Below, one piece after another: positions 1 through 64,000 of a DNA stretch of 64,000 nucleotides. Below the pieces are notes generated by a model, which was not told the DNA's origin, searched no databases, and was given only the letters and a program-made list of their open reading frames with translations. Within the stretch, counting starts at the first letter, position 1. Every line of letters begins with the position of its first letter. Both the position numbers and the translations under genes were made by a program. Where the stretch lies: the IMG/VR virus record IMGVR_UViG_3300031993_000006, positions 64,001-128,000 of that record. The stretch is one strand, 5' to 3'. The stretch comes from a virus. Its lineage: Duplodnaviria > Caudoviricetes.

Positions 1-540
1 GCCACAAATTTCGCACACGCCGACCATTTCATGGCCGGACCCGTGGCATTTCGGGCACACCTTTTCCTTCTTTCGGAACACGATTTTACCCGTGGCGCCA
101 CAACGGGGACAATTTACCACCTTGGCGGCACCCTGCCCGGAACACATCAGGCATTCGCTGCTCTTCTGATAGTGTATTTCGTGCGCCTGCTTTCCGAAAA
201 TGAAGTCCCTGAGTGAAATTTCCTCTGTAAGGTTGATGTCATCGCCCCGGTTCTGCGAGCGGTCGTCCACTGGCGGCTTCCCAAAATTAGCCGCGACATC
301 GGACTTACCGAAAACCTGCTCCATCCACTTGAACTTCACGGTAAATTCGTTCCCGTTGAAATACTTCTTGCGCAGTTCAGGGGTCTTGATGAGGGAATAC
401 GCCTCGTTCAAGGTAGCCATCTTTTCCGGGTCCCCGCCGTGGTCCGGGTGAAGCTCCCGGGAGAGCCGCTTGTAAGCCTTCAGAATCTCCTCGTCGGTCG
501 CCTGTTCGGTCAACCCGAGTACACCATATGCATCGCTCAT
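1..540 (-). CDS. dnaJ: DnaJ-like co-chaperone (J domain plus CxxCxGxG zinc fingers), truncated by the window edge
   Basis: Not in the ORF track; translated by hand from ATG at 540: MSDAYGVLGLTEQATDEEILKAYKRLSRELHPDHGGD..., with the HPD motif, then CLMCSGQG, CPRCGATG, CPKCHGSG, CEICG. Confidence 0.93.
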   Translation of the reverse strand, partial: MSDAYGVLGLTEQATDEEILKAYKRLSRELHPDHGGDPEKMATLNEAYSLIKTPELRKKYFNGNEFTVKFKWMEQVFGKSDVAANFGKPPVDDRSQNRGDDINLTEEISLRDFIFGKQAHEIHYQKSSECLMCSGQGAAKVVNCPRCGATGKIVFRKKEKVCPKCHGSGHEMVGVCEICG

Positions 541-596
541 AAAAATCCTCCACTGCATAAACTACGATAAACTGTTAGAAAATTGAGGTATTCAGC

Positions 597-1172
597 ATGA
601 CACCGGAAGATTTCATCAAGATTTACAACCAGCCAGCAGCAGAACCGACCGTTTCCGAGCCGGTTGACGGACTTACCGAAGCCAAGGACAGCATCGCAGA
701 CCCTAAAAATATCACTCATGCCGTAGACCTCAATAACAAGAAGCATCCGAAGACCGCCTGCGCTTGGGACGCAATGGGGCCACTCGCCGGTTCTGGGGAA
801 TCCGGCCCGTTCGACGGTCTTTCCGATGGAGAAGGAGCAATGATTGGCGAAACCGCACCGGCACCGGCCGGAGGCGGCGATATGCAATCGCTCAATACCA
901 GGATGCTGAACGCCTGCCTCGAAGGCCTGCAAAAGACATACCCCTCATCGGAAGCAATCCCGCAAATCAAGAAAATGGTCGATGGGCTACACGCGGGTCA
1001 CCCGGCGAAGCTCTACTGTGGGGCAGACGGGTGCGAAGCATTGGATGCCGACCCCCTCATGAGTGACGATGACCAGGCAATTTCCGCGGCAGCCGCTGCC
1101 GTAGAAGCTACACTGATGACATACCGGAAGCTAACCGGGCACGAGTACCCGGGATTCACCCGAATGAACTAA
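597..1172 (+). CDS. Hypothetical protein (191 aa)
   Basis: GAGG RBS, two ATAAACT motifs upstream (557-563, 567-573), followed by a terminator. Confidence 0.75.
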   Translation: MTPEDFIKIYNQPAAEPTVSEPVDGLTEAKDSIADPKNITHAVDLNNKKHPKTACAWDAMGPLAGSGESGPFDGLSDGEGAMIGETAPAPAGGGDMQSLNTRMLNACLEGLQKTYPSSEAIPQIKKMVDGLHAGHPAKLYCGADGCEALDADPLMSDDDQAISAAAAAVEATLMTYRKLTGHEYPGFTRMN

Positions 1173-1196
1173 GCATTTCTCTTAAACCACAAATTG

Positions 1197-1221
1197 AAAA
1201 GGGGCCTTTCGGCCCCTTTGT
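1197..1221. terminator. Bidirectional rho-independent terminator
   Basis: AAAA-GGGGCC-TTTC-GGCCCC-TTTG between convergent genes. Confidence 0.85.
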
Positions 1222-1224
1222 TAT

Positions 1225-4200
1225 TTAGAACTCATCCTCTTCAGGATTTCCTTCCGGTTTCGGAGGTTCACCCCCTTCAGGATTTACCGCCGGTTGCTCT
1301 TCGTCCGGTTCATCCGGATTGACATATCCAATCTCGGCATCAGGATTATGCCTGTTAAGGGCTATGTTTTGGTTGCCGGTGTCAAATTTAGGATTAGCGA
1401 CAGGTTCATTGACGCGGGTAATCTTGATACCGTCGTCAGTCGTTACCGTACCGCCGGCGTGAGAAAGAACCTCACGCTCCTCATCGCTCAATCCACCAAG
1501 GGCAGCATTCAAACGAGTCGGAATACGGGTATCGTTAACAGACATGAACAGTTTAAGCAACTGGTTCTTCAAACGTTCGTCACCAATCGTTTCATCGATT
1601 TCCTTAGCACCCTTCAAGGTATACTTTGAAAGTTCCCGAGCAAACGATTCCCATTCATTAGCACTTCCGGTAAACGAAGTATCGTTCAATGCGTCGTCAA
1701 CCAACTCGTGAATGATGGACGCCGGAACATCAAAGATGCAAGCATCCTTCTTACGACCCTGGCGAACAATTTCATTCTTCGGACGGCCCGCATTAGCGAT
1801 ATCGACCGTCCTCTTGATACGGACACAACCAGGTATCGGAGAAAGCGACAACATATGGCGAGCATGCAATGTGCCGATAAGCAATGCCGTAATACCATCA
1901 GTATTCATACTGATATCCGGCTTGAACGAAGTGCACTGATTCACACAAGCGATGAACTTGGCAACATTTTCATCCGCACTAAGTTCAGACATATTCGTAT
2001 CGCCGGTTTCATCACAGTACTTCTGAAGTGCTGCCCTAAGGACCGCAATGCATTCATTTTCGGTAGCATATGAATCGCCGATAATATACTTGTCTGAGCC
2101 GTTAGAGAGTACATCGCTCTCGTTCTTGTTTTCCTTTATCGGGAACCCACGGACCTTACTGAAGGTACGAATCAATTCGCGGGCTTGAGCCCTCGTCAGG
2201 TTCACATCAGGAGCATACACGCCACGACTAGCACTGGCGGCGTTAGCCAAGGATTCGGCACCCTTAGTGTATAACCCGGAGTCGTTCGCAAACTCACTAG
2301 CGAGCACATCACGAATTTCGACAAACTGCTTAGCCATTTCTTCCTTAGCCTGCTGAGACATCCTCTTACCATAGAAGGTATTCCACTGTTCCAAACGTTC
2401 GCGGTTATCAGAATTTTCGACATTGCAGTAGGTATCGATAAAGCGGTTGACCGCCACATCGATAGGATTGTTTCCCCAAGAAATACGATGGGTTTCCGGG
2501 TCACTCTTTTGAGCACCGTACAAGTCAATCGACTTATCATTCGGATTCTTGTAGCCCAGCGAATCCTTGATGGAAGATACCACAGCTTCCAGTTCATCAA
2601 GAGCTCTACGACGAACAATACCAGTAGTATTAGTATCTCGGTCACGAGGCGTCGCTCCGATACGATACATCGCCGCCCTAGCAAGAAGTTTAGGATTCCC
2701 GGCTCCCTGCAACTTAGCCATCACAAATCGCACGGTCGCATCGTACAAAGCAAGAAGCTTGCTCTTAAGATTATTCACCTTATCGTTGAACTTTTCCAAA
2801 GCGCCCGCACCATTTACATGGTCAATAGAGAACTGCAAATCCTTCAATAGGCTTGCTTCCTCAGCGTCATTTTCAGACAAAATATTGTAGACCTTACGGT
2901 GCAATTCGCTAGCACCACCAATAGAGCCTTCATCAGTCTTAAGATAGCTCATATCGCTTACCGGCGAATAACCGTGCATAGTACGATATGCCTTCAAGTC
3001 GTCAGCTTCAGATGAAGTATGCTTCTTGATATACTGCCGTGAAAACTCAGACTCGCGGTTGTATAACTTGTCCAGAATGTCATTAGCAATATTCTTGCGA
3101 ACGGCATCGTTGACCGGTTTCCCGCTGGCCTCATACCTATTGAGAGTGCGAGCGTACTCATTCAAGATGTTCTCGGCGACATCATCCATATTGCCATTAG
3201 GGTCAATCATTTCGCCGATATCCTTAACCGCAGTAGCCTTAGGTACGCTCCCGTTACCAAAGCTGACCATCGCCGTAGAAATCTCGTTAAACACACCCGT
3301 ATTTTCTGTAGGCGCGTGTTCAGCGAATACCTGATTAACAATATGGTCAGCGATTTCATTTATCTGTTCTACGGTAAGGGCACCGGCATTTTCCAGCGGT
3401 ATCCGGTCCATACACATCGAGATAAAGTCATTCGCCGCAGTATCGTTACCCTTGAACAAGCCAAGAAGATTAGTGCCTTGCTCGTCACGAGCTTTAAGCG
3501 CATTCCTCTTCTTGATTGACGGAGAAATACCGGTCTGACACATTTCGCCAAGAGCAACAGAAAGTACACTCTTTAGCTTTTCAGGTGCAAGGCCTTCCAA
3601 AGTATCGTCATCAATCTGAGGGGCATCGCTATAGTGGTTACCGAATACCCGGCGCATGATGTCATTACTCTGCGCGGTACGCTGTCTAGTTTTAAGCAAA
3701 TCAGCGGAGCGGTCAGCAGTAGCCTTCATTGCATCTTCAATAGCACCGTAATCAACACAGCTATAGAGACGAGCCAATGGAGCATAGCCGGTTTCACCGC
3801 AAGTGCGAGCCGCGCTTGCCTGAATCGATTTTTCGAAAGCATTTATCCTTTCCTTGAAGAGAGGACGGCTAGTTTCGCTATCACGCTTTCTAAGGTCATC
3901 AAGAACCGGATTATTGGCTAGCATACGATTGATTACTTTAGTACGAATCGTTCTCACGATAGACATAACGATATCTTCAGTAATCTCAGTCGCGTTTCCC
4001 CCTTGATTAGGTTCAAAGGTACCAATAAACCCACCGGTCGCCTGAGCAATTTCGCCAATATTAGCGAACGGCTTTGCTATCTTAGCTGTCGTATCACGGC
4101 TGCCGTCTTCCGCAAAGGTGACATTTGACGGTTCATCTGAATCTTCCCGCTGCACACCGCTGAACACATATTCAGGGAAATCGATGGAATGCACTTGACC

Positions 4201-7200
4201 ATCCTCATCAACTTGGCCAAGCAGCTTCTTGAGGAACCACCCAACACTAGCATATGCCCTGCTGTAGCCGCTCTCATCACGCATCAACATGTACACGAAG
4301 GCGGAGGCCAAATCATTATTAACTACCCCGTTATAAATCGCGCGAGTTTCTTTGTTAGCTTTATTGTCCAGCTTGCTAAGAATATCATCAAACGGAATCA
4401 AGGCACCACGATAACCCATCGTATCGCTCATGCCCAACGCATTATAGATACCGGCCAAAGTATCAGAATAATCTTCCTCTTGATACAAGTCTCTAATATG
4501 GCTACCAAAGACTGAATGGCGCAAGTCCGAAGTCTTTTCCGTATTAATACGAGAGCTACCGCCGGTCGCTACACCCGGAAGCATACCTACAGCAGCATAC
4601 TTGTTTGTGCGCTCGCCAGGACGGCTAGCAAAATCGTTGAACTTTCCAAGACCATTTACTTCGCCCGAAACAGTTTCAGTACGCTGATATGCTTCCAACT
4701 TCAATATGATATTTGCCACGGCCGTACTTAACTTATGTGCAACTTCATATATCACCTCAGGGTCACCATTGTTGACCTCTTCACGGTTGCTCAACCCATT
4801 GACCAATTTATCGAAACTGTCGCGAACATCATTGACGACATCGGCAATAATATAGTTATTAGCCTTTGCCACTCTACTATCGATAGCTTCCTTAATAGCA
4901 GCTGCCTCAGCCACAATGTTACGACGATAGATATCCCGCTTAGATGTCATAAATACATAGAAGGCATCGATTATCTTGGTAATAATCGTATGGGCATCTG
5001 TATTCTGTGCATAAGCCGTAATCGCGGCATTCCCGCTCGACACGTCATCGTTAAGTTCCTTAGCATCCGCGTGGGCTGAATCAAGAGCAGCAGCAAGCTT
5101 CTTAAAGTCAGTCTGACTTATGCGGTCATTTAACCGAAGACGCCCGCTTCCCGTATGATAAGCATCATCGCCAAACAGGATATAGCTCATCATCGTGCAA
5201 TCAGTTGCATCCTCAAAATCATTGGCATTATCATTAGACATCCGGAGCAACGCAGACTCGTCAATAGAATCCGTAGCTTCAGCCGTCTCATCGTCAGTAC
5301 CCATATAGGATTCCGGACTCACCAACCGGTCGATAGCGTTTTCCTCACCCTCACGTCCAAGCAACTCGTCATCTTCATGACCGGTAACTCGGCGAGGGTC
5401 ACTATGGCCATAACCCTTATTGTAATCAGTCTCCTGATGTCTAGACATATTAAGTTCATCAGGAACATCCTTGGCAGCCTGCATTGCTATGATAATATCA
5501 CCCAACGAACGCTGCATAATGACAGGATTGCGCTTAGCATACGGCTCAATAATTTCAAGGAGTTGCTGCATAGATTGCACAGCATCCGGAGAAAGGGCTA
5601 CGTTATCCAAATACTGAAGCAAAACATTGTATGCCGCGACATCAGCTTTCTGGTTTGTCTTGGCTTCTCTTGGAATAGCTCCCTTGATATGCTCAAGATG
5701 AACCCGAATCAAATCCTTAAGAGCCTTGATACTCTTCGCATACAATTCGTGTCGAGTGTCGGTATCGGCATTTTCAGGATTGTCCGCAATTTCCACAAAC
5801 CGTGTAGTTATTTCGCGCATTGCGGTGCGAACGGAATCCATACCTTCATAATAGTCAAAGGTCTCACCAATATTTGCCAGAGGATGGAAAACATGTTCAG
5901 CGTCAAGCTCAGTATTATTAACAGTTATCGCATACGCATCGCGCTCTTTTTCACCATTTTCACCCACCACGAAACTGCCATCCTCGTTACGGATACAGTA
6001 TTCGTTATCTTCCAGAGCACCCAATTCAGCCGCAGGAACTATCACAAACGGATAGTCGACACCATACAAATGGTTAGTGTCTTCGGCTTCAGTTCCGAAT
6101 GCCTTGATAAGTCTCATTAAGCGTACAAAATTAGCACCATCGGGACCGTGTTCAACCCATTTAAGAACGGATTCCAATTTGCGTACATTATCGAGACCAA
6201 TATTAAAGTCCTTATTCGAAGAATAATGCTTAATGTTTGCCATCAAAGCATCAGTAAGTTCGCTAACAGCAGTCGTGGCACCTTCATGCAGATTACCGTT
6301 CAACAAATTATACAGCTTCAAGTTTTCCCAAAGACCGTCAGGAATCTCATCGGCCAGTTGGCTCCGCTTTAAATCCTTGATGCCACTTCGTTCCTTATTG
6401 AAGAAGGTCAACGCATCAGCGATTGTCCCAAACTCGTTAACATCGATTCCGCTATGTTCAACGGCATCACTCATTTCCTGAATCAAGGAAATCGTTTTCG
6501 CTGAAGCCGTACCCATCGCCCAGGTAAACTTATTCATCGAAGGAGTAAACAGTTTACCCTGCGCAGAACCGCTATTGTCCGTAAGATGAACTTCGTTGGA
6601 AGCTCCATAGTAGTCATCGGACTTGCGGTAGGTGTTAGACGGACCGCTTTCGATTGACTTCGATGCAATAAACCGAATACCACGCCACACTGCATAGCAC
6701 TTAGTAGAGTCACCCGGGTCATCCATATATACGGCACGAGGGAATACCCAAGTATCAGCAGCGCTTTCCTGAACATCATAAGTAGCACTAAGTTGTCCTG
6801 ACTCAAATCGGATTCGATAAGTATTGTCGCCGTCATTTGAATGCAAAGCCTTGAGCACCGTACCGTGCATATACTTCAAAACCTCTTTACCAGCTTTGGT
6901 AATAGAGTCTTCGGCACCACCAGTCAGGCGAAGTCGACCACGCTCGCTCTTATTAATCACATACAAAGGCTGAGCATCATCCATTGTCAAACTAGAATCC
7001 AGTTCAACATTAAGTGACTGCTGCTTCACCTCAAATACATAGCGCAATATGTAAGCACGGATTTTGCCCATCCATGTCTCTGTATATGTTGTATTAAACG
7101 ACTCGACATCATCCTTTCGTGCAGGCACATTACGGTTCCGCACAGTTTCAAGTACAATTCGAGCAATATTATACCATTCACTTGTTTCAAGCGTTTCAAG

Positions 7201-9336
7201 CCAACGGTTACGGAGTTCAATTGCGTTCGCGACAGAAGAAGAACCGGAAGCAAGAGTATACAAGTAACTCTCGACCGCCGTAATAACCTCATCTATTTTG
7301 ATTCTCGGAGAAATCGACTGCAAAGTTAATGCATTTACAGCTTGTTCATCATCTTCAACAGTTTCGGTCGGCCTAGCGGCATCAATACCATCTATCTTCT
7401 GGATACGGGCATTAGTAGAACCTACATCGGTAACAAAGATAACCGCATAGGTAGCCAAAGCTATAGCATCCCTCCACATCGCCGTTTCAAAAGGCGATAC
7501 ATCAGAACCCGGAAACACCATTCGAGTGCAAAACAACGGAATTACGCATTCCGGAGCGACCAATGCATTAGTCACATCGTCTTCACCCGAATTCAAAGTT
7601 GCCATTTCCTGACCGGGCCACTTTAACGGATTGAGAGAATCACTATCAGTAAGACGCTGAGCATATGACCCAGCGTTCTCTGCCGGAGTCGATACATCGT
7701 TAGCTTTAGCAATAGTTTCACTGCTAGGAGTCTCAACCTTTGATGGCTTGGTACCAACATTCTCAGCGATATGCGTCAAGTCATCGTCAGAAGTAACACC
7801 GGTGGTAGCTTCGCTAGCATCAGGCGTCAAGCCAGTAACAAGACTAGCAGAAAACTCGCCAGAATGCATATTATCGACTAAGGTACCCACGAGAGCGGCA
7901 ATACGCAGCGAATGATAGTAATTACCCGTCTTTTCCTTGTTGGTCAAATTTGTGAGCAACTTATTAACAGAATCGCTCAAATAGGACCCTACCTGCTTCG
8001 AAAGAGGTGCAAGCAATTCAGTATAAAGCTTGCTCGAGCGTTCTACAGATTCGCCATCACTATTGTATTCACCGCTAGCATTTTTGCCAACGACATCGCC
8101 AATTCTAGCCAAAGTCCAGTTACTTATACCACTCTTGTATATTCTGCCATCACCGGCGGAAGCTACCCTAAATGCACGGATTGCATCCATTGCAGAAGCA
8201 TATTCGGCAAGGTCATCTTCAGTTGCGCCACTTTCGCGCAATACCTTCATCGCATAAGAGTTGTCGTTGTTATCACCGACCAACGGTTCCCGCTCGGGCC
8301 CGCAAGGCATAATCGGAGCAATAACCATCAATGCAGCCAACTGGCCGATACTATAATGCTTATTCAGTTCTCCGTCCACGGCGTTATCGTTAGCCTGTTC
8401 CTGAATAGTGCTGCTCAGTACACTATCGAGAGTCCTAAGCATTTTCTGCACGGAACCATTCGCGCCATTCTGAATCAAGTCAGCCAATTTTACCGTCAAG
8501 GCAAACACCGAGTTTGCTATATTAAGGTTTGCATCGGCATCGTTCTCATCATCACTGGACTTTAGCATAATTGATGCATAGAAAATATGCTCACGCAACT
8601 TAAGCTGCGCCCACTGCTCGGCGTTGACCAGTTTAAACCGGCCGTCCGCCTTAAGCTGAGCTTCCTGCTCCTCATCTTGAGGGCATTTATACCCAAACAA
8701 AGAATCAAAGTCTATACTATCCTTAATACGCCCAAGCATTTCGAGCTTAGCATTGGCGTTTTCCTTTTGAGAAGCCGATGCACGACCGCTTGAAGTAATC
8801 TTATTTAGCTTAGTCGACATGTAGTTAAGGAAACCGATAGTCGTATAACGAGTATCGTTAAGCTTTCGGTAAATGTCGCTCAGCTGATTGTTGACCATCC
8901 GGTTGCTAAAGGCAGTATCGGTTTCACCTTTACGGCCACCTTCGGTAACATGCAACAGGATACCGCCATAAAGATTATCCAACATCTTGCACAACGGATG
9001 TGCTTCCGGATTTATTGGCGTCTCACTCGGGATATATTCACTTCGAAGCGTATCGAAGGTAATACCCGGAATCTTCTTCACGGTTTCAGGTGACCTATCA
9101 GTCGGAAACCCGGTCGGGCGCCCAGCAGTGTATGTACCGTTGCTAAGCTCCGTATAGATATCGGCCACTTCAGGATGCACAAATGATACCAAGTATGCAA
9201 CTTCAGTACCTGTATTGAACATACTGGGCAGCTGGGATTTATAACCATTCTTTATAAACCGAATGTCATTGCTTGCGTTTGCATAGTTTCTAAGCAATTC
9301 CTTCCTGGTTTCTGCATCCATCGATAGATTGGCCAT
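1225..9336 (-). CDS. Giant hypothetical protein (2703 aa), possibly virion-associated
   Basis: Uninterrupted 8.1 kb ORF, GAGG RBS, TATAAACT upstream on the minus strand (9373-9380). No catalytic motif recognised. Confidence 0.85.
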   Translation of the reverse strand: MANLSMDAETRKELLRNYANASNDIRFIKNGYKSQLPSMFNTGTEVAYLVSFVHPEVADIYTELSNGTYTAGRPTGFPTDRSPETVKKIPGITFDTLRSEYIPSETPINPEAHPLCKMLDNLYGGILLHVTEGGRKGETDTAFSNRMVNNQLSDIYRKLNDTRYTTIGFLNYMSTKLNKITSSGRASASQKENANAKLEMLGRIKDSIDFDSLFGYKCPQDEEQEAQLKADGRFKLVNAEQWAQLKLREHIFYASIMLKSSDDENDADANLNIANSVFALTVKLADLIQNGANGSVQKMLRTLDSVLSSTIQEQANDNAVDGELNKHYSIGQLAALMVIAPIMPCGPEREPLVGDNNDNSYAMKVLRESGATEDDLAEYASAMDAIRAFRVASAGDGRIYKSGISNWTLARIGDVVGKNASGEYNSDGESVERSSKLYTELLAPLSKQVGSYLSDSVNKLLTNLTNKEKTGNYYHSLRIAALVGTLVDNMHSGEFSASLVTGLTPDASEATTGVTSDDDLTHIAENVGTKPSKVETPSSETIAKANDVSTPAENAGSYAQRLTDSDSLNPLKWPGQEMATLNSGEDDVTNALVAPECVIPLFCTRMVFPGSDVSPFETAMWRDAIALATYAVIFVTDVGSTNARIQKIDGIDAARPTETVEDDEQAVNALTLQSISPRIKIDEVITAVESYLYTLASGSSSVANAIELRNRWLETLETSEWYNIARIVLETVRNRNVPARKDDVESFNTTYTETWMGKIRAYILRYVFEVKQQSLNVELDSSLTMDDAQPLYVINKSERGRLRLTGGAEDSITKAGKEVLKYMHGTVLKALHSNDGDNTYRIRFESGQLSATYDVQESAADTWVFPRAVYMDDPGDSTKCYAVWRGIRFIASKSIESGPSNTYRKSDDYYGASNEVHLTDNSGSAQGKLFTPSMNKFTWAMGTASAKTISLIQEMSDAVEHSGIDVNEFGTIADALTFFNKERSGIKDLKRSQLADEIPDGLWENLKLYNLLNGNLHEGATTAVSELTDALMANIKHYSSNKDFNIGLDNVRKLESVLKWVEHGPDGANFVRLMRLIKAFGTEAEDTNHLYGVDYPFVIVPAAELGALEDNEYCIRNEDGSFVVGENGEKERDAYAITVNNTELDAEHVFHPLANIGETFDYYEGMDSVRTAMREITTRFVEIADNPENADTDTRHELYAKSIKALKDLIRVHLEHIKGAIPREAKTNQKADVAAYNVLLQYLDNVALSPDAVQSMQQLLEIIEPYAKRNPVIMQRSLGDIIIAMQAAKDVPDELNMSRHQETDYNKGYGHSDPRRVTGHEDDELLGREGEENAIDRLVSPESYMGTDDETAEATDSIDESALLRMSNDNANDFEDATDCTMMSYILFGDDAYHTGSGRLRLNDRISQTDFKKLAAALDSAHADAKELNDDVSSGNAAITAYAQNTDAHTIITKIIDAFYVFMTSKRDIYRRNIVAEAAAIKEAIDSRVAKANNYIIADVVNDVRDSFDKLVNGLSNREEVNNGDPEVIYEVAHKLSTAVANIILKLEAYQRTETVSGEVNGLGKFNDFASRPGERTNKYAAVGMLPGVATGGSSRINTEKTSDLRHSVFGSHIRDLYQEEDYSDTLAGIYNALGMSDTMGYRGALIPFDDILSKLDNKANKETRAIYNGVVNNDLASAFVYMLMRDESGYSRAYASVGWFLKKLLGQVDEDGQVHSIDFPEYVFSGVQREDSDEPSNVTFAEDGSRDTTAKIAKPFANIGEIAQATGGFIGTFEPNQGGNATEITEDIVMSIVRTIRTKVINRMLANNPVLDDLRKRDSETSRPLFKERINAFEKSIQASAARTCGETGYAPLARLYSCVDYGAIEDAMKATADRSADLLKTRQRTAQSNDIMRRVFGNHYSDAPQIDDDTLEGLAPEKLKSVLSVALGEMCQTGISPSIKKRNALKARDEQGTNLLGLFKGNDTAANDFISMCMDRIPLENAGALTVEQINEIADHIVNQVFAEHAPTENTGVFNEISTAMVSFGNGSVPKATAVKDIGEMIDPNGNMDDVAENILNEYARTLNRYEASGKPVNDAVRKNIANDILDKLYNRESEFSRQYIKKHTSSEADDLKAYRTMHGYSPVSDMSYLKTDEGSIGGASELHRKVYNILSENDAEEASLLKDLQFSIDHVNGAGALEKFNDKVNNLKSKLLALYDATVRFVMAKLQGAGNPKLLARAAMYRIGATPRDRDTNTTGIVRRRALDELEAVVSSIKDSLGYKNPNDKSIDLYGAQKSDPETHRISWGNNPIDVAVNRFIDTYCNVENSDNRERLEQWNTFYGKRMSQQAKEEMAKQFVEIRDVLASEFANDSGLYTKGAESLANAASASRGVYAPDVNLTRAQARELIRTFSKVRGFPIKENKNESDVLSNGSDKYIIGDSYATENECIAVLRAALQKYCDETGDTNMSELSADENVAKFIACVNQCTSFKPDISMNTDGITALLIGTLHARHMLSLSPIPGCVRIKRTVDIANAGRPKNEIVRQGRKKDACIFDVPASIIHELVDDALNDTSFTGSANEWESFARELSKYTLKGAKEIDETIGDERLKNQLLKLFMSVNDTRIPTRLNAALGGLSDEEREVLSHAGGTVTTDDGIKITRVNEPVANPKFDTGNQNIALNRHNPDAEIGYVNPDEPDEEQPAVNPEGGEPPKPEGNPEEDEF

Positions 9337-9372
9337 CGGGCACCTCTAGACTAAAGTCGTTCATTTTGCTCA

Positions 9373-9443
9373 AGTTTATACACCGGGAACCATATTTTTA
9401 GCCCCATCCGGAGCCTTCTGAATACCCGGACGCCATATAAACT
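9373..9443. promoter_or_regulatory. Divergent pair of putative phage late promoters (TATAAACT)
   Basis: AGTTTATA at 9373-9380 and TATAAACT at 9436-9443; the motif recurs before more than 10 genes. Confidence 0.65.
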
Positions 9444-9466
9444 TGCCTAAATAGAGGGTTAAGAAT

Positions 9467-11443
9467 ATGGGAAACGCAAGATTTCAACAGTTAAACGATA
9501 CGATAAAGGCAGCCATACCAGGTGTCATTCCCGGTAGCGCAACCTCGGGACCCATCCTACAGTTCCTTGTAGCCGAGTTACTCGCAACAGAATATGCCAA
9601 GATGAATCCGACCGGTATCGCACCGGGCGACTTTTTTACGCGAGTCTATAACGGAATAAAAAGTAATCCGGGCCTGTTAGCTAGCGTATCCAATTACAAC
9701 TACCCGTTCAAGCATGTATACCCGTTTGCTTCCCAGCCGTTATCGCTCAGTCAAGCATCGGCCGAACTTTTCGCATTCTTCAAGGAATATGAAATTCCCG
9801 TTACACTAACCGGGGCTAGCATAAATCCAACACAAGCCGCGCAAATCAAGACGAATATCACTAATTTCGCTGCAGCCGACCCTGCCGATGCCCAAACATA
9901 TGCCAATGCATTCAATCAAGTAGTAACACCTGGCTTAGTCGGTGTCGTTAAACGATTTTTCCCTAACCTAATCTATAACGTACTTGGTTTTGCCCAAGCT
10001 TCAACGGGAACCAACCGTCCGGCCCCGGAACTTAAACTCCTCGAGGTCAGCAACTTAATCTGCAACAATGACCAGCAGAAAGCGTTTGCTGCGATACGAC
10101 CGCTAACCCAATATTGCTATCTATCCCAATTCGACACCGATGCGCCGAATTCTGTCCAACTGGATAGTTCCAAGCTAGAAGCTACCCTTGAATCCATCAA
10201 GACAGCATTTAGCAATGCTTCAGCCGCCGCACAAGATACCCTGCGAACGGCACTGAAACAACCGGCAATTAATATCAACAGTACGGCAGATTCAATTGAT
10301 TCTTTCTTAGGGGCAGGTGCAAATCCTCCTCCCCCGGGTGGCAATAATCCGCCCCCAGGCGGCAATAACACTCCGCCGAGTGGTGACAATAATCCGCCGC
10401 CGGGTGGCAATAATCCGCCCCCAAGTGGCGATAATCCTCCACCGAGTGACGATAACACTCCGCCGGCTGGCAACAATACTCCCGCAGATAACAATGCTAA
10501 CCAAGCAAACCAATCGAACCCACAGTTGAACACCTACGGGCTCCACCCGACTGCGTTCGAGATTCTACAGGGTATGTCCATTGACAATGCACAGCTCAAG
10601 GAAGCGCTTGAGGTATTGGCTGGGAGCAACTACTATGCCACCCCGTACTTTACCACATACATGCCCGGTATTACCGAAAAAGCAGCCGCGCAACTCCTGG
10701 ATAACCAGACAGAAAAGGGCTCCCATAGGCCGTTCAAGGTCTCTGCAGGTGAACCCGGGGCTAGGAAAACTATCCTCATCCCGCCGGCATTCAAGATTGA
10801 CAACTCGCAGACCATCTGGTCCCGCGCCGTCATCAACAACCTTGGATTCCCGTTCATCAACTTCAGCTCCCCTGCAGTCCTTGCCCTTATCAAGAGCAAC
10901 GACCCGAAGGAAGTGAAGGCCGCATACAAGAATGTCAAGGCCCTGTTCAAGGAATGCCACCTGAAACGCCCGATTGACACGCTGAAGGACTTTGCCAAGG
11001 CGAAATACCGGAACAGCGCACTGAACGCCCTTGCCGTACAGGCCGACGAACTCTACAATGCGGAGTCCGGTATGAAGGTAACTGCTTCAATCATCGCACC
11101 TTACACAAAGAACCTGTCAATTAAGGGTACCGTCGAACTTCCAATGGACTTCCTTACGGCATTCTACACGGTCCTGTCCCCGGTACAAGCTACCCGGCAA
11201 TATACCGAACTCTGCGAAATGGGGGTTACCGAGTATCTCAACTTCCTTTCCGTGAACGCGAAACCGCCAATCTACATCCTGAACCCGAAAAACCTAATTT
11301 TCCGTAGGGGACCCAAGGCAGGGCTCCTCCACGAGCTGTTCAGTTCCAAGACGGCACCTATCCTCGTAAGGGCTAGGGTCAGCGGACGCGACGGCGGCTT
11401 CATGATACCCGAAAGAGTAGCTGACAAGATTTTCACCACCTAA
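9467..11443 (+). CDS. Hypothetical protein (658 aa) with a Pro/Gly/Asn linker; C-terminal domain paralogous to the next gene
   Basis: TATAAACT at 9436-9443, GAGG RBS, motifs shared with 11483..13444. Confidence 0.85.
   Translation: MGNARFQQLNDTIKAAIPGVIPGSATSGPILQFLVAELLATEYAKMNPTGIAPGDFFTRVYNGIKSNPGLLASVSNYNYPFKHVYPFASQPLSLSQASAELFAFFKEYEIPVTLTGASINPTQAAQIKTNITNFAAADPADAQTYANAFNQVVTPGLVGVVKRFFPNLIYNVLGFAQASTGTNRPAPELKLLEVSNLICNNDQQKAFAAIRPLTQYCYLSQFDTDAPNSVQLDSSKLEATLESIKTAFSNASAAAQDTLRTALKQPAININSTADSIDSFLGAGANPPPPGGNNPPPGGNNTPPSGDNNPPPGGNNPPPSGDNPPPSDDNTPPAGNNTPADNNANQANQSNPQLNTYGLHPTAFEILQGMSIDNAQLKEALEVLAGSNYYATPYFTTYMPGITEKAAAQLLDNQTEKGSHRPFKVSAGEPGARKTILIPPAFKIDNSQTIWSRAVINNLGFPFINFSSPAVLALIKSNDPKEVKAAYKNVKALFKECHLKRPIDTLKDFAKAKYRNSALNALAVQADELYNAESGMKVTASIIAPYTKNLSIKGTVELPMDFLTAFYTVLSPVQATRQYTELCEMGVTEYLNFLSVNAKPPIYILNPKNLIFRRGPKAGLLHELFSSKTAPILVRARVSGRDGGFMIPERVADKIFTT
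10322..10492 (+). repeat. Coding tandem repeat, (S/G)GNNPPP-like units of 7-8 aa
   Basis: About 7 imperfect 21-24 bp units encoding GGNNPPP/SGDNNPPP. Confidence 0.85.
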
Positions 11444-11482
11444 GGCAAAATAAACTACCATCAACCAATAAGGAATTTCAAT

Positions 11483-13444
11483 ATGTCATCATACCTCTGG
11501 GAACTACCTAACCGCGGCGGCACTCTTTTCGAGCAGGCTATATTTGAAGCTAACCAGCCTCACTGGGAGTCATTCCAGTTTACAGCCAAGGGTACACAAG
11601 ATTTTTCAGCGATAGAACCCAATTTGAAAAATCTTGGGCAAAATGTGCAAGTCACCGCACCTTCTGCCAATAACCCAGGCAAGGTCATTTTCAATACCAA
11701 TGCCCCGAATGTTCAACAGTTTGTTGACCAGTTGAAAAATAACGGAACGATTGAGCCAATTCAAGTAAATAGCCAGCAGGCCCAGCAAGGAAATATCACG
11801 TTCTCGCTGAAAGAAGATAATGAACAGACGCGCAACCTGATTAAACAGAAACTCGCTGACCTCGGGCTCAAAGAAAATACCGATTTCCGCTTCCAGAATC
11901 CCCAGAACCAAGGCGACCCGGCTACATTGATTGTACGAAAACCGAATGATGCATCTATCATTGAAAAGTTTAAGCAATCATGCGGTGCATTGGTCACCGA
12001 TACCCGTTCCCAGGATGACCAGTCTAAAGAAGAACTTGGACAGCGCGAAAAATTCATAGCCTCTCTAATTGACCAGTACCCTCCAAAAATTAAGACCGAT
12101 GTCGCTCTTGCGGTATACTTCCTATCTCAAGGCAAATGGTTCAACGGACAGAATCCGGCCGATGAAAAACAGGCGAATATTGTCAATACCTTTGTTGATG
12201 CAATCGGAAAGCATAATGCTGAACAGGTAAAAATGGCAATTCAGCACATAGTTTCGCTAATTACCGAAGGAAAAATCACGGTAGACCCGAACAATATCGG
12301 TCTATACTCGGTCCCTAATATCGAGAAACAGGTTACAGGCAATATCCAGATGCCGGCGATGTTTGAATCCGAACCGGACGATTCAATGTGGAACGAAATC
12401 GTCATTACAGATTTCGGCATCCCGATGATTAACCTCGGGCATCCGGCAGTCAAAAAGGTAATCGCATCAGAAAATCCGGAGGAAGACTGCCCGGGTGAAC
12501 TCAAGATGTTCAAGAGCAAGGTCTACGAAAACCCAGGACTTCAGAAAGTATTCGGCAAGGGCGGGTTCAACCGTGTCATCGTCGACAAGGCGTTCAACCT
12601 TCTTACCCTCGGTGTAGCCGGTGCTACTACCGATGCAGGCAAGCGCGCTGACCGTATCGTGAAGGAACTCAAGGAAAAGGGTGGCATGAGCACTCACCGC
12701 AACCTCCTCCTTGTCAAGTATGACGATATTGTCGATGCTGACCCTGAAAATGCCGATATCACCATCAAGGCACTCGCTTATAACAGAGCCAACAAGAAGT
12801 TCATGGGTGAACTCGATGTTCCGGCCCGGACGCTCGCCCAGTTCTACAGCGCGGTAGACCCGGTGAAGTCCTCGAAGATTTACATCGAAATGTATAATAA
12901 CGAGGATGTCGGCGACTACGGGTTTGCCGGCACTCAGAACTCCGGTTCCGGCACATACGACCAGAAGTCCCGCAATAACATCCTCTCCCATATCGGCGAA
13001 GCAAACTCTGTCGATAAGGGCGAACCCCTGTTTGAATATGCAGGTGCACCTGCACAATCCGAAAACAAGAAGCCGCTTTACGAATACATCCTCGCGACAG
13101 CTCTTGCCGTAGGCGCAACCGCTGCTGTTCCTCAAATCAAGAACCTCGTTGCCGGCGTAAGGGGTGGAAACAAGAATAACACCGTCGGTAACGCAAAGGA
13201 AAACAACGGCGAACAGTTTGCCCAGCTCAAGAAGGAATATGTCGAGATGCTTTCCAAGGAAGGCCATCCGCCTTCCTACGTCCTGAAGCCAAAGAGTGCC
13301 AACAAGGAAGTCGTCGTGATTTCCAAGGCAAGCACCGGCCATATCCACGGCGGAAAGGTCCTGATGGTTTCCCTCAAGATTGGCGAACACCAGGCAGCCT
13401 GCTTCATGAGCCCGGAAACGGTCAAGAAATACTTCTCGGTGTAA
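11483..13444 (+). CDS. Hypothetical protein (653 aa), paralog of 9467..11443
   Basis: ATAAACT at 11450-11456, AAGGA RBS, N-terminal LFEQAIFEAN. Confidence 0.85.
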   Translation: MSSYLWELPNRGGTLFEQAIFEANQPHWESFQFTAKGTQDFSAIEPNLKNLGQNVQVTAPSANNPGKVIFNTNAPNVQQFVDQLKNNGTIEPIQVNSQQAQQGNITFSLKEDNEQTRNLIKQKLADLGLKENTDFRFQNPQNQGDPATLIVRKPNDASIIEKFKQSCGALVTDTRSQDDQSKEELGQREKFIASLIDQYPPKIKTDVALAVYFLSQGKWFNGQNPADEKQANIVNTFVDAIGKHNAEQVKMAIQHIVSLITEGKITVDPNNIGLYSVPNIEKQVTGNIQMPAMFESEPDDSMWNEIVITDFGIPMINLGHPAVKKVIASENPEEDCPGELKMFKSKVYENPGLQKVFGKGGFNRVIVDKAFNLLTLGVAGATTDAGKRADRIVKELKEKGGMSTHRNLLLVKYDDIVDADPENADITIKALAYNRANKKFMGELDVPARTLAQFYSAVDPVKSSKIYIEMYNNEDVGDYGFAGTQNSGSGTYDQKSRNNILSHIGEANSVDKGEPLFEYAGAPAQSENKKPLYEYILATALAVGATAAVPQIKNLVAGVRGGNKNNTVGNAKENNGEQFAQLKKEYVEMLSKEGHPPSYVLKPKSANKEVVVISKASTGHIHGGKVLMVSLKIGEHQAACFMSPETVKKYFSV

Positions 13445-13446
13445 TA

Positions 13447-14526
13447 ATGAAGCTCGATACTTTCCTACATAACTCAAAGGCCATCGTCGAGAACAACATG
13501 GCCTTTTACTCCCGGAAGGCGGATTCCGGGCGCAAGCTCCGTTCCAAGTCAATGGTCCGGTATTTCCAGGGTATTACCCGGAATTCCTCGGGCCAGGCGG
13601 TTACCGAATGGAAAGTGCCGTCCGCTTCCGACCCCGAAAAGGCTTACCGCTGCTACATCTCGATAGAGCCACAGCAGGGTAACCTTTTTGTACTCGCCCG
13701 TTCGGGAGGGCGCATGAAGGAAAGGATGGAGCTAATCAAGACCGCAGATGTAAGGTGCTTCTGTACCTGCCCGGACTTCAACTGGAGCGGGATGAAATAC
13801 AATATGAAGCACCGCTATGGCGGCTACGAGGAGGGGCATACATCATCCGACGGAGTACCTGACGGGTCCGATATCCGCCCAAGGGTCAGGGACCCCCGGG
13901 GCAGAAACACGGTATGCAAGCACTTACTTGCCTGCTTCAACGGCATAATGCTCAGTGCCCCAACCATCCTCAAGGCTACCCGTGAAGCCAAGTTCCCCCA
14001 GGAATACACCAAGAAACCCGAAACGCCGACAACGCTCGACAAGGACAAGTCAGCCAATGACAAGCTGAGCGGAAAGCTTACCGTAATGAATGACGGAAAG
14101 AAAGATACAAAGGCTACGGGTGAAGTCAAGACGGTCGGAGGCAGCAAACCGGAAGATACAAAGACTACAGGCGACATTACCGTTCTCAGTAAGGACAAGA
14201 AGGCGGTAGTCGACTACCCGTCCAAGGACGACGAAATCAAGGCGCTCGGCGAGTCTGCCCCAGTGAAGATTCCGGAAGCCCAACAGGCCCTCGATGCACT
14301 CGCAACCAGCCTCGGACAATCCAAAGGTGCTGCCGCTACACCGACTACCGGGGAAATCACCGCCGTCGGTAACCCGGAAACCGGTAAAGAATCCGGTGAA
14401 AATAGTGAAATCACCGTTCTCGGCAATGGCGAAGATGCCGATTTCAGCAATCCTCTAACAGATATAGAGGATGCCGCACAGATGCCAATGTTCAACCCCG
14501 ATGACGATGACGACGATATGCAATAG
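13447..14526 (+). CDS. SWIM-type zinc-finger protein with an acidic low-complexity tail
   Basis: CFCTCPDF...VCKHLLAC matches the SWIM pattern CxCxxF...CKH. Confidence 0.75.
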   Translation: MKLDTFLHNSKAIVENNMAFYSRKADSGRKLRSKSMVRYFQGITRNSSGQAVTEWKVPSASDPEKAYRCYISIEPQQGNLFVLARSGGRMKERMELIKTADVRCFCTCPDFNWSGMKYNMKHRYGGYEEGHTSSDGVPDGSDIRPRVRDPRGRNTVCKHLLACFNGIMLSAPTILKATREAKFPQEYTKKPETPTTLDKDKSANDKLSGKLTVMNDGKKDTKATGEVKTVGGSKPEDTKTTGDITVLSKDKKAVVDYPSKDDEIKALGESAPVKIPEAQQALDALATSLGQSKGAAATPTTGEITAVGNPETGKESGENSEITVLGNGEDADFSNPLTDIEDAAQMPMFNPDDDDDDMQ

Positions 14527-14552
14527 TTTCCTAGCTGAAAGGAAATTTGCAT

Positions 14553-15248
14553 ATGTCTATTTATGTTGTCGGCTCATCAAAGAACATGTTTCCCGAACTA
14601 GACGCCGGGAGAGAAAAATTCATCGTAGATAACCCGCACGAAGGCGACAATATCGACCGCCTTAACAAGTGGTACTGCGAGCTTACCGGTCTTTACCATC
14701 TCTGGAAGAATACGGATGCCGGATATATCGGACTTGAACATTACCGTCGCTTCTTCGCATCCCTCAAGCACGAAAAACAGCGTATGGGAATCGAAGAAGC
14801 CCAGGAAATCCTCGAAAAGCACGACATTATAGTGACCGAATACCATCACGGCCCGCGCTATACCGCCCTACAGTGGTTCAAGGACTCGTCCAGGAACAGA
14901 ATCTCCTATATAGTCTACCTACAGAAATTCCTCGAAGTGCTTAGCGAGGAAGACCGGGTGGGCTTCTCTGAATATCTAAACCGTCACTCCCTCATTCAGT
15001 GCAATATGTTCATCGGGAAGCGTCCCGTAATTGACCGTTGGTGCCGATTTATATTCGATGCGCTCGCGAAATATGACAAGATTTGCCCGCCGACGGAAAA
15101 CAACATCCGCATGAACGGCTACCTGTCAGAACACATATTCGGGTACTGGCTAGAAAAAGAGAAGGTACCCTATTACAGGGTACCCAAGGTTGAAATCGAA
15201 TATATCGTCCGTCAGGGAAACGGACCGGTCTCTATTGGACCAGCTTAA
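14553..15248 (+). CDS. DUF4422-family glycosyltransferase-associated protein
   Basis: GDNIDRLNKWYCELTGLYHLWKN...YIGLEHYRRFF, CNMFI and RMNGYLSE motifs. ATG at 14553 follows AAGGA. Confidence 0.85.
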   Translation: MSIYVVGSSKNMFPELDAGREKFIVDNPHEGDNIDRLNKWYCELTGLYHLWKNTDAGYIGLEHYRRFFASLKHEKQRMGIEEAQEILEKHDIIVTEYHHGPRYTALQWFKDSSRNRISYIVYLQKFLEVLSEEDRVGFSEYLNRHSLIQCNMFIGKRPVIDRWCRFIFDALAKYDKICPPTENNIRMNGYLSEHIFGYWLEKEKVPYYRVPKVEIEYIVRQGNGPVSIGPA

Positions 15249-18200
15249 TTGCCAATGACTCGGTTGCCGTATCGACCATGAAGTCATCCGGTTCCACGGC
15301 ATTGTTGACAACGGAATACGCGGTGAGCTCATCCCCGTTGGTACACCAAGCGTAGCAGCCGAATGTATCGACGAGCTCGCCATTTTCATCCATACGCCCA
15401 GTCGGTTCAAAACCAAGATGCTTCTTTGCGACTACCTCAGGGTCATTACCGAGATGCTCGATTTCAGAAAGCGTCGGGAGACGCCATCCGGACGGCAACC
15501 CATTGGCAATATACTGACGAGCCTCGTCCATACTGAACAAGGTGGCATTCCGGCTCGTATTCATCTTGCCATTGTTCAACCTGACAAAACCGTCCATCCA
15601 GTTAAGCCCGTTAGCCACATGGTACTGAATCGAACCCTGCCCCTTAGATGCCGCAGCAACGCCGCCCGATACCGCAAACTGTGAAGTATTGCCGGCAAGC
15701 TCCTTTACCTTTTTGGCAAGAACAGCTGCCTCATCCGGCGGCAAGGTATCGATTAGCTTATTGATATTCATCTCGTTTGCCCGGATGAACTGACGGCTAA
15801 ACAATTCCCACCCAGCCCGGGCGCCGAGACGGATAAGCATCAGCAATCCGTCGGATGTAGAACTCATCTTTTGAAGCTTGTCCGGAGTGATGTACTTCTG
15901 GCAAAGTTCTCTTGCGATATTGAGTGGTATCTTATCAATCTGTGAAAGCATCGCATCGGAATGCGTTTCCATAAAGGTCGCCAAGTCTTCAGGCTCGATT
16001 ACCCGCTTACCAGGTTCAACATCCTTATCATATCTATTAGATATTTCAAACAGACTACTCAAGGCTAAATCTTGCGCTTTGATTGCATCTTCCTCACCAC
16101 GAATATTTCCATCGTATAGAGGCTTCGTAAGAATTCTTGCCCCAGCGAAACATGTCCCAATGAGAGCAATCTCAGCTTTTTCATCCGTCGTTTCTAGCAA
16201 TGTATGGTGCAGCTTATCATATATTCGCATCAGTTTCAGACGAACAGTATCCAATGGGATTACAACCATCTTCTTTACTGTCTTTTCGCCATTACCAACA
16301 GAGACATCTTTCAATTCACTCTTAGTACACTTGAATATACCAGTCTTTCGGTCAAGAAACATCTTTGTTGCAAGTACTTCATCTGCACTGAATAGCGCAA
16401 AATAAAACTTTAGCATCACAAGGTACATCTGTAAGATATCAGAATCGCATATAGCAAACTTATCCTTGTTAGGCTCGATAAAGACTTTGATATATTGGGT
16501 TTCAGTATACTTATCTTCAACCAGCAAATATCTATCATTGAAATTGCTATCCACGATATTACGGAATACATCCTTTAATCGACGCCCCCACACCGTATTC
16601 TTTTCAACATCATACAATACATCAGGTGAATCGGCATAAGTCTTAAAGATATATAGCAATTCATTTTGATTTATTACACCTGAATCAGCACGGTAGCGAA
16701 TCATGCGAACCAAGTTTTTGGCATCAACCGATTTCATATATAAAGGATTATTATCATTTCCAATCTGAGAAAGCCACCGAAGTTTCGGCCAGACCTGCAG
16801 CCCGCGAACTCGAGTAACCAGCACACCAATCTCATGCACTAAATTATCAGTTTCATCCGTCGCATGTCCATTACCATCACAAGTTTCTTTATAAGCAATC
16901 TCCTGTAACTGCGGAGTAACCACACGGCGGCAATCATCCATAATCCGTTTAGCAAGAGCAGCATCTTGTTGTTCATACGTATTACCGGCATCGGTAAGAA
17001 ACTGTGGAGAGAATTCAGTACGATTAAAAATATATAATATCCAAGAAGTAAAGTAATGGATAATAGCCACCGCGGTACCATACTCTACCGATGGTGACCC
17101 CATATCATAAATCGATTCGATTGCGTCATCAGATATCGATACATACTCGCCTGTTTTCTTAGCCATATCATTAAGCAAGTCAACGAAATACCCAATAGAC
17201 GTATTCTTAATAAGAGCTACCTGATACTCTGGGTTATTCAACCTCCTGGCACTTTCAGTTGTTGTATTTGACCCAATCGAGCCGACCAGGCCACCGATTT
17301 TATGTCTAGCTGAAATAGTATCGCCTTCCTTTCCATCGGTAAGCGCGTATAGAGTCTCATCCGGATATTCCACTAGAGCAGCAAACCCTATCTCAGGTTC
17401 ATTACCAAAAATATCCCGGACAATACTTTTCATGCGAGCATCGAGAATCGACTCCGCATCGTCATAAGTTGCGCCATTATTTACAAAATCTTTCAAGTCA
17501 TCGATATCAAGTATCTTCGCCTCGAGACACTCAACAAGTAGAGCCAATGACTTCAGAACACTAATTCCGTATTCAAGCTCATTATCTTCAAATAACCTGC
17601 CACCAATATTGACTATACGACCAGTAGTCACATTACTAAGCTTCCCATAATAATCATTCTTTGCCAAAATCTTGGCCAAGCGACAGTACAGCAAGAACTT
17701 AATCGACTTATTATTACGAGCTGTACACGCTCTACGGACATCTTTAATAAATCCTTGCCAAACTGTATGTTCTGTTACATTATAGGATTTATAATAAATA
17801 TCGCATTGATGCGAAATATTATTAAAATACCCGGCTTCCCCTAGCGTTAAAATAGAACTGAAGGCCTGAATATAATCAGATAACAGAGCGTAACCCTTGT
17901 CAGAAACAAACTTTACCCTCGCTAAAGTATTACCACCAACAGTATCAGTCCATACATCGGCATAACCGTCAGTTTGACTTTCATCGGTTATTTGATTAGT
18001 TCGACTATTACCAAAATCATTCATTATTAGCCAAGCGACCTTAGACTTAGCATTCTTCGGGTCACCATCTACAGTACCAATAGACGGAATATCCCACCAT
18101 TCGCTCCCGTCACTATTTCTTGCAATGCATGATGCGCCCTCGCCGGTGATATTTTTATGTAACGGTGACACAATAGCATGGTCAAAAAAATCATCATCAG

Positions 18201-18807
18201 GATTTACCCTATTAGATGCCGATAACGCTCGCTTTGATATCAAATCTTGAAATCGATTCATTACACTCAGGCCAAGCCTACGACCAGCCACCTTGGCATC
18301 AATCCTATTCACAAATTCAACGGCTTCGTCAGAAGTGCTCGGCGATTCGTGGAATCTTGTCGCAACGATTTCACCGATTCTTCCCATCATTACGGTCTTA
18401 ATATTTTCAATCGTATTCTGTAAATCATTATTGCGACGCACCTCAGGATAGACATATTCGATAGTGCCACCTGAGGTACGATACCCGATTCCACTAGCTT
18501 TAAGTCCAGCATCAACTATATCGCTGACTTTCTGGTCGATTGCCCGGAAACACGGGGATTCATTAAGCTTACGAATCATTTTTGAATTATTAAGCGACCC
18601 ATCCTCATTCAGACATTCGGTAACATCCAGGTTTAACATACTGGCCATCTTGCCATACGGGAAAGGAATCAACTGAACACCCTTCGGAGCAGGGGTACCG
18701 GCTTCGAATAATACCCGGTAGGCACATTCAGTCAATGCGACCATTGCCGCGTCCACACCTTCAGAAATCAATTCCTTGTATTCACCTGCTGAAAACATAT
18801 CGTACAC
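15232..18807 (-). CDS. Large hypothetical protein with a C-terminal FISUMP (Fib_succ_major)-like domain
   Basis: The C-terminus NGLNWM...LFSMDEA...LPSGWRLPTLSEI...GFEPTG...YAW...SLAIKLVQ follows the FISUMP pattern (WM, P.GW.LP, GF...G, W, S.R.V). Start is GTG 18807 or ATG 18798. TATAAACT upstream at 18829-18836. Confidence 0.75.
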   Translation of the reverse strand: MYDMFSAGEYKELISEGVDAAMVALTECAYRVLFEAGTPAPKGVQLIPFPYGKMASMLNLDVTECLNEDGSLNNSKMIRKLNESPCFRAIDQKVSDIVDAGLKASGIGYRTSGGTIEYVYPEVRRNNDLQNTIENIKTVMMGRIGEIVATRFHESPSTSDEAVEFVNRIDAKVAGRRLGLSVMNRFQDLISKRALSASNRVNPDDDFFDHAIVSPLHKNITGEGASCIARNSDGSEWWDIPSIGTVDGDPKNAKSKVAWLIMNDFGNSRTNQITDESQTDGYADVWTDTVGGNTLARVKFVSDKGYALLSDYIQAFSSILTLGEAGYFNNISHQCDIYYKSYNVTEHTVWQGFIKDVRRACTARNNKSIKFLLYCRLAKILAKNDYYGKLSNVTTGRIVNIGGRLFEDNELEYGISVLKSLALLVECLEAKILDIDDLKDFVNNGATYDDAESILDARMKSIVRDIFGNEPEIGFAALVEYPDETLYALTDGKEGDTISARHKIGGLVGSIGSNTTTESARRLNNPEYQVALIKNTSIGYFVDLLNDMAKKTGEYVSISDDAIESIYDMGSPSVEYGTAVAIIHYFTSWILYIFNRTEFSPQFLTDAGNTYEQQDAALAKRIMDDCRRVVTPQLQEIAYKETCDGNGHATDETDNLVHEIGVLVTRVRGLQVWPKLRWLSQIGNDNNPLYMKSVDAKNLVRMIRYRADSGVINQNELLYIFKTYADSPDVLYDVEKNTVWGRRLKDVFRNIVDSNFNDRYLLVEDKYTETQYIKVFIEPNKDKFAICDSDILQMYLVMLKFYFALFSADEVLATKMFLDRKTGIFKCTKSELKDVSVGNGEKTVKKMVVIPLDTVRLKLMRIYDKLHHTLLETTDEKAEIALIGTCFAGARILTKPLYDGNIRGEEDAIKAQDLALSSLFEISNRYDKDVEPGKRVIEPEDLATFMETHSDAMLSQIDKIPLNIARELCQKYITPDKLQKMSSTSDGLLMLIRLGARAGWELFSRQFIRANEMNINKLIDTLPPDEAAVLAKKVKELAGNTSQFAVSGGVAAASKGQGSIQYHVANGLNWMDGFVRLNNGKMNTSRNATLFSMDEARQYIANGLPSGWRLPTLSEIEHLGNDPEVVAKKHLGFEPTGRMDENGELVDTFGCYAWCTNGDELTAYSVVNNAVEPDDFMVDTATESLAIKLVQ

Positions 18808-18828
18808 CCGGGTTGCTTAATTATCCAT

Positions 18829-18866
18829 AGTTTATATATCGAATCTTTGCCCCAATATGATAAACT
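18829..18866. promoter_or_regulatory. Divergent pair of putative late promoters (ATAAACT)
   Basis: AGTTTATA at 18829-18836 and ATAAACT at 18860-18866. Confidence 0.65.
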
Positions 18867-18898
18867 ATCGATTAACCAGATTCCAGTCAGGTACGGAA

Positions 18899-20158
18899 AT
18901 GTCGGAACAGAAACAGTATATCCTCCCGAAAGCAATGGTTGAATGTGTCAAGGAAGCATACCATGAACTCTTTGGCGAACCTATGTTAGAGAGCCTTCTT
19001 CTCGAAGCTAATCAGCGTGAAATCGACGCCAAAACCCGCGAGGCTATATACAAGGCTATCGTAATCAACATTATCGGTCAGGAACCCGAAGACTGGAATG
19101 ACCCCCGTGTCCAACAGCTTTACCAGCAAATCCGAGCCGACCATGCCCAGCCGGTAAGCCAATTCCTTGGCCGGGTGCAAAACGAACGCATAATCGAGCT
19201 TCCGGACTATGACGCAAATACCTTTACTAACCGTCGTGGCCATGAACTTACCCTGATGGAATCAACAAAAAATAACCTCAGGCAGACCTTCTTCAACTTT
19301 GAAGGTGCCAATACTGACTATATGCCCGGTGTTGCTAGAATAGCTGTCCTACGTACCGGTTTTGGCGGTTGTAGCTTCGGAACTCCCGAACAGGACCCCG
19401 GCGATATCAAGCTTCTCAAAGCTTTTATAAAGTATGTCTGTGAAGTGTGCCCGGACCCTGCAGCAGAAGATGCTCAATTTAACTTCGACCTTAACGGAAT
19501 GACCCTTCGTGACATACGCGGTGGATTCGGTAATACACTCAATCAAGATATCGAAGCCCGAAAGGATGCCGTCCGCAACTATACCCCACAAGGTGAAGCT
19601 CGCGGAAACTACCGTATTGTCCATATTCCAGACTTCCAGACCGCATCCCAATACCGTCGTTATTTTACGGTATCCCCTTGGTGCATATGCACTTCCCAAA
19701 TGATGTGGGACTCATACACCCTCGAAGGAGCCAATACAGTATACTTCTGTCTCCGAGACGGGTTCGAAGATGTTCCGCCCGAACCAGGTCCAGATGCTCC
19801 GCTTGATGACTACGGCACCAGCATGATTGCCGTCATTGTTGAACCAGACGGCGACCTCTGCACCGCAACACCAAGATGGAACGATGCCAACGGAAGCAGT
19901 GACTATCTCCTGACCGAAGAAAATGTGATGGATATCATCGGCCGACGCTTCTCGGAAGCATTTCCTCCGGTTGAACACGAACAGCCGGAATACCTTAGGA
20001 ACATGCCGCCAATGCGTGACGGTATGCCCCCGCGCGGAATGATACCTCCAATGCGTGGCGGTATGCCACCCCGAGGAATGATGCCACCGCGCGGAATGAT
20101 GCTACCTCCGAATGGCGCATTCGATGACGATATGCCGCCGCGTGGTTTCCGTCGTTAA
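18899..20158 (+). CDS. Hypothetical protein with a WCI-motif domain and an RGM/PPRG low-complexity tail
   Basis: ATAAACT at 18860-18866 favours ATG 18899. SPWCI...YFCLRDGF...YGTSMIAVIV...PRWN. Confidence 0.8.
   Translation: MSEQKQYILPKAMVECVKEAYHELFGEPMLESLLLEANQREIDAKTREAIYKAIVINIIGQEPEDWNDPRVQQLYQQIRADHAQPVSQFLGRVQNERIIELPDYDANTFTNRRGHELTLMESTKNNLRQTFFNFEGANTDYMPGVARIAVLRTGFGGCSFGTPEQDPGDIKLLKAFIKYVCEVCPDPAAEDAQFNFDLNGMTLRDIRGGFGNTLNQDIEARKDAVRNYTPQGEARGNYRIVHIPDFQTASQYRRYFTVSPWCICTSQMMWDSYTLEGANTVYFCLRDGFEDVPPEPGPDAPLDDYGTSMIAVIVEPDGDLCTATPRWNDANGSSDYLLTEENVMDIIGRRFSEAFPPVEHEQPEYLRNMPPMRDGMPPRGMIPPMRGGMPPRGMMPPRGMMLPPNGAFDDDMPPRGFRR
20003..20155 (+). repeat. Coding low-complexity repeat (MPPRG / PPMRGG)
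   Basis: MPPMRDGMPPRGMIPPMRGGMPPRGMMPPRGMMLPP. Confidence 0.8.
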
Positions 20159-20179
20159 TTATCTCACACAGGATTTTCT

Positions 20180-23100
20180 ATGAACGCATCAATCAACTTA
20201 AGCCTATTTGAAAGTGTCCGTATTCTCTTCGAAGCGGCCGCTACGGAAAACGAACTTTTCCGCATCATTGACGAAGATATCAGAAAGAACTTCTTTATTG
20301 AAGGCGACCCGACTATGCAGGCCGAGCAAGTCGACGAAGTTAACGATGTAGCCGAAATTTTCCGTACCGTAAGCGCTGCGGAAGCCCGACGCATTACCGG
20401 AAATGAAGAAATCCCAGATGTCGAAGATAACGATGCACCGGCCAACCCGGAAAATAATGCACCGAATGGCAACAATGGTACAATTTCAATCGTAGACTAC
20501 ATCCGTGCAAAGGCAATCGAAACCCTTACATATCCATCGAATCACCCAGGGTGCATGGGTATCGGTAATTCCCGCGAAGCAAAAATTAGACTTGGCAAAT
20601 TCTATGGAAGCAAACAAAAGCCGAAACCGCTGGACCCGAAAAACCCAGCAGGCAAATGGATATTGCCGCCGGATGAACCAGCTGCATTATCACAAACAAA
20701 ATATGCGCTCGTGTCCAATCCGGACCAATTGCCGCCAGACTTCAAAAATTATATCAGCCTGGTAGCTAGGCAATATCTACCCGGTTTAATCCGTATAGCA
20801 TTTGAGGATTGCGGTCTTGCTAGTTATCTATTCTATACATTTGATACACTCAGACGAGCACTATTGGTTTACTACGGCGAGCGTTTCGACAATAATTCAA
20901 AAAAACTACAGGACTTCCTTCGAGTGGAATTTCCACGGGAATGGGACTACGACCGTATGTTCCACCTAGCACATATTGTGATTCCGCAACTCGTCATCAA
21001 GTCTAAATTAGCACCGATGGAAGCAACGCCAAATTGCGACAAGGGTCTACTAAAGCAAAATATCGATTACCTCGGTAAAAACAATGTCGAGCTCATCCAA
21101 GAACTCATCGACCCAATCGAAACGCCGGTCGGACCAAACATTGATATAGGCGGTTCCCGTCCATTATCCTACAAAAACCTACTGAAACTTGCCGATGTTA
21201 ATGGAGTAAACCATTCTCAAGTTATTGACCAGCGAATGAAACGCCCTGATGGGACCTTGGATTATTATATTCCTCCGGAAAACAATAATGAGGATGATAA
21301 AAATAATGAAGATGAACAGGTCAAATTCCAGCTTGCCGGTCCGATAGTAACTGATGAAATGCGCCAATCTTATAACGATAACGCTCTTAAAGAAAAGTTA
21401 AAAAATGAAGCTAAATTAGAATTTCCTTCGATAAAGATAGGCGATTGGTATGTCGAACAAATCGGAAACGGCGTATCCGATGCAGAAAACTATCCAGATG
21501 GCTGGTTTACTTTTAATGAACCATCTGCCGGCAAACGACATCAATTCATTCACCGCACACCAAATGAGGAATACGGTGAAGGTGGCGTAGGATACTGGTG
21601 CTGGTGCCGCGGAATGCTCGAAAATTACCGGTCGTCTAAGTTGAAGGATGTCGCCTATGCGCTAGTCCATAAATCAGCACTTGACCCAGCAGTACTTAAA
21701 GACAAAGCATGGAACCATAAGCATAACGGAACTCGTTATGATGCATCAGCATTCGGTATTGTTATTGCCGGTGGTAAAGACCATAATCCTAACGAAGGCC
21801 ATATCCCTGGACTTGTTAAGGCAGATTGCTTCGAATCTAGAAATAACACGACATACGAAAGCGGTCGTCCCGGCCGTCCTAGCGCTGTATCATATCCACC
21901 CGACATGGTACCTAATGGCGGAAAAATTCCTGGTCTTGTCCCCATTAGAGACAGTATGTCCCTTAAAACAATGAACATTGCACAGGCTATCAATAACTCA
22001 ATCTTTTCATTAGCATTGATAGGCAAATGGGACTCCAACATAAATGTATACGATAGCGACGGAACACTGCACCCGGAAAATCTAGTACCCCTCATGCAAA
22101 AATGGTTCCCTGCCGATATTTCAGATGCCGAGCTTTTACCGGCACCGGAGAATATATATCATAGGCCAATTCGAATAAAGAGCATCGATATCAATGAAAT
22201 GGCGAAAGATATCGAACATATTATCACGACAAAGGGAACGCGTGTAAACGGTTTCCACCGCAGCGGAAACGATACTAGCGGCGATATATTTAAGTTCGAC
22301 GATTCTATTTTCAGAGGAAATGTATTTCAGTTTAAGGGAACCGACTATAGTGTATTAGCTAAGAATGATGCAACTCTTATTGCAGTTCCTACCGAAGTAT
22401 ACGATTCTACCCGTAAAAATTGTGATGGGAAGCTAGAAAATATCTTATTCTTCATGCAAGAAGATATTGACCCGCCGGCATTATTATTCCTCTATTTCAA
22501 CTATCCTGGCCAGAAGAAACATGTCGTTCCATTCCAAACAGAGCCAATCGCCTTGAGCGATGCACTATCGCTTAACGTCGATTCAGTAATAGACAAGCTC
22601 CAGCTCGACCAAATGAATAGAGATAAGCAAAAGAATCCACGCACTCTTCCTACACCGGATGAGCATGGCATCACCTGGTATGCTCCTATATTAGGCGAAA
22701 CACTCAAGAAAAATAGAATCGGCGTAGATATTAAGAACGGGGGAAAGGTATATCTTTCGGGACCGGATACAAATAATGAAGCCGTGCCTATCGAATGCAA
22801 AATACCCGGGCGCCTTCGGACATTCACCGCAAGAGGAAGTTTTATCAAGGTAGGTGACTCTGGATATAACCTATTTTTTAACGCACACCGCCGGAGCTAT
22901 ATCGGCTATGTAAGAAACAATAAAACTACTTGGTTCGAAGTCTTGTTCAGAACAACCTTCCCGGGAACCGATAATGCGCTTCTGAGCTACATCGATGATG
23001 AGGGGGAACGAGTCAAGAAACTGACGTTAGGCAACATCTATGGAAATCTAGCAAACCGTATGCGAATGTCCTCAAAAGACCGCTATACAGGATGCATCGA

Positions 23101-23326
23101 CTGGGTATCCACCGATGACACTATAGATGATGTCAATATATCCGATGACTTCAAGAATGAACAGTACGAGAATCATCCAAAAGATATCGGTCTATGCGTA
23201 ATCGCCGGCGATTTCAACGGAGACGCCCATAAGGCGGTGGGATATATCGACTGGTACAGTACCAGTACACTTGAATACCTCGATACGACTCCGGTATTCC
23301 TCAATGACCTATATCACAACGATTAA
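20180..23326 (+). CDS. Large hypothetical protein (1048 aa), partly related to the upstream gene
   Basis: AGGA RBS. N-terminal LFESVRILFEAA. YLPGLIRIAF matches YMPGVARIAV upstream, and YWCW...YDASAFGIVI...SRNN matches PWCI...YGTSMIAVIV...PRWN. Confidence 0.85.
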   Translation: MNASINLSLFESVRILFEAAATENELFRIIDEDIRKNFFIEGDPTMQAEQVDEVNDVAEIFRTVSAAEARRITGNEEIPDVEDNDAPANPENNAPNGNNGTISIVDYIRAKAIETLTYPSNHPGCMGIGNSREAKIRLGKFYGSKQKPKPLDPKNPAGKWILPPDEPAALSQTKYALVSNPDQLPPDFKNYISLVARQYLPGLIRIAFEDCGLASYLFYTFDTLRRALLVYYGERFDNNSKKLQDFLRVEFPREWDYDRMFHLAHIVIPQLVIKSKLAPMEATPNCDKGLLKQNIDYLGKNNVELIQELIDPIETPVGPNIDIGGSRPLSYKNLLKLADVNGVNHSQVIDQRMKRPDGTLDYYIPPENNNEDDKNNEDEQVKFQLAGPIVTDEMRQSYNDNALKEKLKNEAKLEFPSIKIGDWYVEQIGNGVSDAENYPDGWFTFNEPSAGKRHQFIHRTPNEEYGEGGVGYWCWCRGMLENYRSSKLKDVAYALVHKSALDPAVLKDKAWNHKHNGTRYDASAFGIVIAGGKDHNPNEGHIPGLVKADCFESRNNTTYESGRPGRPSAVSYPPDMVPNGGKIPGLVPIRDSMSLKTMNIAQAINNSIFSLALIGKWDSNINVYDSDGTLHPENLVPLMQKWFPADISDAELLPAPENIYHRPIRIKSIDINEMAKDIEHIITTKGTRVNGFHRSGNDTSGDIFKFDDSIFRGNVFQFKGTDYSVLAKNDATLIAVPTEVYDSTRKNCDGKLENILFFMQEDIDPPALLFLYFNYPGQKKHVVPFQTEPIALSDALSLNVDSVIDKLQLDQMNRDKQKNPRTLPTPDEHGITWYAPILGETLKKNRIGVDIKNGGKVYLSGPDTNNEAVPIECKIPGRLRTFTARGSFIKVGDSGYNLFFNAHRRSYIGYVRNNKTTWFEVLFRTTFPGTDNALLSYIDDEGERVKKLTLGNIYGNLANRMRMSSKDRYTGCIDWVSTDDTIDDVNISDDFKNEQYENHPKDIGLCVIAGDFNGDAHKAVGYIDWYSTSTLEYLDTTPVFLNDLYHND

Positions 23327-23345
23327 CCAAATCAAAGACAAATAA

Positions 23346-23372
23346 GAAAGGCGGTCCGGTGGGCCGCCTTTC
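23346..23372. terminator. Hairpin terminator, probably usable on both strands
   Basis: GAAAGGCGGTCC-GGT-GGGCCGCCTTTC. Confidence 0.75.
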
Positions 23373-23380
23373 CCGTTTAA

Positions 23381-23585
23381 ACCGTTAACTGAAACCTACC
23401 TAAATCTACCAAGAGATAGACCTATGTGATTTCCTACCTTGCCCATCGCTGGGTAGGCCGTAACGGCACTTAATCAACCGCATCTACGCCATATTCCTAA
23501 TATGCATCAAACAACACGGCTGGCTTGCCTAGTCCTACTCCATTGCTGGAGAGCCTTAACACGGTCGGCATATCAGACTAGACAT
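23381..23585 (-). ncRNA. Candidate structured non-coding RNA (~200 nt), family not recognised
   Basis: No ORF. Upstream CCTATATTTAG promoter-like motif (23588-23598, minus strand) and a downstream terminator. Several stems, including CTCCA-GCAA-TGGAG and CCCA-GCGA-TGGG with GNRA loops. Confidence 0.5.
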
Positions 23586-23662
23586 TTCTAAATATAGGTT
23601 ATTTTCTATATATTTCAATAGCAGATTTCGCTATATTTAGTTAAATTTTGCTAACATTTTCG

Positions 23663-24130
23663 TTAACAGCTAGCAACCCGCACCATCTTCAGCGCAGACT
23701 TTCCGGCATTGTTCCCTACATCCCCCCAGTGGCTCTTAGTCCACCCGGCAAAGAACAACGCCATATCCACAAGAGATGCCTTCCACCGGGGAAGCCCGTT
23801 TTCCCGCAACGCGCCCCTGTACAGGTCATCGCATTCCTCGCGGTTCAACTGTCCGAACCCCTTCTCGCCATAGAGTGCATCATGCAGCAACGCCGCAACA
23901 TTGAACCCGGCACCGCCATGTTCCTTCCAAGACGGGAGAATCCACTGGAAAGCCTTCGGGACGGAGGCCCCGTCAGACTCGAAACCAGCCTTGATGAGGA
24001 TATGCATCCGGTAAGGTACATAGTTAGCATCGTGTGCAGTAATATCGATGGAAAGGTCCCGTGAAAGGATATACTTTCCACCAACCTTTTCATATTCGAG
24101 CGGACTATACATCATTGAATCGAGTGTCAT
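23663..24130 (-). CDS. DUF1353-family protein
   Basis: GFESDGASVP...AALLHDALY...REECDDLY. ATG 24130 follows GGAAGG. TATAAACT at 24158-24165. Confidence 0.85.
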   Translation of the reverse strand: MTLDSMMYSPLEYEKVGGKYILSRDLSIDITAHDANYVPYRMHILIKAGFESDGASVPKAFQWILPSWKEHGGAGFNVAALLHDALYGEKGFGQLNREECDDLYRGALRENGLPRWKASLVDMALFFAGWTKSHWGDVGNNAGKSALKMVRVASC

Positions 24131-24169
24131 AGCAAACCTTCCGATAAACAATCCACTAGTTTATAGAAT

Positions 24170-25243
24170 TTACCACGGCATACCATTGGACGGCTTACTG
24201 CGATTAGCCGCCTTTGCGAGGTCACTCAGGTTTGGTGGTTCCCGACGAGCAGTGCTGAACGGTACGAATGCCTGAGTCGGACTTGGTTCTTCGCCTTCAT
24301 CAGAATCCGGTTCAATCGCCTTGATGTCGCTAGGTTTCTTTCCAAGGAAACCACGGACAAGGTTAGGGTCAAGTCCACCAAAGATATCGTCGAGCGAAAC
24401 AACCTCTTGTTCCGGTGCATTTTCCGGCTTACCAAAGGTCTCGTTCATTGCGTCGTTGTATTCCTTAGTATACACGACATTGACGCCCGGGTCTATCTGC
24501 ATTATCGAATTATCGATGCCGGTAACCTGTGCGACAGTCTTGTACTTCTTCGGGTCCTTCACGCCGCAACGGATGAGAATGTCATAGTCAGAGTCGTCAA
24601 GCTCACGATTGAAATCGATGCCCTTCTGCGCGATAATGAGAGAACCCGCACGGGCGAGCTTCTCGCTTTCGGAATCGGCATCCATCGCATCCTGATAACC
24701 CTTCGGGTCGAACTTCTTGAAGACTTCAGTAATCGTAATCTTAGACGGGTCAGTGACACCGAAAATCGCAAGGAACTTTGGATACTTCGGAAGCCAGCTC
24801 ATCTTCTCCTTATCGCTAACCGGCGACTTGTAGTAGAACGGTATGCTGGATGTATACTCGGCTAGTCGTGCCGGAGATACCGCACCATTGCTGACGACAT
24901 CAGAAAAGTCATCGTATGTCGGCTTGGTAAGTTCCTTAGCCTGTTCACGGGTATAATGAGCGGCAATCATCTTAGCCTTTGGTGAAGCCGGCCAGTCGGA
25001 TTTCTTGTCTTCATCGGAAGGTTCATCCTTCTGTACTTTCACCGGCTTCGGCGCTTTAGACTTCTTCACTTCAGGTGCGCCCAATATTACAGTACCGGTA
25101 CTTTCGCCGGAAATCGTCGCTGGGCCACCCGCCTCTTTATCATTCTTGCCTGACTGGGACTCAATCGCAGCATCCCACTCGTCAAGCTCATCAAAAGCCT
25201 GTACTGCCTTCTCTATGGTTTCGTCATCAATCTTCTCAGCCAT
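24170..25243 (-). CDS. Hypothetical protein (~357 aa)
   Basis: GAGGAG RBS before ATG 25243 (MAEKIDD). Confidence 0.8.
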   Translation of the reverse strand: MAEKIDDETIEKAVQAFDELDEWDAAIESQSGKNDKEAGGPATISGESTGTVILGAPEVKKSKAPKPVKVQKDEPSDEDKKSDWPASPKAKMIAAHYTREQAKELTKPTYDDFSDVVSNGAVSPARLAEYTSSIPFYYKSPVSDKEKMSWLPKYPKFLAIFGVTDPSKITITEVFKKFDPKGYQDAMDADSESEKLARAGSLIIAQKGIDFNRELDDSDYDILIRCGVKDPKKYKTVAQVTGIDNSIMQIDPGVNVVYTKEYNDAMNETFGKPENAPEQEVVSLDDIFGGLDPNLVRGFLGKKPSDIKAIEPDSDEGEEPSPTQAFVPFSTARREPPNLSDLAKAANRSKPSNGMPW

Positions 25244-25280
25244 ATGGCGTCTCCTCATTTTACAAATAGAAAACTATACC

Positions 25281-25305
25281 AAAAATGCCCGGTGTAACCG
25301 GGCAT
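25281..25305 (-). terminator. Rho-independent terminator
   Basis: ATGCCCGG-TTACA-CCGGGCAT-TTTT on the minus strand after 25335..26054. Confidence 0.75.
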
Positions 25306-25334
25306 CAATATGGAACAGTATTCAGAAAATGCGA

Positions 25335-26054
25335 TTAGTTCGCAGGGACCGCATTTTGAAGAACCATATCGGCAAGGGCGTCGTAATCGACTCCATCATC
25401 ACCAATAGATTCCTGAAGGCTCTTCTCGCCGCACTCTTCTATCGGAGTATCGGAATTCGGCTTTTTCGAATCCTTTTCGTCTTCCTTCTTGTCATCAGAC
25501 TTTTCGGAATCCTTCTTGACCGCATTTTTCGGGAACGGTGGCTTCGGTTTAACAACCGGCTTTTCGCCTTCCTTTTCACAGACTGTTTCGCACTTGTCGC
25601 CATCACAGACGGTCGTGCATTCGCCATCCTTGCATTTACCTTCGGCGCATTCCGGTGCACCGCCGACTTCCGGCTCGGCTACCACGACTTCGGTTTCATC
25701 CGCAGATTCCTCATCATCGTCGCTATTTCCAAAAAACACTTCGGCCGGATTCTTGCCGGAAGCGACAGCCTTATCGAATTCTTCCATCACGCCACCAACG
25801 ATAGCCTGTTCATCAGTATCGAGAAGCGGCATAAACACCTGGAGAAGACCGTTAATCCCTTCCTTGAGATTTTCAGCGGTGAACCCGCCAGCAGCTTCGA
25901 GCTTAGGCTTAATGTAACCTTCACGAACGGCCATGTTATACTTGAACTTATTGAGTGCGTCATTGTTCGTCCCGTCTTTCAGGGAATCAGCAAATCCCAT
26001 AAATGCTTCAAACTGAGCAGGGCCGAGAGTACGCTTAGGTTTGATGGTGGACAT
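25335..26054 (-). CDS. Hypothetical acidic protein (239 aa) with a small Cys-rich segment
   Basis: GAGG RBS, TATAAACT at 26089-26096, CAEGKCKDGECTTVCDGDKCETVC. Confidence 0.8.
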   Translation of the reverse strand: MSTIKPKRTLGPAQFEAFMGFADSLKDGTNNDALNKFKYNMAVREGYIKPKLEAAGGFTAENLKEGINGLLQVFMPLLDTDEQAIVGGVMEEFDKAVASGKNPAEVFFGNSDDDEESADETEVVVAEPEVGGAPECAEGKCKDGECTTVCDGDKCETVCEKEGEKPVVKPKPPFPKNAVKKDSEKSDDKKEDEKDSKKPNSDTPIEECGEKSLQESIGDDGVDYDALADMVLQNAVPAN

Positions 26055-26113
26055 AAAAACTACCTCGTATGGTATTCAGTTATGTCCAAGTTTATATAAG
26101 TGGATAATTTTCG

Positions 26114-27661
26114 TTAACCGGCGGCAAATACGAATTCAGGTTCAGTAGCAATCCCAAGCATTTCAAGGTTGACCTCACGGTTGTACTGAGCGACATTCTT
26201 GTCGACCACGTGCTGCCTGAACTCCTCGACGGTCATGGTCGGAATGCTGAGAAGCTGCAGTTCATCATTGGCAAGGTCGTTCACCCTATGGGATAATCCC
26301 TCAGGAACGATAAGGGAATCGTGTACGGTACAATACGGGCATCCGACCTCTCGAGTAACCCTCGGTATCAACCGGTCGAACACAAAGAAACTTTCAATGC
26401 GCTGCATCTCACGAGCTAAAGCAGGGTAATTTGTAGACTTCATCTGTTCGATAGCGCATAAAAGTCTAGGGAAATGCTCGACCCAGACACGTCTTGTAGC
26501 CGCCCTTAGCTCATTTGGGTCATTTTCGATGTTAACTGGACCAAATAGGAACACGAAGAATGCCTGTTTTGCCTCATCTCGGTCAATATTTCGGTCGATA
26601 TCGCAATCTTCTGACAGCTCATTTGCGAAAAACTCGTATAATTTACCATGTTTTAGGATTGAGTCGTACTTGTCGCACTCCAAAAGGTACTTTTCGGGGT
26701 CATTTATCTTGACTTTTTGCTGCAGCTCGCATAAAGTTGGTGATGAACGGAGGTCAAAGAAGCTATGATTCTCTACAATGGCCCGCAAAATTACACCAAG
26801 AAACGCACCCTGACTTGACTTGATATCGATTGAGCTAGTTGGGTGCCCGTCGCAGGTAAGGCATTCACTACGAACTTCCTTCTTCATCTGCGTAACATTG
26901 GTATGGATTCTACCGAAACGGTCCTTCTTCACGAACAGGGCGGTATTGCTTTTCCCTATCTGGTTAAAGCGCTCGACCTTCTTCATTTCAAGACGCATCT
27001 TCTTGGGTGTCATCTTCCCGGAATCCACCATTTCCCGCAAGAGCATTTCTGCCCTATCTTCCTCTATGGCGAAATGGGTCAGCTCATCATGACACTTCCT
27101 GATTCGAGGGTCTTCAAGCTGATGTGTCTTCACATCAGCCGCACAGAGCTCAAGCCGCTTGAGGAAAGGCTTGGACTTAATCATATAAGGACGCGTCCTG
27201 CCGAACTTCTTCATCGTCCCCGTCGTATCCGACATCCGGAACTCACGGGTAAAACAGTATTTGTCCCAATAGGACGCATACGGCTTGCAGAACCAGAATG
27301 CCTTGCTCTTTCCGGGACTCGATTTTGTCCCCACAAGGTATGTACGGCTTCTACCGATGAAGCCCCAACTTTCGAGGTCCTCGATGATTCTGTTATAGTC
27401 ATTGCCTATAGCGTTTCGGAGATATAGGGAATGCAGATTACAGTGCCAAGTGTTGATATCTACCGTGTTTCCCGCCATTCGGGAATCGTGGTAGACCCGC
27501 CTAAGCTGTCGGGAAACTAAGTGAAGTACGAAAAGATACTTCTCCCTATTACGTACACAGCCGGGATGCTTCTCAAGCTTCTGCTTGAGAGGGGTCATCA
27601 CGACCTCCGGAATGCGGATTTTGTACTCAAATTTGGGTAGCATGTCCTTAAAATTAGTCAA
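26114..27661 (-). CDS. Minimal family-A DNA polymerase / T7-RNA-polymerase palm-like protein with no exonuclease domain
   Basis: GRIHT, motif A-like IDIKSSQ, motif B-like RDEAKQAFFVFLFG, QRIES, motif C-like TVHDSLIV. Start uncertain (TTG 27661 or ATG 27643). Confidence 0.7.
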   Translation of the reverse strand: MTNFKDMLPKFEYKIRIPEVVMTPLKQKLEKHPGCVRNREKYLFVLHLVSRQLRRVYHDSRMAGNTVDINTWHCNLHSLYLRNAIGNDYNRIIEDLESWGFIGRSRTYLVGTKSSPGKSKAFWFCKPYASYWDKYCFTREFRMSDTTGTMKKFGRTRPYMIKSKPFLKRLELCAADVKTHQLEDPRIRKCHDELTHFAIEEDRAEMLLREMVDSGKMTPKKMRLEMKKVERFNQIGKSNTALFVKKDRFGRIHTNVTQMKKEVRSECLTCDGHPTSSIDIKSSQGAFLGVILRAIVENHSFFDLRSSPTLCELQQKVKINDPEKYLLECDKYDSILKHGKLYEFFANELSEDCDIDRNIDRDEAKQAFFVFLFGPVNIENDPNELRAATRRVWVEHFPRLLCAIEQMKSTNYPALAREMQRIESFFVFDRLIPRVTREVGCPYCTVHDSLIVPEGLSHRVNDLANDELQLLSIPTMTVEEFRQHVVDKNVAQYNREVNLEMLGIATEPEFVFAAG

Positions 27662-27798
27662 CCGAACGCCTTCTGGCAGGAGTTTATTTCAAAATTGCGG
27701 ACCCCATTGGTCCTTTCTATTCAAATAATAGCAAAAACTTACTTTCTTGGTGCATAGGGCTTACGCCATGTGATGGCCGATGCCATAAGCAACATCAG

Positions 27799-27916
27799 GT
27801 ACTATAAATATGTTTCAGGATTGAGGGTGGTTTAGGTGCTAATCCCAGGTTCCCCTGAGGATTCCCCCATGATGCAATAATGGATACAGAGTATCAAGTA
27901 CTATAAATATGTTTCA
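27799..27916 (+). repeat. Pair of exact 19-bp direct repeats GTACTATAAATATGTTTCA (27799-27817, 27898-27916); candidate origin element
   Basis: Read directly. Flanks are also similar (ATCAG/ATCAA ... GGATTGA/TGATTTGA). Lies in a divergent intergenic region. Confidence 0.8.
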
Positions 27917-28017
27917 TGATTTGAAACACAAATTCAAGCTATCGGAGGGGCTCGGAACGGCCTAAAGTCGGGGCTCCCGGGTTGCCCCCGGGGCCAATTT
28001 TAATTATATTCCATAAT

Positions 28018-28539
28018 ATGGAACCTATGGATATTCGGAGGCTGACGGCCTCCAAGCTAGAGCTGTGCCCAGCGCGGGATTTCTTCGCCGGTATTACCCG
28101 GTGGTGTACCGAGTTTTCCATTATGCGACCGGCTACGATGAGTTTCCAGTATGGGAATAAGGGGAGCATCATTGTCACACCGTATGGTGAGCCGTTGGAA
28201 CTCGCCGATACCGTCACTGACCCGGAAAGGTTTAGGAAAGCCCTGTCGATGGCGGTGTTCGAGTATGTCGGCCAGTGTAACCGGGTGATTGCGAGGCTTC
28301 CGTATATGCCAAACCAGCGATACAATATGTACCGGGGTGCAGGTGAGCCTAGCAGGCCCGGTCAGGTGTATCGAGTAGTTCTCTGGACGGGGATAGGCGA
28401 TGCCGGGGAATACAAGTTCTACTTCCTGCCTGAACGGGAAGCTGACCGCAAGACGATGGGTGCCGACAACGCCCCGAAGGTAGCCTATATGGTTCCCGAA
28501 TGGGTCTACAATGACCAGGCCGGGGTCGGGAGGGGATAA
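28018..28539 (+). CDS. Hypothetical protein
   Basis: ATG 28018 follows a TATATT box; its stop overlaps the uvsW start. Confidence 0.7.
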   Translation: MEPMDIRRLTASKLELCPARDFFAGITRWCTEFSIMRPATMSFQYGNKGSIIVTPYGEPLELADTVTDPERFRKALSMAVFEYVGQCNRVIARLPYMPNQRYNMYRGAGEPSRPGQVYRVVLWTGIGDAGEYKFYFLPEREADRKTMGADNAPKVAYMVPEWVYNDQAGVGRG

Positions 28540-30512
28540 TGGGAGTCGCTCCGTTCAAGGTAGTATTCGACAATGTTGATGGCGTTCTAGGCAAGATGTA
28601 TGTCCAGTGCTCGGATGTGTATACCCGTAAGACCGTGTTTGCGTTTGTGCTCGACACGATGACTTACCACAGCAAGGAAAAGGAGCGCACATGGGAAGGC
28701 CAGTTCGGGTACCACGATTGTATCGAGAAGTTCTTCAACGGGGTGGAGCATACCTTGCCGATTGGGCTTATACCCCGAGTCAAGAATTACCTTAAGGAAA
28801 CGTTTGGCGAAAATGCCCATATCGGGATTACTGACTCCATCCGGCAGATGTTTTCGCCGCCATTCGGGAAGATTACCAGTGAGACCGTGCAGAAGTATGC
28901 CGACTCGCTCGGAATGTGGAGAAAGGCGGCGTATCTTAGGGATTTGGGTAAGGCTAATGCCGCGATTGCCCGCGGGGAAAGTGTGGAGGTTCCGGACAAG
29001 TCTAAGTATGGCCTCAAGCTGTTCGACCACCAGGAGCAGATTGTGCTCGAGGCGCTCAACCGCCGACGGATATCCCTGCTGGCCTGTACGAGTTCGGGCA
29101 AGTCGCTTTCGATGATGGTTATTGCCCGGTACCTTGTCGACCGGGAGAACCGGAAGGTATTGGTGGTCGTTCCGAACGCCGCGCTGGTGCAGCAGTTGTT
29201 CCGAAACTTTGCCGAGGACTATGGATGGGAGGAGGCTGGGGAACATTGCATCAGGATGTATGCCAACTCACCGGACAAGCTAAAGAAGAAGCAGAAGGAT
29301 GAGTTGAAGCGCCTCAAGCTTGGCGAAGAGGCGATGCTGAAGGATATCACCATTTCTACCTGGCAGTCCCTCAGGACGAAGCCGGACGCCTTCTTTAAGG
29401 TGTTTACTGCGGTGATGGTGGATGAGGCGCATACGGCAAAGGGTAAGGAACTCCGCGATATTCTCGCCAAGTGTACCAACGCCAACAATCTAAAGGTAGG
29501 CTTTTCCGGGACTCTCCCGGATGCCGAGCTTACCGCCGAGATTACTTCGTCTCCCAGGCTCCGTGCGATGCTTGGTGATGTACTCCCGGGTCAGCAGATG
29601 GATGAGAGTGAAGTACGAAAAGCTGACTTGAGCAAGTATATCGACGCTGGCTTTATCGAGGGGGGTATCGGTCCCCGTAAGGATATCGTTCACCTGTGGG
29701 AGCTTATTGCGAAAGGAATCCTTACCCCTGTCAAGGTGAAGGCTATATTCATTCCGTATCCCCAGTCGGTGCGTCCAAGTATATGTTCGGCGAAGTGCCA
29801 CTATGATACCGAGCGGGATATCGTGGTCGGCAACAGTTCTCGGAAGGATGTTATCGGCAGTATGTTCGACAACGGGTATGTCACTGCTGAACAGAACACG
29901 GTAATCCTCTACAACTTCAAGGAGAACATGTATTCTCTGCTGGAGCACCTGAAGGTGAAGCATCCTGAGTTCACTTATCATGTAGTCGAGGGCGATGTCG
30001 ATGTAGACGACCGAGACGATATCAGCGTGAAGCTTGAGGACGGTGTTGGTAATGTACTGATTGCCACTTATCAGTGCCTCCGGCAGGGCGTGAACATAAC
30101 CTTGCTCCATAACCTCATTATGGCTGAGCCGGTAAAGTCCCCGTATACCGTGATGCAGTCCATCGGCCGCATTGTTCGCAAGAACTCGACCAAAACTAGT
30201 GCGACCGTGTATGACCTCGTTGATGATGCGTCGTATTACACGAGTCCGTACGGGGGAGGCCCGGGTAGACTCAAGCTCAACTATATGATGAAGCATTTCT
30301 ATATTCGGGCGGGCTATTACGAGAAGGAGAAAATTCCCATTGAGGAAGAACACTTGGATGGTATATACGAGGCGCAGGTGACACCGGACGATGTTAAGCA
30401 GCGCCGCGATGCTGCTATCAAGAAAGCGCAGGAGAATATGGCCAAGCGTCGTTCTCAGCAGCACTTCAGCGCGATTCAGCAGTTCGGGCCCCGTACGATG
30501 TTCACAAAATAG
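28539..30512 (+). CDS. uvsW: UvsW-like SF2 DNA helicase
   Basis: Q motif DHQ, Walker A CTSSGKS, DEAH, GFSGT, QSIGR; T4-like N-terminal LPIGL. Confidence 0.9.
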   Translation: MGVAPFKVVFDNVDGVLGKMYVQCSDVYTRKTVFAFVLDTMTYHSKEKERTWEGQFGYHDCIEKFFNGVEHTLPIGLIPRVKNYLKETFGENAHIGITDSIRQMFSPPFGKITSETVQKYADSLGMWRKAAYLRDLGKANAAIARGESVEVPDKSKYGLKLFDHQEQIVLEALNRRRISLLACTSSGKSLSMMVIARYLVDRENRKVLVVVPNAALVQQLFRNFAEDYGWEEAGEHCIRMYANSPDKLKKKQKDELKRLKLGEEAMLKDITISTWQSLRTKPDAFFKVFTAVMVDEAHTAKGKELRDILAKCTNANNLKVGFSGTLPDAELTAEITSSPRLRAMLGDVLPGQQMDESEVRKADLSKYIDAGFIEGGIGPRKDIVHLWELIAKGILTPVKVKAIFIPYPQSVRPSICSAKCHYDTERDIVVGNSSRKDVIGSMFDNGYVTAEQNTVILYNFKENMYSLLEHLKVKHPEFTYHVVEGDVDVDDRDDISVKLEDGVGNVLIATYQCLRQGVNITLLHNLIMAEPVKSPYTVMQSIGRIVRKNSTKTSATVYDLVDDASYYTSPYGGGPGRLKLNYMMKHFYIRAGYYEKEKIPIEEEHLDGIYEAQVTPDDVKQRRDAAIKKAQENMAKRRSQQHFSAIQQFGPRTMFTK

Positions 30513-31903
30513 TGGGCAGGAAGATGCCACCCTTTAGGGTGGCTTAGGAATGCCCACGAGAACACTTTGGGAACACTTTCTTGGTTTCTTGCAGAGAAAT
30601 GAGTACAAAACGGTTGCAATTAGCACTGTACTTTTATAAACTTTAAGCTGAACACGGGTGAAAGTATGTGTACGATAACTTACGATAACTTATAATGCAG
30701 AGCTCCGCTTCAAGGATAGAGCAGACCAAGAATACTGGTCTAGTCTTCTTGGAACGGCTAGACTCGCATACAATGAGTGTGCCAACATACTAGATTCCAA
30801 CAAGATACACCTGGACTTGAAGTCCGTACACAATGCGGTGTACTATATATTACGGGAAGACTTTCCGACAATACCATCCCAAGGTATCATCAAAATATAT
30901 AAGGAGTGCATATCAGCATTCCGTTCAATCAACTCCAATGGACATATAGAACACAAGATTCCGACCAAGAAGAACCTGTCTATGCGGTTGGACAAGCGGC
31001 TCTACTCCAAAATGAGTATTGATGGAATATCGCTTTGCTCGGAGAAATCCAATCGTAGGGCAGTTGCCGAAATAGTCAAGTTTCCCCGACTGGTTGATTT
31101 GTTCAAGAAATTTCCGACCCAGGACCCACTCATCTTCAAGCGAGACGGCAAGTTCTACTTGTCCATTCCGTTTGATGCACCAGAAATTCCAGTACAGAAC
31201 GACACCTGCATCGGCGTAGACTTGGGAGAGCGTAGGTTTGCGATTACCTCGGATGGCATCATGTTCAACGACAAGGAATACAATGCCCGTAGGCGTAAAC
31301 TCCGCTACTTGAAGCGTTGCTTACAGAAGAAGGGAACCAAGTCTGCTAGACGGCATAAACGCAACTTATCAGTTAAGGAAATGAACCAGTCCACAGATAT
31401 GTGCTATAAAGTTGCTAATGCAATTATTGAAATCACGGTGGATAGCTTCATCGTCCTAGAAGATTTAAGCAATATCAAGAAGAATACTTCCAAGTCCAAG
31501 GAAGGGTTCAAGAAGAAAAATCATAACCGTAGAATTGGGCAGGTTCCGTTCTACAAATTCAAACAAATCTTGTCATACAAGGCACTACTCAATGGAAAAC
31601 GGGTAGAAACAGTTTCTCCGTTTATGACAAGCCAAACCGACTGCACGACAGGCAAGAAAGACGGAACACGCAAGAACCGAAGATTCTATTGCAAGAATGG
31701 TACCGTCCTTGATGCCGACTGGAATGGTGCAGTCAATATCGCTCAAAAGAGCAAACATCCTTTCTCGTTCAAGATGCCGCTAGACGGTACTCTGAAAACC
31801 TGGAAGGCAGGGTGCAAGTCAACCACCCAATCGTGTATCAGTCTCCCTCTGGAAACACCGGGAGCCGTACAAGCTCACCGCCTTTAGTCGGTGGGTAGTT
31901 GAC
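30513..31903 (+). mobile_element. IS200/IS605-family tnpB-only element #1
   Basis: Left-end hairpin GCCACCC-TTTA-GGGTGGC (30526-30543), right-end hairpin CTCACCG...CGGTGGG followed by TAGTTGAC (to 31903). No tnpA. Confidence 0.8.
30666..31887 (+). pseudogene. tnpB: TnpB RNA-guided nuclease, 5' end frameshifted by a 10-bp tandem duplication
   Basis: RuvC motifs GVDLG, VLEDL and DADWNGAVNI are intact. ATG 30666 reaches TAA at 30693 because TACGATAACT occurs twice (30671-30690). Removing one copy gives MCTITYNAELRF..., in frame with the 30817 ORF. Confidence 0.8.
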
Positions 31904-31916
31904 CCGTTAGATTTTT

Positions 31917-31925
31917 GCTATATTT
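31917..31925 (+). promoter_or_regulatory. GCTATATTT extended -10-like promoter, leaderless configuration
   Basis: 6 nt before ATG 31932, no SD. Confidence 0.6.
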
Positions 31926-31931
31926 GCTGAT

Positions 31932-32696
31932 ATGAAACAGAGCTTATTTACGAAGTACTTGAATGACCTGCTCAATGTCGAGCAGTTTGCTGGTAAGGAT
32001 TTTTGCCAGAACGGCTTGCTGGTCGATGCGACTGGAGACCCCGACCATAATATTGAGAAGGTTGTTACCGGCGTCAGCCTTAGGGATGCCTTGATTGAAA
32101 AGGCTATCGAGGCCAAGGCGGATGCTATCGTGGTGCATCACCCGAATGGTTTCTGGAATTCTATCAAGGACCATCGGCTTGTCGACCGCCACGGCAATTA
32201 TATGCGAAAGCTCATAAAGGCCGGAATCAGCCTGTACGGTTACCACTTGCCGCTTGATTTCCACGATACTATCGGGAATAATGCGGTCATTGCCGCCTTG
32301 CTGAAAATGCAGGTCGCGTCTCGGTTCGGCTATGCCGACATAGGCGTTATCGGAAAGTGCAAGATTACCAAGGCTCGTCTCGAGTCGGTATTTCCTAAGG
32401 GCGTTATTATTGTCGGTACGCTCGACCCTAATGCCCGATACGATGTCGCTGTTTGCAGTGGCGCCGGTGGTTCCGAAATCGAGGAATTTGGAATTGGGAA
32501 GAAGCCGTGTGATGTATTCATTACGGGCGAAGTCCACGAATCTACGGTAATATATGCTCAGGAAAATAACATTACATTGGTAATTGCCGGGCACCACCGT
32601 AGCGAAGTTTTCGGGGTACGGGCGCTTGCTGACTTGTTTAACAGAACGCGCGGCATTCGCCGTGGAACTTTTATTGATATAGACAACCCCATTTAG
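31932..32696 (+). CDS. Nif3-like (DUF34/YbgI) dinuclear metal-centre protein
   Basis: NGLLV, HHP, YHLPLDFH, ITGE, AGHHRSEVFG. Confidence 0.92.
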   Translation: MKQSLFTKYLNDLLNVEQFAGKDFCQNGLLVDATGDPDHNIEKVVTGVSLRDALIEKAIEAKADAIVVHHPNGFWNSIKDHRLVDRHGNYMRKLIKAGISLYGYHLPLDFHDTIGNNAVIAALLKMQVASRFGYADIGVIGKCKITKARLESVFPKGVIIVGTLDPNARYDVAVCSGAGGSEIEEFGIGKKPCDVFITGEVHESTVIYAQENNITLVIAGHHRSEVFGVRALADLFNRTRGIRRGTFIDIDNPI

Positions 32697-32709
32697 GAGG
32701 AAGTATAAT

Positions 32710-33153
32710 ATGGCAAATCTTAAGATTCAAGTTAAGTATCTTAACGAAACGGTAAATAGAATCGGCTTCGACGCTGAAGGCAAAGGGGATTGGATTGACC
32801 TCTACGCTGCTGAAGCAGTCGAATTGAAGGCTGGGGAACATAAGCTGGTTCATCTCGGGGTGGCGATGAAGCTACCGGATGATTATGAAGCTATCCTCGC
32901 CGAACGTAGTTCTACATTTAAGAATTACGGCGTTCTCCAGACCAATGCTATCGGTGTTATCGATAACAGTTACAGCGGTCCGGAAGACTGGTGGAAGTTG
33001 TCGGTCTATGCTACCCGCGATGTGACTATCCCGGCTGGCGCAAAGATTGCTCAGTTCCGAATCCAGAAGCGTCAGGGGCGCGATATCGAAATTGCCGAAG
33101 TTGCTGACCTTGAAGGCAAGAACCGTGGTGGTTTTGGTTCTACCGGTAAGTAA
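32710..33153 (+). CDS. dut: Trimeric dUTPase
   Basis: DWIDL, RSS, GVIDNSYSG, IAQ, RGGFGSTG. Confidence 0.95.
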   Translation: MANLKIQVKYLNETVNRIGFDAEGKGDWIDLYAAEAVELKAGEHKLVHLGVAMKLPDDYEAILAERSSTFKNYGVLQTNAIGVIDNSYSGPEDWWKLSVYATRDVTIPAGAKIAQFRIQKRQGRDIEIAEVADLEGKNRGGFGSTGK

Positions 33154-33174
33154 TTCAACAATTTGGTGCATTGG

Positions 33175-33206
33175 AAAGGGGCGCGTACTAGTTACGCGCC
33201 CTTTTT
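33175..33206 (+). terminator. Rho-independent terminator
   Basis: GGGCGCGTA-CTAGT-TACGCGCCC-TTTTT. Confidence 0.85.
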
Positions 33207-33212
33207 GATATG

Positions 33213-33389
33213 GTGAACTACGCACCGCCTAGAGGCAATGAGCTTCGCGTTAGTCCCGAATGGATGCCCGCGCCTTTAACCCCGATTTCCCCGAGGCGAG
33301 TACCTTGCGATACACTAATAGTTTATAAATTTTTACCCAATGTGTCAAGGGGCTTTCATATCACCGCCTAAAGATGGTGAGTTTTCCGC
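33213..33389 (-). mobile_element. Non-coding IS200/IS605 mini-element (left end, promoter, omegaRNA scaffold, right end)
   Basis: 33213-33300 aligns with the 3' end of tnpB element #2 (49813-49900). Left-end hairpin TCACCATC-TTTA-GGCGGTGA. TTGACA-17-TAAACT promoter on the minus strand (33348-33320). Confidence 0.8.
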
Positions 33390-33412
33390 CTATACTCTAT
33401 AAACTAGTCGAT

Positions 33413-36400
33413 ATGAATACGCTAGCTAATATCATCCTCGAATCTCATCTTGGCACCCGTATGCAGAACCTGCTGTACGAGGCCTGTTGCATTTTGGAAG
33501 CAACCAATATCAACAAGGACTACTTGTTGCATGTTGCCGGCTCGCCCGAGAAACTGGCTGATGCGAAAACCAAGGTCAACGAGGCTTGGGCGAATGCTTC
33601 CTTGGCAAATATTATTCCGGCGAAGCTGAACCAGAAGGTTCTTAATTTTACCTACCTGATGGAATTGTTGCAGCCCGGGTTTACCGATGGTGAGTATATT
33701 GCCCAGATTCACGATTTGGCTATCCAGCGTAGTCTGGAGCAGCGTTTTATTAACAAGGTTAATTCCGATACCGTACCTGAGCAGGCTAAGGCAATCCTTT
33801 ATTCGGCAAACGCCGATGCGGTGCAGGCTGCCAAGACATATCCTGAGCTTACTCCGGAGCAGGAGAGGATATGGAATCGCGTGAAGGTTTACCATGAGTT
33901 TCCCGATGGGTTCCGGTGGGTCTATGCCGTGGATGATAATGGTTGCAAGATTGGGTATATACCGTCTGCAATTACTGCGATTACGATGCATCATTGCGGT
34001 AACGAACCGTCCAAGAAGGAAGGAAATGAATATTGGGAATTGCGCGATGCTCGAGGTAAGGCTTATTTGACTGTTATCTTGAACGATGACGGGGGCATCG
34101 AGGAGTCCAAGTCTTGGGGAAACCAGCTTAACAAGTATACGGATATGATTCGGCCGCATGTAAAATGGTTGCTGAAGGACCGTCAGGTAACTGGCGTAGG
34201 TGACCGGTACAATGTCGGCTATGCACCCGATAGGAACTTTGGTGTTAAGGATTTCGTCGGAAAGGATGATGAATTCGTTGACTATGTGGTTGAAAATAAG
34301 CCTCAGCTCATTGGTAAGGCGGAAGCCCGTGTGTTGTTCTTGAAGGGTGCGATAGACAGCGGTGTGCTTTCTGTGCAGGATTTGAAGAATGCTTATGCGG
34401 AAGGAATGACTATCTCCGATTTGGAGGATATGGTTCCCGCATTGTCTGAATATGAGGAGCAAGCAAGGTTTAAGCTACCTACTGACGAAAAGGGCTGCTC
34501 TGCTGGTTCAATATTTGGATTTAACTCATTTGCTGTATTGTGTGCCGCGTGTGGGGGGAACCCGTTTAATAAAGAGGAACTTATATCCCTGATTATGGAG
34601 GATAAGATAAGCCTTGAAGTATTTGCGAACTATGATGTTCATTTGTTGACCGATGATATCCAGGCGGCTTTTGTTAAGGCTAACCCCACTCATAACTTAA
34701 ATGTCTTGCAGGAAATCGCGGCACAGGTTGCAAGTTTCACAATTTCTCCTACGACTATTGATGCTTTGTTTCCTGAAGCGAACGAGAATAGCAGCAAGGT
34801 AAATCTAGGTAATCGGTTGTATACTCTTTTGCGTTATGTGGAACAAGGTAATCCGCCGTCGAAGATGTATAAATATGCGGAGCGTTTATTTTTGACAGAA
34901 CCTTCCATTCGTGTATTGGAAGATGTTATTCGGAGTTCGGCTTACGAATATGGGTGGAATTTGGATTCTGTCGGGTGCTTGCAGCGATGCATTAACATAC
35001 TTCGTATTCACGATATCCCAAACCGTGTGGCCATTGTTACTCATTTAGCGGAAATCTTTAGTTCGGGTGACTTGGATAGCTTTAATGTTAATTCGAGCCA
35101 TGTAGCTGAAATGGTGGCATCATTTGATTTAATAGATAACGAAGAATTGATTAGTGGGCTTGGACGAGGATTGAGCACGGATGTTTTGCTTATGGCGTTG
35201 ACCGGATTGAGCGATAATACTGAATATGATGTTATACAGCATATGATTCATGTTATCGAGCGGATGAAAGGCCCTGAGTTCTTGCAGCAGCCGGAGATTT
35301 TAGGGAAGTTGACTGATTTTCGCCTAACTTGGGCTTTGATAAATATACATCCGGATAGCGAGGGTAGTGAGGATATTGCGATTAAAACTGCCAATCGCTG
35401 TTGTGCTATACTTTCATCAGGCCATAGTTCAAGCGACTTGAAAGGTTCGGCAAGAAGTATTCTCCTGCAGACTATGGGAAAGTTCCCCTCGATTATACCG
35501 GCGGTGTATGAAGAAGAAAAGGGTGACTTTATAAAGGCTATTGAAGCTGTAATGTCAAAGGAGAACTCCAAGGAAATAAAATCGGCTGGACTGTCTGAGC
35601 CGATGGTGGAAACTATAATCGATGCAATTGCAGGTATGGTCGAAATAAATACTGACCGCGACCGGAGCTGGGATTATGGGAACTCCCGGGAGATGTGTTG
35701 CGACGACTGGGAAAGGCTAGGAAAGTCATTGTGCTATATGGCAAGGCTGTACAGCATTCACCCAAAGGTACTTTGCGCGAAATGTCAGGAACGCTTGCCG
35801 GCTATGATAGAGTACAGGTGTAATGTTCCCGGCGCGTGGGATTTTTGTGAGGTTCCGTTTGAACAATGGGAAGCTGCATTTAGGAAATGGGGGTACAGAT
35901 TCCTGCGCTATTATGTTCTCCTTATGCCAGATGACCAGTTTAACGAAAGTAAGTTCATTAGTGACTTCGTTGTGAATAAGTTGGCTAATGCTGATGAAGC
36001 AAATGGTGATATTGTTGATGCGATTGAAAGAATGCGGAGTGGGATTGGACCCGGGAAGATGAGCCGCATCGCAAAGGTTATGTCATATAAGATTGTCCAC
36101 AATGAATTGCCGATGGATGAACAGCGGTTCAATGCGCTGTATCGGTTGCGTATGATTAATTCTGATGCTTATCGTGCATATATGAGCCGTATAAAGGAAG
36201 CTACTGGTTCCGACATTACGATTTCTTCGCTTGAAGATGCTGAAAACACGAACCGTATGATAAAGAGCATGACCAAGTACGACCGGATGCCGGATATTGT
36301 GTCGACAACAGTAAAATATCTGCTTGACTATATTTATGAACATCTCGGCGACGGAAGGCATACTTGGAGAGTTGACGAAGAGGCATACGAATATGTCGAT

Positions 36401-36709
36401 GTCCTTGACTCCATAATGGGCAAGATTCTTTCTAAGTATAAGACCGGAATGGTTCCTTATACTATCAAGCGTCTATTCGATGATGGTTCCTTTGCGCGCA
36501 TCGATGGTTTCAAGAAGGCTAACTGGGATGCTTGTAATACCCCGGGAAAGCCGTTGTCGAAATTTAAGTGCGATGCCGACGGTATTATGGAGGAGATTGC
36601 CGGTCAAATGCATGCTGTCCGCGATACTGTGGAAGAGATTGCGGCAAAGCCAATTAAGAAGCCGAGCGCCAAAAAGCGGGCTGTTAAGGCAACTCCTGTA
36701 CCTAATTAG
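33413..36709 (+). CDS. Large hypothetical protein with a PcfJ-like domain
   Basis: MHHCGN...YWELRDARGKAYLTV...ESKSWGN resembles the PcfJ pattern (M.HC, LRD, T, K..N). TATAAACT at 33398-33405 favours ATG 33413. Confidence 0.75.
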   Translation: MNTLANIILESHLGTRMQNLLYEACCILEATNINKDYLLHVAGSPEKLADAKTKVNEAWANASLANIIPAKLNQKVLNFTYLMELLQPGFTDGEYIAQIHDLAIQRSLEQRFINKVNSDTVPEQAKAILYSANADAVQAAKTYPELTPEQERIWNRVKVYHEFPDGFRWVYAVDDNGCKIGYIPSAITAITMHHCGNEPSKKEGNEYWELRDARGKAYLTVILNDDGGIEESKSWGNQLNKYTDMIRPHVKWLLKDRQVTGVGDRYNVGYAPDRNFGVKDFVGKDDEFVDYVVENKPQLIGKAEARVLFLKGAIDSGVLSVQDLKNAYAEGMTISDLEDMVPALSEYEEQARFKLPTDEKGCSAGSIFGFNSFAVLCAACGGNPFNKEELISLIMEDKISLEVFANYDVHLLTDDIQAAFVKANPTHNLNVLQEIAAQVASFTISPTTIDALFPEANENSSKVNLGNRLYTLLRYVEQGNPPSKMYKYAERLFLTEPSIRVLEDVIRSSAYEYGWNLDSVGCLQRCINILRIHDIPNRVAIVTHLAEIFSSGDLDSFNVNSSHVAEMVASFDLIDNEELISGLGRGLSTDVLLMALTGLSDNTEYDVIQHMIHVIERMKGPEFLQQPEILGKLTDFRLTWALINIHPDSEGSEDIAIKTANRCCAILSSGHSSSDLKGSARSILLQTMGKFPSIIPAVYEEEKGDFIKAIEAVMSKENSKEIKSAGLSEPMVETIIDAIAGMVEINTDRDRSWDYGNSREMCCDDWERLGKSLCYMARLYSIHPKVLCAKCQERLPAMIEYRCNVPGAWDFCEVPFEQWEAAFRKWGYRFLRYYVLLMPDDQFNESKFISDFVVNKLANADEANGDIVDAIERMRSGIGPGKMSRIAKVMSYKIVHNELPMDEQRFNALYRLRMINSDAYRAYMSRIKEATGSDITISSLEDAENTNRMIKSMTKYDRMPDIVSTTVKYLLDYIYEHLGDGRHTWRVDEEAYEYVDVLDSIMGKILSKYKTGMVPYTIKRLFDDGSFARIDGFKKANWDACNTPGKPLSKFKCDADGIMEEIAGQMHAVRDTVEEIAAKPIKKPSAKKRAVKATPVPN

Positions 36710-36719
36710 TTATTTTTTC

Positions 36720-36728
36720 GCTATATTT
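36720..36728 (+). promoter_or_regulatory. GCTATATTT promoter, leaderless configuration
   Basis: 5 nt before the rnh ATG, no SD. Confidence 0.6.
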
Positions 36729-36733
36729 GTGAT

Positions 36734-38116
36734 ATGGCAAAAAAGAGTAACAGGGCTGCTAAGGCGTTCAAGACGTTGACCTCGGAGCCGCCGGTCACAA
36801 GTTACCCGTACAACAATAACAGGGTAATGATAGTTGACTGGGCCTCCCTGTCCTATCATATGTTTTATTCAATAGGTTCGGATAAAAACCGTGCCAAGTA
36901 CGGTTTGATGAGTTCCGAGGGTGAAATTGAACTGTGGCGTACCAAGATGGTCACTAAGTTGATGGATTATGTCGCCCTGTTCAACCCGAAGCACATCATT
37001 TTTGCCCTAGAAGGCAAGGCCGCTTGGCGAAAGAAGTTTGTCGAGCGTTACTACGACGAGCATGCGGTAATTTACTGGAACTCGAGTGAGTATTATGTGC
37101 AGGCGGACAACTACCTCTACATGGTACAGAAGGCTACGGTAGGCGATGGGTATGCCATTACCAAGCTGAAGGCGTCAGACCGTCTGAAACTCGGGGAACT
37201 TTCCCACAAGTTACTTGGAAAGATGCCCCAGAAGCAGCACGATATGTTCTGGAAGCTGAAGCTGCCGAAGGGTCAGCCAGTGCTGCCATCCTACAAGGGT
37301 CACCGCGCGTCGAAACCATGGACTTTTTTCACTGATAAGAAGGTATGGGCTGAGTATCGTGAGCAGTTTGCTCAGGAACTTGCCCCCTTGTTCCGCGCCC
37401 GCGCCATCCAGTGTCTCCATGCTGAAGGTGACGATATCATCTATGCGGCCGCAACACAGCTTGCTGTGGAGAGCGATGATATCATTGTCATCACGAAAGA
37501 CTCGGACATGACGCAGATTAAGTACTCCAATGTTAAGATTTTCAATCACCAGACCGATACATTCTCTACGCTGGATGACCCGGAGAAATATCTTGACCTT
37601 AAGGTCTTGATGGGGGATAGCTCCGATAACATCAACGGTATGGCGTTTGTCAACCCGAAGGATGGGTCATTTGCCGAAAAGCGGAATACCCAGCTTTCTG
37701 ATGTAGGCGCGGCAGACCTCCTTGCAAACTGCCCGAATGTCTACGAGGCTGCGAAGAAGTACGGTTGGGATGACCAGTATATGAGGAACCGTACGCTCAT
37801 CGACCTTTCCCGGGTTCCCCCTGATGTGACACAGGAAATCGATATACAGATGGACTTGACGCGCGAGCCTGACTTCGTTGCCGGATTCGAACGCCTGGAA
37901 TTCTGGAATATCCCCGAGCGCATCCAGTCGACCTACCGGATTATGCAGACGAGCGGGTTTTTCGCACTGAATAATGTCAATACGACGAATATTTTGGACA
38001 TCGCCGCATACAACAAGCAGAAGGAGGAATCCGCCCATGTACCTCTTGAAGTGGTTGATTCGGTGGCTACGGCGGAGAATTTCGGCCTCGAAGACGACCT
38101 TGATGTGAATTTCTGA
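36734..38116 (+). CDS. rnh: T4-type RNase H / 5'-3' exonuclease (FEN family)
   Basis: IVDW, YKGHR, EGDDII, TKDSDM, LMGDSSDNING, RNRTLIDL. Confidence 0.9.
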   Translation: MAKKSNRAAKAFKTLTSEPPVTSYPYNNNRVMIVDWASLSYHMFYSIGSDKNRAKYGLMSSEGEIELWRTKMVTKLMDYVALFNPKHIIFALEGKAAWRKKFVERYYDEHAVIYWNSSEYYVQADNYLYMVQKATVGDGYAITKLKASDRLKLGELSHKLLGKMPQKQHDMFWKLKLPKGQPVLPSYKGHRASKPWTFFTDKKVWAEYREQFAQELAPLFRARAIQCLHAEGDDIIYAAATQLAVESDDIIVITKDSDMTQIKYSNVKIFNHQTDTFSTLDDPEKYLDLKVLMGDSSDNINGMAFVNPKDGSFAEKRNTQLSDVGAADLLANCPNVYEAAKKYGWDDQYMRNRTLIDLSRVPPDVTQEIDIQMDLTREPDFVAGFERLEFWNIPERIQSTYRIMQTSGFFALNNVNTTNILDIAAYNKQKEESAHVPLEVVDSVATAENFGLEDDLDVNF

Positions 38117-38145
38117 TATAGTTTCCTCGGTAAAGAGGAATTTCT

Positions 38146-39942
38146 ATGCAGAGAAATACTAGACTAGCAGTCAATTGTTTGTTACAGGTGAAGGACGGGA
38201 ACCGTCTGGATGTCGAGGAATGGTTGAAGTACCATATCGCCCTCGGCTTTGACACAATCTTCGTATGCGATTCCGGGAACCATACCTGGCTCGAGGAAGT
38301 ATGCGAAAAGCTCAAGGACAATGTAGTTCTTGCTCCCCGGAGCGAAAACTGGAAGTACAAGAGCGAAATTATCCGTGACTATGTGTCCCGCCGTGAATAT
38401 GAGGAATGGTGCATCTGTATGGATGAGCATGACTTCCTCTGGATTTCCCCGGGAAAAGCAAAGTCCATTCTCCAGTATGTTGAAAGCATCCCGAATTATC
38501 TCGCCGCGGTTACTTTCTATGTCAAGCATCTTTCTTCCAAGCAGCCGATGAGTTACCGTGTAGGTACGCAGATTGACTGCTTTACGCATGCCCGCCGTGA
38601 ACCGGAAGGCTTTTTGCCGAAATACAACTGCTTGCCGAATGACGGCGTGACCTTGTTCCGCGTGAGCAACCAGTCGATGCCGTTGCGCGACCCGGTGACT
38701 CCGGTGTTGACTAACCGTTGGGGCGACTCCGAGTTCCGCCAGATGACCCCGAAGCGTTTCGCCGAGGAAACGACCACAAAGGTATTCCGCCCGACTGCGT
38801 ATTCTGTCCGTATCTACCGGTACGGGATTCGCTCCGGTGTCGAAGTCGGTTTTGATGACAAGAAGGTCCCGGTCGGATTCGATATTGTTGACCTCAGCAT
38901 GCAGAAGGCCCGCGACCAGTACTGCCATATCCCTGTTAATCCCGAAACAGAAACATTGTTTGCCAAGTCCGAGCCTCCGCAGGAACTCGCCGAAGCGGCA
39001 CCTGTTCAGGTTGAATCCCAGGGGCTTCCGGCTGTAAAGACGCCGACCCCGGAAGAATACGAGGCTTTGGCTCTTCCGATTAGCCGTTCGACAATCGACA
39101 AGTTGATTTTCAAGGGCCAGTTCTTCGATGACATTCTCAAGCATGTGTCCCTCAGGAGCAAGGAATTCGACCGTGGTTTGCTTGAACGCGCATTCCAGGA
39201 AGAACGCCGGGCAATCATCGCATCTTCCTCTTTGTATACGGAAATGCAGGAACTGTACGACCAGGGCAAGACCGATGACGAGGTTAAGCGTACCTTGATG
39301 ATTACCAGTGATGCCACATTTGAGCGTATGCGTCGTGCATTGCCGGTACTTGACATCGAAACCCAGTACAGTGCAGCCAATCAGGAAGTTGTCGGCTCCG
39401 ATGTGGTATCTCCGGTACAGGTAGCCCCTGTTCAGGCTCAGCCGGAAAGCGCACCGGTGACACTCGCCGCTCCTAAGGTCGTCAAGACTAGCAAGAAGAC
39501 GGCTGCCGTCGCAACGCCTGATGTTCAGGAAGAAGGTACGGAAGATATGCCGGATGCCGGATTGGTTGATGAATTCGAGAAATCCGAGGCTGTCGCCGTC
39601 CCGACGGCTGAGGAACTTGCTGCCCGTGAGGAAGCCGTGAAGACGGTTGACAATAAGCGGAAGAACAAGGGTTCCAAGAAAGGCTCCAAGAAGGGTTCCA
39701 AGAAGTCGGCTGTTGTCGCCGTAGAATCCGATGATGTTGATGTGTCCGATATCGAAGTCGGTATGGTCGCCAGTGATGAACCGGAAGGCGCCGTTGCGCC
39801 GCCACCTCCGGTAGCTGAACCGGAAACTGAACCTGTGACCGACGATGAACTCAACCAGGCCTTTGCCGGCTTGGAAGATACCGGCGACGACAATGTTCTT
39901 GCCGATGTGTCCATCGATGCCGTAATCGGAAACAACAAGTAG
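38146..39942 (+). CDS. GT-A (GT2/GT92-like) glycosyltransferase-fold protein with a long acidic tail
   Basis: EEWLKYHIALGFDTIFVCDS and EWCICMDEHDFL resemble GT2_4/GT92 N-termini; low-complexity C-terminus. Confidence 0.65.
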   Translation: MQRNTRLAVNCLLQVKDGNRLDVEEWLKYHIALGFDTIFVCDSGNHTWLEEVCEKLKDNVVLAPRSENWKYKSEIIRDYVSRREYEEWCICMDEHDFLWISPGKAKSILQYVESIPNYLAAVTFYVKHLSSKQPMSYRVGTQIDCFTHARREPEGFLPKYNCLPNDGVTLFRVSNQSMPLRDPVTPVLTNRWGDSEFRQMTPKRFAEETTTKVFRPTAYSVRIYRYGIRSGVEVGFDDKKVPVGFDIVDLSMQKARDQYCHIPVNPETETLFAKSEPPQELAEAAPVQVESQGLPAVKTPTPEEYEALALPISRSTIDKLIFKGQFFDDILKHVSLRSKEFDRGLLERAFQEERRAIIASSSLYTEMQELYDQGKTDDEVKRTLMITSDATFERMRRALPVLDIETQYSAANQEVVGSDVVSPVQVAPVQAQPESAPVTLAAPKVVKTSKKTAAVATPDVQEEGTEDMPDAGLVDEFEKSEAVAVPTAEELAAREEAVKTVDNKRKNKGSKKGSKKGSKKSAVVAVESDDVDVSDIEVGMVASDEPEGAVAPPPPVAEPETEPVTDDELNQAFAGLEDTGDDNVLADVSIDAVIGNNK

Positions 39943-39965
39943 TGCTTATACGCATATTCTACAGA

Positions 39966-39992
39966 AAGTCGGACGTGCTCGTCCGGCTTTTT
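39966..39992 (+). terminator. Terminator whose T tract runs into the next promoter motif
   Basis: AAGTCGGACG-TGCT-CGTCCGGCTT-TTT followed by GCTATATTT. Confidence 0.7.
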
Positions 39993-40001
39993 GCTATATT
40001 T
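39993..40001 (+). promoter_or_regulatory. GCTATATTT promoter, leaderless configuration
   Basis: 5 nt before the gp46 ATG, no SD. Confidence 0.6.
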
Positions 40002-40006
40002 AGTAT

Positions 40007-42496
40007 ATGAATAATCTTACATTGAAGAGCTGTGTCTTTAACAACTTCATGTCCTACGGGAACAATGTAAATGAGTTTACATTCCCTCGTGGCGTGATTT
40101 TGATGACTGCGGATAATGGAAGCGGTAAGTCTACAGTTATCGAGGCTATTTCTTATGCCTTGTTTGGTGAATCTTACCGTGGCGGCAACAAGGGAGACCT
40201 TCGTAATACCCGAAATACCGAAGGTACTCTCCGCGTAATGCTGGAATTTGATTGCGAGCGGGTTCCGGGCGAAGTAGAATCTTACCGTGTTACTAGGACT
40301 ATTGCCCCGAAGGGTAGCGGACGGTTTGATGTTGATAAGTTTGAGGGGGAACGGTGGGTTCCCCAGAACAAGCGCGCCGGGTATGCCCAGAGGGATTTCG
40401 AGGAGAATATTCTTGGGTTCAATATGGTATTGTTCAAGAATACCATATCGATGAATACTCAGGAAAGTATCCCGTTCATGGAAATGAAGACGGCGGCCCG
40501 CCGTGAACTTCTTGAATCCATCATTATGTGCAACCACAAGCCTTGGAAGGAAGAGACTACCCGACGGGCATCGGCGGCTGCTATGGCATTCGACTTGGCG
40601 GCGAACGATATCGAGCGCTTCAATGGCGAACGCGGTCGTCTTGTGGATTTGCTCAAGACGATGAAGGAAGAGCAGGTTACTGCTATCGAGAATCTCAAGG
40701 CCGATATTCAGCAAAGAAAGGAATCGCTTGGTACGATTGCCGAGCGGATTCAGACACGCCGAAATGAATGCTCGACAATCGAACAGGGTATCACCGCTAA
40801 GCTGAACGAGATTGCTTCGCTCCGTGCACAACTCGATAATGCAAAGGTAGCTTCCGCTGCCGCCAAGTCAAAGTTTGACTCTGCGAACGCCGAGCTTGTG
40901 CAGAAGGCGACGGTTGTCCAGTCGTATGCTGACGAGTGTAATAAGGAATCCGGAATAGATAAAGAAATCCGGTCTATCCAGAATGCTTGCTCGGAAATCA
41001 ATATCCTTGCACAGTACCAGCAACAGCTGACTGCTGCCGAGGCGAAGTATTCCGAGGTTCTCGCTGAATACGAGAAGCTCGGCGTGGCTTCCCTCAATAT
41101 GACGGTTGCTAATCTCAAGGCCGCTATTGATGGGATGACCAATCAGATTCATTCCCATGAGACTCGCCGTAGTGTTTTGGCCAGTGAAATTAAACGGTGG
41201 GGCGATGAACGCGAGCGAGTTAAGCAGGAAGGTCTGTCTTTGGTACCGGGTAAGCTTTGCCCGACTTGCGGAAAACCGTATACCAAGGAGGACATGGAAC
41301 CTCATAAGGTCGAGTTGCGTCGTCAGTGGAGTGAACTGAACAAAAAGGTTGAGGCTTGCCAGACTGAAGACAAGGACATCGAGTTAAAGATTGCCGACTT
41401 GCTCCTTGAAAGAGCTAGGCAGGACGCCGACCTTGCAAAGGTGAACGAGGCGCTCGACGCTGCCGCTAAGTACAATGAAGCGTATGTTGCCCCGGCAAAG
41501 GCCGCCGTTGATAATTTCAATCAGTCCATCGCCGCATCCGAGAAGAAGATTTCCGATACCGGAATTAACCCGGCCGAGTTCTCTTCCCGTCTCAATACGC
41601 TCAATGCTGAAAAGGCTCGCTTGCAGGAAGTCCGTGCAAAGTGGCAGGCTTCTTCTGCAGACTACCAGACCACATCCCAGGGTGTCGCGGCAATACAGTT
41701 TGAATACAATAACGCTGTAAATGCCGAGACTAATCTTGGTTCCAAGATTGCTTTGGAGGAGAAGTCCGTCGAAAATGACCGTAAGTCGCTTGAGGATAAA
41801 CAACAGCGCATTCAGGATGACGAGCAGGAAATCGTTCGGGTTAACGAAAGTATCGCCAAGGATGAAGCTACGGTTGCCGCCGGTGTGACTAAGGAATCTG
41901 CTGCCGGTATGGCTAAGGTGGAACAGCAGATAAAGGATGTCGATGATAGTATCGCTGACGCTGAACGTCGGAAGCATGAGGCGAGTGACGATAAGCTTGC
42001 CTATGATTATATTGGTAAGGACATGTTTGCTGATGATGGTCTGAAGGAAATGATATTCAGCCAGTTCGTCCCGGAATTTAACAAGAGTGTCGAGATGAAC
42101 ATCCGCAAGATGAACTTGCCGTATACGGTCATCTTCAATACGGATATGTCGTTCCATTACCAGGCTGAACCCGGCTATGCACCGACTTACGATATGCTAT
42201 CCCAGGGTCAGAAGCGCAAGCTTGGATTTGCTATCTTGATGGCATTCCGTGATTTCGTGTCCTTGGTCGGCAACTTCCGTATCAACTTCCTCTCGATGGA
42301 CGAAGTTCTTGATATTTCTACTGACGATGCCGGTATGCGCGATATGCTCGATATCGTTCGCGATATGAATGAGGATATTGGCTGTACTCTTGTGATTACT
42401 CACAGGGGAAGCGTCGTCGCTGACAAGTTCGACTACCGCATAGTAGTGCAGAACGATGGCATGTACTCAACACTAGGAGAATTGGAGAAACTATGA
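40007..42496 (+). CDS. gp46/SbcC/Rad50-like SMC ATPase
   Basis: Walker A NGSGKS, CPTCG zinc hook, signature LSQGQ, Walker B MDE, ITH; coiled coils. Confidence 0.93.
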   Translation: MNNLTLKSCVFNNFMSYGNNVNEFTFPRGVILMTADNGSGKSTVIEAISYALFGESYRGGNKGDLRNTRNTEGTLRVMLEFDCERVPGEVESYRVTRTIAPKGSGRFDVDKFEGERWVPQNKRAGYAQRDFEENILGFNMVLFKNTISMNTQESIPFMEMKTAARRELLESIIMCNHKPWKEETTRRASAAAMAFDLAANDIERFNGERGRLVDLLKTMKEEQVTAIENLKADIQQRKESLGTIAERIQTRRNECSTIEQGITAKLNEIASLRAQLDNAKVASAAAKSKFDSANAELVQKATVVQSYADECNKESGIDKEIRSIQNACSEINILAQYQQQLTAAEAKYSEVLAEYEKLGVASLNMTVANLKAAIDGMTNQIHSHETRRSVLASEIKRWGDERERVKQEGLSLVPGKLCPTCGKPYTKEDMEPHKVELRRQWSELNKKVEACQTEDKDIELKIADLLLERARQDADLAKVNEALDAAAKYNEAYVAPAKAAVDNFNQSIAASEKKISDTGINPAEFSSRLNTLNAEKARLQEVRAKWQASSADYQTTSQGVAAIQFEYNNAVNAETNLGSKIALEEKSVENDRKSLEDKQQRIQDDEQEIVRVNESIAKDEATVAAGVTKESAAGMAKVEQQIKDVDDSIADAERRKHEASDDKLAYDYIGKDMFADDGLKEMIFSQFVPEFNKSVEMNIRKMNLPYTVIFNTDMSFHYQAEPGYAPTYDMLSQGQKRKLGFAILMAFRDFVSLVGNFRINFLSMDEVLDISTDDAGMRDMLDIVRDMNEDIGCTLVITHRGSVVADKFDYRIVVQNDGMYSTLGELEKL

Positions 42497-43653
42497 GTAT
42501 AAAGCAAGTTATCAATCCGCTGCCGATGGGTGGCATCTATGTGATATATTCTGCCGGCGCTATCTTCGAGAAGCCGGGTGAACGCGGAACGATGCATCTT
42601 ATGGAGCATTTACTTGCTCATCTCTGGGATGACCGCCGGGACCTTTTCATGGAAAAGGCTTTTAGGGCAAACGCCTATACTGCAGATGACCTTCTTGTTT
42701 GCCATCTTACTGGCCCGGCTGATGACCTTGAAAAGTATGCGAAGGAATTCGTGCGCCTTATCACGGGTGGTCACGAACGCATTACCGAACCAATGTTCGA
42801 TAATGAAAAGTCTACAGTACTTAATGAATATAGTGATGTGTTCGCTGACCCGATGCGTGGTGCTTTGCATAACGGATTCCGCAAGGCATACGGCATGTAT
42901 ACCGCTATCGGTGAAAAGAAGGATATCGAAGCCTTTACTTACGACAAATTTGCCGGTTATTACAAGGACCATTTCTCTGTACCTAACCTTGTGGTGTGGG
43001 TTGGTCCGCACGAAATTGACCTCGATGGTATCGTTACCGAAGCTCCGAAGTTCACCGCCGTTAGCGATGCGACTGATTTCGTTGAAAATCGTGATATTCC
43101 TACTGAGCCGGCTCCTATTATTGACAAGGTGATGGTGAACTGCTTCAGCAAGAAGGTGATTGCGAACGAAGACGCCAATGCCATGCTTCTTGCGACGCTG
43201 GCTTTGGGGAAGGGCTTGAATTCTCCGTTGTATCAGGAAATTCGCGAAAAACGCGGTCTTTCATATTACAGCTTTGCTGAATGTGAACGCATCGCGCAGA
43301 AGGCAACTGCATTCTTCTGTTCCGGTACCGATAAGCAGCGTATCGTCAAGAATCCGGATGGAACGGAAACGATAATCGATTGCCCGAAAGAACTTATCGG
43401 CGTCTACCATGATGTGTTCTCTAATATCGATAAGTATCTTACTAAGGAACGCTATGACTTGTCCATCAGTTTCTTGAAGAACCATCAAAAAGAAGAAGAA
43501 GCACTTCGCTTTATGAACTACGAAGACTTCGTTATCGACGAATTCAACTATGCGATTGACCCCCGCAAGGCAATCGAAGTTACCTATGAGCAGGTTCTCG
43601 AGGTCGCTCATAAGTATCTCGACGATGAAAACATGTTCTTCTATGTAGTGTAG
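42493..43653 (+). CDS. M16-family zinc metallopeptidase
   Basis: HLMEH (HxxEH), NAYT, EKSTVLNE, SPLYQEIREKRGLSY. Confidence 0.92.
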   Translation: MSIKQVINPLPMGGIYVIYSAGAIFEKPGERGTMHLMEHLLAHLWDDRRDLFMEKAFRANAYTADDLLVCHLTGPADDLEKYAKEFVRLITGGHERITEPMFDNEKSTVLNEYSDVFADPMRGALHNGFRKAYGMYTAIGEKKDIEAFTYDKFAGYYKDHFSVPNLVVWVGPHEIDLDGIVTEAPKFTAVSDATDFVENRDIPTEPAPIIDKVMVNCFSKKVIANEDANAMLLATLALGKGLNSPLYQEIREKRGLSYYSFAECERIAQKATAFFCSGTDKQRIVKNPDGTETIIDCPKELIGVYHDVFSNIDKYLTKERYDLSISFLKNHQKEEEALRFMNYEDFVIDEFNYAIDPRKAIEVTYEQVLEVAHKYLDDENMFFYVV

Positions 43654-43683
43654 TCTTTGCGGAAAGTTGGACCTGTGGAAGGG

Positions 43684-43715
43684 GCGGCTGGTGCAGCGAT
43701 GCGCCGGCCGTTTTT
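43684..43715 (+). terminator. Rho-independent terminator
   Basis: GCGGCTGGTGCA-GCGA-TGCGCCGGCCG-TTTTT. Confidence 0.75.
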
Positions 43716-43776
43716 CGTTGTTGGAAGTAGTTTCATAGGGTGCCGCTACATAAACTACCGAATTGCGAGGTGCTAT

Positions 43777-46700
43777 ATGGCCGAAGGATATGATTTCGAG
43801 AAATATTATGTGAACGAGAAGGTGAAGACCGAGGCGGCTATCAACCGTACCGGGGTAATCCTGCAGAATACTACCGAGCCTTCGGAAATTGCGACGAACA
43901 ATGTCGTTTACTATGTAGCCTCCCTCTATGTGAAGAATGTTGGAAGTTCGGAATTTATTCAGCTGACCGGCGAAAACTGGCGGATATGCATTATTGAGGA
44001 CCCGACTAAAGACGAATCCGAGCGCAGCTATTACTATCTCCGCCCGTGGCATCGGTTGGGGGAGGTAGCTAGCCTTGGAATTTCGGATACTTGGGACCCC
44101 AAGGGTTCGCGGGATGCGGTCTTTGAGTCTAACGATGCCGATACAGATTACCAGTATGCCGCCATAAATGATGCGGTTGGCGGAAATCCGGTACCGGTTA
44201 CCGCTTTCCGGGCAGTATTGTATCCTCGTTATGAAACCGAGGTAAACGAGGCAGAAACCGAGCAGTCCTTTATGTCTACCGGAGTGTCTACTAAGCCGAT
44301 AAATCAGGATGTCGTCCAGAATCCCAAGCTGATGCGGCTTATGTACGGGGCGCTCGGCCTACAGGGTGGTCGCTGGAAGGGTCTCCGTTGGCTCGAACGG
44401 ATATGGGATAAAAATGGCGGAATGACGGACAATGCGGTCATACCGTATGACCGGTTTGTCAAGTGCATGAATTACCTTGCCGATGTCTGTAAGGAGAATG
44501 ATGTCGGGTTCAGTGTTATCTATTATGACCAGACATTTGCCAAGGAAGTTACCGTAGAGGATGCTACCCGTGAGGAATACCGGGCTAATCGGGCCCGCGC
44601 TCGAGCCAAGCATAATAACTATAGAATTGCATTGGCAAATGCCGATATTACCCGCACTGATTTACCTACCCGGATGAGTTTTAACGAGGCGTATGGGAGT
44701 GGACTATCTAAGTTTCTTACCAAGATGAAGAATGAAGGGTACTTTGAACCTACAGGTAGTGCATTCGGTAATGCTACGGCACTGTTGCCTCCGGTGAAGA
44801 CTGCCGTGCAGGCATTCTTCTATGACCGGGAAGAACTCGAGACGAATTTCTCTTCCTTGTTCCGTACGGTGATGGAAGGGGTTACCAATATCCCCTATGT
44901 CTGGAGATTTGTTGATAAGGATATCAAGACGGCGATTGACAATGCAAAGAACAGGTATCAGGAAACACCGAAATCGTCCGGACGGATGCTGTTCGACTTG
45001 GATATTGCAGTTGCCCGTTTGACGAATACGCCCGAAGCCGATAAAGTGCCTTATGCAATTCCACGAGCGATTCAGGAAACCGGCAATGGCGATTCGGGCT
45101 ATAGCTTAATTGTCGGCATCCCGGGTGAAAGCTCTACCATGCTGACGGCTTGGTCTTCCGATGCGGGACACGATATCTATACCGGCTATAAGAATGGTAA
45201 CAATTCAAGGGAAAACTTGCGCAGAAAGAACTTTGTCACTACGAGCGCATCCGAAGTGGTGGATTACCTGGTAAATTCCTTTAACGACCAGGTAGATGCC
45301 GGGGCGATAACGGCACCTAAAGTCGACAAGATTTCCGCTGTCGATGGAAAAGTTACTATTCCTCAGGAGTTGCAGACTACCAATCCAATATTCTATAGCT
45401 GGGCTGCTTATACTGCTGCGTTCATGAATATCATACGATACTACGGTAATAATGGCGAGCAAATTGACGCTACAACCCTATTTGCAAATTGTTTTACTTC
45501 CAATGGTATATTCGGAACGAGTAATAATAGCGACTGGTCAAGCCGCTGGTTGGCGGTATCCCTTGGTATCATACCGGAGGCTGTAACTGAATTTAGCGGG
45601 GAGTATGACATTATCTCTTGGGAAAACGGGGTGGTTACCGGTAGCAAGGCATACAGCGATATGTTCGAGCCGCAACTGGCTGATATGTGGCGGGACATAA
45701 CCACATTGCCCTATGAAAGTTTCGGGATGGTGATGGATGCGGTGTCCGCAATGCGCCGTGCGTACAAGCAGATGAATCGCGCGGTAGCTACACGGATTCT
45801 GCAGATTGGGCCTGCGCGGGCGTTCAAGGCGGCCATGAAGCTGGATGACCTGTCCGATGATTTCAACGAGTTCGCCGATGTATGCGATAAGCTTGTTTGG
45901 TATCAGCGGCTGGTCGAGGAATCGCCGTTCACTAATAAGTCTACAATTCCTGTGGGGAATAACCCGACACTCACTTCTTCGTTCCCGGCGCACTTCATGT
46001 TCCCCGTACATATGTATAAGCGTGTGCGCGTGAAGTATAAGAATTTCTGGGGACGCACCCGTCACCGTATGCAGAAGCGGTCGATTGGTGTCAGGTGGGC
46101 TGAAGTGACCTTTACCGATGCATCGGTATTCAATGAATATCCGGTGATTAACGATTTCCACGGTGAATCGGTGGGGTATTCCGGTAGTTACAGTATCGAC
46201 GGGCAGAATATTTTACTGGATGAGCCATTGCCGTCGAAGGTGGTTGATGCAGGCGAGGGAATGGTGCAGTTTGCCTCGTGCAAGGTGCATGTCACAGTAA
46301 AGAATGATGTTCTGCTTGAGATGGACGAGGGCGCCGTTATCGCGGATATTCCGGGTGCAATCCAGTCCATCAAGATTCCTCTTCCTCCGTCACAGCCGGA
46401 TGGTTCTCGGGAATCGGTCGAGATTCAGTACAAGATGCCGGGTCTCCCATATGATTCCGAAATACGCAAGCGCGCTTTTGTCGAGTACGGTTCGCTGAGT
46501 CAGGCATCGTACTTCGAGGCGGTGCGAAATACCGGTTCGGATGATGAGAAGCACGAAGGGTGGAAGATTTTTTACCCGTCTTCTGCAGAAATTTCTGCAA
46601 TGCGCAACGGCATCGGGGTCCACGACAAGGTGGCAATGCTGTTGTCTATCCTGAAACACGAGTTTGGTGATAGCCGGGTCCAACTGACCGAAACCCGTCG

Positions 46701-48219
46701 TTCTATGGAAGACCAGGAGAACATGTGTACCGGTGGCCCGGAAAGCGCGTTCCTATCTTGGCACAACTATGGACTTGCCGCGCAGATTCTTATCCTCAAG
46801 TCGGACGGGAAGACTCCGCTCGAAAAGGATGATGAGGAAGTGAAGCGACTGTCTCAGGTTGCCCGGGCGTTTACCGAGGGTTGCCTTGATGGTAAGTTCG
46901 GGCCTCCGTGCAATGTGGTATGGTGTGCCCGTCTTGCCGTGGGACCGTCATTGTTCGACTGGGAGTTTCTCCCGATTGGAGTTGGCCACAAGGATGCCCC
47001 GAAGTTCCGCAATATTCTCATTTCGCAGTCCGACCCGGTACATGAACTGGGATATGTCGACGTGGATGGAGGAAATCTTGTAAAGAACACGGTTCCGTCC
47101 GGTAATGTCCCGTATGTTCTTGCTTCGTCTCCCGCGTTGGCTTCGGCGGAGAAGCACGGTGGGCACCGGTTCATGAATCCGAGGAATATCAGGAATTTCG
47201 AGCATATCGAGGATATCGTACTTTATGACGCTCGTGAATATGTCGACCTAATCAAGCTCAAGATGAACGCTAACGGTACTGCCCGACCGGAATCCGGAAG
47301 TATTTACGATTGGAAGGCGCTTAATCCGGTGGCGTGTGAACAGCTTATCCGTTATTACGCGATGGTCGGGAGTATTTCTGCATCGAAGGCTCTGCTTGCT
47401 GGCGATTTCGTCGAGCGTTACCTCCCGATAGAGGAACAGTACTACAATTCTAGCCCTGTTGATTATGTCAAGGGTATGCTTGGCGAGAATTATGCCGATG
47501 CCCGTATCTGTACTTCACGGGATGGACGGTCTTCATACATTACTTTGAGCGACGGCATTCTGCATGTGAAGTCCTTGGATGCATATCCGAACAATGCGCC
47601 AACTCGTCTGGATATTCACAAGCAGCAGAAGGTGGATGCATCCCATGTCACTTGGGGTATATGGGAAGACGGCGTGTTTTATTCGGAAGAAGAACTTGCT
47701 GAGATGGGTAGGGAAATCCCGTATATCGATTCCGAAGTGCCGGTAATTGCCGGATATGTCAACGGCGAGGCTACTGAGGGTGAGGCCGTGTACTTGCATC
47801 AGGTGGTCGCCGCGAAGATACATAAGCGCTTTGGTGAAATCCGTAAGCTATTCGAGGACTTCGGTGGTGCTCTTATGTACGACCGGGTTGAGGACGGGCC
47901 GAATGCGTCTATGGCCGATATGCTGGAAAACGAGTTCGGGCTGATTGCCGCTCAGGACCTCCTCCCGTTCGACGACCTCGACACTATGCTTGACGGGATA
48001 TTGAGGGATGCCGGAAAGACTACGGGTGTTCTTGGGGAGACCGGGACCATTTACGAAAAGGTCGTGGACAATGCCCAGATATCGGGTTTCCGCTATGCTT
48101 CCCTTAAGAAGGAACATCTGCATATCAGGGATTTGCCGACGGCGAACGACGGGAAGACACTGTATGACCTGATTCAGAAGGGTCACGGGTATACAGCGAA
48201 CGACATCGTATCTCGATAA
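43777..48219 (+). CDS. Large probable virion protein with a degenerate M15 peptidase-like domain
   Basis: ATAAACT at 43750 and GAGG RBS favour ATG 43777. ETRRSMEDQ...SWHNYGLAAQI resembles the M15 pattern RS..Q...SxH..GLA.D. Confidence 0.7.
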   Translation: MAEGYDFEKYYVNEKVKTEAAINRTGVILQNTTEPSEIATNNVVYYVASLYVKNVGSSEFIQLTGENWRICIIEDPTKDESERSYYYLRPWHRLGEVASLGISDTWDPKGSRDAVFESNDADTDYQYAAINDAVGGNPVPVTAFRAVLYPRYETEVNEAETEQSFMSTGVSTKPINQDVVQNPKLMRLMYGALGLQGGRWKGLRWLERIWDKNGGMTDNAVIPYDRFVKCMNYLADVCKENDVGFSVIYYDQTFAKEVTVEDATREEYRANRARARAKHNNYRIALANADITRTDLPTRMSFNEAYGSGLSKFLTKMKNEGYFEPTGSAFGNATALLPPVKTAVQAFFYDREELETNFSSLFRTVMEGVTNIPYVWRFVDKDIKTAIDNAKNRYQETPKSSGRMLFDLDIAVARLTNTPEADKVPYAIPRAIQETGNGDSGYSLIVGIPGESSTMLTAWSSDAGHDIYTGYKNGNNSRENLRRKNFVTTSASEVVDYLVNSFNDQVDAGAITAPKVDKISAVDGKVTIPQELQTTNPIFYSWAAYTAAFMNIIRYYGNNGEQIDATTLFANCFTSNGIFGTSNNSDWSSRWLAVSLGIIPEAVTEFSGEYDIISWENGVVTGSKAYSDMFEPQLADMWRDITTLPYESFGMVMDAVSAMRRAYKQMNRAVATRILQIGPARAFKAAMKLDDLSDDFNEFADVCDKLVWYQRLVEESPFTNKSTIPVGNNPTLTSSFPAHFMFPVHMYKRVRVKYKNFWGRTRHRMQKRSIGVRWAEVTFTDASVFNEYPVINDFHGESVGYSGSYSIDGQNILLDEPLPSKVVDAGEGMVQFASCKVHVTVKNDVLLEMDEGAVIADIPGAIQSIKIPLPPSQPDGSRESVEIQYKMPGLPYDSEIRKRAFVEYGSLSQASYFEAVRNTGSDDEKHEGWKIFYPSSAEISAMRNGIGVHDKVAMLLSILKHEFGDSRVQLTETRRSMEDQENMCTGGPESAFLSWHNYGLAAQILILKSDGKTPLEKDDEEVKRLSQVARAFTEGCLDGKFGPPCNVVWCARLAVGPSLFDWEFLPIGVGHKDAPKFRNILISQSDPVHELGYVDVDGGNLVKNTVPSGNVPYVLASSPALASAEKHGGHRFMNPRNIRNFEHIEDIVLYDAREYVDLIKLKMNANGTARPESGSIYDWKALNPVACEQLIRYYAMVGSISASKALLAGDFVERYLPIEEQYYNSSPVDYVKGMLGENYADARICTSRDGRSSYITLSDGILHVKSLDAYPNNAPTRLDIHKQQKVDASHVTWGIWEDGVFYSEEELAEMGREIPYIDSEVPVIAGYVNGEATEGEAVYLHQVVAAKIHKRFGEIRKLFEDFGGALMYDRVEDGPNASMADMLENEFGLIAAQDLLPFDDLDTMLDGILRDAGKTTGVLGETGTIYEKVVDNAQISGFRYASLKKEHLHIRDLPTANDGKTLYDLIQKGHGYTANDIVSR

Positions 48220-48249
48220 ACTATCGAAAAATGAGTTTAGGAGGCTGTG

Positions 48250-49785
48250 ATGTCCGCCCAGGTCATATTGAAGAAATACACCGGGCTCGATGGCGAGTTC
48301 GGTACCGTAGTGAAGAGCCTTGGTATCAAGAGGGTGGATACCGCTGTACCTTCCGTCTATAGTTCCAATAATTTGGGTGGACGCCCGATACCTTCCGATG
48401 ATGCGAGCGAGGCGAAGTATTACTCCATCTACCGCCCGGATGAACCGGATTGCTGGAACTACTCGATGGAGTGCGTGTTCAAGGTGCACTTGATTAAGGC
48501 GCCCGATATCCAGCTCAGTAACCTATGCATCTATCCAATCGGGGAACCTCCGAAGGACCGTTCCAAGGCGCCGCGACTGATGGTCGGCAACTCGATTTCC
48601 TATTCTAAGCCGACGAACGCGAAGAGTCTGAAGGCTGTTCATGACATTTGGGATTACAGTAAGGAACACCCGTTCTATCTTACGGTCAATGGCCTCTATG
48701 GTCAGGTCGTGAATCCGGCCGAGGGAAAGACTGAGTACACCGTTGAGTACAAGGACTGCGGGTACGGTAATGTCGTCTATCTGGATGGAGAACGCCAGCC
48801 GTCCGTTCCTGTTGCAGTCAGGAGCGATGCTTCTGATATCACCATCCGGTTCAAGGACCGTACATTCGCCGCAAAGACGGACGACCCGAAGCGTCGCCTG
48901 CTTGATTTTGTCGACCCGATTACTGGTAAGCTGATTGACTCCAAGTATACCCGGGTGATTCGTCAGGCCGACGCGCACGGCGATGGCGGTGCGATTGAGT
49001 TGCTCGTGAAGACTTCCGAGTGGAACCTTATGGAGATATTCCCGGGTGGTCTAATCTACAAGATTCAGGCGGACCAGGAATATGACTACGAGGGAAGCGG
49101 CTATATGGTCTACTGGCTGAATCTCTATGGGCAGAAGGCCGGGTGGAACGCTGTGTGCGATACCACGATGGCGACTGATGTCAGCTATGTTCCGAACCGT
49201 TGGTTTAAGAGCGTATATGATGCGACCGATGGCACGGTAGCCGAAGTTCCGGCAAGCCGTCCGTTCGACAAGGCGGCCGTTTATTCGACCGTCGAGGTGA
49301 AGTGTGGCGAAGATGGGATGCCGTGCTTCTATATCAATGGCGTCCGGCGTCCGACCCTTATGTTCGACCTGAACAAGGTGTACCATTTCATTAACAAGGA
49401 TGGTGACCGCTATCCGTTGCGCTTCATTGGAAATCGGTATGCTCCGCTCGCTAACAATGTCGACGATGTTATCACGGATGGCGTCGTGGTGCTACACGGC
49501 GGGACTGCTCTCGAGGAAATCTTCGTGAACCCGGAACTCGTGCTTAAGTCGGGCCGGTGCATCGGTGCATATCAGTGTGTCTGCCATCCGGGTTTGGGCA
49601 ATGTCGTCTACGAGCACCCGTTGGATATGTGCGGTAACTACAATATGTGCCGTGTTGGTGGCGGTATTTATAATCCGTTGCTTGCCGGCGAGAGTGACTA
49701 TGTGTATTTGCAGATGCAGGTAAGTGGGCTTTGTGAGCCTGGTTCGGCGGCTCCGGCTTTTGAAATTGGATATGATGAGACATAA
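48250..49785 (+). CDS. Probable virion structural protein
   Basis: ATAAACT at 48216, AGGAGG RBS. YINGVRRPTL...YPLRF...YQCVCHPGLG resembles repeats in T4-like structural proteins. Confidence 0.6.
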   Translation: MSAQVILKKYTGLDGEFGTVVKSLGIKRVDTAVPSVYSSNNLGGRPIPSDDASEAKYYSIYRPDEPDCWNYSMECVFKVHLIKAPDIQLSNLCIYPIGEPPKDRSKAPRLMVGNSISYSKPTNAKSLKAVHDIWDYSKEHPFYLTVNGLYGQVVNPAEGKTEYTVEYKDCGYGNVVYLDGERQPSVPVAVRSDASDITIRFKDRTFAAKTDDPKRRLLDFVDPITGKLIDSKYTRVIRQADAHGDGGAIELLVKTSEWNLMEIFPGGLIYKIQADQEYDYEGSGYMVYWLNLYGQKAGWNAVCDTTMATDVSYVPNRWFKSVYDATDGTVAEVPASRPFDKAAVYSTVEVKCGEDGMPCFYINGVRRPTLMFDLNKVYHFINKDGDRYPLRFIGNRYAPLANNVDDVITDGVVVLHGGTALEEIFVNPELVLKSGRCIGAYQCVCHPGLGNVVYEHPLDMCGNYNMCRVGGGIYNPLLAGESDYVYLQMQVSGLCEPGSAAPAFEIGYDET

Positions 49786-49812
49786 TTTCCGAGAAAAAAC
49801 TCGGACGGCTAT

Positions 49813-51070
49813 GTGAACTACGCACAGCATGAAGGCTGCGCGCTTCGCGATAGCCCCGTAGGGGCGCCCGCGCCTTGGACCGCCGTTCCGGCGGCGAGAA
49901 TTCTTTTACCTTCGGCAAGAATGTTGATGGCGGCGTTGAAGTCCCTGTCGTGGGAAGTGCCGCATTGCGGGCACTTCCACTCCCGGACATTCAAGTCTTT
50001 AACAACTTCATTCCTGAAGCCGCAGTAGTGGCAGATTTGCGAGGAAGGGAACCATCGTCCGACACAGACGATGGTCCTTCCATACCATTCAGCCTTGTAT
50101 TTCAGCATATTCAGGAATATTCCCCATCCGGTGTCGTGCTCGGACTTGGCAAGGTCGCCTTCGGCGACCTGCCTTACATCCAGGTCTTCGACTGCAATCG
50201 TTTGGTTCTCGCGAATGAGTCGGGTTGATAGCTTGTGGAGGAAATCCTTGCGTTGGCTAGCAATGTGCTCGTGAAGGCGGGCGATGCGCTTGCGCAGCGC
50301 CTCGCGACGGGCAGACTTGCTCTTTTTCTTTGAAAACGCTTTCTGGAGGACCGCTAGGCGGTACTCGGCAAGTTTCATATAGCGCGGGTTGGCGACGGCC
50401 TCGCCGTCGCTCGTCACGCAGAAGTCCTTGAATCCGAGGTCGATACCTATGGCATAATCGGATTTTGGGAGCGCCTTCGGCGCTTCCTCCTCGACCAGTA
50501 TCGAGGCGTAGAACTTTCCGGAACGCGACCGGCTTACGGTCGCGTGCTTGATATCCTTCTCGCTCCAGTCGATATCCTTATAGTTCTTGAACTTGACGAA
50601 GCCGATTTTCGGCAGGCGCAGCCTGCCGTTCTCGATTCGGATATTTTCCTTTGTTCGATAAGTGGTATAGGAATCGCGGTCGTGATGTTTGGCTTTAAAC
50701 TTCGGAAGGCCGACACCATCGGCCTTCCTCTCGAAGAAGTTCTTGAACGCAGCGTTCAGGTTGAGGACTTCGCCCGTTAGGGCGTTGCTATCGACTTCCT
50801 TCAAGAACGGAAACTTGGCATAGTAGTCGGTAGGTTTCGTCCGGCACTGTGTGCCGGTAGCCTCATACGACTTCAAACGGGCGTCCAGCATGCAGTTGTA
50901 CACCTTGCGGCAGCAGCCGAAGGTCTTGCCTAGCAAGACCGCCTGCTGCCGGCTTGGATATAGCCGAATGTTGTATGCCCGTTGAAACATGTCTTAAATA
51001 TATACTATTCTAGCTGTTTATGGGAGTGGTTTTTTATCTAACTGCCTTAAGGCGATGAGAATTCTTGTGG
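49813..51070 (-). mobile_element. IS200/IS605-family tnpB-only element #2
   Basis: Right end GCGCAGC-CTTCAT-GCTGTGC-GTAGTTCAC, left-end hairpin near 51036-51060, no tnpA. Confidence 0.8.
49818..50990 (-). CDS. tnpB: TnpB RNA-guided nuclease (intact)
   Basis: [30 protein letters not shown] and CPQCG zinc finger, [10 protein letters not shown]. Confidence 0.95.
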
Positions 51071-51102
51071 CTATTATATAAACTTGCTTTCAAATCACCC
51101 CG

Positions 51103-52833
51103 ATGGCGGGAATAAAAAAGGATGAATATACCATGGATGCGTCAGTAAAAGGGAATATGAGTGAATCTATTTTTGCTCTCGAAGATTCCAAGGACCTCTT
51201 TGAGGCCATCGGCGGCATGAACGATGACCAGAATTTTGGCAACAATGGCGGGCTTCCGCAACCGGACAATACGGAATATGGTGTCGATGACATGCTTACT
51301 GTTATTCCGGGAAGCACGGACCCGTATGCTGGACAGTCTGTTACGGCAAAGCAGGAACCGACCGCTGAACAGAAGCGTTTCGTTCTCGACAAGTTTGCCG
51401 AACAGATGGAAAAGAACCATTTGAACGAAGTCAACAAGGAAGCTATTGATACCTTGTCGCCTATCGTTCAGGATATGGCAGGCTCTTCTATCAATGTGAA
51501 CCAGTTCCTCAATGATTTGCAGGACCAGGCTTTCCAGCGCATTAGCGCACAGAATGTTTCTGAAGCTCAGCCGGGTGGCGCTGTTCCGGAAGACGACGGT
51601 TTGGCCGGTCAGGGCGATGTTGGCGCACAGCAGCCGGGTGCAATGGCTCCGGTGACTGACCCGACGGCTCTCGGTCCGGGCGCTCAGGAAGCTCCGGGTG
51701 GCATTCCGACGGAACCGTCCCTCGATGCCAATGTCGGTGACCCGAATGCTATGGGCGGGCCAGATGGTCTCGGTCTTGATGGCATTACGGATAATACTGA
51801 CCCTGCCGGTCTTGACAGCTTTGGCGCTGAACCGGGTGCTCCGGCAGGTGGTGACCTCGGTCTTGATGGCATTACGGATAATACTGACACTGCCGGTCTT
51901 GACGGCATTGGTGGTCAACCGGGCGCTCCGGCAGGTGGTGACCTCGGTCTTGATGGCATTACGGATAATACTGACACTGCCGGTCTTGACAGCATCGGTG
52001 GTGAACCGGGTGCCCCGGCAGGTGGAGACCTCGGTCTTGGAGGCCCCGGTGGTGGAAGCGCTCCTGCCGAAGGCGGCGATGTCGGTTCAGTTGAAGGTGG
52101 TGCAAGCGGCAAGGATGATGACATCCTCGGCGGCTCTAACCTCGACAAGATGAGTGATGACTCTTTTGGCGGCGATAGCGCAGATAAGAAGAGCGAAGAC
52201 AAGGGTCCGAGTACTTCCGAAGATGACGACGATGACGCCGCGTTCGAAGCTGAAATGGCTCAGAAGATGCCGATTCTTGAATCTCTCCGTGAAAAGTACA
52301 TGGACGATGTTGCTCAGGAACGCGCAAGCGCTGCTCTCTGTGAGTTCGTCCAGCGTCGGCAGATGGAGAAGAAGGCTAAGCTTGAAGCACAGTCAAAGGC
52401 TTTTGCTGCTGAACAGGTCAAGTTTGAAGCTGCTGCTGCTACGATGCGTAACGAACTTGGCAGCAAGGTTGGGAGTCTCATTGCTGAAGAGTCCAACAAG
52501 CGCGCCGAATCCATTTTGGAAAATGCTTCCCGTGCTTACGCAAATGCACAGAAGCGCAAGGCTGATGCCATGATGGTTCATCCGAAGCCGGTTCAGGTGG
52601 AAAGCGCAGCTATTCCTGATTCATTGAAGGCCCAGCTCGAATCCATCTCTAAGGATTACCACGCTACGGTCGCTCGCGAAAACAGCGCAAAGGCCGAAGC
52701 CGCCCGCGCAGCTGCTCCGGCTCCGAAGCTCGAATCTCAGCAGGTCGCCCCGAAGGCTGCTCCGAAAGCAATGACGGGCAAGCCGAAGACGATGCTTGAA
52801 TCCCAGCTCGCTGGAATCTTGGCCAGGCACTAA
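51103..52833 (+). CDS. Acidic repeat-rich protein, possible prohead core/scaffold
   Basis: TATAAACT at 51077. Many LES/FEA sites (ILES, QLES, KLES, MLES) and a coiled-coil C-terminus. Start could be 51133. Confidence 0.6.
   Translation: MAGIKKDEYTMDASVKGNMSESIFALEDSKDLFEAIGGMNDDQNFGNNGGLPQPDNTEYGVDDMLTVIPGSTDPYAGQSVTAKQEPTAEQKRFVLDKFAEQMEKNHLNEVNKEAIDTLSPIVQDMAGSSINVNQFLNDLQDQAFQRISAQNVSEAQPGGAVPEDDGLAGQGDVGAQQPGAMAPVTDPTALGPGAQEAPGGIPTEPSLDANVGDPNAMGGPDGLGLDGITDNTDPAGLDSFGAEPGAPAGGDLGLDGITDNTDTAGLDGIGGQPGAPAGGDLGLDGITDNTDTAGLDSIGGEPGAPAGGDLGLGGPGGGSAPAEGGDVGSVEGGASGKDDDILGGSNLDKMSDDSFGGDSADKKSEDKGPSTSEDDDDDAAFEAEMAQKMPILESLREKYMDDVAQERASAALCEFVQRRQMEKKAKLEAQSKAFAAEQVKFEAAAATMRNELGSKVGSLIAEESNKRAESILENASRAYANAQKRKADAMMVHPKPVQVESAAIPDSLKAQLESISKDYHATVARENSAKAEAARAAAPAPKLESQQVAPKAAPKAMTGKPKTMLESQLAGILARH
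51769..52038 (+). repeat. Three 87-bp coding tandem repeats (LGLDGITDNTDxAGLDxxGxxPGAPAGGD) plus a partial copy
   Basis: Units start at 51769, 51856 and 51943; partial copy at 52030. Confidence 0.9.
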
Positions 52834-52859
52834 TTAAGATTAACCTCCTATGTTGATAG

Positions 52860-52887
52860 AGGGAAGGTCGAAAGGCCTTCCCTTTTT
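52860..52887 (+). terminator. Rho-independent terminator
   Basis: AGGGAAGGTC-GAAA-GGCCTTCCCT-TTTT. Confidence 0.85.
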
Positions 52888-52953
52888 CGTCGGTAATATA
52901 GTTTCTGGAGGGAAAACTGAATATAAACTCTGAAATAATAAGGAAGTTTGGCT

Positions 52954-55152
52954 ATGGGACATTTCGATGGCAGGCTCAAGGAAGCCATAACAAATGCTGT
53001 AGAAAAGGTAAAGGATAAGGTGTTTTACGAATGCCTTAAGGCTCATGGCTTTTATGATGTCGCCGACCCGGACAACGGATTGAAGGACTGGGAAAGGGCG
53101 AGTGTTCCTGACTATAATCAGAGCCGTATGACGGCCCTTGCGGAAGCTATAGCTGATATGTTTGCCAACATATTGGGAAACGATGAATACGGCATCTTGA
53201 CCGTTGCGATGGAAGGTATCGTGAACAAGTTGGACCTCCGTTCTTCCATGACGGCATCCGAAATGGATGTGGTTGGCGGTGCTGTTGGCGGCTTGACATT
53301 TGGAGCAAGTGAGGGCGCCCGTCAGTCGATATCTTCTGCGGTCGCTGCCGCGATGGGTGGCAACAAGTTTGACCCCGATGTGATACCTCCGATTTCCTTT
53401 GGTCTTAGCGGGCTTCCGTTTTCTCTTTCCAATATCTACAAGCCCGGGATGCTTTCTCCGAATTATGACTTCCTCTATGAATGGGAACCCGAGAAGCACG
53501 ATGGATTCTATGCGGTCGGAAACGAGTTGTATCTCGGTCCGGGAATCCCAATAGCGCTCGGGGGGACCGCGAAGATTTTGATTTTGCGTTCCGTGTTTGG
53601 TGTGCCTAATGTCGACAAGAAATGTCAGCCTGAAGGAGATATTGAGGGTGGGCTTACGCTTGAGCAGTTCGGCATCATCCAGAAGGTGATGGATATGAAT
53701 GCTAGCGAAGCGCTGGAACTCGATGAGGTCAAGGAGTTCAAGCTGAACGACAAGCAGATGCGGGCTTCTTATTATAGATACATCCATTTTATCCTTTGGG
53801 GTCCGCTCAGCAACCAGAACAACTGGGGCTACTTGCACTGGGGCGCGATTGTGAACAATGCCTGTCCTGAACCGGTGAAGACGGCGGTCGCATCTTACTT
53901 GCGTACCGAGGGTCTTGCTATTGACCCGAACATCAATCCGGAAGCGTTCGCGATTTGCCACTGCTTGAATGCGGGTATGGCATATCATATCGGTCGGGAT
54001 ACCCCGGTGACACTTGTCGGTCTGGACGGGCAGAAAGTGACTGCGTACAACAAGACTGAACGGCAGACCATTCCGTGTGTGAAGGGTGTCGCCGAGCAGT
54101 ATCCGGGCGTAAAGAAAGATTCGAAACTCGCTAATCTCCATTTCACTCTTATCGCCGATATTTTAGCTCACCTTACAAAGGGTTCTTCTGAGAACGACGA
54201 AGCGTTGCGCAAGCGCAGGGTGGCCGAGGCGAATCTCATCTATAATTATGTCGGACTACCAACGATTACCTACGGCGACCCGGTAGGTAAGTACAAGACC
54301 GAGTTGCTTGGGCGGGCTGCCGCGAAGCGCGGATTGGTTAGCCTGATGACTTCTAGGCTCTATGCCTACAAGAACGAGGTGGCTAACTTGGTTTCTGGCG
54401 CTGACATCAGGATTATTTATCAGAACAAGGATATTGACCCGAATAAGAACATCCTGCAGGAACGCACTAAGGATGTGCTCAAGTATGCCGGCGCTCTTGC
54501 TGGCGTGAAGACGATGCCGATTTCTTCCCTTTACCGTCCGCCCGAGAAACAGGGCGCTACTATGGCGGAGAACTGGCATTCGGGCAACCGTATTCATTAC
54601 GGCCCGGCAGGAACTCAGGTCAACAGTGTCTATGTGGATGACGCCCGTAAGCACCCGGGTAGCAAGCCGGGGTTTGTATCGGACGAGAGATTCCGGGCAG
54701 AGACGAAGGCCGCGATGGTGAAAAAGTGCAATGAATTGTGCGCGGCAGGGCAGGTCGTTTCTCGACACTGCTGGGATTATACTAAGGTACAGGCCGTCGA
54801 TATTTCGTCAAAGCAACTGAAGGTCGAATTCAAGTATTCCGAGGATACCCTTATCCGTCTTGGACAGGTGTTTCTGATGTTGAAACAGCAGGGCGTTCTC
54901 AAGAACTATATAGCTCCGGATGGACTGGGTTCCCCGGGAGCAAAGACGGGCGAACCGGCGTTCCACATCGAGGTGTGGACATCGGGAAGCGGAGCCGCAA
55001 TCAATTTGCCTCTCGCCAAGGAAGACCCGGCGGCAATGTCACCTACTGATGCCGACCAGGTTGCAGATATGGCCAATCCCAATTTCATGAGTATCCCTGC
55101 TCTGGATGCGGTTTTCACGAAGGATAGTGTAGCAAGGGGAAGGGAAGGATAA
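52954..55152 (+). CDS. Probable virion-associated peptidoglycan hydrolase (lysozyme/pesticin-like region plus M15-like peptidase)
   Basis: PEPVKTAVASY and RKRRVAEANLI (lysozyme-like). SSLYRPPEKQ...SRHC...AVDI...FHIE gives the H-D-H zinc ligands of the M15/Hedgehog fold. TATAAACT at 52922. Confidence 0.6.
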   Translation: MGHFDGRLKEAITNAVEKVKDKVFYECLKAHGFYDVADPDNGLKDWERASVPDYNQSRMTALAEAIADMFANILGNDEYGILTVAMEGIVNKLDLRSSMTASEMDVVGGAVGGLTFGASEGARQSISSAVAAAMGGNKFDPDVIPPISFGLSGLPFSLSNIYKPGMLSPNYDFLYEWEPEKHDGFYAVGNELYLGPGIPIALGGTAKILILRSVFGVPNVDKKCQPEGDIEGGLTLEQFGIIQKVMDMNASEALELDEVKEFKLNDKQMRASYYRYIHFILWGPLSNQNNWGYLHWGAIVNNACPEPVKTAVASYLRTEGLAIDPNINPEAFAICHCLNAGMAYHIGRDTPVTLVGLDGQKVTAYNKTERQTIPCVKGVAEQYPGVKKDSKLANLHFTLIADILAHLTKGSSENDEALRKRRVAEANLIYNYVGLPTITYGDPVGKYKTELLGRAAAKRGLVSLMTSRLYAYKNEVANLVSGADIRIIYQNKDIDPNKNILQERTKDVLKYAGALAGVKTMPISSLYRPPEKQGATMAENWHSGNRIHYGPAGTQVNSVYVDDARKHPGSKPGFVSDERFRAETKAAMVKKCNELCAAGQVVSRHCWDYTKVQAVDISSKQLKVEFKYSEDTLIRLGQVFLMLKQQGVLKNYIAPDGLGSPGAKTGEPAFHIEVWTSGSGAAINLPLAKEDPAAMSPTDADQVADMANPNFMSIPALDAVFTKDSVARGREG

Positions 55153-55153
55153 T

Positions 55154-55891
55154 ATGGCTGAACTGTATCGCAAGAAAAAGGAACTTTTCGACAACATCGT
55201 GTATCAGGTACTCGTCAAGCGCCTTACCGAGCCGGTCCAGGAGACCGATGCGTTCGGTATGGGTCATGTCGACGAGGTTGGGAACGAGACCAATGACCAG
55301 GAGGATTGGTCTTATACCAAGCTGGATAAGCTCATTTTCGATATCCGTTCCCTTATTGGCAAGAATATCGGCTCCGTGGTTAAGGATTCGTTTGAAGGCG
55401 TCGACTTGATGAAGCTGATGAGTAAGCCGATTGTCAAGGATGAATACTTGAACAAGTTCGCGCCGGTTCTCAAGTTGGTTGAGGAAACCTCGTATCTTCC
55501 CGATGCATACCGCGGGCAGGTCGGCGGGCCGCAGAATGAAGTCGAAAGCGGTATGACGATGGAACAGCGAATTTCGTTCGCGCTTACCGTGGCGACTGCG
55601 ATAATGTCCAGTATGCTCAAGGACCGGATTGTTTCCGATAGCGAATTTGATGAAGAAGTTCTCTTGAAGACCGAGGGTACTTTCGGTGTGCGTTCCATCG
55701 GCGATTATAAGGAGGTAATCGGATACCTCCGTACGGCCGGCTTGTCCAACGGTAGGGAAATAACCAACGAGGGTTTGCGCTTGGCGGCCCGCTTGGCAAA
55801 GGTTTTCGTCGATAATGGGCTAGTCTCTAACCGAGGCGGTGGTATCAACAATCAGGGCGGAAGCTGGGTGGAGATATCGCATGTCGGTTAG
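55154..55891 (+). CDS. Hypothetical protein, resembling a conserved T4-like head-region protein
   Basis: LTEP..ETDAFGMGHVDEVG...YTKLDKLIFDIR; in the operon upstream of the portal. Confidence 0.65.
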   Translation: MAELYRKKKELFDNIVYQVLVKRLTEPVQETDAFGMGHVDEVGNETNDQEDWSYTKLDKLIFDIRSLIGKNIGSVVKDSFEGVDLMKLMSKPIVKDEYLNKFAPVLKLVEETSYLPDAYRGQVGGPQNEVESGMTMEQRISFALTVATAIMSSMLKDRIVSDSEFDEEVLLKTEGTFGVRSIGDYKEVIGYLRTAGLSNGREITNEGLRLAARLAKVFVDNGLVSNRGGGINNQGGSWVEISHVG

Positions 55892-56087
55892 AAGTTACAA
55901 TGGACAGCCGTTGTTTACGGTCGGGTTTGGCGATTTCGCTTCGGTAAGCGAGAGTGGGCTATTGAACAAACGCCTTCTTTCTCGAAATATCGAAAACCCT
56001 GAATTGAAGAAGTATTTCATAAACTCTCGGAAGCCATCGTTCGCCGTGGTATACGATGATGTAATAGTTTCTTATGGCGGAAGGTAA
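55881..56087 (+). CDS. Small hypothetical protein (68 aa)
   Basis: GGAG RBS before ATG 55881; fills the gap to the portal. Confidence 0.6.
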   Translation: MSVRSYNGQPLFTVGFGDFASVSESGLLNKRLLSRNIENPELKKYFINSRKPSFAVVYDDVIVSYGGR

Positions 56088-56098
56088 GGTAGAGCATT

Positions 56099-57811
56099 AT
56101 GTTATGGCGACAGAACAAACACCCTGACACTGTAGGCGGACGGATTTTGACCCATCCGCGTAAGTATGGGATGGGCAATCCGAAGGGTGAATACTTTGAC
56201 CGTGCCTTTAACAGGCAGGAAACCGAGCGTCAGGTAGAGCTCGCGAGGAACTTGGTCGGGCAGGGCGTGAACCAGATGATGTTCCCCAACGGGATTTCCC
56301 CGGACGGGTACAGTTCGTTCACTCCGCTCGTAGGCATTTCGGACCGGAACTATGACCCGGATGCCGTGCATAATGCTATTGCAGAGAACCAGGCGAATCT
56401 TTACTGGAAGAAGAATGTCGAGCGCGCGCTGAAGTACAATACGGTCGCCGGGCGTTCCGAGGTGAACGAGAGCCTTATCCAGATTTGTAACGAGGCTGTG
56501 TACGAGGACGAGAACGACGAGATTTGCACACTGCAGATTTCAAAGGACGCCGATATTGGCGAGGCCACTCAGACTCGTATGCACCGTATGTTCCGCCGGA
56601 CTGTCTTGACGGAGTTTCTCAATTTCTATGACGACGGCGACAAGTATATGCACTACCTGTTGGTGCATGGCCGTATCTTCTTTGAAGTTTCCTATGACGA
56701 GAATACGGGCAGCATCAAGGGTGTCCAGATGTTGCCCGAAGAGAATATGATTGTGGTCGTGCAGGATAACCTCATTATCGGTTACCGGCAGATGCTTACG
56801 GGTGCTATCAGTATGCACACGGGCGGCAAGAACTATATCGATTACTCGCCGAATCAGATACTTTATTCTTCCCTTGGTATGAACGGTCCGGGTGGTATCA
56901 ACGACCCGCGTAGTATCCTAGAACCTGCGATTAAGCCGTATAACCAGTTGAACACTATTGAAGACAGCGTGGTTATGTACCGAATCCTCTGGGGTTCGGA
57001 GAAACTTGTCCTCAAGGTCGATACTTCCGGTATGCCCAAGGACAAGGCCGAGAAGTTCATGAAGGACCAGGCAAAGGTGTTCAGCCGCAAGATTGACTAT
57101 AACTCTATGACGGGCGAGGTGACGAACTTCGGCAAGGTTATCGGGTTGTCGGAACACTTCATCATCGGTCTTTCTCAGGGTCGTACGGGTTCATCTCTCG
57201 AAAGGATGGCCGGTGGCGACCAGCTTGGGAACATCGATGACCTCAAGTTCTTCAAGAGGAATCTTGTAAACTCCCTTATGGTGCCGCCGGGAAGAATTAC
57301 TTGCCTTGCTGGCGACAGCCAGACTTACTCTCAGGGTAAGATTGGCGAGGTTACCGTGGCGGAAATCTCGTTCGCACGATTGATTCAGAAGTATCAGCGC
57401 CCGATGCGCGCTATCTTGCTCAAGCTGTTCTTGATGGTTCTCGATACGGACCGGAAGATTGCCGACAGGTACAAGTTGCCAATCAATTTCCGCATCAAGT
57501 TCAAGCGAGCAAACGGCTTCAACGACTTCATTGGTGCCGAAGTGTGGAATACCCGTCTCGGTATCTTCACGCAGATGATGCAGCACACGAGGTCCAAGGA
57601 GAATCCGAACGGTGTGCTCGCCAAGGAATTTGCTCTCCGTCGTGGGCTTGGCCTCAACGATGCCGACTACTTGGAGAACAAGGAATATCTCCGCCGTGAA
57701 AAGGCCGAGGAGATGGGCGAAGGCAACGAAGGCGGCGAAGGTGGCGGCGATGCCGTTGCCGGTGGTGGCGGCATGGGCGGCGGCATGGGCGGTGGATTCC
57801 CTCCGATGTAA
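56099..57811 (+). CDS. Portal protein (T4 gp20-like)
   Basis: SILEPAIKPYNQLNTIEDSVVMYRI, VDTSGMPKDKAEKFM, GGDQLGNIDDLKFF, LMVPPGR, EISFARLI. Confidence 0.95.
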   Translation: MLWRQNKHPDTVGGRILTHPRKYGMGNPKGEYFDRAFNRQETERQVELARNLVGQGVNQMMFPNGISPDGYSSFTPLVGISDRNYDPDAVHNAIAENQANLYWKKNVERALKYNTVAGRSEVNESLIQICNEAVYEDENDEICTLQISKDADIGEATQTRMHRMFRRTVLTEFLNFYDDGDKYMHYLLVHGRIFFEVSYDENTGSIKGVQMLPEENMIVVVQDNLIIGYRQMLTGAISMHTGGKNYIDYSPNQILYSSLGMNGPGGINDPRSILEPAIKPYNQLNTIEDSVVMYRILWGSEKLVLKVDTSGMPKDKAEKFMKDQAKVFSRKIDYNSMTGEVTNFGKVIGLSEHFIIGLSQGRTGSSLERMAGGDQLGNIDDLKFFKRNLVNSLMVPPGRITCLAGDSQTYSQGKIGEVTVAEISFARLIQKYQRPMRAILLKLFLMVLDTDRKIADRYKLPINFRIKFKRANGFNDFIGAEVWNTRLGIFTQMMQHTRSKENPNGVLAKEFALRRGLGLNDADYLENKEYLRREKAEEMGEGNEGGEGGGDAVAGGGGMGGGMGGGFPPM

Positions 57812-57826
57812 CCGACTGGAAATATT

Positions 57827-57855
57827 GAAGGCTCCCGGGTTCGGGAGCCTTTCTT
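57827..57855 (+). terminator. Terminator after the portal gene
   Basis: AAGGCTCCCG-GGTT-CGGGAGCCTT-TCTT. Confidence 0.75.
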
Positions 57856-58060
57856 GTACGGAAAATGGGCTGAAATCACCGTGAATGTTGTTGATTTTGG
57901 GTTAAAATCAATTTCAATGCACGTTTTTGCGTTTTTTAAAAACAGCTTTTCAACAGTCTATAAACAATATGTCAGAAGTCTAAGAGAGTTTGAGTCTCTC
58001 CCTGGCGGTAGGGTTACCGTACAGGTCAGACGGTAAACCCTATTTCAAAGGAATAAGAAA

Positions 58061-59548
58061 ATGACACCTAACCAGTCTACATCTTATACCCGCAAATGGT
58101 CTGCTGTTCTTAACAGCAACTTGGGTCGTAAGATTAATACTCGGACCGAGGCTTCTGTTCTTGCTACCTTGATGGAAACGCAGAACAAGCTCAACCACGG
58201 TCAGTTGTTCGAATCCGCCAATGTCAGCTCTGATGTTGCCCAATATCAGCAGTATGCATTGCCGCTCATTCGCCGGCAATTCCCTGAATTGTTGGCTATG
58301 AATACCGTTGCCGTTATCCCAACGACAACTCCACATGGGATTTATTTTGCGTTGCGTTATCTTTATGATAACGAACCGCTTAAATCCACAGCATTCCGCT
58401 TCGGCCAGAAGCAGGAAATTGGGTATGATTTGGTCGCAGACCATACCGGTTTCGCTACGACTTTCAATCCGTGGCGTACTGCCGCTGGTGAAATGTTGAG
58501 TAACTTCTCTGAAGGTACTCAGGAACGCACCGGTCTCGCTTACCCGTACGGTTCTTCTTACGGTCAGCTCTACAACAACTTTGGCGGCGACACGATGGAT
58601 GGCTCTGATGAACTCGGTGCTTATGCATACAACATCAAGAAGGCCAGCATCAAGGTGATTTCCGGCGCTATCCGCGTTGGTACTCGCGCTATCAAGAGCC
58701 ATTACACGCTCGAACTCCAGCAGGATATGGCTGCTGCTCACGGTCAGGACGTTGAAGCTCTCTTGCTTGAAGGTCTCCAGTTCGAAATCCAGCAGGAAAT
58801 CGACCGTGAAATCCTCATGGCTATGGTGATGGTCGCTCAGAACGAAAAGCTCGGCGGTGAACGCGTTATCACTGTTGACCTTTCCAAGACTGAATCCGGT
58901 CCGGCTAAGGGTCGTTGGTCTGCTGAAAGCATCGCTTCCGGCATCGTCAACACGCTTATCGCTGTGTCCCGTAAGATTTCCTTGACAACCCGTATGGGTT
59001 GCGGTAACTTCGCGATTGTGTCTCCGGATGTCGCTGCTGCTATCGCTACTGTCAACACCGGTATCTACAACCCGGGTGGCTACCTCGGCACGAATGTCGA
59101 CTTCCAGCCGGCCGGCGGTGTCGCTGACGCTGGTACGCTCCTCAACGGTCAGATTAAGCTCTACCAGGATATCTACGCAAATGCCTCCTACGCTCTCGTG
59201 GGCTTCAAGGGTGGCCGCCAAGGTGAATCAGGCATCATCTTCATGCCTTACATCCCTTATATTTTCACGAAGACTGCGGGGCAGGAAGATGGTTCTCCGC
59301 GCCTCATCGTCAAGAGCCGCTACGCTATCGTGGCTAACCTCTTGGGTGCCGGCCAGTTCTACCGTCTCGTCCAGTTCCTCAACGTCAACAACCTCATTAC
59401 GGGTATCGACCTCAACGAAACTCCGTGGCAGAGCAATGGCTCCTTCAGTGGCGACAGCCTTGAACCGGGTCTTGAATATGTTGTTGACCAGAACGACCCG
59501 ATGGTCAATGCTCCGGGTGGCTTGAGCTTCGAAAACAAGCGCTGGTAA
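58061..59548 (+). CDS. Major capsid protein (T4 gp23-like)
   Basis: LIRRQFPEL, GIYFALRY, TRAIKSHYTLELQQDMAAAHG, EIDREI, GNFAIVSPDVA, VGFKG, FMPY, SRYA. Confidence 0.96.
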   Translation: MTPNQSTSYTRKWSAVLNSNLGRKINTRTEASVLATLMETQNKLNHGQLFESANVSSDVAQYQQYALPLIRRQFPELLAMNTVAVIPTTTPHGIYFALRYLYDNEPLKSTAFRFGQKQEIGYDLVADHTGFATTFNPWRTAAGEMLSNFSEGTQERTGLAYPYGSSYGQLYNNFGGDTMDGSDELGAYAYNIKKASIKVISGAIRVGTRAIKSHYTLELQQDMAAAHGQDVEALLLEGLQFEIQQEIDREILMAMVMVAQNEKLGGERVITVDLSKTESGPAKGRWSAESIASGIVNTLIAVSRKISLTTRMGCGNFAIVSPDVAAAIATVNTGIYNPGGYLGTNVDFQPAGGVADAGTLLNGQIKLYQDIYANASYALVGFKGGRQGESGIIFMPYIPYIFTKTAGQEDGSPRLIVKSRYAIVANLLGAGQFYRLVQFLNVNNLITGIDLNETPWQSNGSFSGDSLEPGLEYVVDQNDPMVNAPGGLSFENKRW

Positions 59549-59582
59549 TCAATCCAGTCTTGAAATAGAAGACCTATTAACG

Positions 59583-59614
59583 CAAGGTGCAGAGAAATCT
59601 GCACCTTGTTTTTT
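59583..59614 (+). terminator. Terminator after the capsid gene
   Basis: CAAGGTGCAGA-GAAA-TCTGCACCTTG-TTTTTT. Confidence 0.9.
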
Positions 59615-59729
59615 ATTTATGACCGCTGACCTGCTATCTTTGTGAATATTATACCACAATATACTAATATATTCTGGCCTGCTATTTTGGTAAGGATGTC
59701 TATATAATTGAAAAATATTTATTTTTCTA

Positions 59730-59758
59730 TTGACTTTTTGATTTACACATACTATATT
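59730..59758 (+). promoter_or_regulatory. Sigma70-type promoter for the endonuclease genes
   Basis: TTGACT-17 bp-TATATT. Confidence 0.7.
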
Positions 59759-59781
59759 TGTAAAAAAAAGGAAGTTAAATT

Positions 59782-61389
59782 ATGAAATGTTTAATATGTG
59801 AATCTAACGGAAAAAACGTTGAATACGAAAAAACAAGTTCATTGGGTACCCATTTGTGGAAAACGCATAATATGAAACCGAAAGAATATTATGATAAGTA
59901 TCTTGCAGGTCCAAATGACGGAAAATGCGCTGAATGCGGGAAACCTACATTGTTTAGAACTATTGGGCAGGGATATTTGGAATTTTGTTCTAAACGTTGT
60001 TCCGCCAAGCATATTGCATCTGATTCTGATAGAAATGCACACAAAATTGCTGCATACAATAATACAATGCGGGAACAATATAATGTAGATAATTGCGCTC
60101 AATTGGTAGAAGTAAAGGAAAAACGGAAGAATACCATGCTTGAGCGTTACGATGTCGAATATTATTCGCAGACGACTGAATTCGTTGATAAGTATCACCG
60201 AACTAACATGGAGCGAAGGGGGGTGCCGAGTGTACTGTCGTTGCCCGAGGTTCGTGCAAAACTGCGTGAAGCTAACATGAAAACTCTTGGGGTTCCTTAT
60301 CGGTTTTGCACTAGCAAGGCAGCCGCAATTAAGGTATATACTGAATTTCTTGGAAATAAAAACTGTGATTTGGTTGAGTTCAAGGATAAGAAACACATCG
60401 TTTATCGTTGCCGTAAGTGTGGGTTTGTAAATACTGAACAGGATTTGTTCCTTAAGGTGAGGGATGGCGCAAACGTCCCTATATGTACCAGATGTTTCCC
60501 GAAAAGTTCACCTGTTTCTGGCGAAGAATCTGAGGTGAGTCGATTTATTGAGTCACTCGGGTTTAACGTACAGCACTATGACCGGGATTTTTTGGACAAG
60601 TATGGTGCTGATATGGTTATCGAAGATAGAAAATTGATTATTGAATTTGACGGTATTCGCTGGCATAATGAGATGTATAGGCCTGATGATTATCATGTCA
60701 CCAAAAGTGATATTGCTGAACGGATGGGCTATCGGATGATTCATTTATTTTCCGATGAATGGGAGGAAAAACGTTCTATTGTGGAAAGCCGATTAAGGTA
60801 TGCACTAGGCATTGCGGGTTTGCCGGTTAATGCGCGTAAATGCACTGTTAGTGTAATCACAGCGGATGAAGCCAAACGGTTCAATGAAGCGTATCACATA
60901 CAGGGTGATGCAGTTTCGTCGGTTCGCTACGGATTATATAAGGATGGCGAATTGGTTGCTGTTATGACTTTTGGCAAGGCTAGGTTTATGCTGGATTCAT
61001 GGGAGCTAATTCGTTATTGTGTGAAGCCTGGATATTCTGTTAGGGGAGGAGCCGGTAGGTTGTTCAGACATTTCATTGACGATGTTCACCCGACTGCCGT
61101 CGTGACGTATGCCGACCGAAGGTGGTCTAATGGACATGGCTTCTATGAAAAGATTGGATTTAAATATGACGGTATTACGGCTCCCGGGTATACCTATGTG
61201 GTGGGGAACCATCGGGAAAGCCGAATGACATATCAGCGTCATAAGATGGTTGGCGATGATGTTGTCGAGGGGAAGAGCGAACATGAAATCATGTATGGTA
61301 GGGGAATATATCGAATATACGATTGTGGAAACTATAGATATTACTGGATGAATGGAAACAACAATATCTTAAATAATAAGGAAATGTAA
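59782..61389 (+). CDS. Hef-like free-standing homing endonuclease (zinc fingers, repeats, Vsr/DUF559-like nuclease, GNAT-like C-terminus)
   Basis: CLIC...HLWKTH, CAECG, IIEFDGIRWH, IHLFSDEW, WELIRYC, TYADRRWS, IYDCG. Confidence 0.8.
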   Translation: MKCLICESNGKNVEYEKTSSLGTHLWKTHNMKPKEYYDKYLAGPNDGKCAECGKPTLFRTIGQGYLEFCSKRCSAKHIASDSDRNAHKIAAYNNTMREQYNVDNCAQLVEVKEKRKNTMLERYDVEYYSQTTEFVDKYHRTNMERRGVPSVLSLPEVRAKLREANMKTLGVPYRFCTSKAAAIKVYTEFLGNKNCDLVEFKDKKHIVYRCRKCGFVNTEQDLFLKVRDGANVPICTRCFPKSSPVSGEESEVSRFIESLGFNVQHYDRDFLDKYGADMVIEDRKLIIEFDGIRWHNEMYRPDDYHVTKSDIAERMGYRMIHLFSDEWEEKRSIVESRLRYALGIAGLPVNARKCTVSVITADEAKRFNEAYHIQGDAVSSVRYGLYKDGELVAVMTFGKARFMLDSWELIRYCVKPGYSVRGGAGRLFRHFIDDVHPTAVVTYADRRWSNGHGFYEKIGFKYDGITAPGYTYVVGNHRESRMTYQRHKMVGDDVVEGKSEHEIMYGRGIYRIYDCGNYRYYWMNGNNNILNNKEM

Positions 61390-61390
61390 A

Positions 61391-63619
61391 ATGCTTAAAA
61401 AGACCCCCGAGAACACCTATCTATGCTCCAAGTGTCCGTTTCCGAACCCGTTTGCAACTGTGCGCCTCCTGGGCATGCACATCGCGTTCACCCACAAGAT
61501 GCCTACGAAGGAATACTACGACGAGTTTCTCAGGGAACCCGGCGAGGGGACTTGCCGCGTGTGCGGCAAGCCCACCAAGTTCAGGTCGTTGGGCGAAGGG
61601 TACAAGGAGACATGTTCCCACAAGTGCGGTTCCGAGTTGATGAAGAGCGACCCGTCCAAGATGGCAGCCAAGAAGGCTAAGACCGAGGCTACCTGCATGG
61701 CCAGGTACGGCGTGTCGAACGGGGGCGCTTCCGCGGCGGCGCTGGAGAAGGCGCAGAAGACCAACATGGAGCGACGCGGGGTCGCCTGGAATATGCAGTC
61801 CCGCGAAGTCGTGGAAAAGTCCAAGAATACCTGCAAGGAAAAGTACGGCACGACCACCTATGTCCACAGTTCGGAAGGTGCCGCCCGTGTGGAGAGCAAG
61901 GTTATGGAGCGGTACGGACGCTCGAATTTCTTTTCCGGTAAGGAAGGGTATGATGCAGCCTCGCGCGGGATGATGGAGAAGCACGGGGTGGACAACGTGA
62001 TGCACGACCCGGCTGTACTCGATAAGAAGCTGGCCGACGACCGGGCGAAGCACGGCGGCAAGCTGTTCGTGGAGACCGAGGAGTTCAAGAGGAAATCCAG
62101 GGACACTCAGTTTGCCGAATACGGCACTTGGTATAGCGCTTCCGAGGAGGGGCGTGCCCGCTACCGTGAAAGCATGATGGGGAAGCACGGGGTTCCCGAG
62201 TATTTCCAGAGTGATGAATTCAAGGGGAAGTCCATGGCAACCATGCTTGACACCCGCGGGGTGGAGAACATTTCGCAGACACAGGAATGGCGGGACAAGG
62301 TCGCCTGGACTTCGATGGAAAAATATGGGGTCGCCCACTTTATGCAGTCGCCGGAAGTCAAGGCGAAGGCGGTTGCCACCAATCTCGAACGGTACGGGGT
62401 GAGTAATTTTGCGCAGACCCTTGCCTGGTATGGGAAGTTTACCGAGACATCGATGGCAAATTGGGGAGTGCCCCATCCTGCACAGAGTAAGGAAGTACAG
62501 GAAAAGAAGGATGCCACCAATCTAGAACGGTATGGCGCACTTAGCTACATGCAGAGTGATGAATACCGTAACCGTATGATGGAAAAGTATTTTAAGATGT
62601 TGGACCTGTACGGCTGTGAACTTGTCGGGCGTCCGTCGAGCGAATCGGTCACTTACCGTTGCTCGAAGTGCGGGCAGGAAATGACCGAACAGATTCAGCT
62701 GGTGAAGGACAGGATTGCGCATGAGGTCACCCCGTGTACATGCTGCCACCCGAAGGATGCCATCGTATCTCTCGAGGAAAGTGAACTGTGCAAGTTTGTC
62801 GAATCCCTTGGTGTCAAGGTTGACCATTACGACCGGGATTTCCTCGGGAAATACGGTGCGGACATCGTAGTGGAGTCTGTAAAGGTGATTATCGAGTACG
62901 ACGGGGTGTACTGGCATTCGGAGCTGTACAAGGACAGCGGGTACCACCTGGAAAAGAAGTTGCTTGCCGAGGACAAGGGTTACCGCCTCGTCCACATCTT
63001 TTCGGACGAGTGGGTGTACAGCAGGAAGATTGTGGAGGCAAGGCTGCGCTACCTGTTCGGGTGTCCTGGGATGGAGAAGGTGTACGCCCGTGACTGCGAG
63101 GTGAAGGAAATCGCCCCCGCGGTCTACCGCGATTTCCTTGACGGCAATCACATACAGGGTTCGGTGAACTCCAGGTGGGCGTACGGGTTGTACCATGGGG
63201 AGCGCCTGGTGTCGGTGATGACTTTCGGCATGGGCAGGTTCGATTCCGGGAAGGTGGAACTGCTTAGGTTCTGTTCGGAGAACGGCGTGTCTGTCCCGGG
63301 TGCGGCAGGGAAGCTGTTCAGACATTTCGTGGACGGGCATCCCGAGGTCGGCGAGATACTGACCTATGCCGACATGAGGTGGAGCGTTGGTGACGCGTTC
63401 TATACGAAGCTCGGGTTTACTTTGGATTCCATGAGTGCCCCCGGGTACTACATAGTGGACGGCGACCGTCGTTACAACCGTATGAACTACCAGCGCCACA
63501 AGATTGCCGGGCCTGGCGACGAGGGGAAGACCGAGCATGACATTACATTGGAGAGAGGGCTGTACCGTATTTATGACTGTGGGCAGTACAAGTATGTGTG
63601 GAAGAGGGGGCTGGTATGA
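61391..63619 (+). CDS. Second Hef-like endonuclease, paralog with expanded (E/K)(R/K)YG repeats
   Basis: IIEYDGVYWH, VHIFSDEW, VELLRFC, TYADMRWS, IYDCG; about a dozen YGV-type repeats. Confidence 0.8.
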   Translation: MLKKTPENTYLCSKCPFPNPFATVRLLGMHIAFTHKMPTKEYYDEFLREPGEGTCRVCGKPTKFRSLGEGYKETCSHKCGSELMKSDPSKMAAKKAKTEATCMARYGVSNGGASAAALEKAQKTNMERRGVAWNMQSREVVEKSKNTCKEKYGTTTYVHSSEGAARVESKVMERYGRSNFFSGKEGYDAASRGMMEKHGVDNVMHDPAVLDKKLADDRAKHGGKLFVETEEFKRKSRDTQFAEYGTWYSASEEGRARYRESMMGKHGVPEYFQSDEFKGKSMATMLDTRGVENISQTQEWRDKVAWTSMEKYGVAHFMQSPEVKAKAVATNLERYGVSNFAQTLAWYGKFTETSMANWGVPHPAQSKEVQEKKDATNLERYGALSYMQSDEYRNRMMEKYFKMLDLYGCELVGRPSSESVTYRCSKCGQEMTEQIQLVKDRIAHEVTPCTCCHPKDAIVSLEESELCKFVESLGVKVDHYDRDFLGKYGADIVVESVKVIIEYDGVYWHSELYKDSGYHLEKKLLAEDKGYRLVHIFSDEWVYSRKIVEARLRYLFGCPGMEKVYARDCEVKEIAPAVYRDFLDGNHIQGSVNSRWAYGLYHGERLVSVMTFGMGRFDSGKVELLRFCSENGVSVPGAAGKLFRHFVDGHPEVGEILTYADMRWSVGDAFYTKLGFTLDSMSAPGYYIVDGDRRYNRMNYQRHKIAGPGDEGKTEHDITLERGLYRIYDCGQYKYVWKRGLV

Positions 63620-64000
63620 CGGAGAAGAACGGAAAGGAAGAAATCGTCATCGATTCTAGCGTGGCCGGGATGGGATGCGGCGAGCCGAATTTCATTGCTT
63701 GTTATAAGAAGGTGGCCGCCAAGGTGGGCGAGGAAGCGGCTATTGGGTTGTACTCGGGGATGACTCCGGGAAAATCCGCGTTCATCCTGGCGTCCGATAC
63801 GAAGCTGGACAATTTCAGTGTGAGGTGGACGTTGCCGAGGCTGATTGAGATTGTCGATAACGGGTACCGGACCAGGAACCAGGTTCTGCATTGCCAGCAA
63901 CATGATAAGCCGGATACCGGTTATTGGTATGACGACTATGACCGCGACGAGTTCTTCGGCACTACCGATACGGTCACATATGCGAGGTGGCTATATAACC
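63616..64000 (+). CDS. Hypothetical protein, truncated by the window edge
   Basis: ATGA overlap with the previous stop; open to the end (MTEKNGKEEIVIDSS...). Confidence 0.65.
   Translation, partial: MTEKNGKEEIVIDSSVAGMGCGEPNFIACYKKVAAKVGEEAAIGLYSGMTPGKSAFILASDTKLDNFSVRWTLPRLIEIVDNGYRTRNQVLHCQQHDKPDTGYWYDDYDRDEFFGTTDTVTYARWLYN

What the first reader, a model, noticed from the sequence alone, without database searches (positions are those of the whole stretch)
23381..23598. Stand-alone ~200 nt structured ncRNA candidate
Seen on the minus strand: CCTATATTTAG (the same box that precedes the leaderless genes), then an ORF-free stretch dense in stems. GTCTAGTCT pairs with GGACTAGGC and encloses CTCCA-GCAA-TGGAG. 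Further stems are CATATT-AGG-AATATG, CCTACC...GGTAGG overlapping CCCA-GCGA-TGGG, and TCTATC-TCTT-GGTAGA. A terminator follows at 23346-23372. There are two GNRA tetraloops in this orientation, and two CCGTGTT copies could pair with downstream ACGGC/ACGGT (possible pseudoknots). I do not recognise it as tRNA, tmRNA, omegaRNA or a known riboswitch or ribozyme. Inference: an independently transcribed phage RNA of unknown function.
Basis: partly seen in the sequence, partly recalled or inferred. Interest (0 to 1): 0.7.

Follow-up and report, generated by a model that had tools for sequence, protein, structure and literature searches.

The report
Protein-less mini-transposon carrying a TnpB guide RNA
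The "orphan" structured RNA is real, but it is the guide-RNA scaffold (omega RNA) of a 295-bp protein-less mini-transposon of the IS607 family, present three times in this 260-kb phage, which also carries the full element with its RNA-guided nuclease TnpB; this is a known kind of selfish element, not a new class of RNA.

Summary
Window 23381-23587 (minus strand) is a 207-nt, ORF-free RNA whose helices show compensatory changes, both across 90 homologues and within the 33 protein-less copies alone.

The "unknown function, not omegaRNA" reading does not hold. A covariance model built from this RNA finds two more copies in the same genome. It also finds a diverged copy at G000:147310-147515 that overlaps the 3' end of a 577-aa TnpB-family gene. 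That tnpB association held at every diverged copy with enough upstream DNA in other contigs, and at none of 36 copies like this one.

The ~88 nt upstream, including the promoter-like box, are homologous to the left end of the tnpB element. Filled/empty site pairs in related phage contigs show precise insertion right after GGGT. GGT sits at both junctions and there is no target duplication. Two autonomous relatives carry a serine-recombinase tnpA, which places the family in IS607.

So the finding is left end plus promoter fused to right end plus omega-RNA scaffold. The terminator belongs to the insertion site, not to the element.

The proposed function is inferred, not shown: a trans guide for the phage's TnpB that cuts empty sites and drives retention or homing.

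First-reader notes on other windows of this genome had already suggested this for the other two copies. Known kind, new member.

The parts
23381..23675 (-). The whole mini-element ('type 1'), 295 bp: left end fused to right end, no ORF. The boundary is ambiguous by the GGT shared between the target and the element's 3' end.
   Evidence: Homology block shared by 3 copies in the genome and more than 30 copies elsewhere, with unrelated flanks. Filled/empty pairs define the junctions.
23676..23679 (-). GGGT target / TAM-like motif immediately 5' of the left end
   Evidence: GGGT (CGGT in one pair) directly precedes the flank-matching sequence in the empty sites inspected for both element types. 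GGGT precedes nearly all left ends.
23588..23675 (-). Left end (LE), homologous to the LE of the tnpB-carrying and autonomous elements. It contains the conserved core AAAATTTAACTAAATATA (23632-23649) and the inward promoter-like box.
   Evidence: Alignment with the LE of the tnpB element G000:145524.., with the autonomous relatives, and with 24 type-1 LEs.
23588..23598 (-). CCTATATTTAG box (Bacteroidota -7-like TAnnTTTG type), ending 1 nt before model position 1 of the RNA. Inferred promoter of the RNA, homologous to the box in front of tnpB in the full element.
   Evidence: The box is retained at a fixed distance in 31 of 33 distinct type-1 copies, even where the rest of the LE has diverged. 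The same box occurs in the type-2 LE. Transcription itself is not shown.
23381..23587 (-). omega-RNA-type scaffold (207 nt). Domain 1 is a three-way junction with the invariant loop GACCGUGUUAA (23556-23566). Domain 2 is a long hairpin. Domain 3 is closed by GCCGUUA (23461-23467) pairing with UAACGGU (23381-23387).
   Evidence: Covariance model R1 and alignments A4-A7. Paired cells: 98.0% against 78.5% in shuffles, with 40 of 56 pairs showing compensatory changes. Within type 1 alone, 14 pairs show double changes against 4.8 in shuffles.
23361..23380 (-). 3' flank directly after the scaffold (UUAAACGGGAAAGGCGGCCC): the position of the guide in TnpB omega RNAs. Here it overlaps the terminator stem.
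   Evidence: Homology between copies stops exactly at ..AACGGT, and each copy has a different flank. The guide role is inferred by analogy, not shown.
23334..23372 (.). Intrinsic terminator (stem 23346-23372, T-run 23334-23345) shared by the convergent genes. It is pre-existing host-locus sequence, not part of the element.
   Evidence: Sequence and my script. The filled/empty pair L151/L108 shows such a terminator present in the empty site as well.
23663..24151 (-). Upstream gene (162 aa, tail-assembly-chaperone-like). Its last three codons and stop codon (GCT AGC TGT TAA) are supplied by the element.
   Evidence: phrog_1158, E = 8e-22. Reading frame. Inferred empty site ..CGG GT|T TAA...
23630..23640 (+). 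Outward-facing promoter-like box GCTATATTTAG inside the LE core, on the opposite strand
   Evidence: The same motif (CAAATATAGCAAA, the reverse complement of TTTGCTATATTTG) recurs in the type-2 LE and elsewhere in the genome. Function not tested.

Best explanation
Window 23381-23675 (-) is a miniature, protein-less, non-autonomous derivative of an IS607-family tnpB transposon. Its left end, carrying the promoter that drives tnpB in the full element, is fused directly to its right end, which encodes the omega-RNA (reRNA) scaffold.

**Shown here**
- The RNA fold is conserved, with covariation.
- The RNA is homologous to the RNA overlapping the 3' end of a 577-aa TnpB gene. That gene is present once in this phage, at G000:145524-147515.
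- The left ends are homologous.
- The element inserts precisely after GGGT, with no target duplication.
- Autonomous relatives carry a serine-recombinase tnpA.

**Inferred from published TnpB, IS605 and IS607 work**
- The box at 23588-23598 starts a transcript of scaffold plus the adjacent flank (about 16-20 nt, which serves as the guide), ending at the site's own terminator.
- The RNA is bound in trans by the phage's TnpB.
- The complex recognises GGGT plus flank, which is the empty site in a genome copy that lost the element or in a co-infecting relative that lacks it.
- The cut is repaired from an element-bearing copy, so the element is retained or spreads.
- Movement to new GGGT sites needs a serine TnpA supplied in trans.
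For: **Copies and association with tnpB**
- The genome holds three copies at 88-100% identity, plus one diverged copy found by the covariance model.
- In 54 diverged ('type 2') copies the RNA overlaps the end of a TnpB-like ORF wherever enough upstream DNA is available. None of 36 'type 1' copies has such an ORF.

**The protein**
- Pfam PF07282 scores 2e-12, above its cut-off. NCBIfam guided_TnpB scores 3e-24.
- PDB hits are to Cas12f and TnpB.
- D323, E419 and D507 and the CxxC..CxxC motif are invariant.

**Ends and mobility**
- The left end is homologous between type 1, type 2 and the autonomous elements.
- Filled/empty pairs exist for type 1 (L151 vs L108; L157 vs L131) and for type 2 (four pairs). 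GGGT lies 5' of the flank, and the guide-position sequence matches the empty site at 23 of 24 positions.
- tnpA (MerR-like HTH plus resolvase domain) lies directly upstream of tnpB in L094 and L119.
- Published IS607 data match this: a TGGG target, a strict GG core, no terminal inverted repeats and no target duplication (10.1101/2023.11.20.567912).
- Protein-less PATEs that "often encode omegaRNAs" needing TnpB in trans are already described (10.1101/2023.03.14.532601).

**Selection on the RNA in the protein-less lineage**
- 14 pairs carry compensatory changes, against 4.8 in shuffles.
- The scaffold is 91.5% identical between copies, against 75.1% for the left end.
- The promoter-like box is retained.

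**Co-occurrence.** Type 1 and type 2 occur together in G000, G001, G002, G004 and G005.
Against: - The promoter, the RNA ends and the guide length are therefore inferred.
- No tnpB element with a type-1-like scaffold was found. Type 1 scores only 34-65 bits against type 2, so recognition of type-1 RNA by the resident TnpB is assumed.
- In this copy the first 20 nt of flank overlap the terminator stem, which is awkward for a guide.
- No Y1 TnpA is present. The only serine recombinase in the genome is 33-35% identical to the tnpA of the autonomous relatives, so current mobility in this genome is doubtful.
- G003, a 36%-complete contig, has a type-1 copy but no type-2 copy.
Confidence: 0.82

Rival explanations
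1. Exapted guide-RNA genes. The cassettes would no longer be selfish. They would serve the phage as stand-alone, promoter-and-terminator-equipped guide RNAs that programme its TnpB against chosen targets such as the host genome or rival phages, a CRISPR-array-like multi-guide arrangement.
For: - The promoter-like box is conserved even where the left end has diverged.
- 18 of 32 distinct type-1 loci have an intrinsic terminator within 90 nt downstream, against 2 of 44 type-2 loci (Fisher p = 4e-7).
- There are three cassettes per TnpB gene in G000 and in G001.
- The RNA structure is under selection without a cis protein.
- The copy C locus is conserved across several related contigs.
Against: - The flanks are simply the sequence of the insertion site; empty sites carry the same sequence, including the terminator.
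- The distance from scaffold to terminator varies from 3 to 60 nt and often leaves no free guide.
- The terminator bias is also expected if only insertions between a stop codon and its terminator are tolerated.
Confidence: 0.1
2. Inert relic. A decaying internal-deletion remnant of a tnpB transposon whose RNA is no longer used.
For: - No tnpB or tnpA lies in cis.
- No cognate tnpA is present in the genome.
- The guide position overlaps a terminator in this copy.
Against: - The type-1 lineage keeps 98.9% of cells paired, with 14 pairs showing compensatory changes.
- The scaffold is far better conserved than the left end.
- There are more than 25 independent insertion sites in diverse contigs, so the lineage has been actively spreading.
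- Coding capacity in the scaffold is lost while the structure is kept.
Confidence: 0.06
3. An unrelated novel ncRNA (ribozyme, riboswitch-like or regulatory sRNA) that only by chance resembles the tnpB 3' region.
For: - No Rfam hit.
- GNRA tetraloops and an invariant 11-nt loop suggest tertiary contacts.
Against: - cmsearch E-values of 1e-9 to 1e-18 to 54 tnpB-linked RNAs, with the same helices and the same invariant motifs.
- The left-end homology and the transposon-like junctions are not explained by this reading.
Confidence: 0.02

Closest known systems
Protein-less IS200/IS605-type mini-elements (PATEs) carrying omega RNAs, as noted in Geobacillus stearothermophilus (Meers et al., bioRxiv 10.1101/2023.03.14.532601) and for IStrons (10.1101/2023.11.20.567912)
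   Same: Left and right ends of a tnpB transposon with no protein gene. The right end encodes the omega-RNA scaffold. TnpB and TnpA are needed in trans. Several copies occur per genome.
   Different: The ends here are of IS607 type: GG/GGGT junctions and a serine tnpA in the autonomous relatives. No conserved subterminal palindromes and no Y1 TnpA were found. The tnpB promoter box is fused right onto the scaffold. The elements live in rumen-type jumbo-phage contigs.
IS607-family tnpB/omega-RNA elements (e.g. the Clostridium botulinum IStron with serine TnpA; Zedaveinyte et al.)
   Same: - A serine-recombinase tnpA lies upstream of tnpB in autonomous relatives.
- The target contains GG (published TGGG; here GGGT).
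- There are no terminal inverted repeats and no target duplication.
- The guide is taken from the right flank.
   Different: - The finding itself has neither tnpA nor tnpB, and no group I intron.
- The partner TnpB is unusually long (577 aa) and falls below the NCBIfam TnpB cut-off.
- The RNA family is not in Rfam.
ISDra2 TnpB omega RNA (reRNA) and Cas12f sgRNA scaffolds
   Same: A multi-helix scaffold of about 200 nt, 5' of a 3' guide. The scaffold overlaps the tnpB 3' end and the transposon right end in the full element.
   Different: No detectable sequence similarity. The fold was derived here only by covariation. Binding and guide length are untested.
TldR guide RNAs (domesticated, nuclease-dead TnpB repressors in prophages; Wiegand et al., 10.1101/2023.11.30.569447)
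   Same: Phage-borne TnpB-family protein using an omega-like RNA.
   Different: TldRs have lost RuvC residues and carry guides matching host promoters. Here the RuvC triad is intact and the flanks match only the insertion sites.

Membership tests
TnpB omega RNA (reRNA) scaffold | Homologous, in sequence and structure, to the RNA encoded at the transposon right end that overlaps the 3' end of tnpB | tested here: met
   The model built from the finding hits the RNA overlapping the tnpB 3' end in the own genome (47 bits, E = 7e-13) and in 53 other loci. The helices are shared, with 40 of 56 pairs showing compensatory changes.
TnpB omega RNA (reRNA) scaffold | The scaffold ends exactly at the transposon's right boundary and is followed by non-conserved flank, which serves as the guide | tested here: met
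   Homology stops at ..AACGGT in all copies. Filled/empty pairs place the junction there.
TnpB omega RNA (reRNA) scaffold | Encoded in cis with tnpB | tested here: not met
   No tnpB lies upstream of any of 36 type-1 copies. The nearest cognate tnpB is about 60 kb away in G000. The RNA would therefore have to act in trans.
TnpB omega RNA (reRNA) scaffold | Bound by TnpB and directs TAM-dependent DNA cleavage | not testable with these tools
   Needs biochemistry. A TAM-like GGGT next to flank-matching sequence in empty sites is only consistent with this.
IS607-family transposon (non-autonomous derivative) | Autonomous relatives encode a serine-recombinase TnpA with an N-terminal HTH, upstream of tnpB | tested here: met
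   L094 and L119 have tnpA (resolvase domain) directly upstream of the 577-aa tnpB and the type-2 RNA, with the same kind of left end.
IS607-family transposon (non-autonomous derivative) | No terminal inverted repeats, no target-site duplication, GG core at both junctions, G-rich target | tested here: met
   The empty site reads ..GGGGT|ATG... The filled site reads ..GGGGT|TGTTAGC...AACGGT|ATG... The published target is TGGG with a strict GG core.
IS607-family transposon (non-autonomous derivative) | A cognate TnpA is available to mobilise it in this genome | tested here: inconclusive
   One serine recombinase is present at G000:196654-197196. It belongs to another tnpB element and is only 33-35% identical to the tnpA of the autonomous relatives.
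PATE in the strict sense (IS200/IS605, Y1 transposase) | Conserved subterminal palindromic hairpins at both ends, recognised by a Y1 HUH TnpA | tested here: not met
   The imperfect LE palindrome TTGCTAGC..GTTAGCAA of this copy is not kept in the type-2 or autonomous left ends. No PF01797 match in the genome.
TnpB (the inferred protein partner, G000:145767-147500) | RuvC D-E-D triad plus C-terminal zinc ribbon / TNB domain | tested here: met
   PF07282 scores 47 bits against a cut-off of 26. D323, E419, D507 and the cysteines are invariant in 21 homologues. NCBIfam guided_TnpB scores 85.8 bits, below its cut-off of 100. The AF2 model was too poor to use.
Any Rfam 15 family | Score at or above the gathering threshold | tested here: not met
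   0 hits at gathering thresholds over the window. Only chance-level hits (E of 0.6 or more) in the relaxed scan.

The most novel reading that the evidence does not exclude
The type-1 cassettes may be more than passengers. They could be a lineage of promoter-driven, stand-alone guide-RNA genes that give one phage TnpB several guides at once, an array-less step between transposon omega RNA and CRISPR-type trans guides. Their strong bias for sites just upstream of terminators would then reflect selection for defined RNA 3' ends. Their use would be to cut co-infecting relatives that lack the insert, a form of inter-phage gene drive or exclusion.
Probability: 0.15. Interest if true: 0.75.

Novelty: new member of a known kind. 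Interest (0 to 1): 0.42.

Why it matters
- **Annotation.** It turns an apparent orphan ncRNA into an annotated feature: a new omega-RNA family (absent from Rfam) with a covariation-supported fold, tied to a large and abundant TnpB clade (577 aa, at least 812 homologues).
- **Natural test cases.** It documents, with filled and empty sites, a protein-less IS607-type mini-element spreading among jumbo-phage contigs. This gives natural examples of trans-acting omega RNAs with a probable GGGT TAM.
- **Follow-up value.** These could be useful for testing trans-guide use by TnpB, and for studying how separate guide genes arose on the way to Cas12 systems.
- **For this scan.** Other "ornate RNAs" in this genome, such as the one in the tRNA island, contain the same element.

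Tried and rejected
- **Public phage records.** blastn of the gap against the phage collection gave no match.
- **Empty site for this copy.** Searching viral contigs for relatives of the upstream 162-aa protein, to find an empty site for this very copy, gave none.
- **Structure prediction.** The AlphaFold2 model of the 577-aa TnpB, from 21 close homologues, was unusable (mean pLDDT 40.5). No fold search was run on it.
- **IS200/IS605 (Y1) reading.** Rejected: no PF01797 match in the genome, and the LE palindrome is not conserved.
- **DGR template/variable repeat.** Rejected, because the differences between copies are mostly transitions that preserve pairing, not adenine-specific changes.
Rejected in favour of helix P3, which covaries.
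- **A tnpB 'parent' with a type-1 scaffold.** None was found among 90 family members from viral and metagenome scans.
- **Guide matches.** Only self, orthologous and empty-site matches came up.

Full report
**1. What is there**

The window is G000:64001-128000 of a 259,974-bp IMG/VR virus record, estimated 91% complete. The finding lies in a 336-nt gap with no ORF of 30 aa or more. The gap sits between gene 20180..23326 (+, 1048 aa, no PHROG match) and gene 23663..24151 (-, 162 aa, phrog_1158 tail assembly chaperone, E = 8e-22).

The minus strand folds with z = -3.2 and the plus strand with z = -2.0. No Rfam family, tRNA or tmRNA matches.

**2. It is repeated**

The same ~300 nt occur three times in the genome:
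- copy A: the window copy, G000:87381-87680 (-)
- copy B: G000:198798-199097 (+), 93% identical
- copy C: G000:237950-238238 (-), 85-88% identical

Homology begins at GGGTTGCTAGC.., about 88 nt upstream of the RNA, and stops sharply at ..CAGTTAACGGT. Beyond both ends the copies are unrelated. The differences between copies preserve pairing. Examples are CTCCA/TGGAG changing to CTTCC/GGAAG, GCCGTTA/TAACGGT changing to GCCATTA/TAATGGT, and many G-U to G-C or A-U changes that fit only the minus strand.

**3. The link to TnpB**

A covariance model of the 207-nt RNA (R1) finds a fourth, diverged copy at G000:147310-147515 (+), scoring 47 bits with E = 7e-13. It finds similar diverged copies in related records.

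The DNA just upstream of each diverged ("type 2") copy encodes C..C...F.C..C.H..NAD...N.I, which is the zinc ribbon and third RuvC motif of TnpB/Cas12. The ORF is 554 aa from the first ATG; gene calls for its homologues are 577-578 aa. It ends inside the RNA.

Evidence that the protein is TnpB-family:
- It matches Pfam PF07282 (Cas12f1-like TNB, 47 bits against a cut-off of 26).
- It matches NCBIfam guided_TnpB at E = 3e-24 (85.8 bits, below the cut-off of 100).
- Its C-terminal region matches solved Cas12f and TnpB chains.
- D323, E419 and D507 are invariant in 21 homologues.

Pattern scans of viral and metagenome contigs gave 90 family members with a bimodal score distribution: 36 "type 1" copies (193-245 bits) and 54 "type 2" copies (34-65 bits). 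Every type-2 copy with enough upstream DNA has the TnpB ORF. No type-1 copy does.

**4. It is a mini-transposon**

The type-2 unit is a discrete 1,992-bp block (G000:145524-147515). It is 75-79% identical in three other phage records whose flanks are unrelated.

Its left end, GGGTTACTAACAGCTAACC..CTCAAATATAGCAAAATCTAC..TGTATTTTTAGG, aligns with the 88 nt upstream of the type-1 RNA, GGGTTGCTAGCTGTTAACG..CTAAATATAGCGAAATCTGC..CCTATATTTAG. Type 1 is therefore the left end, including the box that precedes tnpB, fused to the right end.

Flanks of type-1 copies in other contigs are unrelated to G000 even at the protein level. At least 25 different insertion sites are seen.

For type 1:
- Empty, L108: ..CTTAATTTTCCTCCTATTGGGGGT|ATGTTGAGAGAAACGAACAGG.. 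followed by a terminator.
- Filled, L151: ..CTTAATTTTCCTCCTATTGGGGGT|TGTTAGC…CAGTTAACGGT|ATGTTGAGAAAAACGAACAGG.. followed by the same terminator.

A second type-1 pair (L157/L131) and four type-2 pairs behave the same way. GGGT lies 5' of the flank in all but one pair, where it is CGGT. GGT is present at both junctions and only once in the empty site, and there is no target duplication.

Two loci, L094 and L119, carry a serine-recombinase tnpA (MerR-like HTH plus resolvase domain) directly upstream of this tnpB. Their left end starts GGGTTACCAACTG.. and contains CAAAATTTAACTAAAT.

These are the hallmarks of IS607. Published work reports a 5'-TGGG-3' target with a strict GG core for serine TnpA (10.1101/2023.11.20.567912). 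The genome has no Y1 TnpA. It has one serine recombinase, at 196654-197196, which belongs to another tnpB element and is only 33-35% identical to the cognate type.

**5. The RNA fold**

On all 90 sequences, RNAalifold predicts 56 pairs, 40 of them with compensatory changes. For that structure:
- 98.0% of cells pair, against 78.5% in column shuffles and 32-43% when partners are slid.
- The covariation score is 0.605, against 0.26 in shuffles and 0.04-0.11 when slid.

The alignment was fitted to a model, which favours the structure. Much of the signal is also the single type-1/type-2 split.

Within the 33 distinct type-1 copies alone, using a refined three-way junction for domain 1:
- 98.9% of cells pair.
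- 14 pairs carry double changes, against 4.8 ± 1.2 in shuffles (0 of 500 shuffles reach it) and 1-5 when slid.

The fold has these parts:
- P1, enclosing P1a (a 3-4 bp stem capped by the invariant loop GACCGUGUUAA) and P1b (GNRA-capped)
- P2, a long hairpin
- P3 (GCCGUUR/YAACGGU), closing P3a and P3b/P3c and ending at the last conserved base

Type-1 scaffolds are 91.5% identical on average, against 75.1% for their left ends. The TAnnTTTA(G/A) box stays at a fixed distance even where the left end has diverged. The scaffold has lost all coding capacity. The RNA has therefore been under selection in the protein-less lineage.

**6. This copy in detail**

The inferred empty site is ..CTG AAG ATG GTG CGG GT|T TAA ACGGGAAAGGCGG... 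The element went in just before the stop codon of the chaperone-like gene. It now supplies that gene's last three codons and its stop.

The terminator at 23346-23372 is the site's own terminator. The 20 nt in the guide position (23361-23380) overlap its stem.

**7. How it probably works**

This section is inferred from Meers et al. (10.1101/2023.03.14.532601), who note that PATEs "often encode omegaRNAs" needing TnpB in trans, and from the IS607 study.

1. Transcription from the left-end box gives scaffold plus flank.
2. The phage's single cognate TnpB binds the RNA in trans.
3. The complex cuts GGGT plus flank, which is the empty allele after excision or in a co-infecting relative. The L151 flank matches the L108 empty site at 23 of 24 positions.
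4. Recombinational repair restores or spreads the element.

Co-occurrence of type 1 with type 2 in G000, G001, G002, G004 and G005 fits this. G003, a 36%-complete contig, is the exception.

**8. What remains open**

- Type-1 loci are strongly enriched for a terminator within 90 nt downstream: 18 of 32 against 2 of 44, p = 4e-7. This could reflect tolerated insertion sites (between a stop codon and its terminator) or selection for a defined RNA 3' end. The latter feeds the exaptation reading, which I put at 10-15%.
- No expression data could be obtained.
- No tnpB element with a type-1 scaffold was found.
- The protein model was unusable.

**9. Verdict**

This is a real structured RNA, correctly spotted. 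However, it is a member of a known kind: the omega-RNA-bearing, protein-less derivative of a tnpB transposon, here of IS607 type, in a jumbo phage. The RNA family and the long TnpB clade are undescribed as far as Rfam, NCBIfam and the searched literature show.

First-reader notes on other windows of this genome had already proposed a mobile omega-RNA cassette for copies B and C (e1-5709435). I reached the same reading independently and tested it.

Noticed in passing
window 49818-50990 (-) and 30817-31887 (+); G000:38988, 225479, 2-853, 162707-163769, 186376, 195437: The phage genome holds about nine further TnpB-family loci, most above the NCBIfam TnpB cut-off. None has an RNA matching model R1, so several unrelated tnpB/omega-RNA families coexist in one jumbo phage.
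   Followed up: partly
window 33213-33389: A second ORF-free mini-element of a different tnpB family. blastn links it to regions beside other tnpB loci (G000:251308, 162606, 113813, 40155, 902), as an earlier scan note suggested.
   Followed up: partly
window 23630-23640 (+), inside the left end: The conserved LE core (AAAATTTAACTAAATATAGC) reads on the other strand as GCTATATTTAG, the same promoter-like box, pointing out of the element. The related motif CAAATATAGCAAA recurs at G000:197381-197396 and about 195256. Outward transcription from the left end is possible but untested.
   Followed up: no
G000:198798-199097 (L062:1408-1707 +); L120:2977-3183 (-); L141:3045-3246 (+): Three type-1 copies sit inside or at the end of phage tRNA arrays, on the tRNA strand. 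The L120/L069 copy lacks the left end and promoter box altogether and lies between two tRNA-Ala genes in a 19-tRNA array, so it may be released from the tRNA precursor.
   Followed up: partly
G000:195437-197196 (-) (L097): An IS607-like pair (195-aa serine recombinase with N-terminal HTH, then a TnpB) next to the tRNA island and 1.8 kb from copy B. This is the only recombinase of that kind in the genome.
   Followed up: partly
type-1 versus type-2 3' flanks (loci L062-L170): Type-1 copies are followed by an intrinsic terminator within 90 nt in 18 of 32 distinct loci, type-2 copies in 2 of 44 (p = 4e-7). One type-2 element (L155; empty sites in L104 and L132) went into the 3' arm of a terminator hairpin (GCCACCCTAAAGGGT|GGC).
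   Followed up: partly
L126 and L161; L064, L134, L111/L127: Some loci share the same 3' flank but have different left-end variants or different 5' flanks. This suggests recombination through the element, or replacement of the left part at an occupied site.
   Followed up: no
L094:10340-10010 (-) and L119:4100-4270 (+): In the autonomous relatives, a small conserved ORF (MKRMKVVRVTKDEVEFDDGSIQPMMFDLDYVP..) lies between the left end and tnpA and overlaps the tnpA start. Its function is unknown.
   Followed up: no

Follow-up and report, generated by a model that had tools for sequence, protein, structure and literature searches.

Organization of the locus

We analyzed a window of 64,000 nucleotides (positions 64,001 to 128,000 of IMG/VR record IMGVR_UViG_3300031993_000006), to which the coordinates below refer. 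The genome record is a linear contig of 259,974 bp that is 91% complete and carries no terminal repeats. The features at the locus are as follows.

26114..27643, minus strand: polymerase gene encoding a 509-aa minimal PolA/T7-RNAP-superfamily protein (from the ORF list and translation)
26204..27127, minus strand: predicted catalytic region of thumb, palm, and fingers (residues 173-480) with motifs T/DxxGR, A, B, and C
27128..27643, minus strand: N-terminal domain (residues 1-172), winged-helix-like, a candidate DNA-recognition module
27681..27687, minus strand: ATAAACT box, 37 nt 5' of the ATG
27699..27713: hairpin with a 5-bp stem (GGACC-N5-GGTCC), situated between gene and proximal element, from a terminator-like scan
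27712..27750: AT-rich stretch (about 70-73% A+T in a 30-bp profile), 50-90 nt downstream of the proximal element
27794..27822, minus strand: proximal element, with the core at 27799-27817 (TGAAACATATTTATAGTAC in gene orientation)
27893..27921, minus strand: distal element, with an identical core at 27898-27916 in the same orientation
27921..27937: AT-rich inverted repeat (TTGAA-N7-TTCAA) directly adjoining the distal element, read from the sequence
27972..27995: GC-rich hairpin, plus a palindrome at 27982-27997
27996..28023: AT-rich stretch (80% A+T) with the palindrome TTCCATA-A-TATGGAA at 28009-28023
28027..28539, plus strand: 170-aa ORF divergent from the polymerase gene, with no Pfam or PHROG match
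28539..30512, plus strand: UvsW-like SF2 helicase, divergently transcribed (Pfam ResIII/DEAD/Helicase_C)
36734..38116, plus strand: 5'-3' exonuclease of the FEN / T4 RNase H type (Pfam 5_3_exonuc_N, 2.7e-14)

The polymerase gene can also be read from an alternative TTG start at 27661, which yields the 515-aa protein (26114..27661, minus strand) of the initial annotation; the homologues favor the ATG at 27643. The helicase that this annotation had named as UvsW across the intergenic region indeed matched T4 UvsW (PDB 2oca) with an E value of 4e-40, and it was upstream and divergent in 29 related loci. The FEN-type exonuclease, encoded on the same side as UvsW, was present in 27 related loci. 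The remaining neighbors were less stable: the 170-aa ORF was conserved solely in the nearest relative (L002, 31% identity), and the genes downstream of the polymerase gene (239 and 362 aa), which had no family matches in Pfam or PHROG, were conserved in the nearest relative only or weakly in five loci. A TnpB gene lies 3 kb away; the relatives have no TnpB at this place, and weak TnpB-like matches were seen elsewhere in two loci. No conserved partner gene adjoining the polymerase gene was found among the related loci.

The phage had been taken for a T4-like one with a family-B replicase, and its own PolB was found (E value of 1.3e-33), together with a DnaB-like helicase, a weak Toprim match (a candidate primase), a Rad50-like protein, and a gp23 capsid protein of T4 type. 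No standard PolA or PolIII alpha was found in the genome, and PF00476 gave no match genome-wide. Since the genome has PolB, the DnaB-like helicase, and the candidate Toprim primase, the polymerase studied here is an accessory enzyme; a role as the main phage replicase was ruled out by the presence of PolB.

Several of the smaller intergenic features call for a more modest reading. The heptamer ATAAACT occurs 34+22 times in the genome versus about 14+16 expected, precedes many gene starts by 20-45 nt in the correct orientation, and is kept at the polymerase gene in relatives as ATAAACTC; the box is probably an ordinary promoter element of this gene. The GC-rich inverted repeat noted earlier at ~27945-27995 holds up in part: the hairpin and palindrome exist, and the nearest relative has a GC-rich palindromic stretch at the matching relative place, but folding was no better than that of shuffled sequences (z of -1.1), and the hairpin was rejected as a significant structure. 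A T4-type late promoter (TATAAATA) within the repeat was also discarded, as 260 kb contain 5 copies of the octamer, fewer than the 7 expected. A search of the intergenic region for structured RNA gave no Rfam match at an E value of 1, and no tRNA was found there.

Family motifs and predicted fold of the polymerase

A search with the polymerase family matched 1,525 cluster representatives at E<1e-3, whereas no model in Pfam, PHROG, or NCBIfam matched the polymerase or its homologues. Thus, judged by these sequence matches, the family is widespread (at least 1,525 representatives) and unannotated. In 73 diverse homologues, R245, D273, Q278, Y336, K359, Q414, E417, H441, and D442 were invariant, and the segments that the initial annotation had proposed as motifs A, B, and C all fell on invariant family columns. 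The T/DxxGR motif is present with the consensus DxYGR, in which D241 was nearly invariant and R245, the β-hairpin Arg, invariant among the 73 sequences. Motif A (IDIKSSQ) contains D273, the aligned counterpart of the motif A Asp in N4 RNAPII, and Q278, which is invariant where N4 RNAPII has Gly in an ungapped alignment. Motif B (RDEAK…FLFG) follows the O-helix pattern RxxxK…(Y/F)G, with R355 nearly invariant, K359 invariant, and F367-G368 at K+8/+9, and aligns with RNDCKQAIMTALYG of N4 RNAPII; Phe at K+8 (F367) is also the consensus of the 73 homologues. Motif C (TVHDS), where the second catalytic aspartate (D442) stands beside H441, reads HDS here and HDS or HDC in the family, as in T7-like RNAPs, and the HDE of PolA DNA polymerases is absent. 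Because the catalytic residues do not vary among more than 70 diverse homologues, polymerase activity is under selection.

The residues around the sugar-selecting positions match neither of the known types in full. In canonical family-A DNA polymerases, the steric gate of motif A (DYSQIE) is a Glu, whereas this family has an invariant Gln; judging from the motifs, the Q278 position would be equivalent to that gate, E710 of Klenow. In T7 RNAP, Y639 of motif B and G542 of motif A accommodate the 2'-OH, and these hallmarks of T7-like RNAPs are replaced here by Phe at the Tyr639 position and Gln at the Gly542 position. A Phe is also conserved at the Klenow F762 position. Since Gln stands at the Gly542/Glu710 position and Phe at the Tyr639/Tyr766 position, sugar choice leans towards dNTP use, as far as residue identities can tell. 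Acting as a counterweight to this lean, the nearest enzyme in sequence is N4 RNAPII: it was the sole match in a sequence profile search of the PDB (6dt7, E value of 0.0023), and hhalign aligned the two over motifs A and B with an E value of 7.7e-5.

Other profile searches returned little. PF00476 (DNA_pol_A) matched neither the polymerase nor any of the 73 homologues at an E value of 0.1, and PF00940 (RNA_pol) gave no match at an E value of 1 in a search without a positive control, a direct Pfam scan being likewise empty. An hhalign comparison of the full-length family profile with the single T7 RNAP sequence gave a probability of 0.2 and was uninformative. In accord with the earlier remark that no exonuclease domain is recognizable, no Pfam match to such a domain was obtained in the polymerase, and the N-terminal 172 residues are weakly winged-helix-type only.

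The AF2 model of the polymerase (pLDDT of 92.7) predicts a right-hand fold of the family-A/T7-RNAP type, with a thumb, an RRM palm, and fingers. The family-A palm anticipated by the initial annotation was thus recovered in the model, and Foldseek and VIA led to the same fold. For the catalytic region, the VIA-align Z values were 14.3 with Pol theta, 14.2 with Klenow, 13.9 with yeast mtRNAP, 11.3 with T7 RNAP, and 9.0 with N4 RNAPII, and superposition on the DNA polymerases covered 249-260 residues with an rmsd of 3.5-4.2 Å. The best 50 Foldseek matches were all family-A DNA polymerases (E values of about 4e-5 to 3e-4), with a probability of 1.00 for nearly all of these chains and 0.99 for five. 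A promoter specificity β-hairpin between motifs B and C is absent from the model, where residues 378-432 form helices only. The N-terminal domain, modeled separately (pLDDT of 90.7), had as its best VIA matches nearly all winged-helix DNA binders, all with Z<8, including Fur (6.1), ORC/Cdc6 (5.1-5.6), and the plasmid "MDR initiator" 4pta (5.1), and Foldseek with this domain alone gave no match at E<0.05. These faint resemblances of the model hint at a winged-helix-like module of DNA-binding type, and this domain is conserved family-wide.

Skew, paired elements, and their conservation in relatives

The flip in strand composition described by the initial annotation is a genome-wide feature. Cumulative GC skew over the whole genome formed one V with a single global minimum at about genome position 92,000, that is, window position 28,000; the best change point was at 27,400, which places the minimum region at 27.4-28.0 kb. 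To the left of the site, plus-strand skew was -0.071 in plus-strand genes and -0.077 in minus-strand genes, and to the right it was +0.105 and +0.058, respectively, so that on either side G exceeds C in the strand that is read outward from the site. The genes on both arms are mostly directed away from the site as well. The side of the site, and not transcription, thus decides the sign; the strand-resolved counts ruled out a purely transcription-driven skew here and in relatives, in which the sign likewise tracked side and not strand. No terminus-like maximum was seen inside the contig. Based on the single genome-wide minimum and on the sign following the side, the bidirectional origin suggested earlier at ~27.7-28.0 kb gains support, and we predict that the intergenic region at ~27.66-28.03 kb is a bidirectional replication origin.

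Within this region lie the two exact 19-bp repeats, 99 bp apart, that had been reported at the outset, and they were found only at this locus: a search of all 259,974 bp of the genome, allowing 3 mismatches, gave no further copy. The repeats extend to 29 nt if 2 mismatches are allowed. They are asymmetric and co-oriented, reading GAAACAT…TATAG in gene orientation. In an intergenic alignment with L002, both elements were among the best-conserved blocks, and relatives share their core. The AT-rich stretch at 27712..27750 may serve as an unwinding region, for which its composition makes it a candidate.

We compared 19 non-redundant related loci over ±10 kb. Skew was negative upstream and positive downstream of the polymerase gene in 18 of the 19, and a local skew minimum lay within -1000 to +500 of the gene start in 13 of them, versus about 1.3 expected. 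Most of the 19 relatives encode a divergent UvsW helicase, and in most of them GAAACAT…TAT(A/G)G recurs upstream in gene orientation, as the common part of a single element or of two. Exact pairs of 16-25 bp occurred in 12 related loci with a spacing of 96-186 bp (822 bp in L011/L032), and imperfect pairs in two others (L010 and L014); the repeats were exact within each genome and divergent between genomes. In the 1.1 kb upstream of 37 loci, AAACAT occurred 49 times in the forward and 10 times in the reverse orientation, the background being about 0.3 per 1.1 kb. An invariant palindrome, AATTTGAATTGCAAATT, lies 5' of the distal element in L007, L010, L012, and L014 and is an analogue of the inverted repeat at 27921..27937. 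In the large subgroup L015-L034, which has one clear element only (GAGAACATATAGTG), the local skew minimum is displaced by 3-5 kb into the gene's side.

Of the three refuting outcomes named at the outset (no skew inflection, an unrelated fold, and no conserved linkage), none was obtained. The linkage of gene and repeats holds, together with the skew flip and UvsW, in relatives of 27-59% identity, but not in most homologues of about 25% identity. Among such distant homologues, from phages of 600-735 kb, the skew switch lay at the gene in one of five, and hence an association with origins does not extend to the whole family; the contigs of two further ones (P0041 and P0061) were short and had no usable context. 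A contig scan with a homologue alignment (A4) retrieved three MAG contigs only, and blastn with 8 kb around the locus gave no match in GenBank phages.

Possible role at the origin and comparison with known systems

From the anatomy and conservation of the locus, we infer that the enzyme may function as an origin primase or initiator. Its most likely role, by analogy with T7 RNAP at φ1.1A/B, would be that of an origin-specific priming polymerase, one that recognizes the elements, starts de novo, and primes replication. A winged-helix-like N-terminal domain would be fused to an intact, exonuclease-less minimal PolA/T7-RNAP core, and the two 19-29-bp co-oriented elements would be the cognate start or recognition sites. 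At these elements the polymerase would begin primer-free synthesis, heading towards its own gene, and the PolB replisome would extend its product, as a primer or within an R-loop or D-loop, into the first leading strand; the DnaB-like helicase and the Toprim primase would later establish the opposite fork. We give this joint account, an origin with an adjacent minimal polymerase starting at paired elements to prime replication, about an even chance of being right. The stronger version, in which the enzyme represents a new initiator class (a winged-helix reader joined to a minimal T7-RNAP/PolA core that performs sequence-directed priming, has the two origin elements as its sole targets, and may make a DNA primer de novo), is tentative, somewhat short of even.

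Several observations speak against this account: a candidate Toprim primase is already present in the phage; family-A DNA polymerases are normally unable to start de novo, and CcPol needs an SSB partner to do so, while no conserved partner gene adjoins the present one; the winged-helix resemblance is weak; the subgroup L015-L034 has a single clear element and a displaced skew minimum; the distant homologues mostly lie away from a skew switch; and the contig is linear and 91% complete.

Other accounts of the locus have to be weighed. The enzyme might be a primer-dependent repair or gap-filling DNA polymerase, a stand-in for Pol I working with FEN/RNase H and UvsW, while another factor reads the origin repeats and the adjacency reflects a replication/repair cluster. 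Pol theta, Klenow, and other family-A DNA polymerases as the best structural matches, the DNA-polymerase-like Phe at the F762 position and bulky residue at the E710 position, and the conserved FEN-type and UvsW neighbors all fit this account. It leaves unexplained, however, why, in 13 of 19 lineages, only a few hundred bp separate the gene start from the skew minimum, why the elements are always directed into the polymerase gene, and why a DNA-binding-like N-terminal domain is kept family-wide, and motif C has Ser instead of the PolA Glu (HDE); we regard it as unlikely. A transcription polymerase is a rather poorer prospect in our judgment. Here, a minimal N4-RNAPII-like RNAP would serve a phage gene class, and the origin site would be the start of early divergent units. 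That sequence searches led to N4 RNAPII as the only solved protein, that HDS/HDC resembles the motif C of T7-like RNAPs, and that the promoter-like ATAAACT box is widespread in the genome would suit such an enzyme, yet the only long conserved gene-linked element is confined to the locus and the skew flip is independent of gene strand. The replacement of Tyr639 by Phe and of Gly542 by an invariant Gln, the model without a specificity loop between motifs B and C, and the lack of a PF00940 match (in the search without a positive control) also disfavor it.

It is improbable, we think, that the protein is chiefly an origin-binding initiator similar to plasmid Rep proteins, whose winged-helix domain binds the elements as iterons and melts DNA while polymerase activity is secondary or vestigial. 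The weak N-terminal matches to ORC/Cdc6 winged helices and to 4pta, and repeats that are exact within a genome and diverge between genomes, agree with such a protein; against it, the catalytic residues are invariant in more than 70 diverse homologues, and typical iteron arrays are unlike two asymmetric, co-oriented copies 96-186 bp apart. Lastly, the skew switch might mark something other than an origin (e.g., a terminus, a recombination junction, or an assembly artifact) and the repeats an unrelated regulatory duplication, as a linear, incomplete contig without terminal repeats or a terminus-like maximum would allow. The skew, however, traces one clean V along the 260 kb, with G>C and genes directed away on both sides, and an identical flip occurs at the polymerase gene in 18 of 19 independent lineages, which makes this account highly improbable.

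To our knowledge, hardly any uncultivated large phage has a known origin or initiator, and origins are usually inferred from skew alone. With its element pair, the polymerase, and UvsW, the locus forms a defined and conserved module open to cloning and experiment. Should synthesis by the enzyme begin at its own elements, T4-like phages would have a third origin-priming route, beside host-RNAP R-loops and recombination, and, if the proposal is true, use of the A-family fold as a primase would have a second biochemical example, CcPol-MP being the first. A polymerase of ~500 aa with a ~20-bp recognition site could become an orthogonal replication or transcription tool. Besides, annotation of the family would affect many metagenomic phage genomes, given its at least 1,525 representatives and the lack of a Pfam, PHROG, or NCBIfam model.

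The preferred reading, priming by the adjacent polymerase at the paired elements, has its closest parallel in T7. The φ1.1A and φ1.1B promoters, 75 bp apart directly 3' of the T7 RNAP gene, are the primary T7 origins, and a T7 RNAP promoter is required at every T7 origin (PMC8373140). In both phages, a single-subunit polymerase of the same superfamily lies beside two tandem, co-oriented elements of ~20 bp (75 bp apart in T7 and 99 bp here), with AT-rich DNA nearby, at a bidirectional start site, which here is a predicted one. However, T7 RNAP transcribes most of its phage from many promoter copies, whereas the present element occurs at a single locus, and the elements here are upstream of the gene and point into it, whereas the T7 promoters are downstream. 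The enzyme is also smaller (509 versus 883 aa), is without the T7 N-terminal domain and, in the model, the specificity hairpin, and differs in having Phe for Tyr639 and Gln for Gly542. N4 RNAPII (gp15/gp16; 6dt7) shares aligned motifs A, B, and C, and both are minimal T7-like cores, but it has two subunits, a motif B of the RNAP type (M…YG), and a motif A with Gly, whereas the present enzyme is a single chain with a winged-helix-like N terminus, F…FG, and Gln.

TV-Pol is an exonuclease-less viral core predicted to prime, in some cases with an extra N-terminal domain (Iyer, Abhiman and Aravind 2008, PMC2579912). Both are minimal cores with a thumb, the β-hairpin Arg, two catalytic Asp residues, and RxxxK fingers. 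The gene studied here, unlike TV-Pol, is not linked to a D5-like helicase, resolvase, integrase, or transposase; its conserved neighbors are UvsW and FEN, and it belongs to the stable, syntenic gene core of large T4-like phages and not to a mobile element. The 73-homologue profile gave no match at an E value of 1 with a loose prefilter in Microcystis phage Ma-LMM01, a reported TV-Pol carrier. CcPol-MP uses an A-family core as a primer-independent dNTP primase for replication of its own element (PMC7581432), and PolA-SSB primases occur in SCCmec and mobile elements of Bacillota (PMC7581432, PMC10061031). The F762-equivalent Phe is conserved in both CcPol-MP and the present enzyme. CcPol, however, needs an adjacent small OB-fold (SSB) partner and works with an MCM-like or D5-family helicase, whereas here no conserved adjacent partner was found and the polymerase instead carries a fused DNA-binding-like domain.

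The proposed priming also parallels the R-loop origins of T4, in which UvsW removes the R-loops. The present phage resembles T4, with its ori(uvsY) and ori(34), in having PolB, a DnaB-like helicase, UvsW, RNase H/FEN, a Rad50-like protein, and the gp23 capsid protein. Origin R-loops prime leading-strand synthesis in T4 (PMC3016281). Whereas T4 starts from several origins by means of host RNA polymerase and middle-mode promoters, the phage described here has a single skew-defined origin and, beside it, an additional polymerase of its own.

Skew-defined probable origin and genome context

We found that the cumulative GC skew of the whole genome traces one V whose minimum lies at genome position ~92,000 (window 28,000), and that the best two-segment change point lies at window 27,400; the inflection predicted near 27 to 28 kb by the initial annotation is thus present. 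The surrounding features are as follows.

Features of the window
26114-27661, minus strand: polymerase ORF
24170-25258 and 25335-26054, minus strand: two genes directly downstream of the polymerase gene
27799-27817: proximal 19-bp element
27898-27916: distal 19-bp element
27972-27995: hairpin
30817-31887, plus strand: TnpB/IS605 OrfB-type gene
1225-9336 and 15232-18807, minus strand: very long ORFs
20180-23326, 33374-36709, and 43657-48219, plus strand: very long ORFs

Plus-strand skew left of the site was −0.071 for plus-strand genes and −0.077 for minus-strand genes, and on the right it was +0.105 and +0.058, respectively. Since the sign is the same for both gene strands on each side, we ruled out transcription direction as the cause of the flip. 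Over the final 40 kb of the genome, skew remains positive even though almost every gene there is on the minus strand. On both arms, genes point mostly away from the site, which fits an origin rather than a terminus.

A pattern scan of IMG/VR yielded 39 loci with a polymerase homologue (24 to 59% identical, contigs up to 572 kb), forming 22 clusters at 85% identity, 19 with usable flanks. In 18 of these 19, skew changed from negative upstream of the gene to positive downstream, and the local cumulative minimum fell within −1000 to +500 of the gene start in 13 (~1.3 expected by chance). Pooled over the related loci, skew on the two strands was +0.073 and +0.059 for downstream genes and −0.021 and −0.065 for upstream genes. 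In the large subgroup L015-L034, a single element is clear and the skew minimum falls 3 to 5 kb downstream. That the switch marks something other than an origin is highly improbable. The helicase encoded just across the region matches T4 UvsW (E 4e-40); a UvsW homologue lies upstream and divergently transcribed at 29 loci, with the FEN beyond it at 27.

Homologues of ~25% identity occur in five uncultured phages of 595 to 735 kb (LR756501, LR756504, LR756502, LR756511, and LR745206; loci L050-L054), and a skew switch lies near the homologue in one of the five (LR756504, within 3 kb). Therefore, the polymerase family as a whole is not bound to origins, whereas the clade of 27 to 59% identity is. 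A further homologue, 28% identical to the distant subgroup, comes from L047 (JAFXNA010000004.1), a 317-kb contig binned into a sheep-rumen Bacteroidaceae metagenome-assembled genome; this contig may be a large phage or prophage, and its binning hints at host range.

The window covers bases 64,001-128,000 of an IMG/VR virus record (259,974 bp, linear as assembled, estimated 91% complete). The record carries a major capsid gene of T4 type (Gp23, E 2.5e-65) and encodes a family-B DNA polymerase, a DnaB-like helicase, a FEN/RNase H-type exonuclease, and a Rad50/gp46-like ATPase, and a 397-aa frame matches Toprim weakly; neither a standard PolA nor PolIII alpha was found in the genome. This capsid and replication gene content bears out the label of a T4-like phage with a family-B replicase. 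The very long ORFs span 1048 to 2703 aa, the two longest being of 2703 and 1520 aa; the three scanned against Pfam (1191, 1048, and 1111 aa) gave no domain. The TnpB-type gene (Cas12f1-like TNB domain, E 6.5e-17) is 3 kb from the origin and absent at that position in relatives; weak TnpB-like matches (25 to 27% identity) occur elsewhere in L005 and L014.

Sequence and predicted structure of the polymerase

The ORF list and translation confirmed the minimal-enzyme ORF, and homologues start at the ATG at 27643, giving 509 aa (residues are numbered from this ATG). The family is absent from protein-family libraries: neither the polymerase nor 72 homologues matched Pfam, PHROGs, or NCBIfam. An exhaustive phmmer search returned 1525 cluster representatives at E<1e-3, mostly of 380 to 550 aa. 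Across 73 diverse aligned members, R245, D273, Q278, Y336, K359, Q414, E417, H441, and D442 are invariant. The consensus blocks holding invariant residues (DxYGRxHTNxTNLKKExR, DIxxSQPxFL, RxxxKxxxxxxLF, and TVHDSI) represent the PolA/T7-RNAP superfamily motifs T/DxxGR, A, B, and C, and the motif-like segments recognized initially (IDIKSSQ, RDEAK…FLFG, and TVHDS) fall exactly on them. The only solved protein matched by the family profile was N4 RNAPII gp16 (full-length profile, E 0.014; catalytic-region profile, E 0.0023; motifs B and C aligned in both), and hhalign of the family against it gave E 7.7e-5 across motifs A and B.

The AlphaFold model (pLDDT 92.7, pTM 0.86) bore out a family-A palm: residues ~173-480 align structurally with Pol theta (Z 14.3, 251 residues, 3.5 Å), Klenow (14.2), yeast mitochondrial RNAP (13.9), T7 DNA polymerase (13.1), T7 RNAP (11.3), and N4 RNAPII (9.0), and the best 50 Foldseek matches are all family-A DNA polymerases. 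ESM-Atlas holds one cluster of structural neighbours, auto-named "family A palm domain-containing"; those with known phylum are mostly Bacteroidota. The enzyme has no exonuclease domain, as first described, and its N-terminal 172 residues, modelled alone (pLDDT 90.7), look winged-helix-like. Their best structural neighbours are nearly all winged-helix DNA binders (Fur, ORC/Cdc6, LexA, MarR, and TFIIE), with the plasmid "MDR initiator" 4pta also among them (every Z ≤ 6.1); Foldseek on this domain returned nothing significant. We regard the modelled domain as a probable winged helix.

T7-like RNAPs carry Gly (T7 G542) where PolA DNA polymerases carry the steric-gate Glu (Klenow E710), and ungapped alignment with N4 RNAPII puts the invariant Q278 at this position. 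The residue at motif B Lys +8 is Phe, against Tyr in both lineages (T7 Y639, Klenow Y766); that at Lys +4 is Phe, matching Klenow F762; and motif C, like that of T7 RNAP, reads HDS instead of HDE. The roles of the sugar-selection residues are background, in part from PMC7581432. Given Q278 and the Phe at Lys +8, the polymerase lacks the two most familiar RNAP features that accommodate a 2'-OH. In sequence, however, it is nearest to an RNAP, and we lean slightly toward dNTP use.

The two genes directly downstream gave no family matches, and the nearest relative alone conserves both; the first listed has weak counterparts at four further loci. No partner gene conserved 3' of the polymerase gene was found across related loci.

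The paired upstream elements

The two exact 19-bp repeats were confirmed at a spacing of 99 bp; allowing two mismatches lengthens them to 29 nt, and the whole genome holds no other copy within three mismatches. As for the reported GC-rich inverted-repeat-like stretch, the hairpin exists, but its folding cannot be distinguished from that of shuffled sequence. Linkage of repeats and gene is conserved: exact direct-repeat pairs of 16 to 25 bp, spaced 96 to 186 bp (822 bp in L011/L032), lie upstream of the gene in 12 related loci, and imperfect pairs in others, including L010 and L014. When the intergenic region is aligned with that of the nearest relative (59% protein identity), both elements rank among the best-conserved blocks. 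The core common to all, in gene orientation, reads TGAAACATATTTATAGTAC in the window, TTAAACATATCTATAGGAC, GTAAACATCTTTATGG, CGAAACATTAACATGG, or TGAAACATATATTTGG in relatives, and GAAACATTCTTATAG in the 27 to 29% identical ones. Across the 1.1 kb upstream at 37 loci, AAACAT was counted 49 times in the forward and 10 times in the reverse orientation (background, ~0.3 per 1.1 kb).

Because they are asymmetric, co-oriented, ~20 bp long, and only two, the elements are more like tandem single-subunit-polymerase promoters than an iteron array. They end in TATAG or TATGG, recalling T7-type promoters in resemblance only. We rejected them as the polymerase gene's ordinary promoter, since an ATAAACT box lies 37 nt before the ATG, downstream of both. 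ATAAACT, probably a phage promoter element, is enriched about twofold in the genome (34+22 versus about 14+16 expected) and, correctly oriented, precedes many gene starts by 20 to 45 nt.

Examples of ATAAACT
9437, 11450, 48216, 51078, 56019, plus strand: ATAAACT box
27687, 26095, 24164, 18835, 9379, minus strand: ATAAACT box

In the intergenic regions of L007, L010, L012, and L014, the palindrome AATTTGAATTGCAAATT is invariant and immediately precedes the distal element, a TTGAAATTCAAAT block comes after the proximal one, and closer to the gene there is a conserved CCGGACTAGCACCGCTGGT block; L025 has CCGGACTAGCACCGCTGGT upstream of its element.

Interpretation and comparison with known systems

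The best-supported reading, to which we give roughly even chances, is an origin module in which this dedicated minimal polymerase would recognize the two elements as specific start sites and make the first primer or loop, which the PolB replisome would then use. A Pol I-like gap-filling or repair polymerase, its origin-side place being a modular coincidence, is unlikely; the Foldseek matches would suit it, and the shared elements and skew switch would be left unexplained. A transcription RNAP, favoured by the N4 RNAPII match but not by the sugar-selection residues, is distinctly unlikely. We consider a Rep-like binder with secondary catalysis very doubtful, with the winged-helix-like domain on one side and the invariant polymerase motifs on the other.

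Minimal A-family and T7-like polymerases are already known, as are polymerase-primed origins. In the searched literature, a winged-helix-like domain fused to a minimal polymerase, its stable synteny with UvsW at a skew-defined origin of T4-like large phages, and a private pair of conserved elements appear to be undescribed. Neither a D5-like helicase nor a resolvase or integrase, the genes whose company marks TV-Pol, occurs at the polymerase locus, and a family profile search of the genome of phage Ma-LMM01, reported to carry a TV-Pol, gave no match. In T4, UvsW later removes origin R-loops. Such loops, made by host RNAP, serve T4 for priming (PMC3016281). T7 primes with its RNA polymerase at φ1.1A and φ1.1B, its primary origins (PMC8373140). 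These two lie 75 bp apart, directly after gene 1. CcPol-MP shows an A-family core priming de novo with dNTPs (PMC7581432).

Follow-up and report, generated by a model that had tools for sequence, protein, structure and literature searches.

Promoter-bearing, protein-less IS200/IS605 derivatives in a 260-kb phage: candidate guide-RNA cassettes for TnpB supplied in trans

Between the dUTPase gene and a 1098-aa gene of a Caudoviricetes phage lies a 186-bp segment, here called cassette A, which, as judged from its sequence, is a non-autonomous, protein-less IS200/IS605 derivative of the PATE type. It carries a predicted promoter directed into an omegaRNA scaffold, and the phage that harbors it encodes intact TnpB nucleases elsewhere in its genome. 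The best-supported mechanism, and in our estimate a probable one, is guide-only homing or retention, in which the RNA of the cassette would borrow TnpB in trans. The 64,000-nucleotide stretch of DNA analyzed (hereafter, the window, to which coordinates refer unless prefixed C1) comprises bases 64001-128000 of the 259,974-bp IMG/VR virus record IMGVR_UViG_3300031993_000006, a record with a G+C content of 50% and a completeness of 91% (CheckV).

Extent, insertion site, and class of cassette A

Cassette A occupies positions 33213-33398 on the minus strand and is composed, in order, of a left end (LE; 33349..33398), a TTGACA-17-TAAACT promoter (33320..33348), an omegaRNA scaffold of ~101 nt (33213..33313), and the right end (RE). 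Its upstream neighbor on the plus strand, the dUTPase gene, was assigned by its Pfam dUTPase match (32710-33153); the 1098-aa gene has its true start at the ATG at 33413, as ten homologues of 1098 or 1099 aa indicate. A blastn search of the region against the 'phages' collection returned no match; relatives of the phage were located via the 1098-aa protein, and their contigs were then compared. Site A is empty in eight of these contigs, which represent six distinct alleles (L163, L164, L167, L168, and L294-L297; 90-97% protein identity) and in which the two flanking genes lie 72-74 nt apart, as opposed to 259 nt in the window. On the minus strand the empty alleles read ...AGTTTAT|CATATCAAAAAGG..., and on the plus strand ...TTTTTGATATG|ATAAACTAG..., with ...GATATG joined directly to ATAAACTAG. 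The 186 bp sit exactly at this junction, so that the bounds of the element are 33213 and 33398. Insertion is directly 3' of TTTAT and without target duplication, which is the IS200/IS605 signature. This transposon-adjacent motif (TAM; 33399..33403 on the minus strand, ATAAA on the plus strand), defined by the empty-allele junctions and by the same motif at the other copies, belongs to an ATAAACT motif that precedes the ATG of the 1098-aa gene by 7 nt. The initial annotation had ended the element at 33389 and had predicted an empty-allele junction at TATAG; the empty alleles place the real end 9 nt further on, the predicted junction is off by those 9 nt, and the real motif is TTTAT.

An orthologous cassette is found at site A in two further contigs, L165 and L166 (96% identity), which are identical to each other; with 2 of 10 sampled contigs carrying it, the cassette is in the minority there. 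Across most of the region, a sliding-window comparison finds the two occupied site-A genomes to be mutual closest relatives, and a single ancestral gain thus suffices, without drive; the occupancy pattern across the 10 contigs offers no positive sign of homing or drive. Trees built from the upstream and downstream flanks of site A do conflict with each other. A co-conversion signature of homing was considered here and rejected, as the source of the conflict is a hypervariable part of the 1098-aa gene that lies 2 kb from the cassette.

Both ends of cassette A can be traced to the tnpB-bearing elements of the same genome. Its LE is 85-89% identical to the LEs of the full-length tnpB copies. The RE similarity to tnpB element #2, claimed initially over ~85 nt, is real: it extends for 88 nt from 33213 against 49813-49898, with a local score of 63 compared to 15.3 +/- 2.2 (maximum 25) for 300 shuffles, and the two REs are ~78% identical over 64 nt. 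The substitutions previously described as structure-keeping are also present, in the right-end hairpin (CATTGCC/GGCGGTG vs GCGCAGC/GCTGTGC) and in the 5' hairpin (CCTCG/CGGGG vs CCGCCG/CGGCGG). A subterminal LE hairpin does exist where it had been proposed, at 33361-33381 (CTCACCATC-TTT-AGGCGGTGA), though it is imperfect in this copy and perfect in the cassette of the relative L173 (CTCACCGCC-TTTA-GGCGGTGAG). The cassette had been described as ORF-free, and no ORF is in fact conserved among the five cassettes compared; a 53-aa frame in cassette A is reduced to 35 aa in the orthologue and is missing from the other copies. A segment without a conserved protein gene, with hairpin-bearing LE and RE like those of the family and a scarless insertion 3' of a short motif, has the hallmarks of a PATE. 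The anatomy of cassette A as first read is right, and it is now precisely delimited.

The predicted RNA and its structural covariation

A covariance model was built from 16 REs, those being this genome's copies together with TnpB elements of other huge phages that are 72-92% related. Its matches in the genome are the six sites expected and, beyond these, only a weak one at the unrelated TnpB #1. Cassette A scores 81.9 bits (E about 1e-20). The ~101-nt scaffold is delimited by this score, by covariation, by the presence of pseudoknot partners, and by mapping onto the ISDra2 omegaRNA (PMC10097598). Read on the minus strand, its parts are a GNRA hairpin, P0 (33300-33313); P1, with a GAA pseudoknot loop (33279-33297); P2, made up of an outer and an inner stem (33246-33272); P3, which is also the RE hairpin (33223-33240); and a tail, GCGUAGUUCAC, that contains the 3' pseudoknot strand UUC (33213-33222). 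No Rfam family reaches threshold in the window, and nothing of relevance came up when cassette A and the RE of element #2 were scanned under relaxed settings; Rfam is without a model for this scaffold.

The proposed structure has 29 pairs in five helices. In an 18-sequence alignment, 91% of cells are paired, as opposed to 28-37% when the partners are slid, and changes on both sides are seen at 15 of the 29 pairs; the covariation score is 0.345, compared to 0.05-0.08 for slid partners and 0.139 for shuffled ones (0 of 500 reach 0.345), figures to be read with the caveat that structure and alignment were derived from the same sequences. Compensatory double changes occur in P0, P1, P2b, and P3. 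In P0, for example, GUAUC-GCAA-GGUAC in cassettes A and B is replaced by GUACA-GUAA-UGUAC in cassette C. Single-sequence folding energies are unremarkable (z -1.1 to -1.6), and the inner P2 stem of cassette A is weakened by two changes (AUCC/GGGA vs GUCCC/GGGAC in the L165 orthologue).

A three-pair pseudoknot would join the P1 loop to the 3' tail, and its partners are present in every copy. In cassette C it is altered on both strands, from GAA/UUC to GAC/GUC, with GAC being the only complementary triplet in that P1 loop. By our estimate the chance of a Watson-Crick match at the exact register is ~1-2%, rising to about one quarter if G-U pairs are admitted and the match may lie at any place in the loop; the apparent compensation in cassette C is therefore supportive, not decisive.

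The ISDra2 omegaRNA has a 116-nt functional core of stems 1-4, with a dispensable 5' region and a dispensable stem 3b; its nucleotides -5..-3 form a pseudoknot with the stem 1 loop, non-canonical pairs involve -6G and -2A, and the UUUA loop of stem 4 lies at -20..-17 (PMC10097598). The phage scaffold maps onto it one-to-one: P1 is stem 1 with its GAA loop, the UUC of the GUUCAC tail is the pseudoknot strand, P2 corresponds to stems 2/3, and P3 to stem 4. On this mapping, the whole functional core of the guide RNA is kept in the cassette.

Promoter and sequence constraint

The initial annotation had placed a minus-strand promoter pointing into the scaffold, and a consensus scan gives just this at 33348..33320, with TTGACA at 33348-33343, a 17-nt spacer, and TAAACT at 33325-33320. 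Ten of 12 positions match consensus, on an E. coli-like reading of the -35 box that may not apply in a host that is possibly Fibrobacter. Transcription is predicted to start at the G at 33313, which lies 7 nt past the -10 and is the first base of P0, the 5' hairpin. Among the five cassettes TTGAC is invariant (as TTGAC(A/C)), the -10 is TAAACT in four and TATATT in cassette C, the spacing is 17-18 nt, and 6 nt invariably separate the -10 from the first G of P0; the spacers themselves differ. In the 260-kb genome, TTGACA-N16-18-TAAACT occurs only in the two A-type cassettes (0.5 expected). Compared to the LEs of full-length copies, the cassettes contain ~20 extra nucleotides, and it is these that create the -35 box.

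The -10 of the cassette is the phage's own ATAAACT gene-upstream motif. Of 56 occurrences of ATAAACT, 49 lie 1-37 nt ahead of the ATG that opens an ORF of 60 aa or more, and 50 lie within 80 nt of one; control heptamers give about 25%. The motif also stands upstream of tnpB in the full-length copies. Its reverse complement, AGTTTAT, is the TAM together with the two bases that usually precede it, and most elements therefore lie back-to-back with the phage promoter motif and leave it intact. Viewed as the parts of one distributed system, a reading taken up below, these elements all have as their target the reverse complement of ATAAACT, the promoter motif of the phage.

Comparison of the window cassette with its L165 orthologue provides a measure of constraint. 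The two are 87% identical overall (13% divergence), and third codon positions of the flanking genes diverge by 10.9%. The 79 nt that run from the -10 through P2 contain 3 differences where about 9 would be expected, and there are none in the tail or in the -10 itself. Differences are concentrated in the promoter spacer (6 of 18 positions) and in the P3 hairpin (also 6 of 18, or 33%), where pairing is nonetheless kept. For the 79-nt core this corresponds to P = 0.006 if the neutral rate is taken as 13%, or to an estimated P of about 0.03 at the measured 10.9%. We take this as moderate evidence that the core is under purifying selection.

Further cassettes and the resident TnpB genes

A covariance-model scan for further orphan copies had been proposed, and the genome has two more. 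Cassettes B (C1:251308-251462) and C (C1:130735-130889) are both ORF-less and bounded by TTTAT. Empty alleles of both sites, one distinct allele each (in L170 and L171 for cassette B and in L172 for cassette C), continue directly after TTTAT, and the same motif abuts the LE of these two cassettes and of three full-length copies. All three sites vary among the phages in whether a cassette is present, which shows that there has been recent mobility or loss and does not show the mechanism. Cassette B lies in sense orientation, with a stop codon on one side and the corresponding terminator on the other. The LE hairpin is deleted in both B and C. In cassette C the RE hairpin is moreover replaced by a short 4-bp stem, with promoter, P0, P1, and P2 kept; having lost both hairpins, this copy is unlikely to be a transposase substrate. 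The relative L173 (78%) carries an intact cassette at the C site, and its LE and RE hairpins are identical to each other (CACCGCC-TTTA-GGCGGTG).

A 31-nt junction, TAAACTATTAGTGTATCGCAAGGTACTCGCC, spanning the cassette from promoter to P1, is identical at three sites, namely in cassettes A and B and in the L173 cassette at site C; the flanking proteins of the phages concerned share 78-96% identity. The same deletion junction at different sites implies that the internal deletion took place once and that the mini-element moved afterwards. An origin of each cassette as an in-situ deletion remnant is ruled out by the same observation.

In viral_contigs and metagenome_contigs, no match was found to exact patterns of the cassette core or of the promoter-P0 junction, and a flank pattern likewise gave none in viral_contigs. 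Two looser patterns gave mostly chance matches and revealed no host and no autonomous, tnpA-bearing relative; the loci that they retrieved from genome_contigs include three weak covariance-model matches (Methanosarcina, Halogeometricum, and an uncultured bacterium). Five other huge phages, which are not relatives of this one, have TnpB genes that are 72-92% identical, and they contain full-length REs only and no orphan cassettes.

The initial annotation had counted on an intact TnpB in the same phage, and the genome in fact encodes two that are ISDra2-like and use the same TAM. Element #2 is full-length (1265 bp; 49813..51077, minus strand; TAM TTTAT at 51078-51082). Its 390-aa TnpB ORF (49818-50990, minus strand) matches the Pfam models OrfB_IS605, Cas12f1-like_TNB, and HTH_OrfB_IS605, and its omegaRNA scaffold (49813-49917, minus strand; 113 bits with the covariance model) is embedded in the 3' end of the ORF. 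Compared with the solved ISDra2 TnpB, the protein gives E 1.5e-83, and the RuvC motifs GIDLG, AVEDL, and DRDFNAA are all present. The second intact TnpB is a 94% paralogue, and both genes have TTTAT beside the LE. In all, the genome has three full-length copies of this tnpB family (two with intact 390-aa ORFs and one apparently frame-broken), along with a fourth that is cut by the contig start, and the record contains eight TnpB-like genes. No Y1_Tnp match, which would betray a Y1 TnpA, was found in the 260-kb record at its 91% CheckV completeness. P1, P2b, and P3 of the cassette scaffold are not the same as in the scaffolds of the resident elements, and cross-recognition by the resident TnpB is therefore an assumption.

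Guides and their targets

The flank that adjoins the RE, directly 3' of the scaffold, would serve as the guide, much as was first proposed. For cassette A the predicted 16-nt guide segment (33197..33212, minus strand) is CATATCAAAAAGGGCG, by its position and by its identity to the TAM-adjacent sequence of an empty allele (L297). The empty alleles fix the RE boundary, and in the relatives this same flank is a TAM-adjacent target. Guide A overlaps the reverse complement of the dUTPase terminator tail; that terminator, in reverse complement, is a strong hairpin, which the guide region enters past nucleotide 12.

Cassette-free alleles with both TAM and matching target, which the initial annotation had postulated in related phages, do exist. 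After TTTAT, the L297 allele agrees with guide A at all 16 of 16 positions. Among the other site-A alleles, three match over the first 11-14 nt and two have a mismatch at position 6; the sequences in L296, L163, and L294 are nearly identical to guide A. At the other sites the empty alleles differ from the guides at positions 11, 12, and 15 (B) and at position 4 (C). Target escape was considered as an account of these differences and rejected: of the eight alleles one is perfect and several differ only beyond position 11-14, and most of the changes among the alleles are in the length of the terminator T-run. Within the phage's own genome, none of six guides has a TAM-adjacent target with 5 or fewer mismatches in 16, as expected if the only target of a guide is its empty allele.

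A candidate mechanism and its rivals

The course of events that we envision begins with a single internal deletion in an ISDra2-like tnpB element, which gave rise to a PATE-type mini-element that afterwards spread. Transcription from TTGACA-17-TAAACT would yield an RNA of roughly 100 nt plus the guide, which the intact ISDra2-like TnpB of the same phage, sharing the TTTAT motif, could load in trans. The complex would then cut the uninterrupted allele, TTTAT plus target, arising either by excision or in a co-infecting related phage, and recombinational repair would copy the cassette into the cut genome, thereby biasing its inheritance. With no transposase in the phage, any such bias would stem from RNA-guided homing alone.

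The main rival, which we hold to be rather improbable, is that the cassettes are real PATE mini-transposons that have become functionless passengers, their RNA either not made or not used by TnpB. They would persist because deletion is slow, and the polymorphism would reflect past transposition together with ordinary recombination. A phage record without TnpA fits this well, as do the imperfect LE hairpin of cassette A and its deletion from B and C, the weakened inner P2 stem, the ordinary folding energies, the low allele frequency with its single-gain pattern, and a divergence between orthologous cassettes (13%) that is close to that at silent sites (10.9%). Inert passengers would not be expected, on the other hand, to retain TTGAC in all five cassettes, and the -10 with its spacing in four, amid divergent spacers, or to accumulate 3 differences rather than ~9 in the 79-nt core. 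Double compensatory changes in P0, P1, P2b, and P3 likewise argue for an RNA that matters, as does a pseudoknot compensated in the very cassette, C, that has lost its transposition signals, and the 31-nt stretch from promoter to P1 is unchanged across three loci, in phages with flanking proteins of 78-96% identity.

Guide-only homing or retention must also be set against two further readings. In one, which we judge quite unlikely, the complex would be a weapon of competition that operates without gene conversion, destroying cassette-free co-infecting genomes to the benefit of the whole phage and not of the cassette. Related phages do offer TAM and target matches, the three guides are directed at three different loci, and phage homing endonucleases are known to act in this fashion (PMC11620839). 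Most sampled relatives nevertheless lack cassettes and co-exist with the cassette bearers; their empty alleles show no consistent escape changes (one is perfect and most others vary in homopolymer length), and with flanks that are >90% identical, repair and conversion would be expected over loss. The other, to which we assign a very slight probability indeed, is a regulatory insertion, acting on its neighbors (the dUTPase 3' end and the 1098-aa gene) by an outward promoter or antisense RNA, or else supplying the guide of a nuclease-dead, TnpB-like repressor. Cassette A does have a terminator on one side and the next gene's ATAAACT on the other, and would fire antisense towards the dUTPase gene. 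The sense orientation of cassette B, ahead of its terminator, leaves no common geometry, though, and the ATAAACT of the downstream gene is left intact, while most relatives carry the same genes without any cassette. Nor do the features of a TldR-type repressor appear: the three RuvC motifs of the resident TnpB are intact, unlike those of such repressors, and the guides have no TAM-adjacent self match within the limit of mismatches given above.

A broader version of guide-only homing, tentative and in our view somewhat doubtful, is that one TnpB and several dispersed, promoter-driven guide cassettes may constitute a distributed multi-guide system for homing or competition, with B and C perhaps kept by RNA-level selection alone. 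If this is true, the hairpin-less B and C would be guide-only selfish genes, a natural halfway form between a transposon nuclease with one guide and a CRISPR-like arrangement with several.

Relation to known systems and significance

The idea of guide-encoding elements that depend on TnpB in trans is not new, having been stated for the PATE-like elements of ISGst in Geobacillus stearothermophilus, which often encode omegaRNAs and need TnpB in trans (Meers et al., 2023, PMC10055086); PATEs as such were first named in haloarchaea (PMC3119063). Like the ISGst elements, the phage cassettes lack a protein gene, have the LE and RE of a tnpB-bearing family, are inserted next to a TAM, carry an omegaRNA scaffold in the RE with the flank as predicted guide, would need TnpB in trans, and occur in several copies per genome. 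Unlike them, they reside in a 260-kb phage without TnpA and have gained a consensus -35 box ahead of the -10 of the element; in two of the three copies the hairpin or hairpins needed by a transposase are gone, with promoter and scaffold kept, and empty, guide-matching alleles are documented in related phages. A gene-less PATE with IStron ends is known from Clostridioides difficile (Zedaveinyte et al., bioRxiv 10.1101/2023.11.20.567912). The derivatives in that species are similarly non-autonomous and ORF-less and keep the ends of a TnpB-bearing element, whereas the phage cassettes have no group I intron and are found in a phage genome.

At the level of the RNA, the closest comparison is to the TnpB-omegaRNA of ISDra2 from Deinococcus radiodurans (8bf8, 8ex9, 8h1j; PMC10097598). 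Shared with it are the pseudoknot of the stem 1 loop with -5 to -3, the stem 2/3 hairpin, a stem 4 whose UUUA-type loop lies ~18-21 nt before the end, a G-U-N-C-A tail, and, in the resident elements, a tnpB ORF that overlaps the scaffold. The phage scaffold is more compact (~86 nt from stem 1 to the end vs 116 nt), and its TAM is TTTAT where that of ISDra2 is TTGAT. The cassette RNA, having its own predicted promoter, would not be cut out of tnpB mRNA, and it has P0 as an extra 5' GNRA hairpin.

In its proposed mode of spread, cleavage of an element-free allele followed by copying through recombination, the cassette resembles the homing endonuclease genes, both free-standing and intron-borne, of T-even and jumbo phages as well as 'transposon non-restorative homing', a TnpA-independent route into co-infecting phages or plasmids that a 2026 review treats as a theoretical category with one supporting plasmid experiment (PMC13565253). 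Unlike a homing endonuclease gene, the cassette would draw its specificity from an RNA encoded at the homing site, with the nuclease encoded elsewhere, and one nuclease could serve several sites. A further parallel is to be found in virus-borne mini-CRISPR arrays and solitary repeat units, guide-only loci that borrow a Cas effector in trans, with several guides per effector. The phage cassettes, too, are guide-only loci dependent on a nuclease encoded elsewhere; unlike mini-CRISPR arrays, they have neither repeats nor spacer acquisition, and each guide is fixed by its insertion site and matches only its own empty allele.

Our literature searches found no published account of such cassettes in phages and no report that guide-only TnpB-transposon derivatives work. 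What goes beyond the known picture is the transposase-less phage setting, the added consensus promoter, the immobilized copies that look selected, and a target that is a promoter motif. Two intact nuclease genes, three guide cassettes at known sites, and wild relatives with either the empty target or an orthologue together make up a compact natural test system. If guide-only homing is not confirmed, the cassettes are ordinary decaying mini-transposons. If it is confirmed, an RNA gene of ~100 nt can act as a selfish homing element by borrowing a nuclease, a result that would bear on how single-guide transposon nucleases became multi-guide systems.

Right ends of the tnpB family and its cassettes

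Judged from sequence, the gene-less cassettes are mixtures of features from two tnpB subfamilies, namely that of the window phage and that of other huge phages (L134-L141), whose elements, with a TnpB identity of 74-76%, form a sister subfamily. The right-end hairpin of the sister elements, CACCGCC-TTTA-GGCGGTG, is the same as the left-end hairpin in the window phage's copies, and it differs from the right-end hairpin of that phage's full-length copies (GCGCAGC...GCTGTGC). In full-length elements, the tnpB stop codon is a UAG within GUAGUUCAC. At this position in the tails of three gene-less cassettes (window 33213-33222; L002:1501-1510; and L173:2983-2992, from a 78% relative), the triplets UAG, UAA and UGA are found, although untranslated there. 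That all three should be stop codons may be chance; it may also hint that right ends have been swapped with coding elements.

Beyond the window, the record (G000:C1) begins inside a full-length copy of this family (G000:C1:1-962), and the assembly therefore probably broke at the repeat. The TnpB frame of another copy, at C1:162606-163789, appears broken, giving two tblastn segments and an open frame of 178 aa.

An unrelated tnpB-only element

The window also holds a second tnpB-only element, TnpB #1, unrelated to the family under study (window 30503-31904; plus-strand ORF 30817-31887, 356 aa, with a Pfam TNB domain). Comparison with relatives shows that it interrupts the final codons of a helicase gene, the last two of which it replaces. 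The relatives' uninterrupted helicase-NIF3 junction, with a gap of 21 nt (...GATGTTTAC/TCGTTAGATT...), defines both the element's boundaries and its preceding motif, TTCAC, which corresponds to TTTAC in the relatives. The element terminates in ...GGGTAGTTGAC, followed by CCGTTAG.

Insertion motif and genomic neighborhood

The insertion motif of the ISDra2-like family, AGTTTAT, is the reverse complement of ATAAACT, a heptamer that, from its genome-wide distribution, is probably a phage promoter motif. Of its 56 occurrences, 49 lie 1-37 nt upstream of an ORF start, and 50 do so if the distance is extended to 80 nt, as opposed to ~25% for control words. The heptamer frequently takes the form TATAAACT; examples in the window are at 33399, 51078, 9437 and 11450.

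Conflicting trees for the region are explained by a hypervariable segment of the 1098-aa gene (window 35200-36000), with two allelic types in relatives elsewhere 92-97% identical; identity in the segment is 65-70% between types and ~90% inside one. In a 76% relative, L169, a 407-aa TnpB (6138-7361) is inserted downstream of this large gene, and an additional gene (1975-2589), carrying a Fibrobacter succinogenes major paralogous domain, separates it from the dUTPase gene. Since the annotation of a Fibrobacter sp. MAG also holds one homologue of the large protein, these sequence affinities suggest that the phage host may be Fibrobacter.
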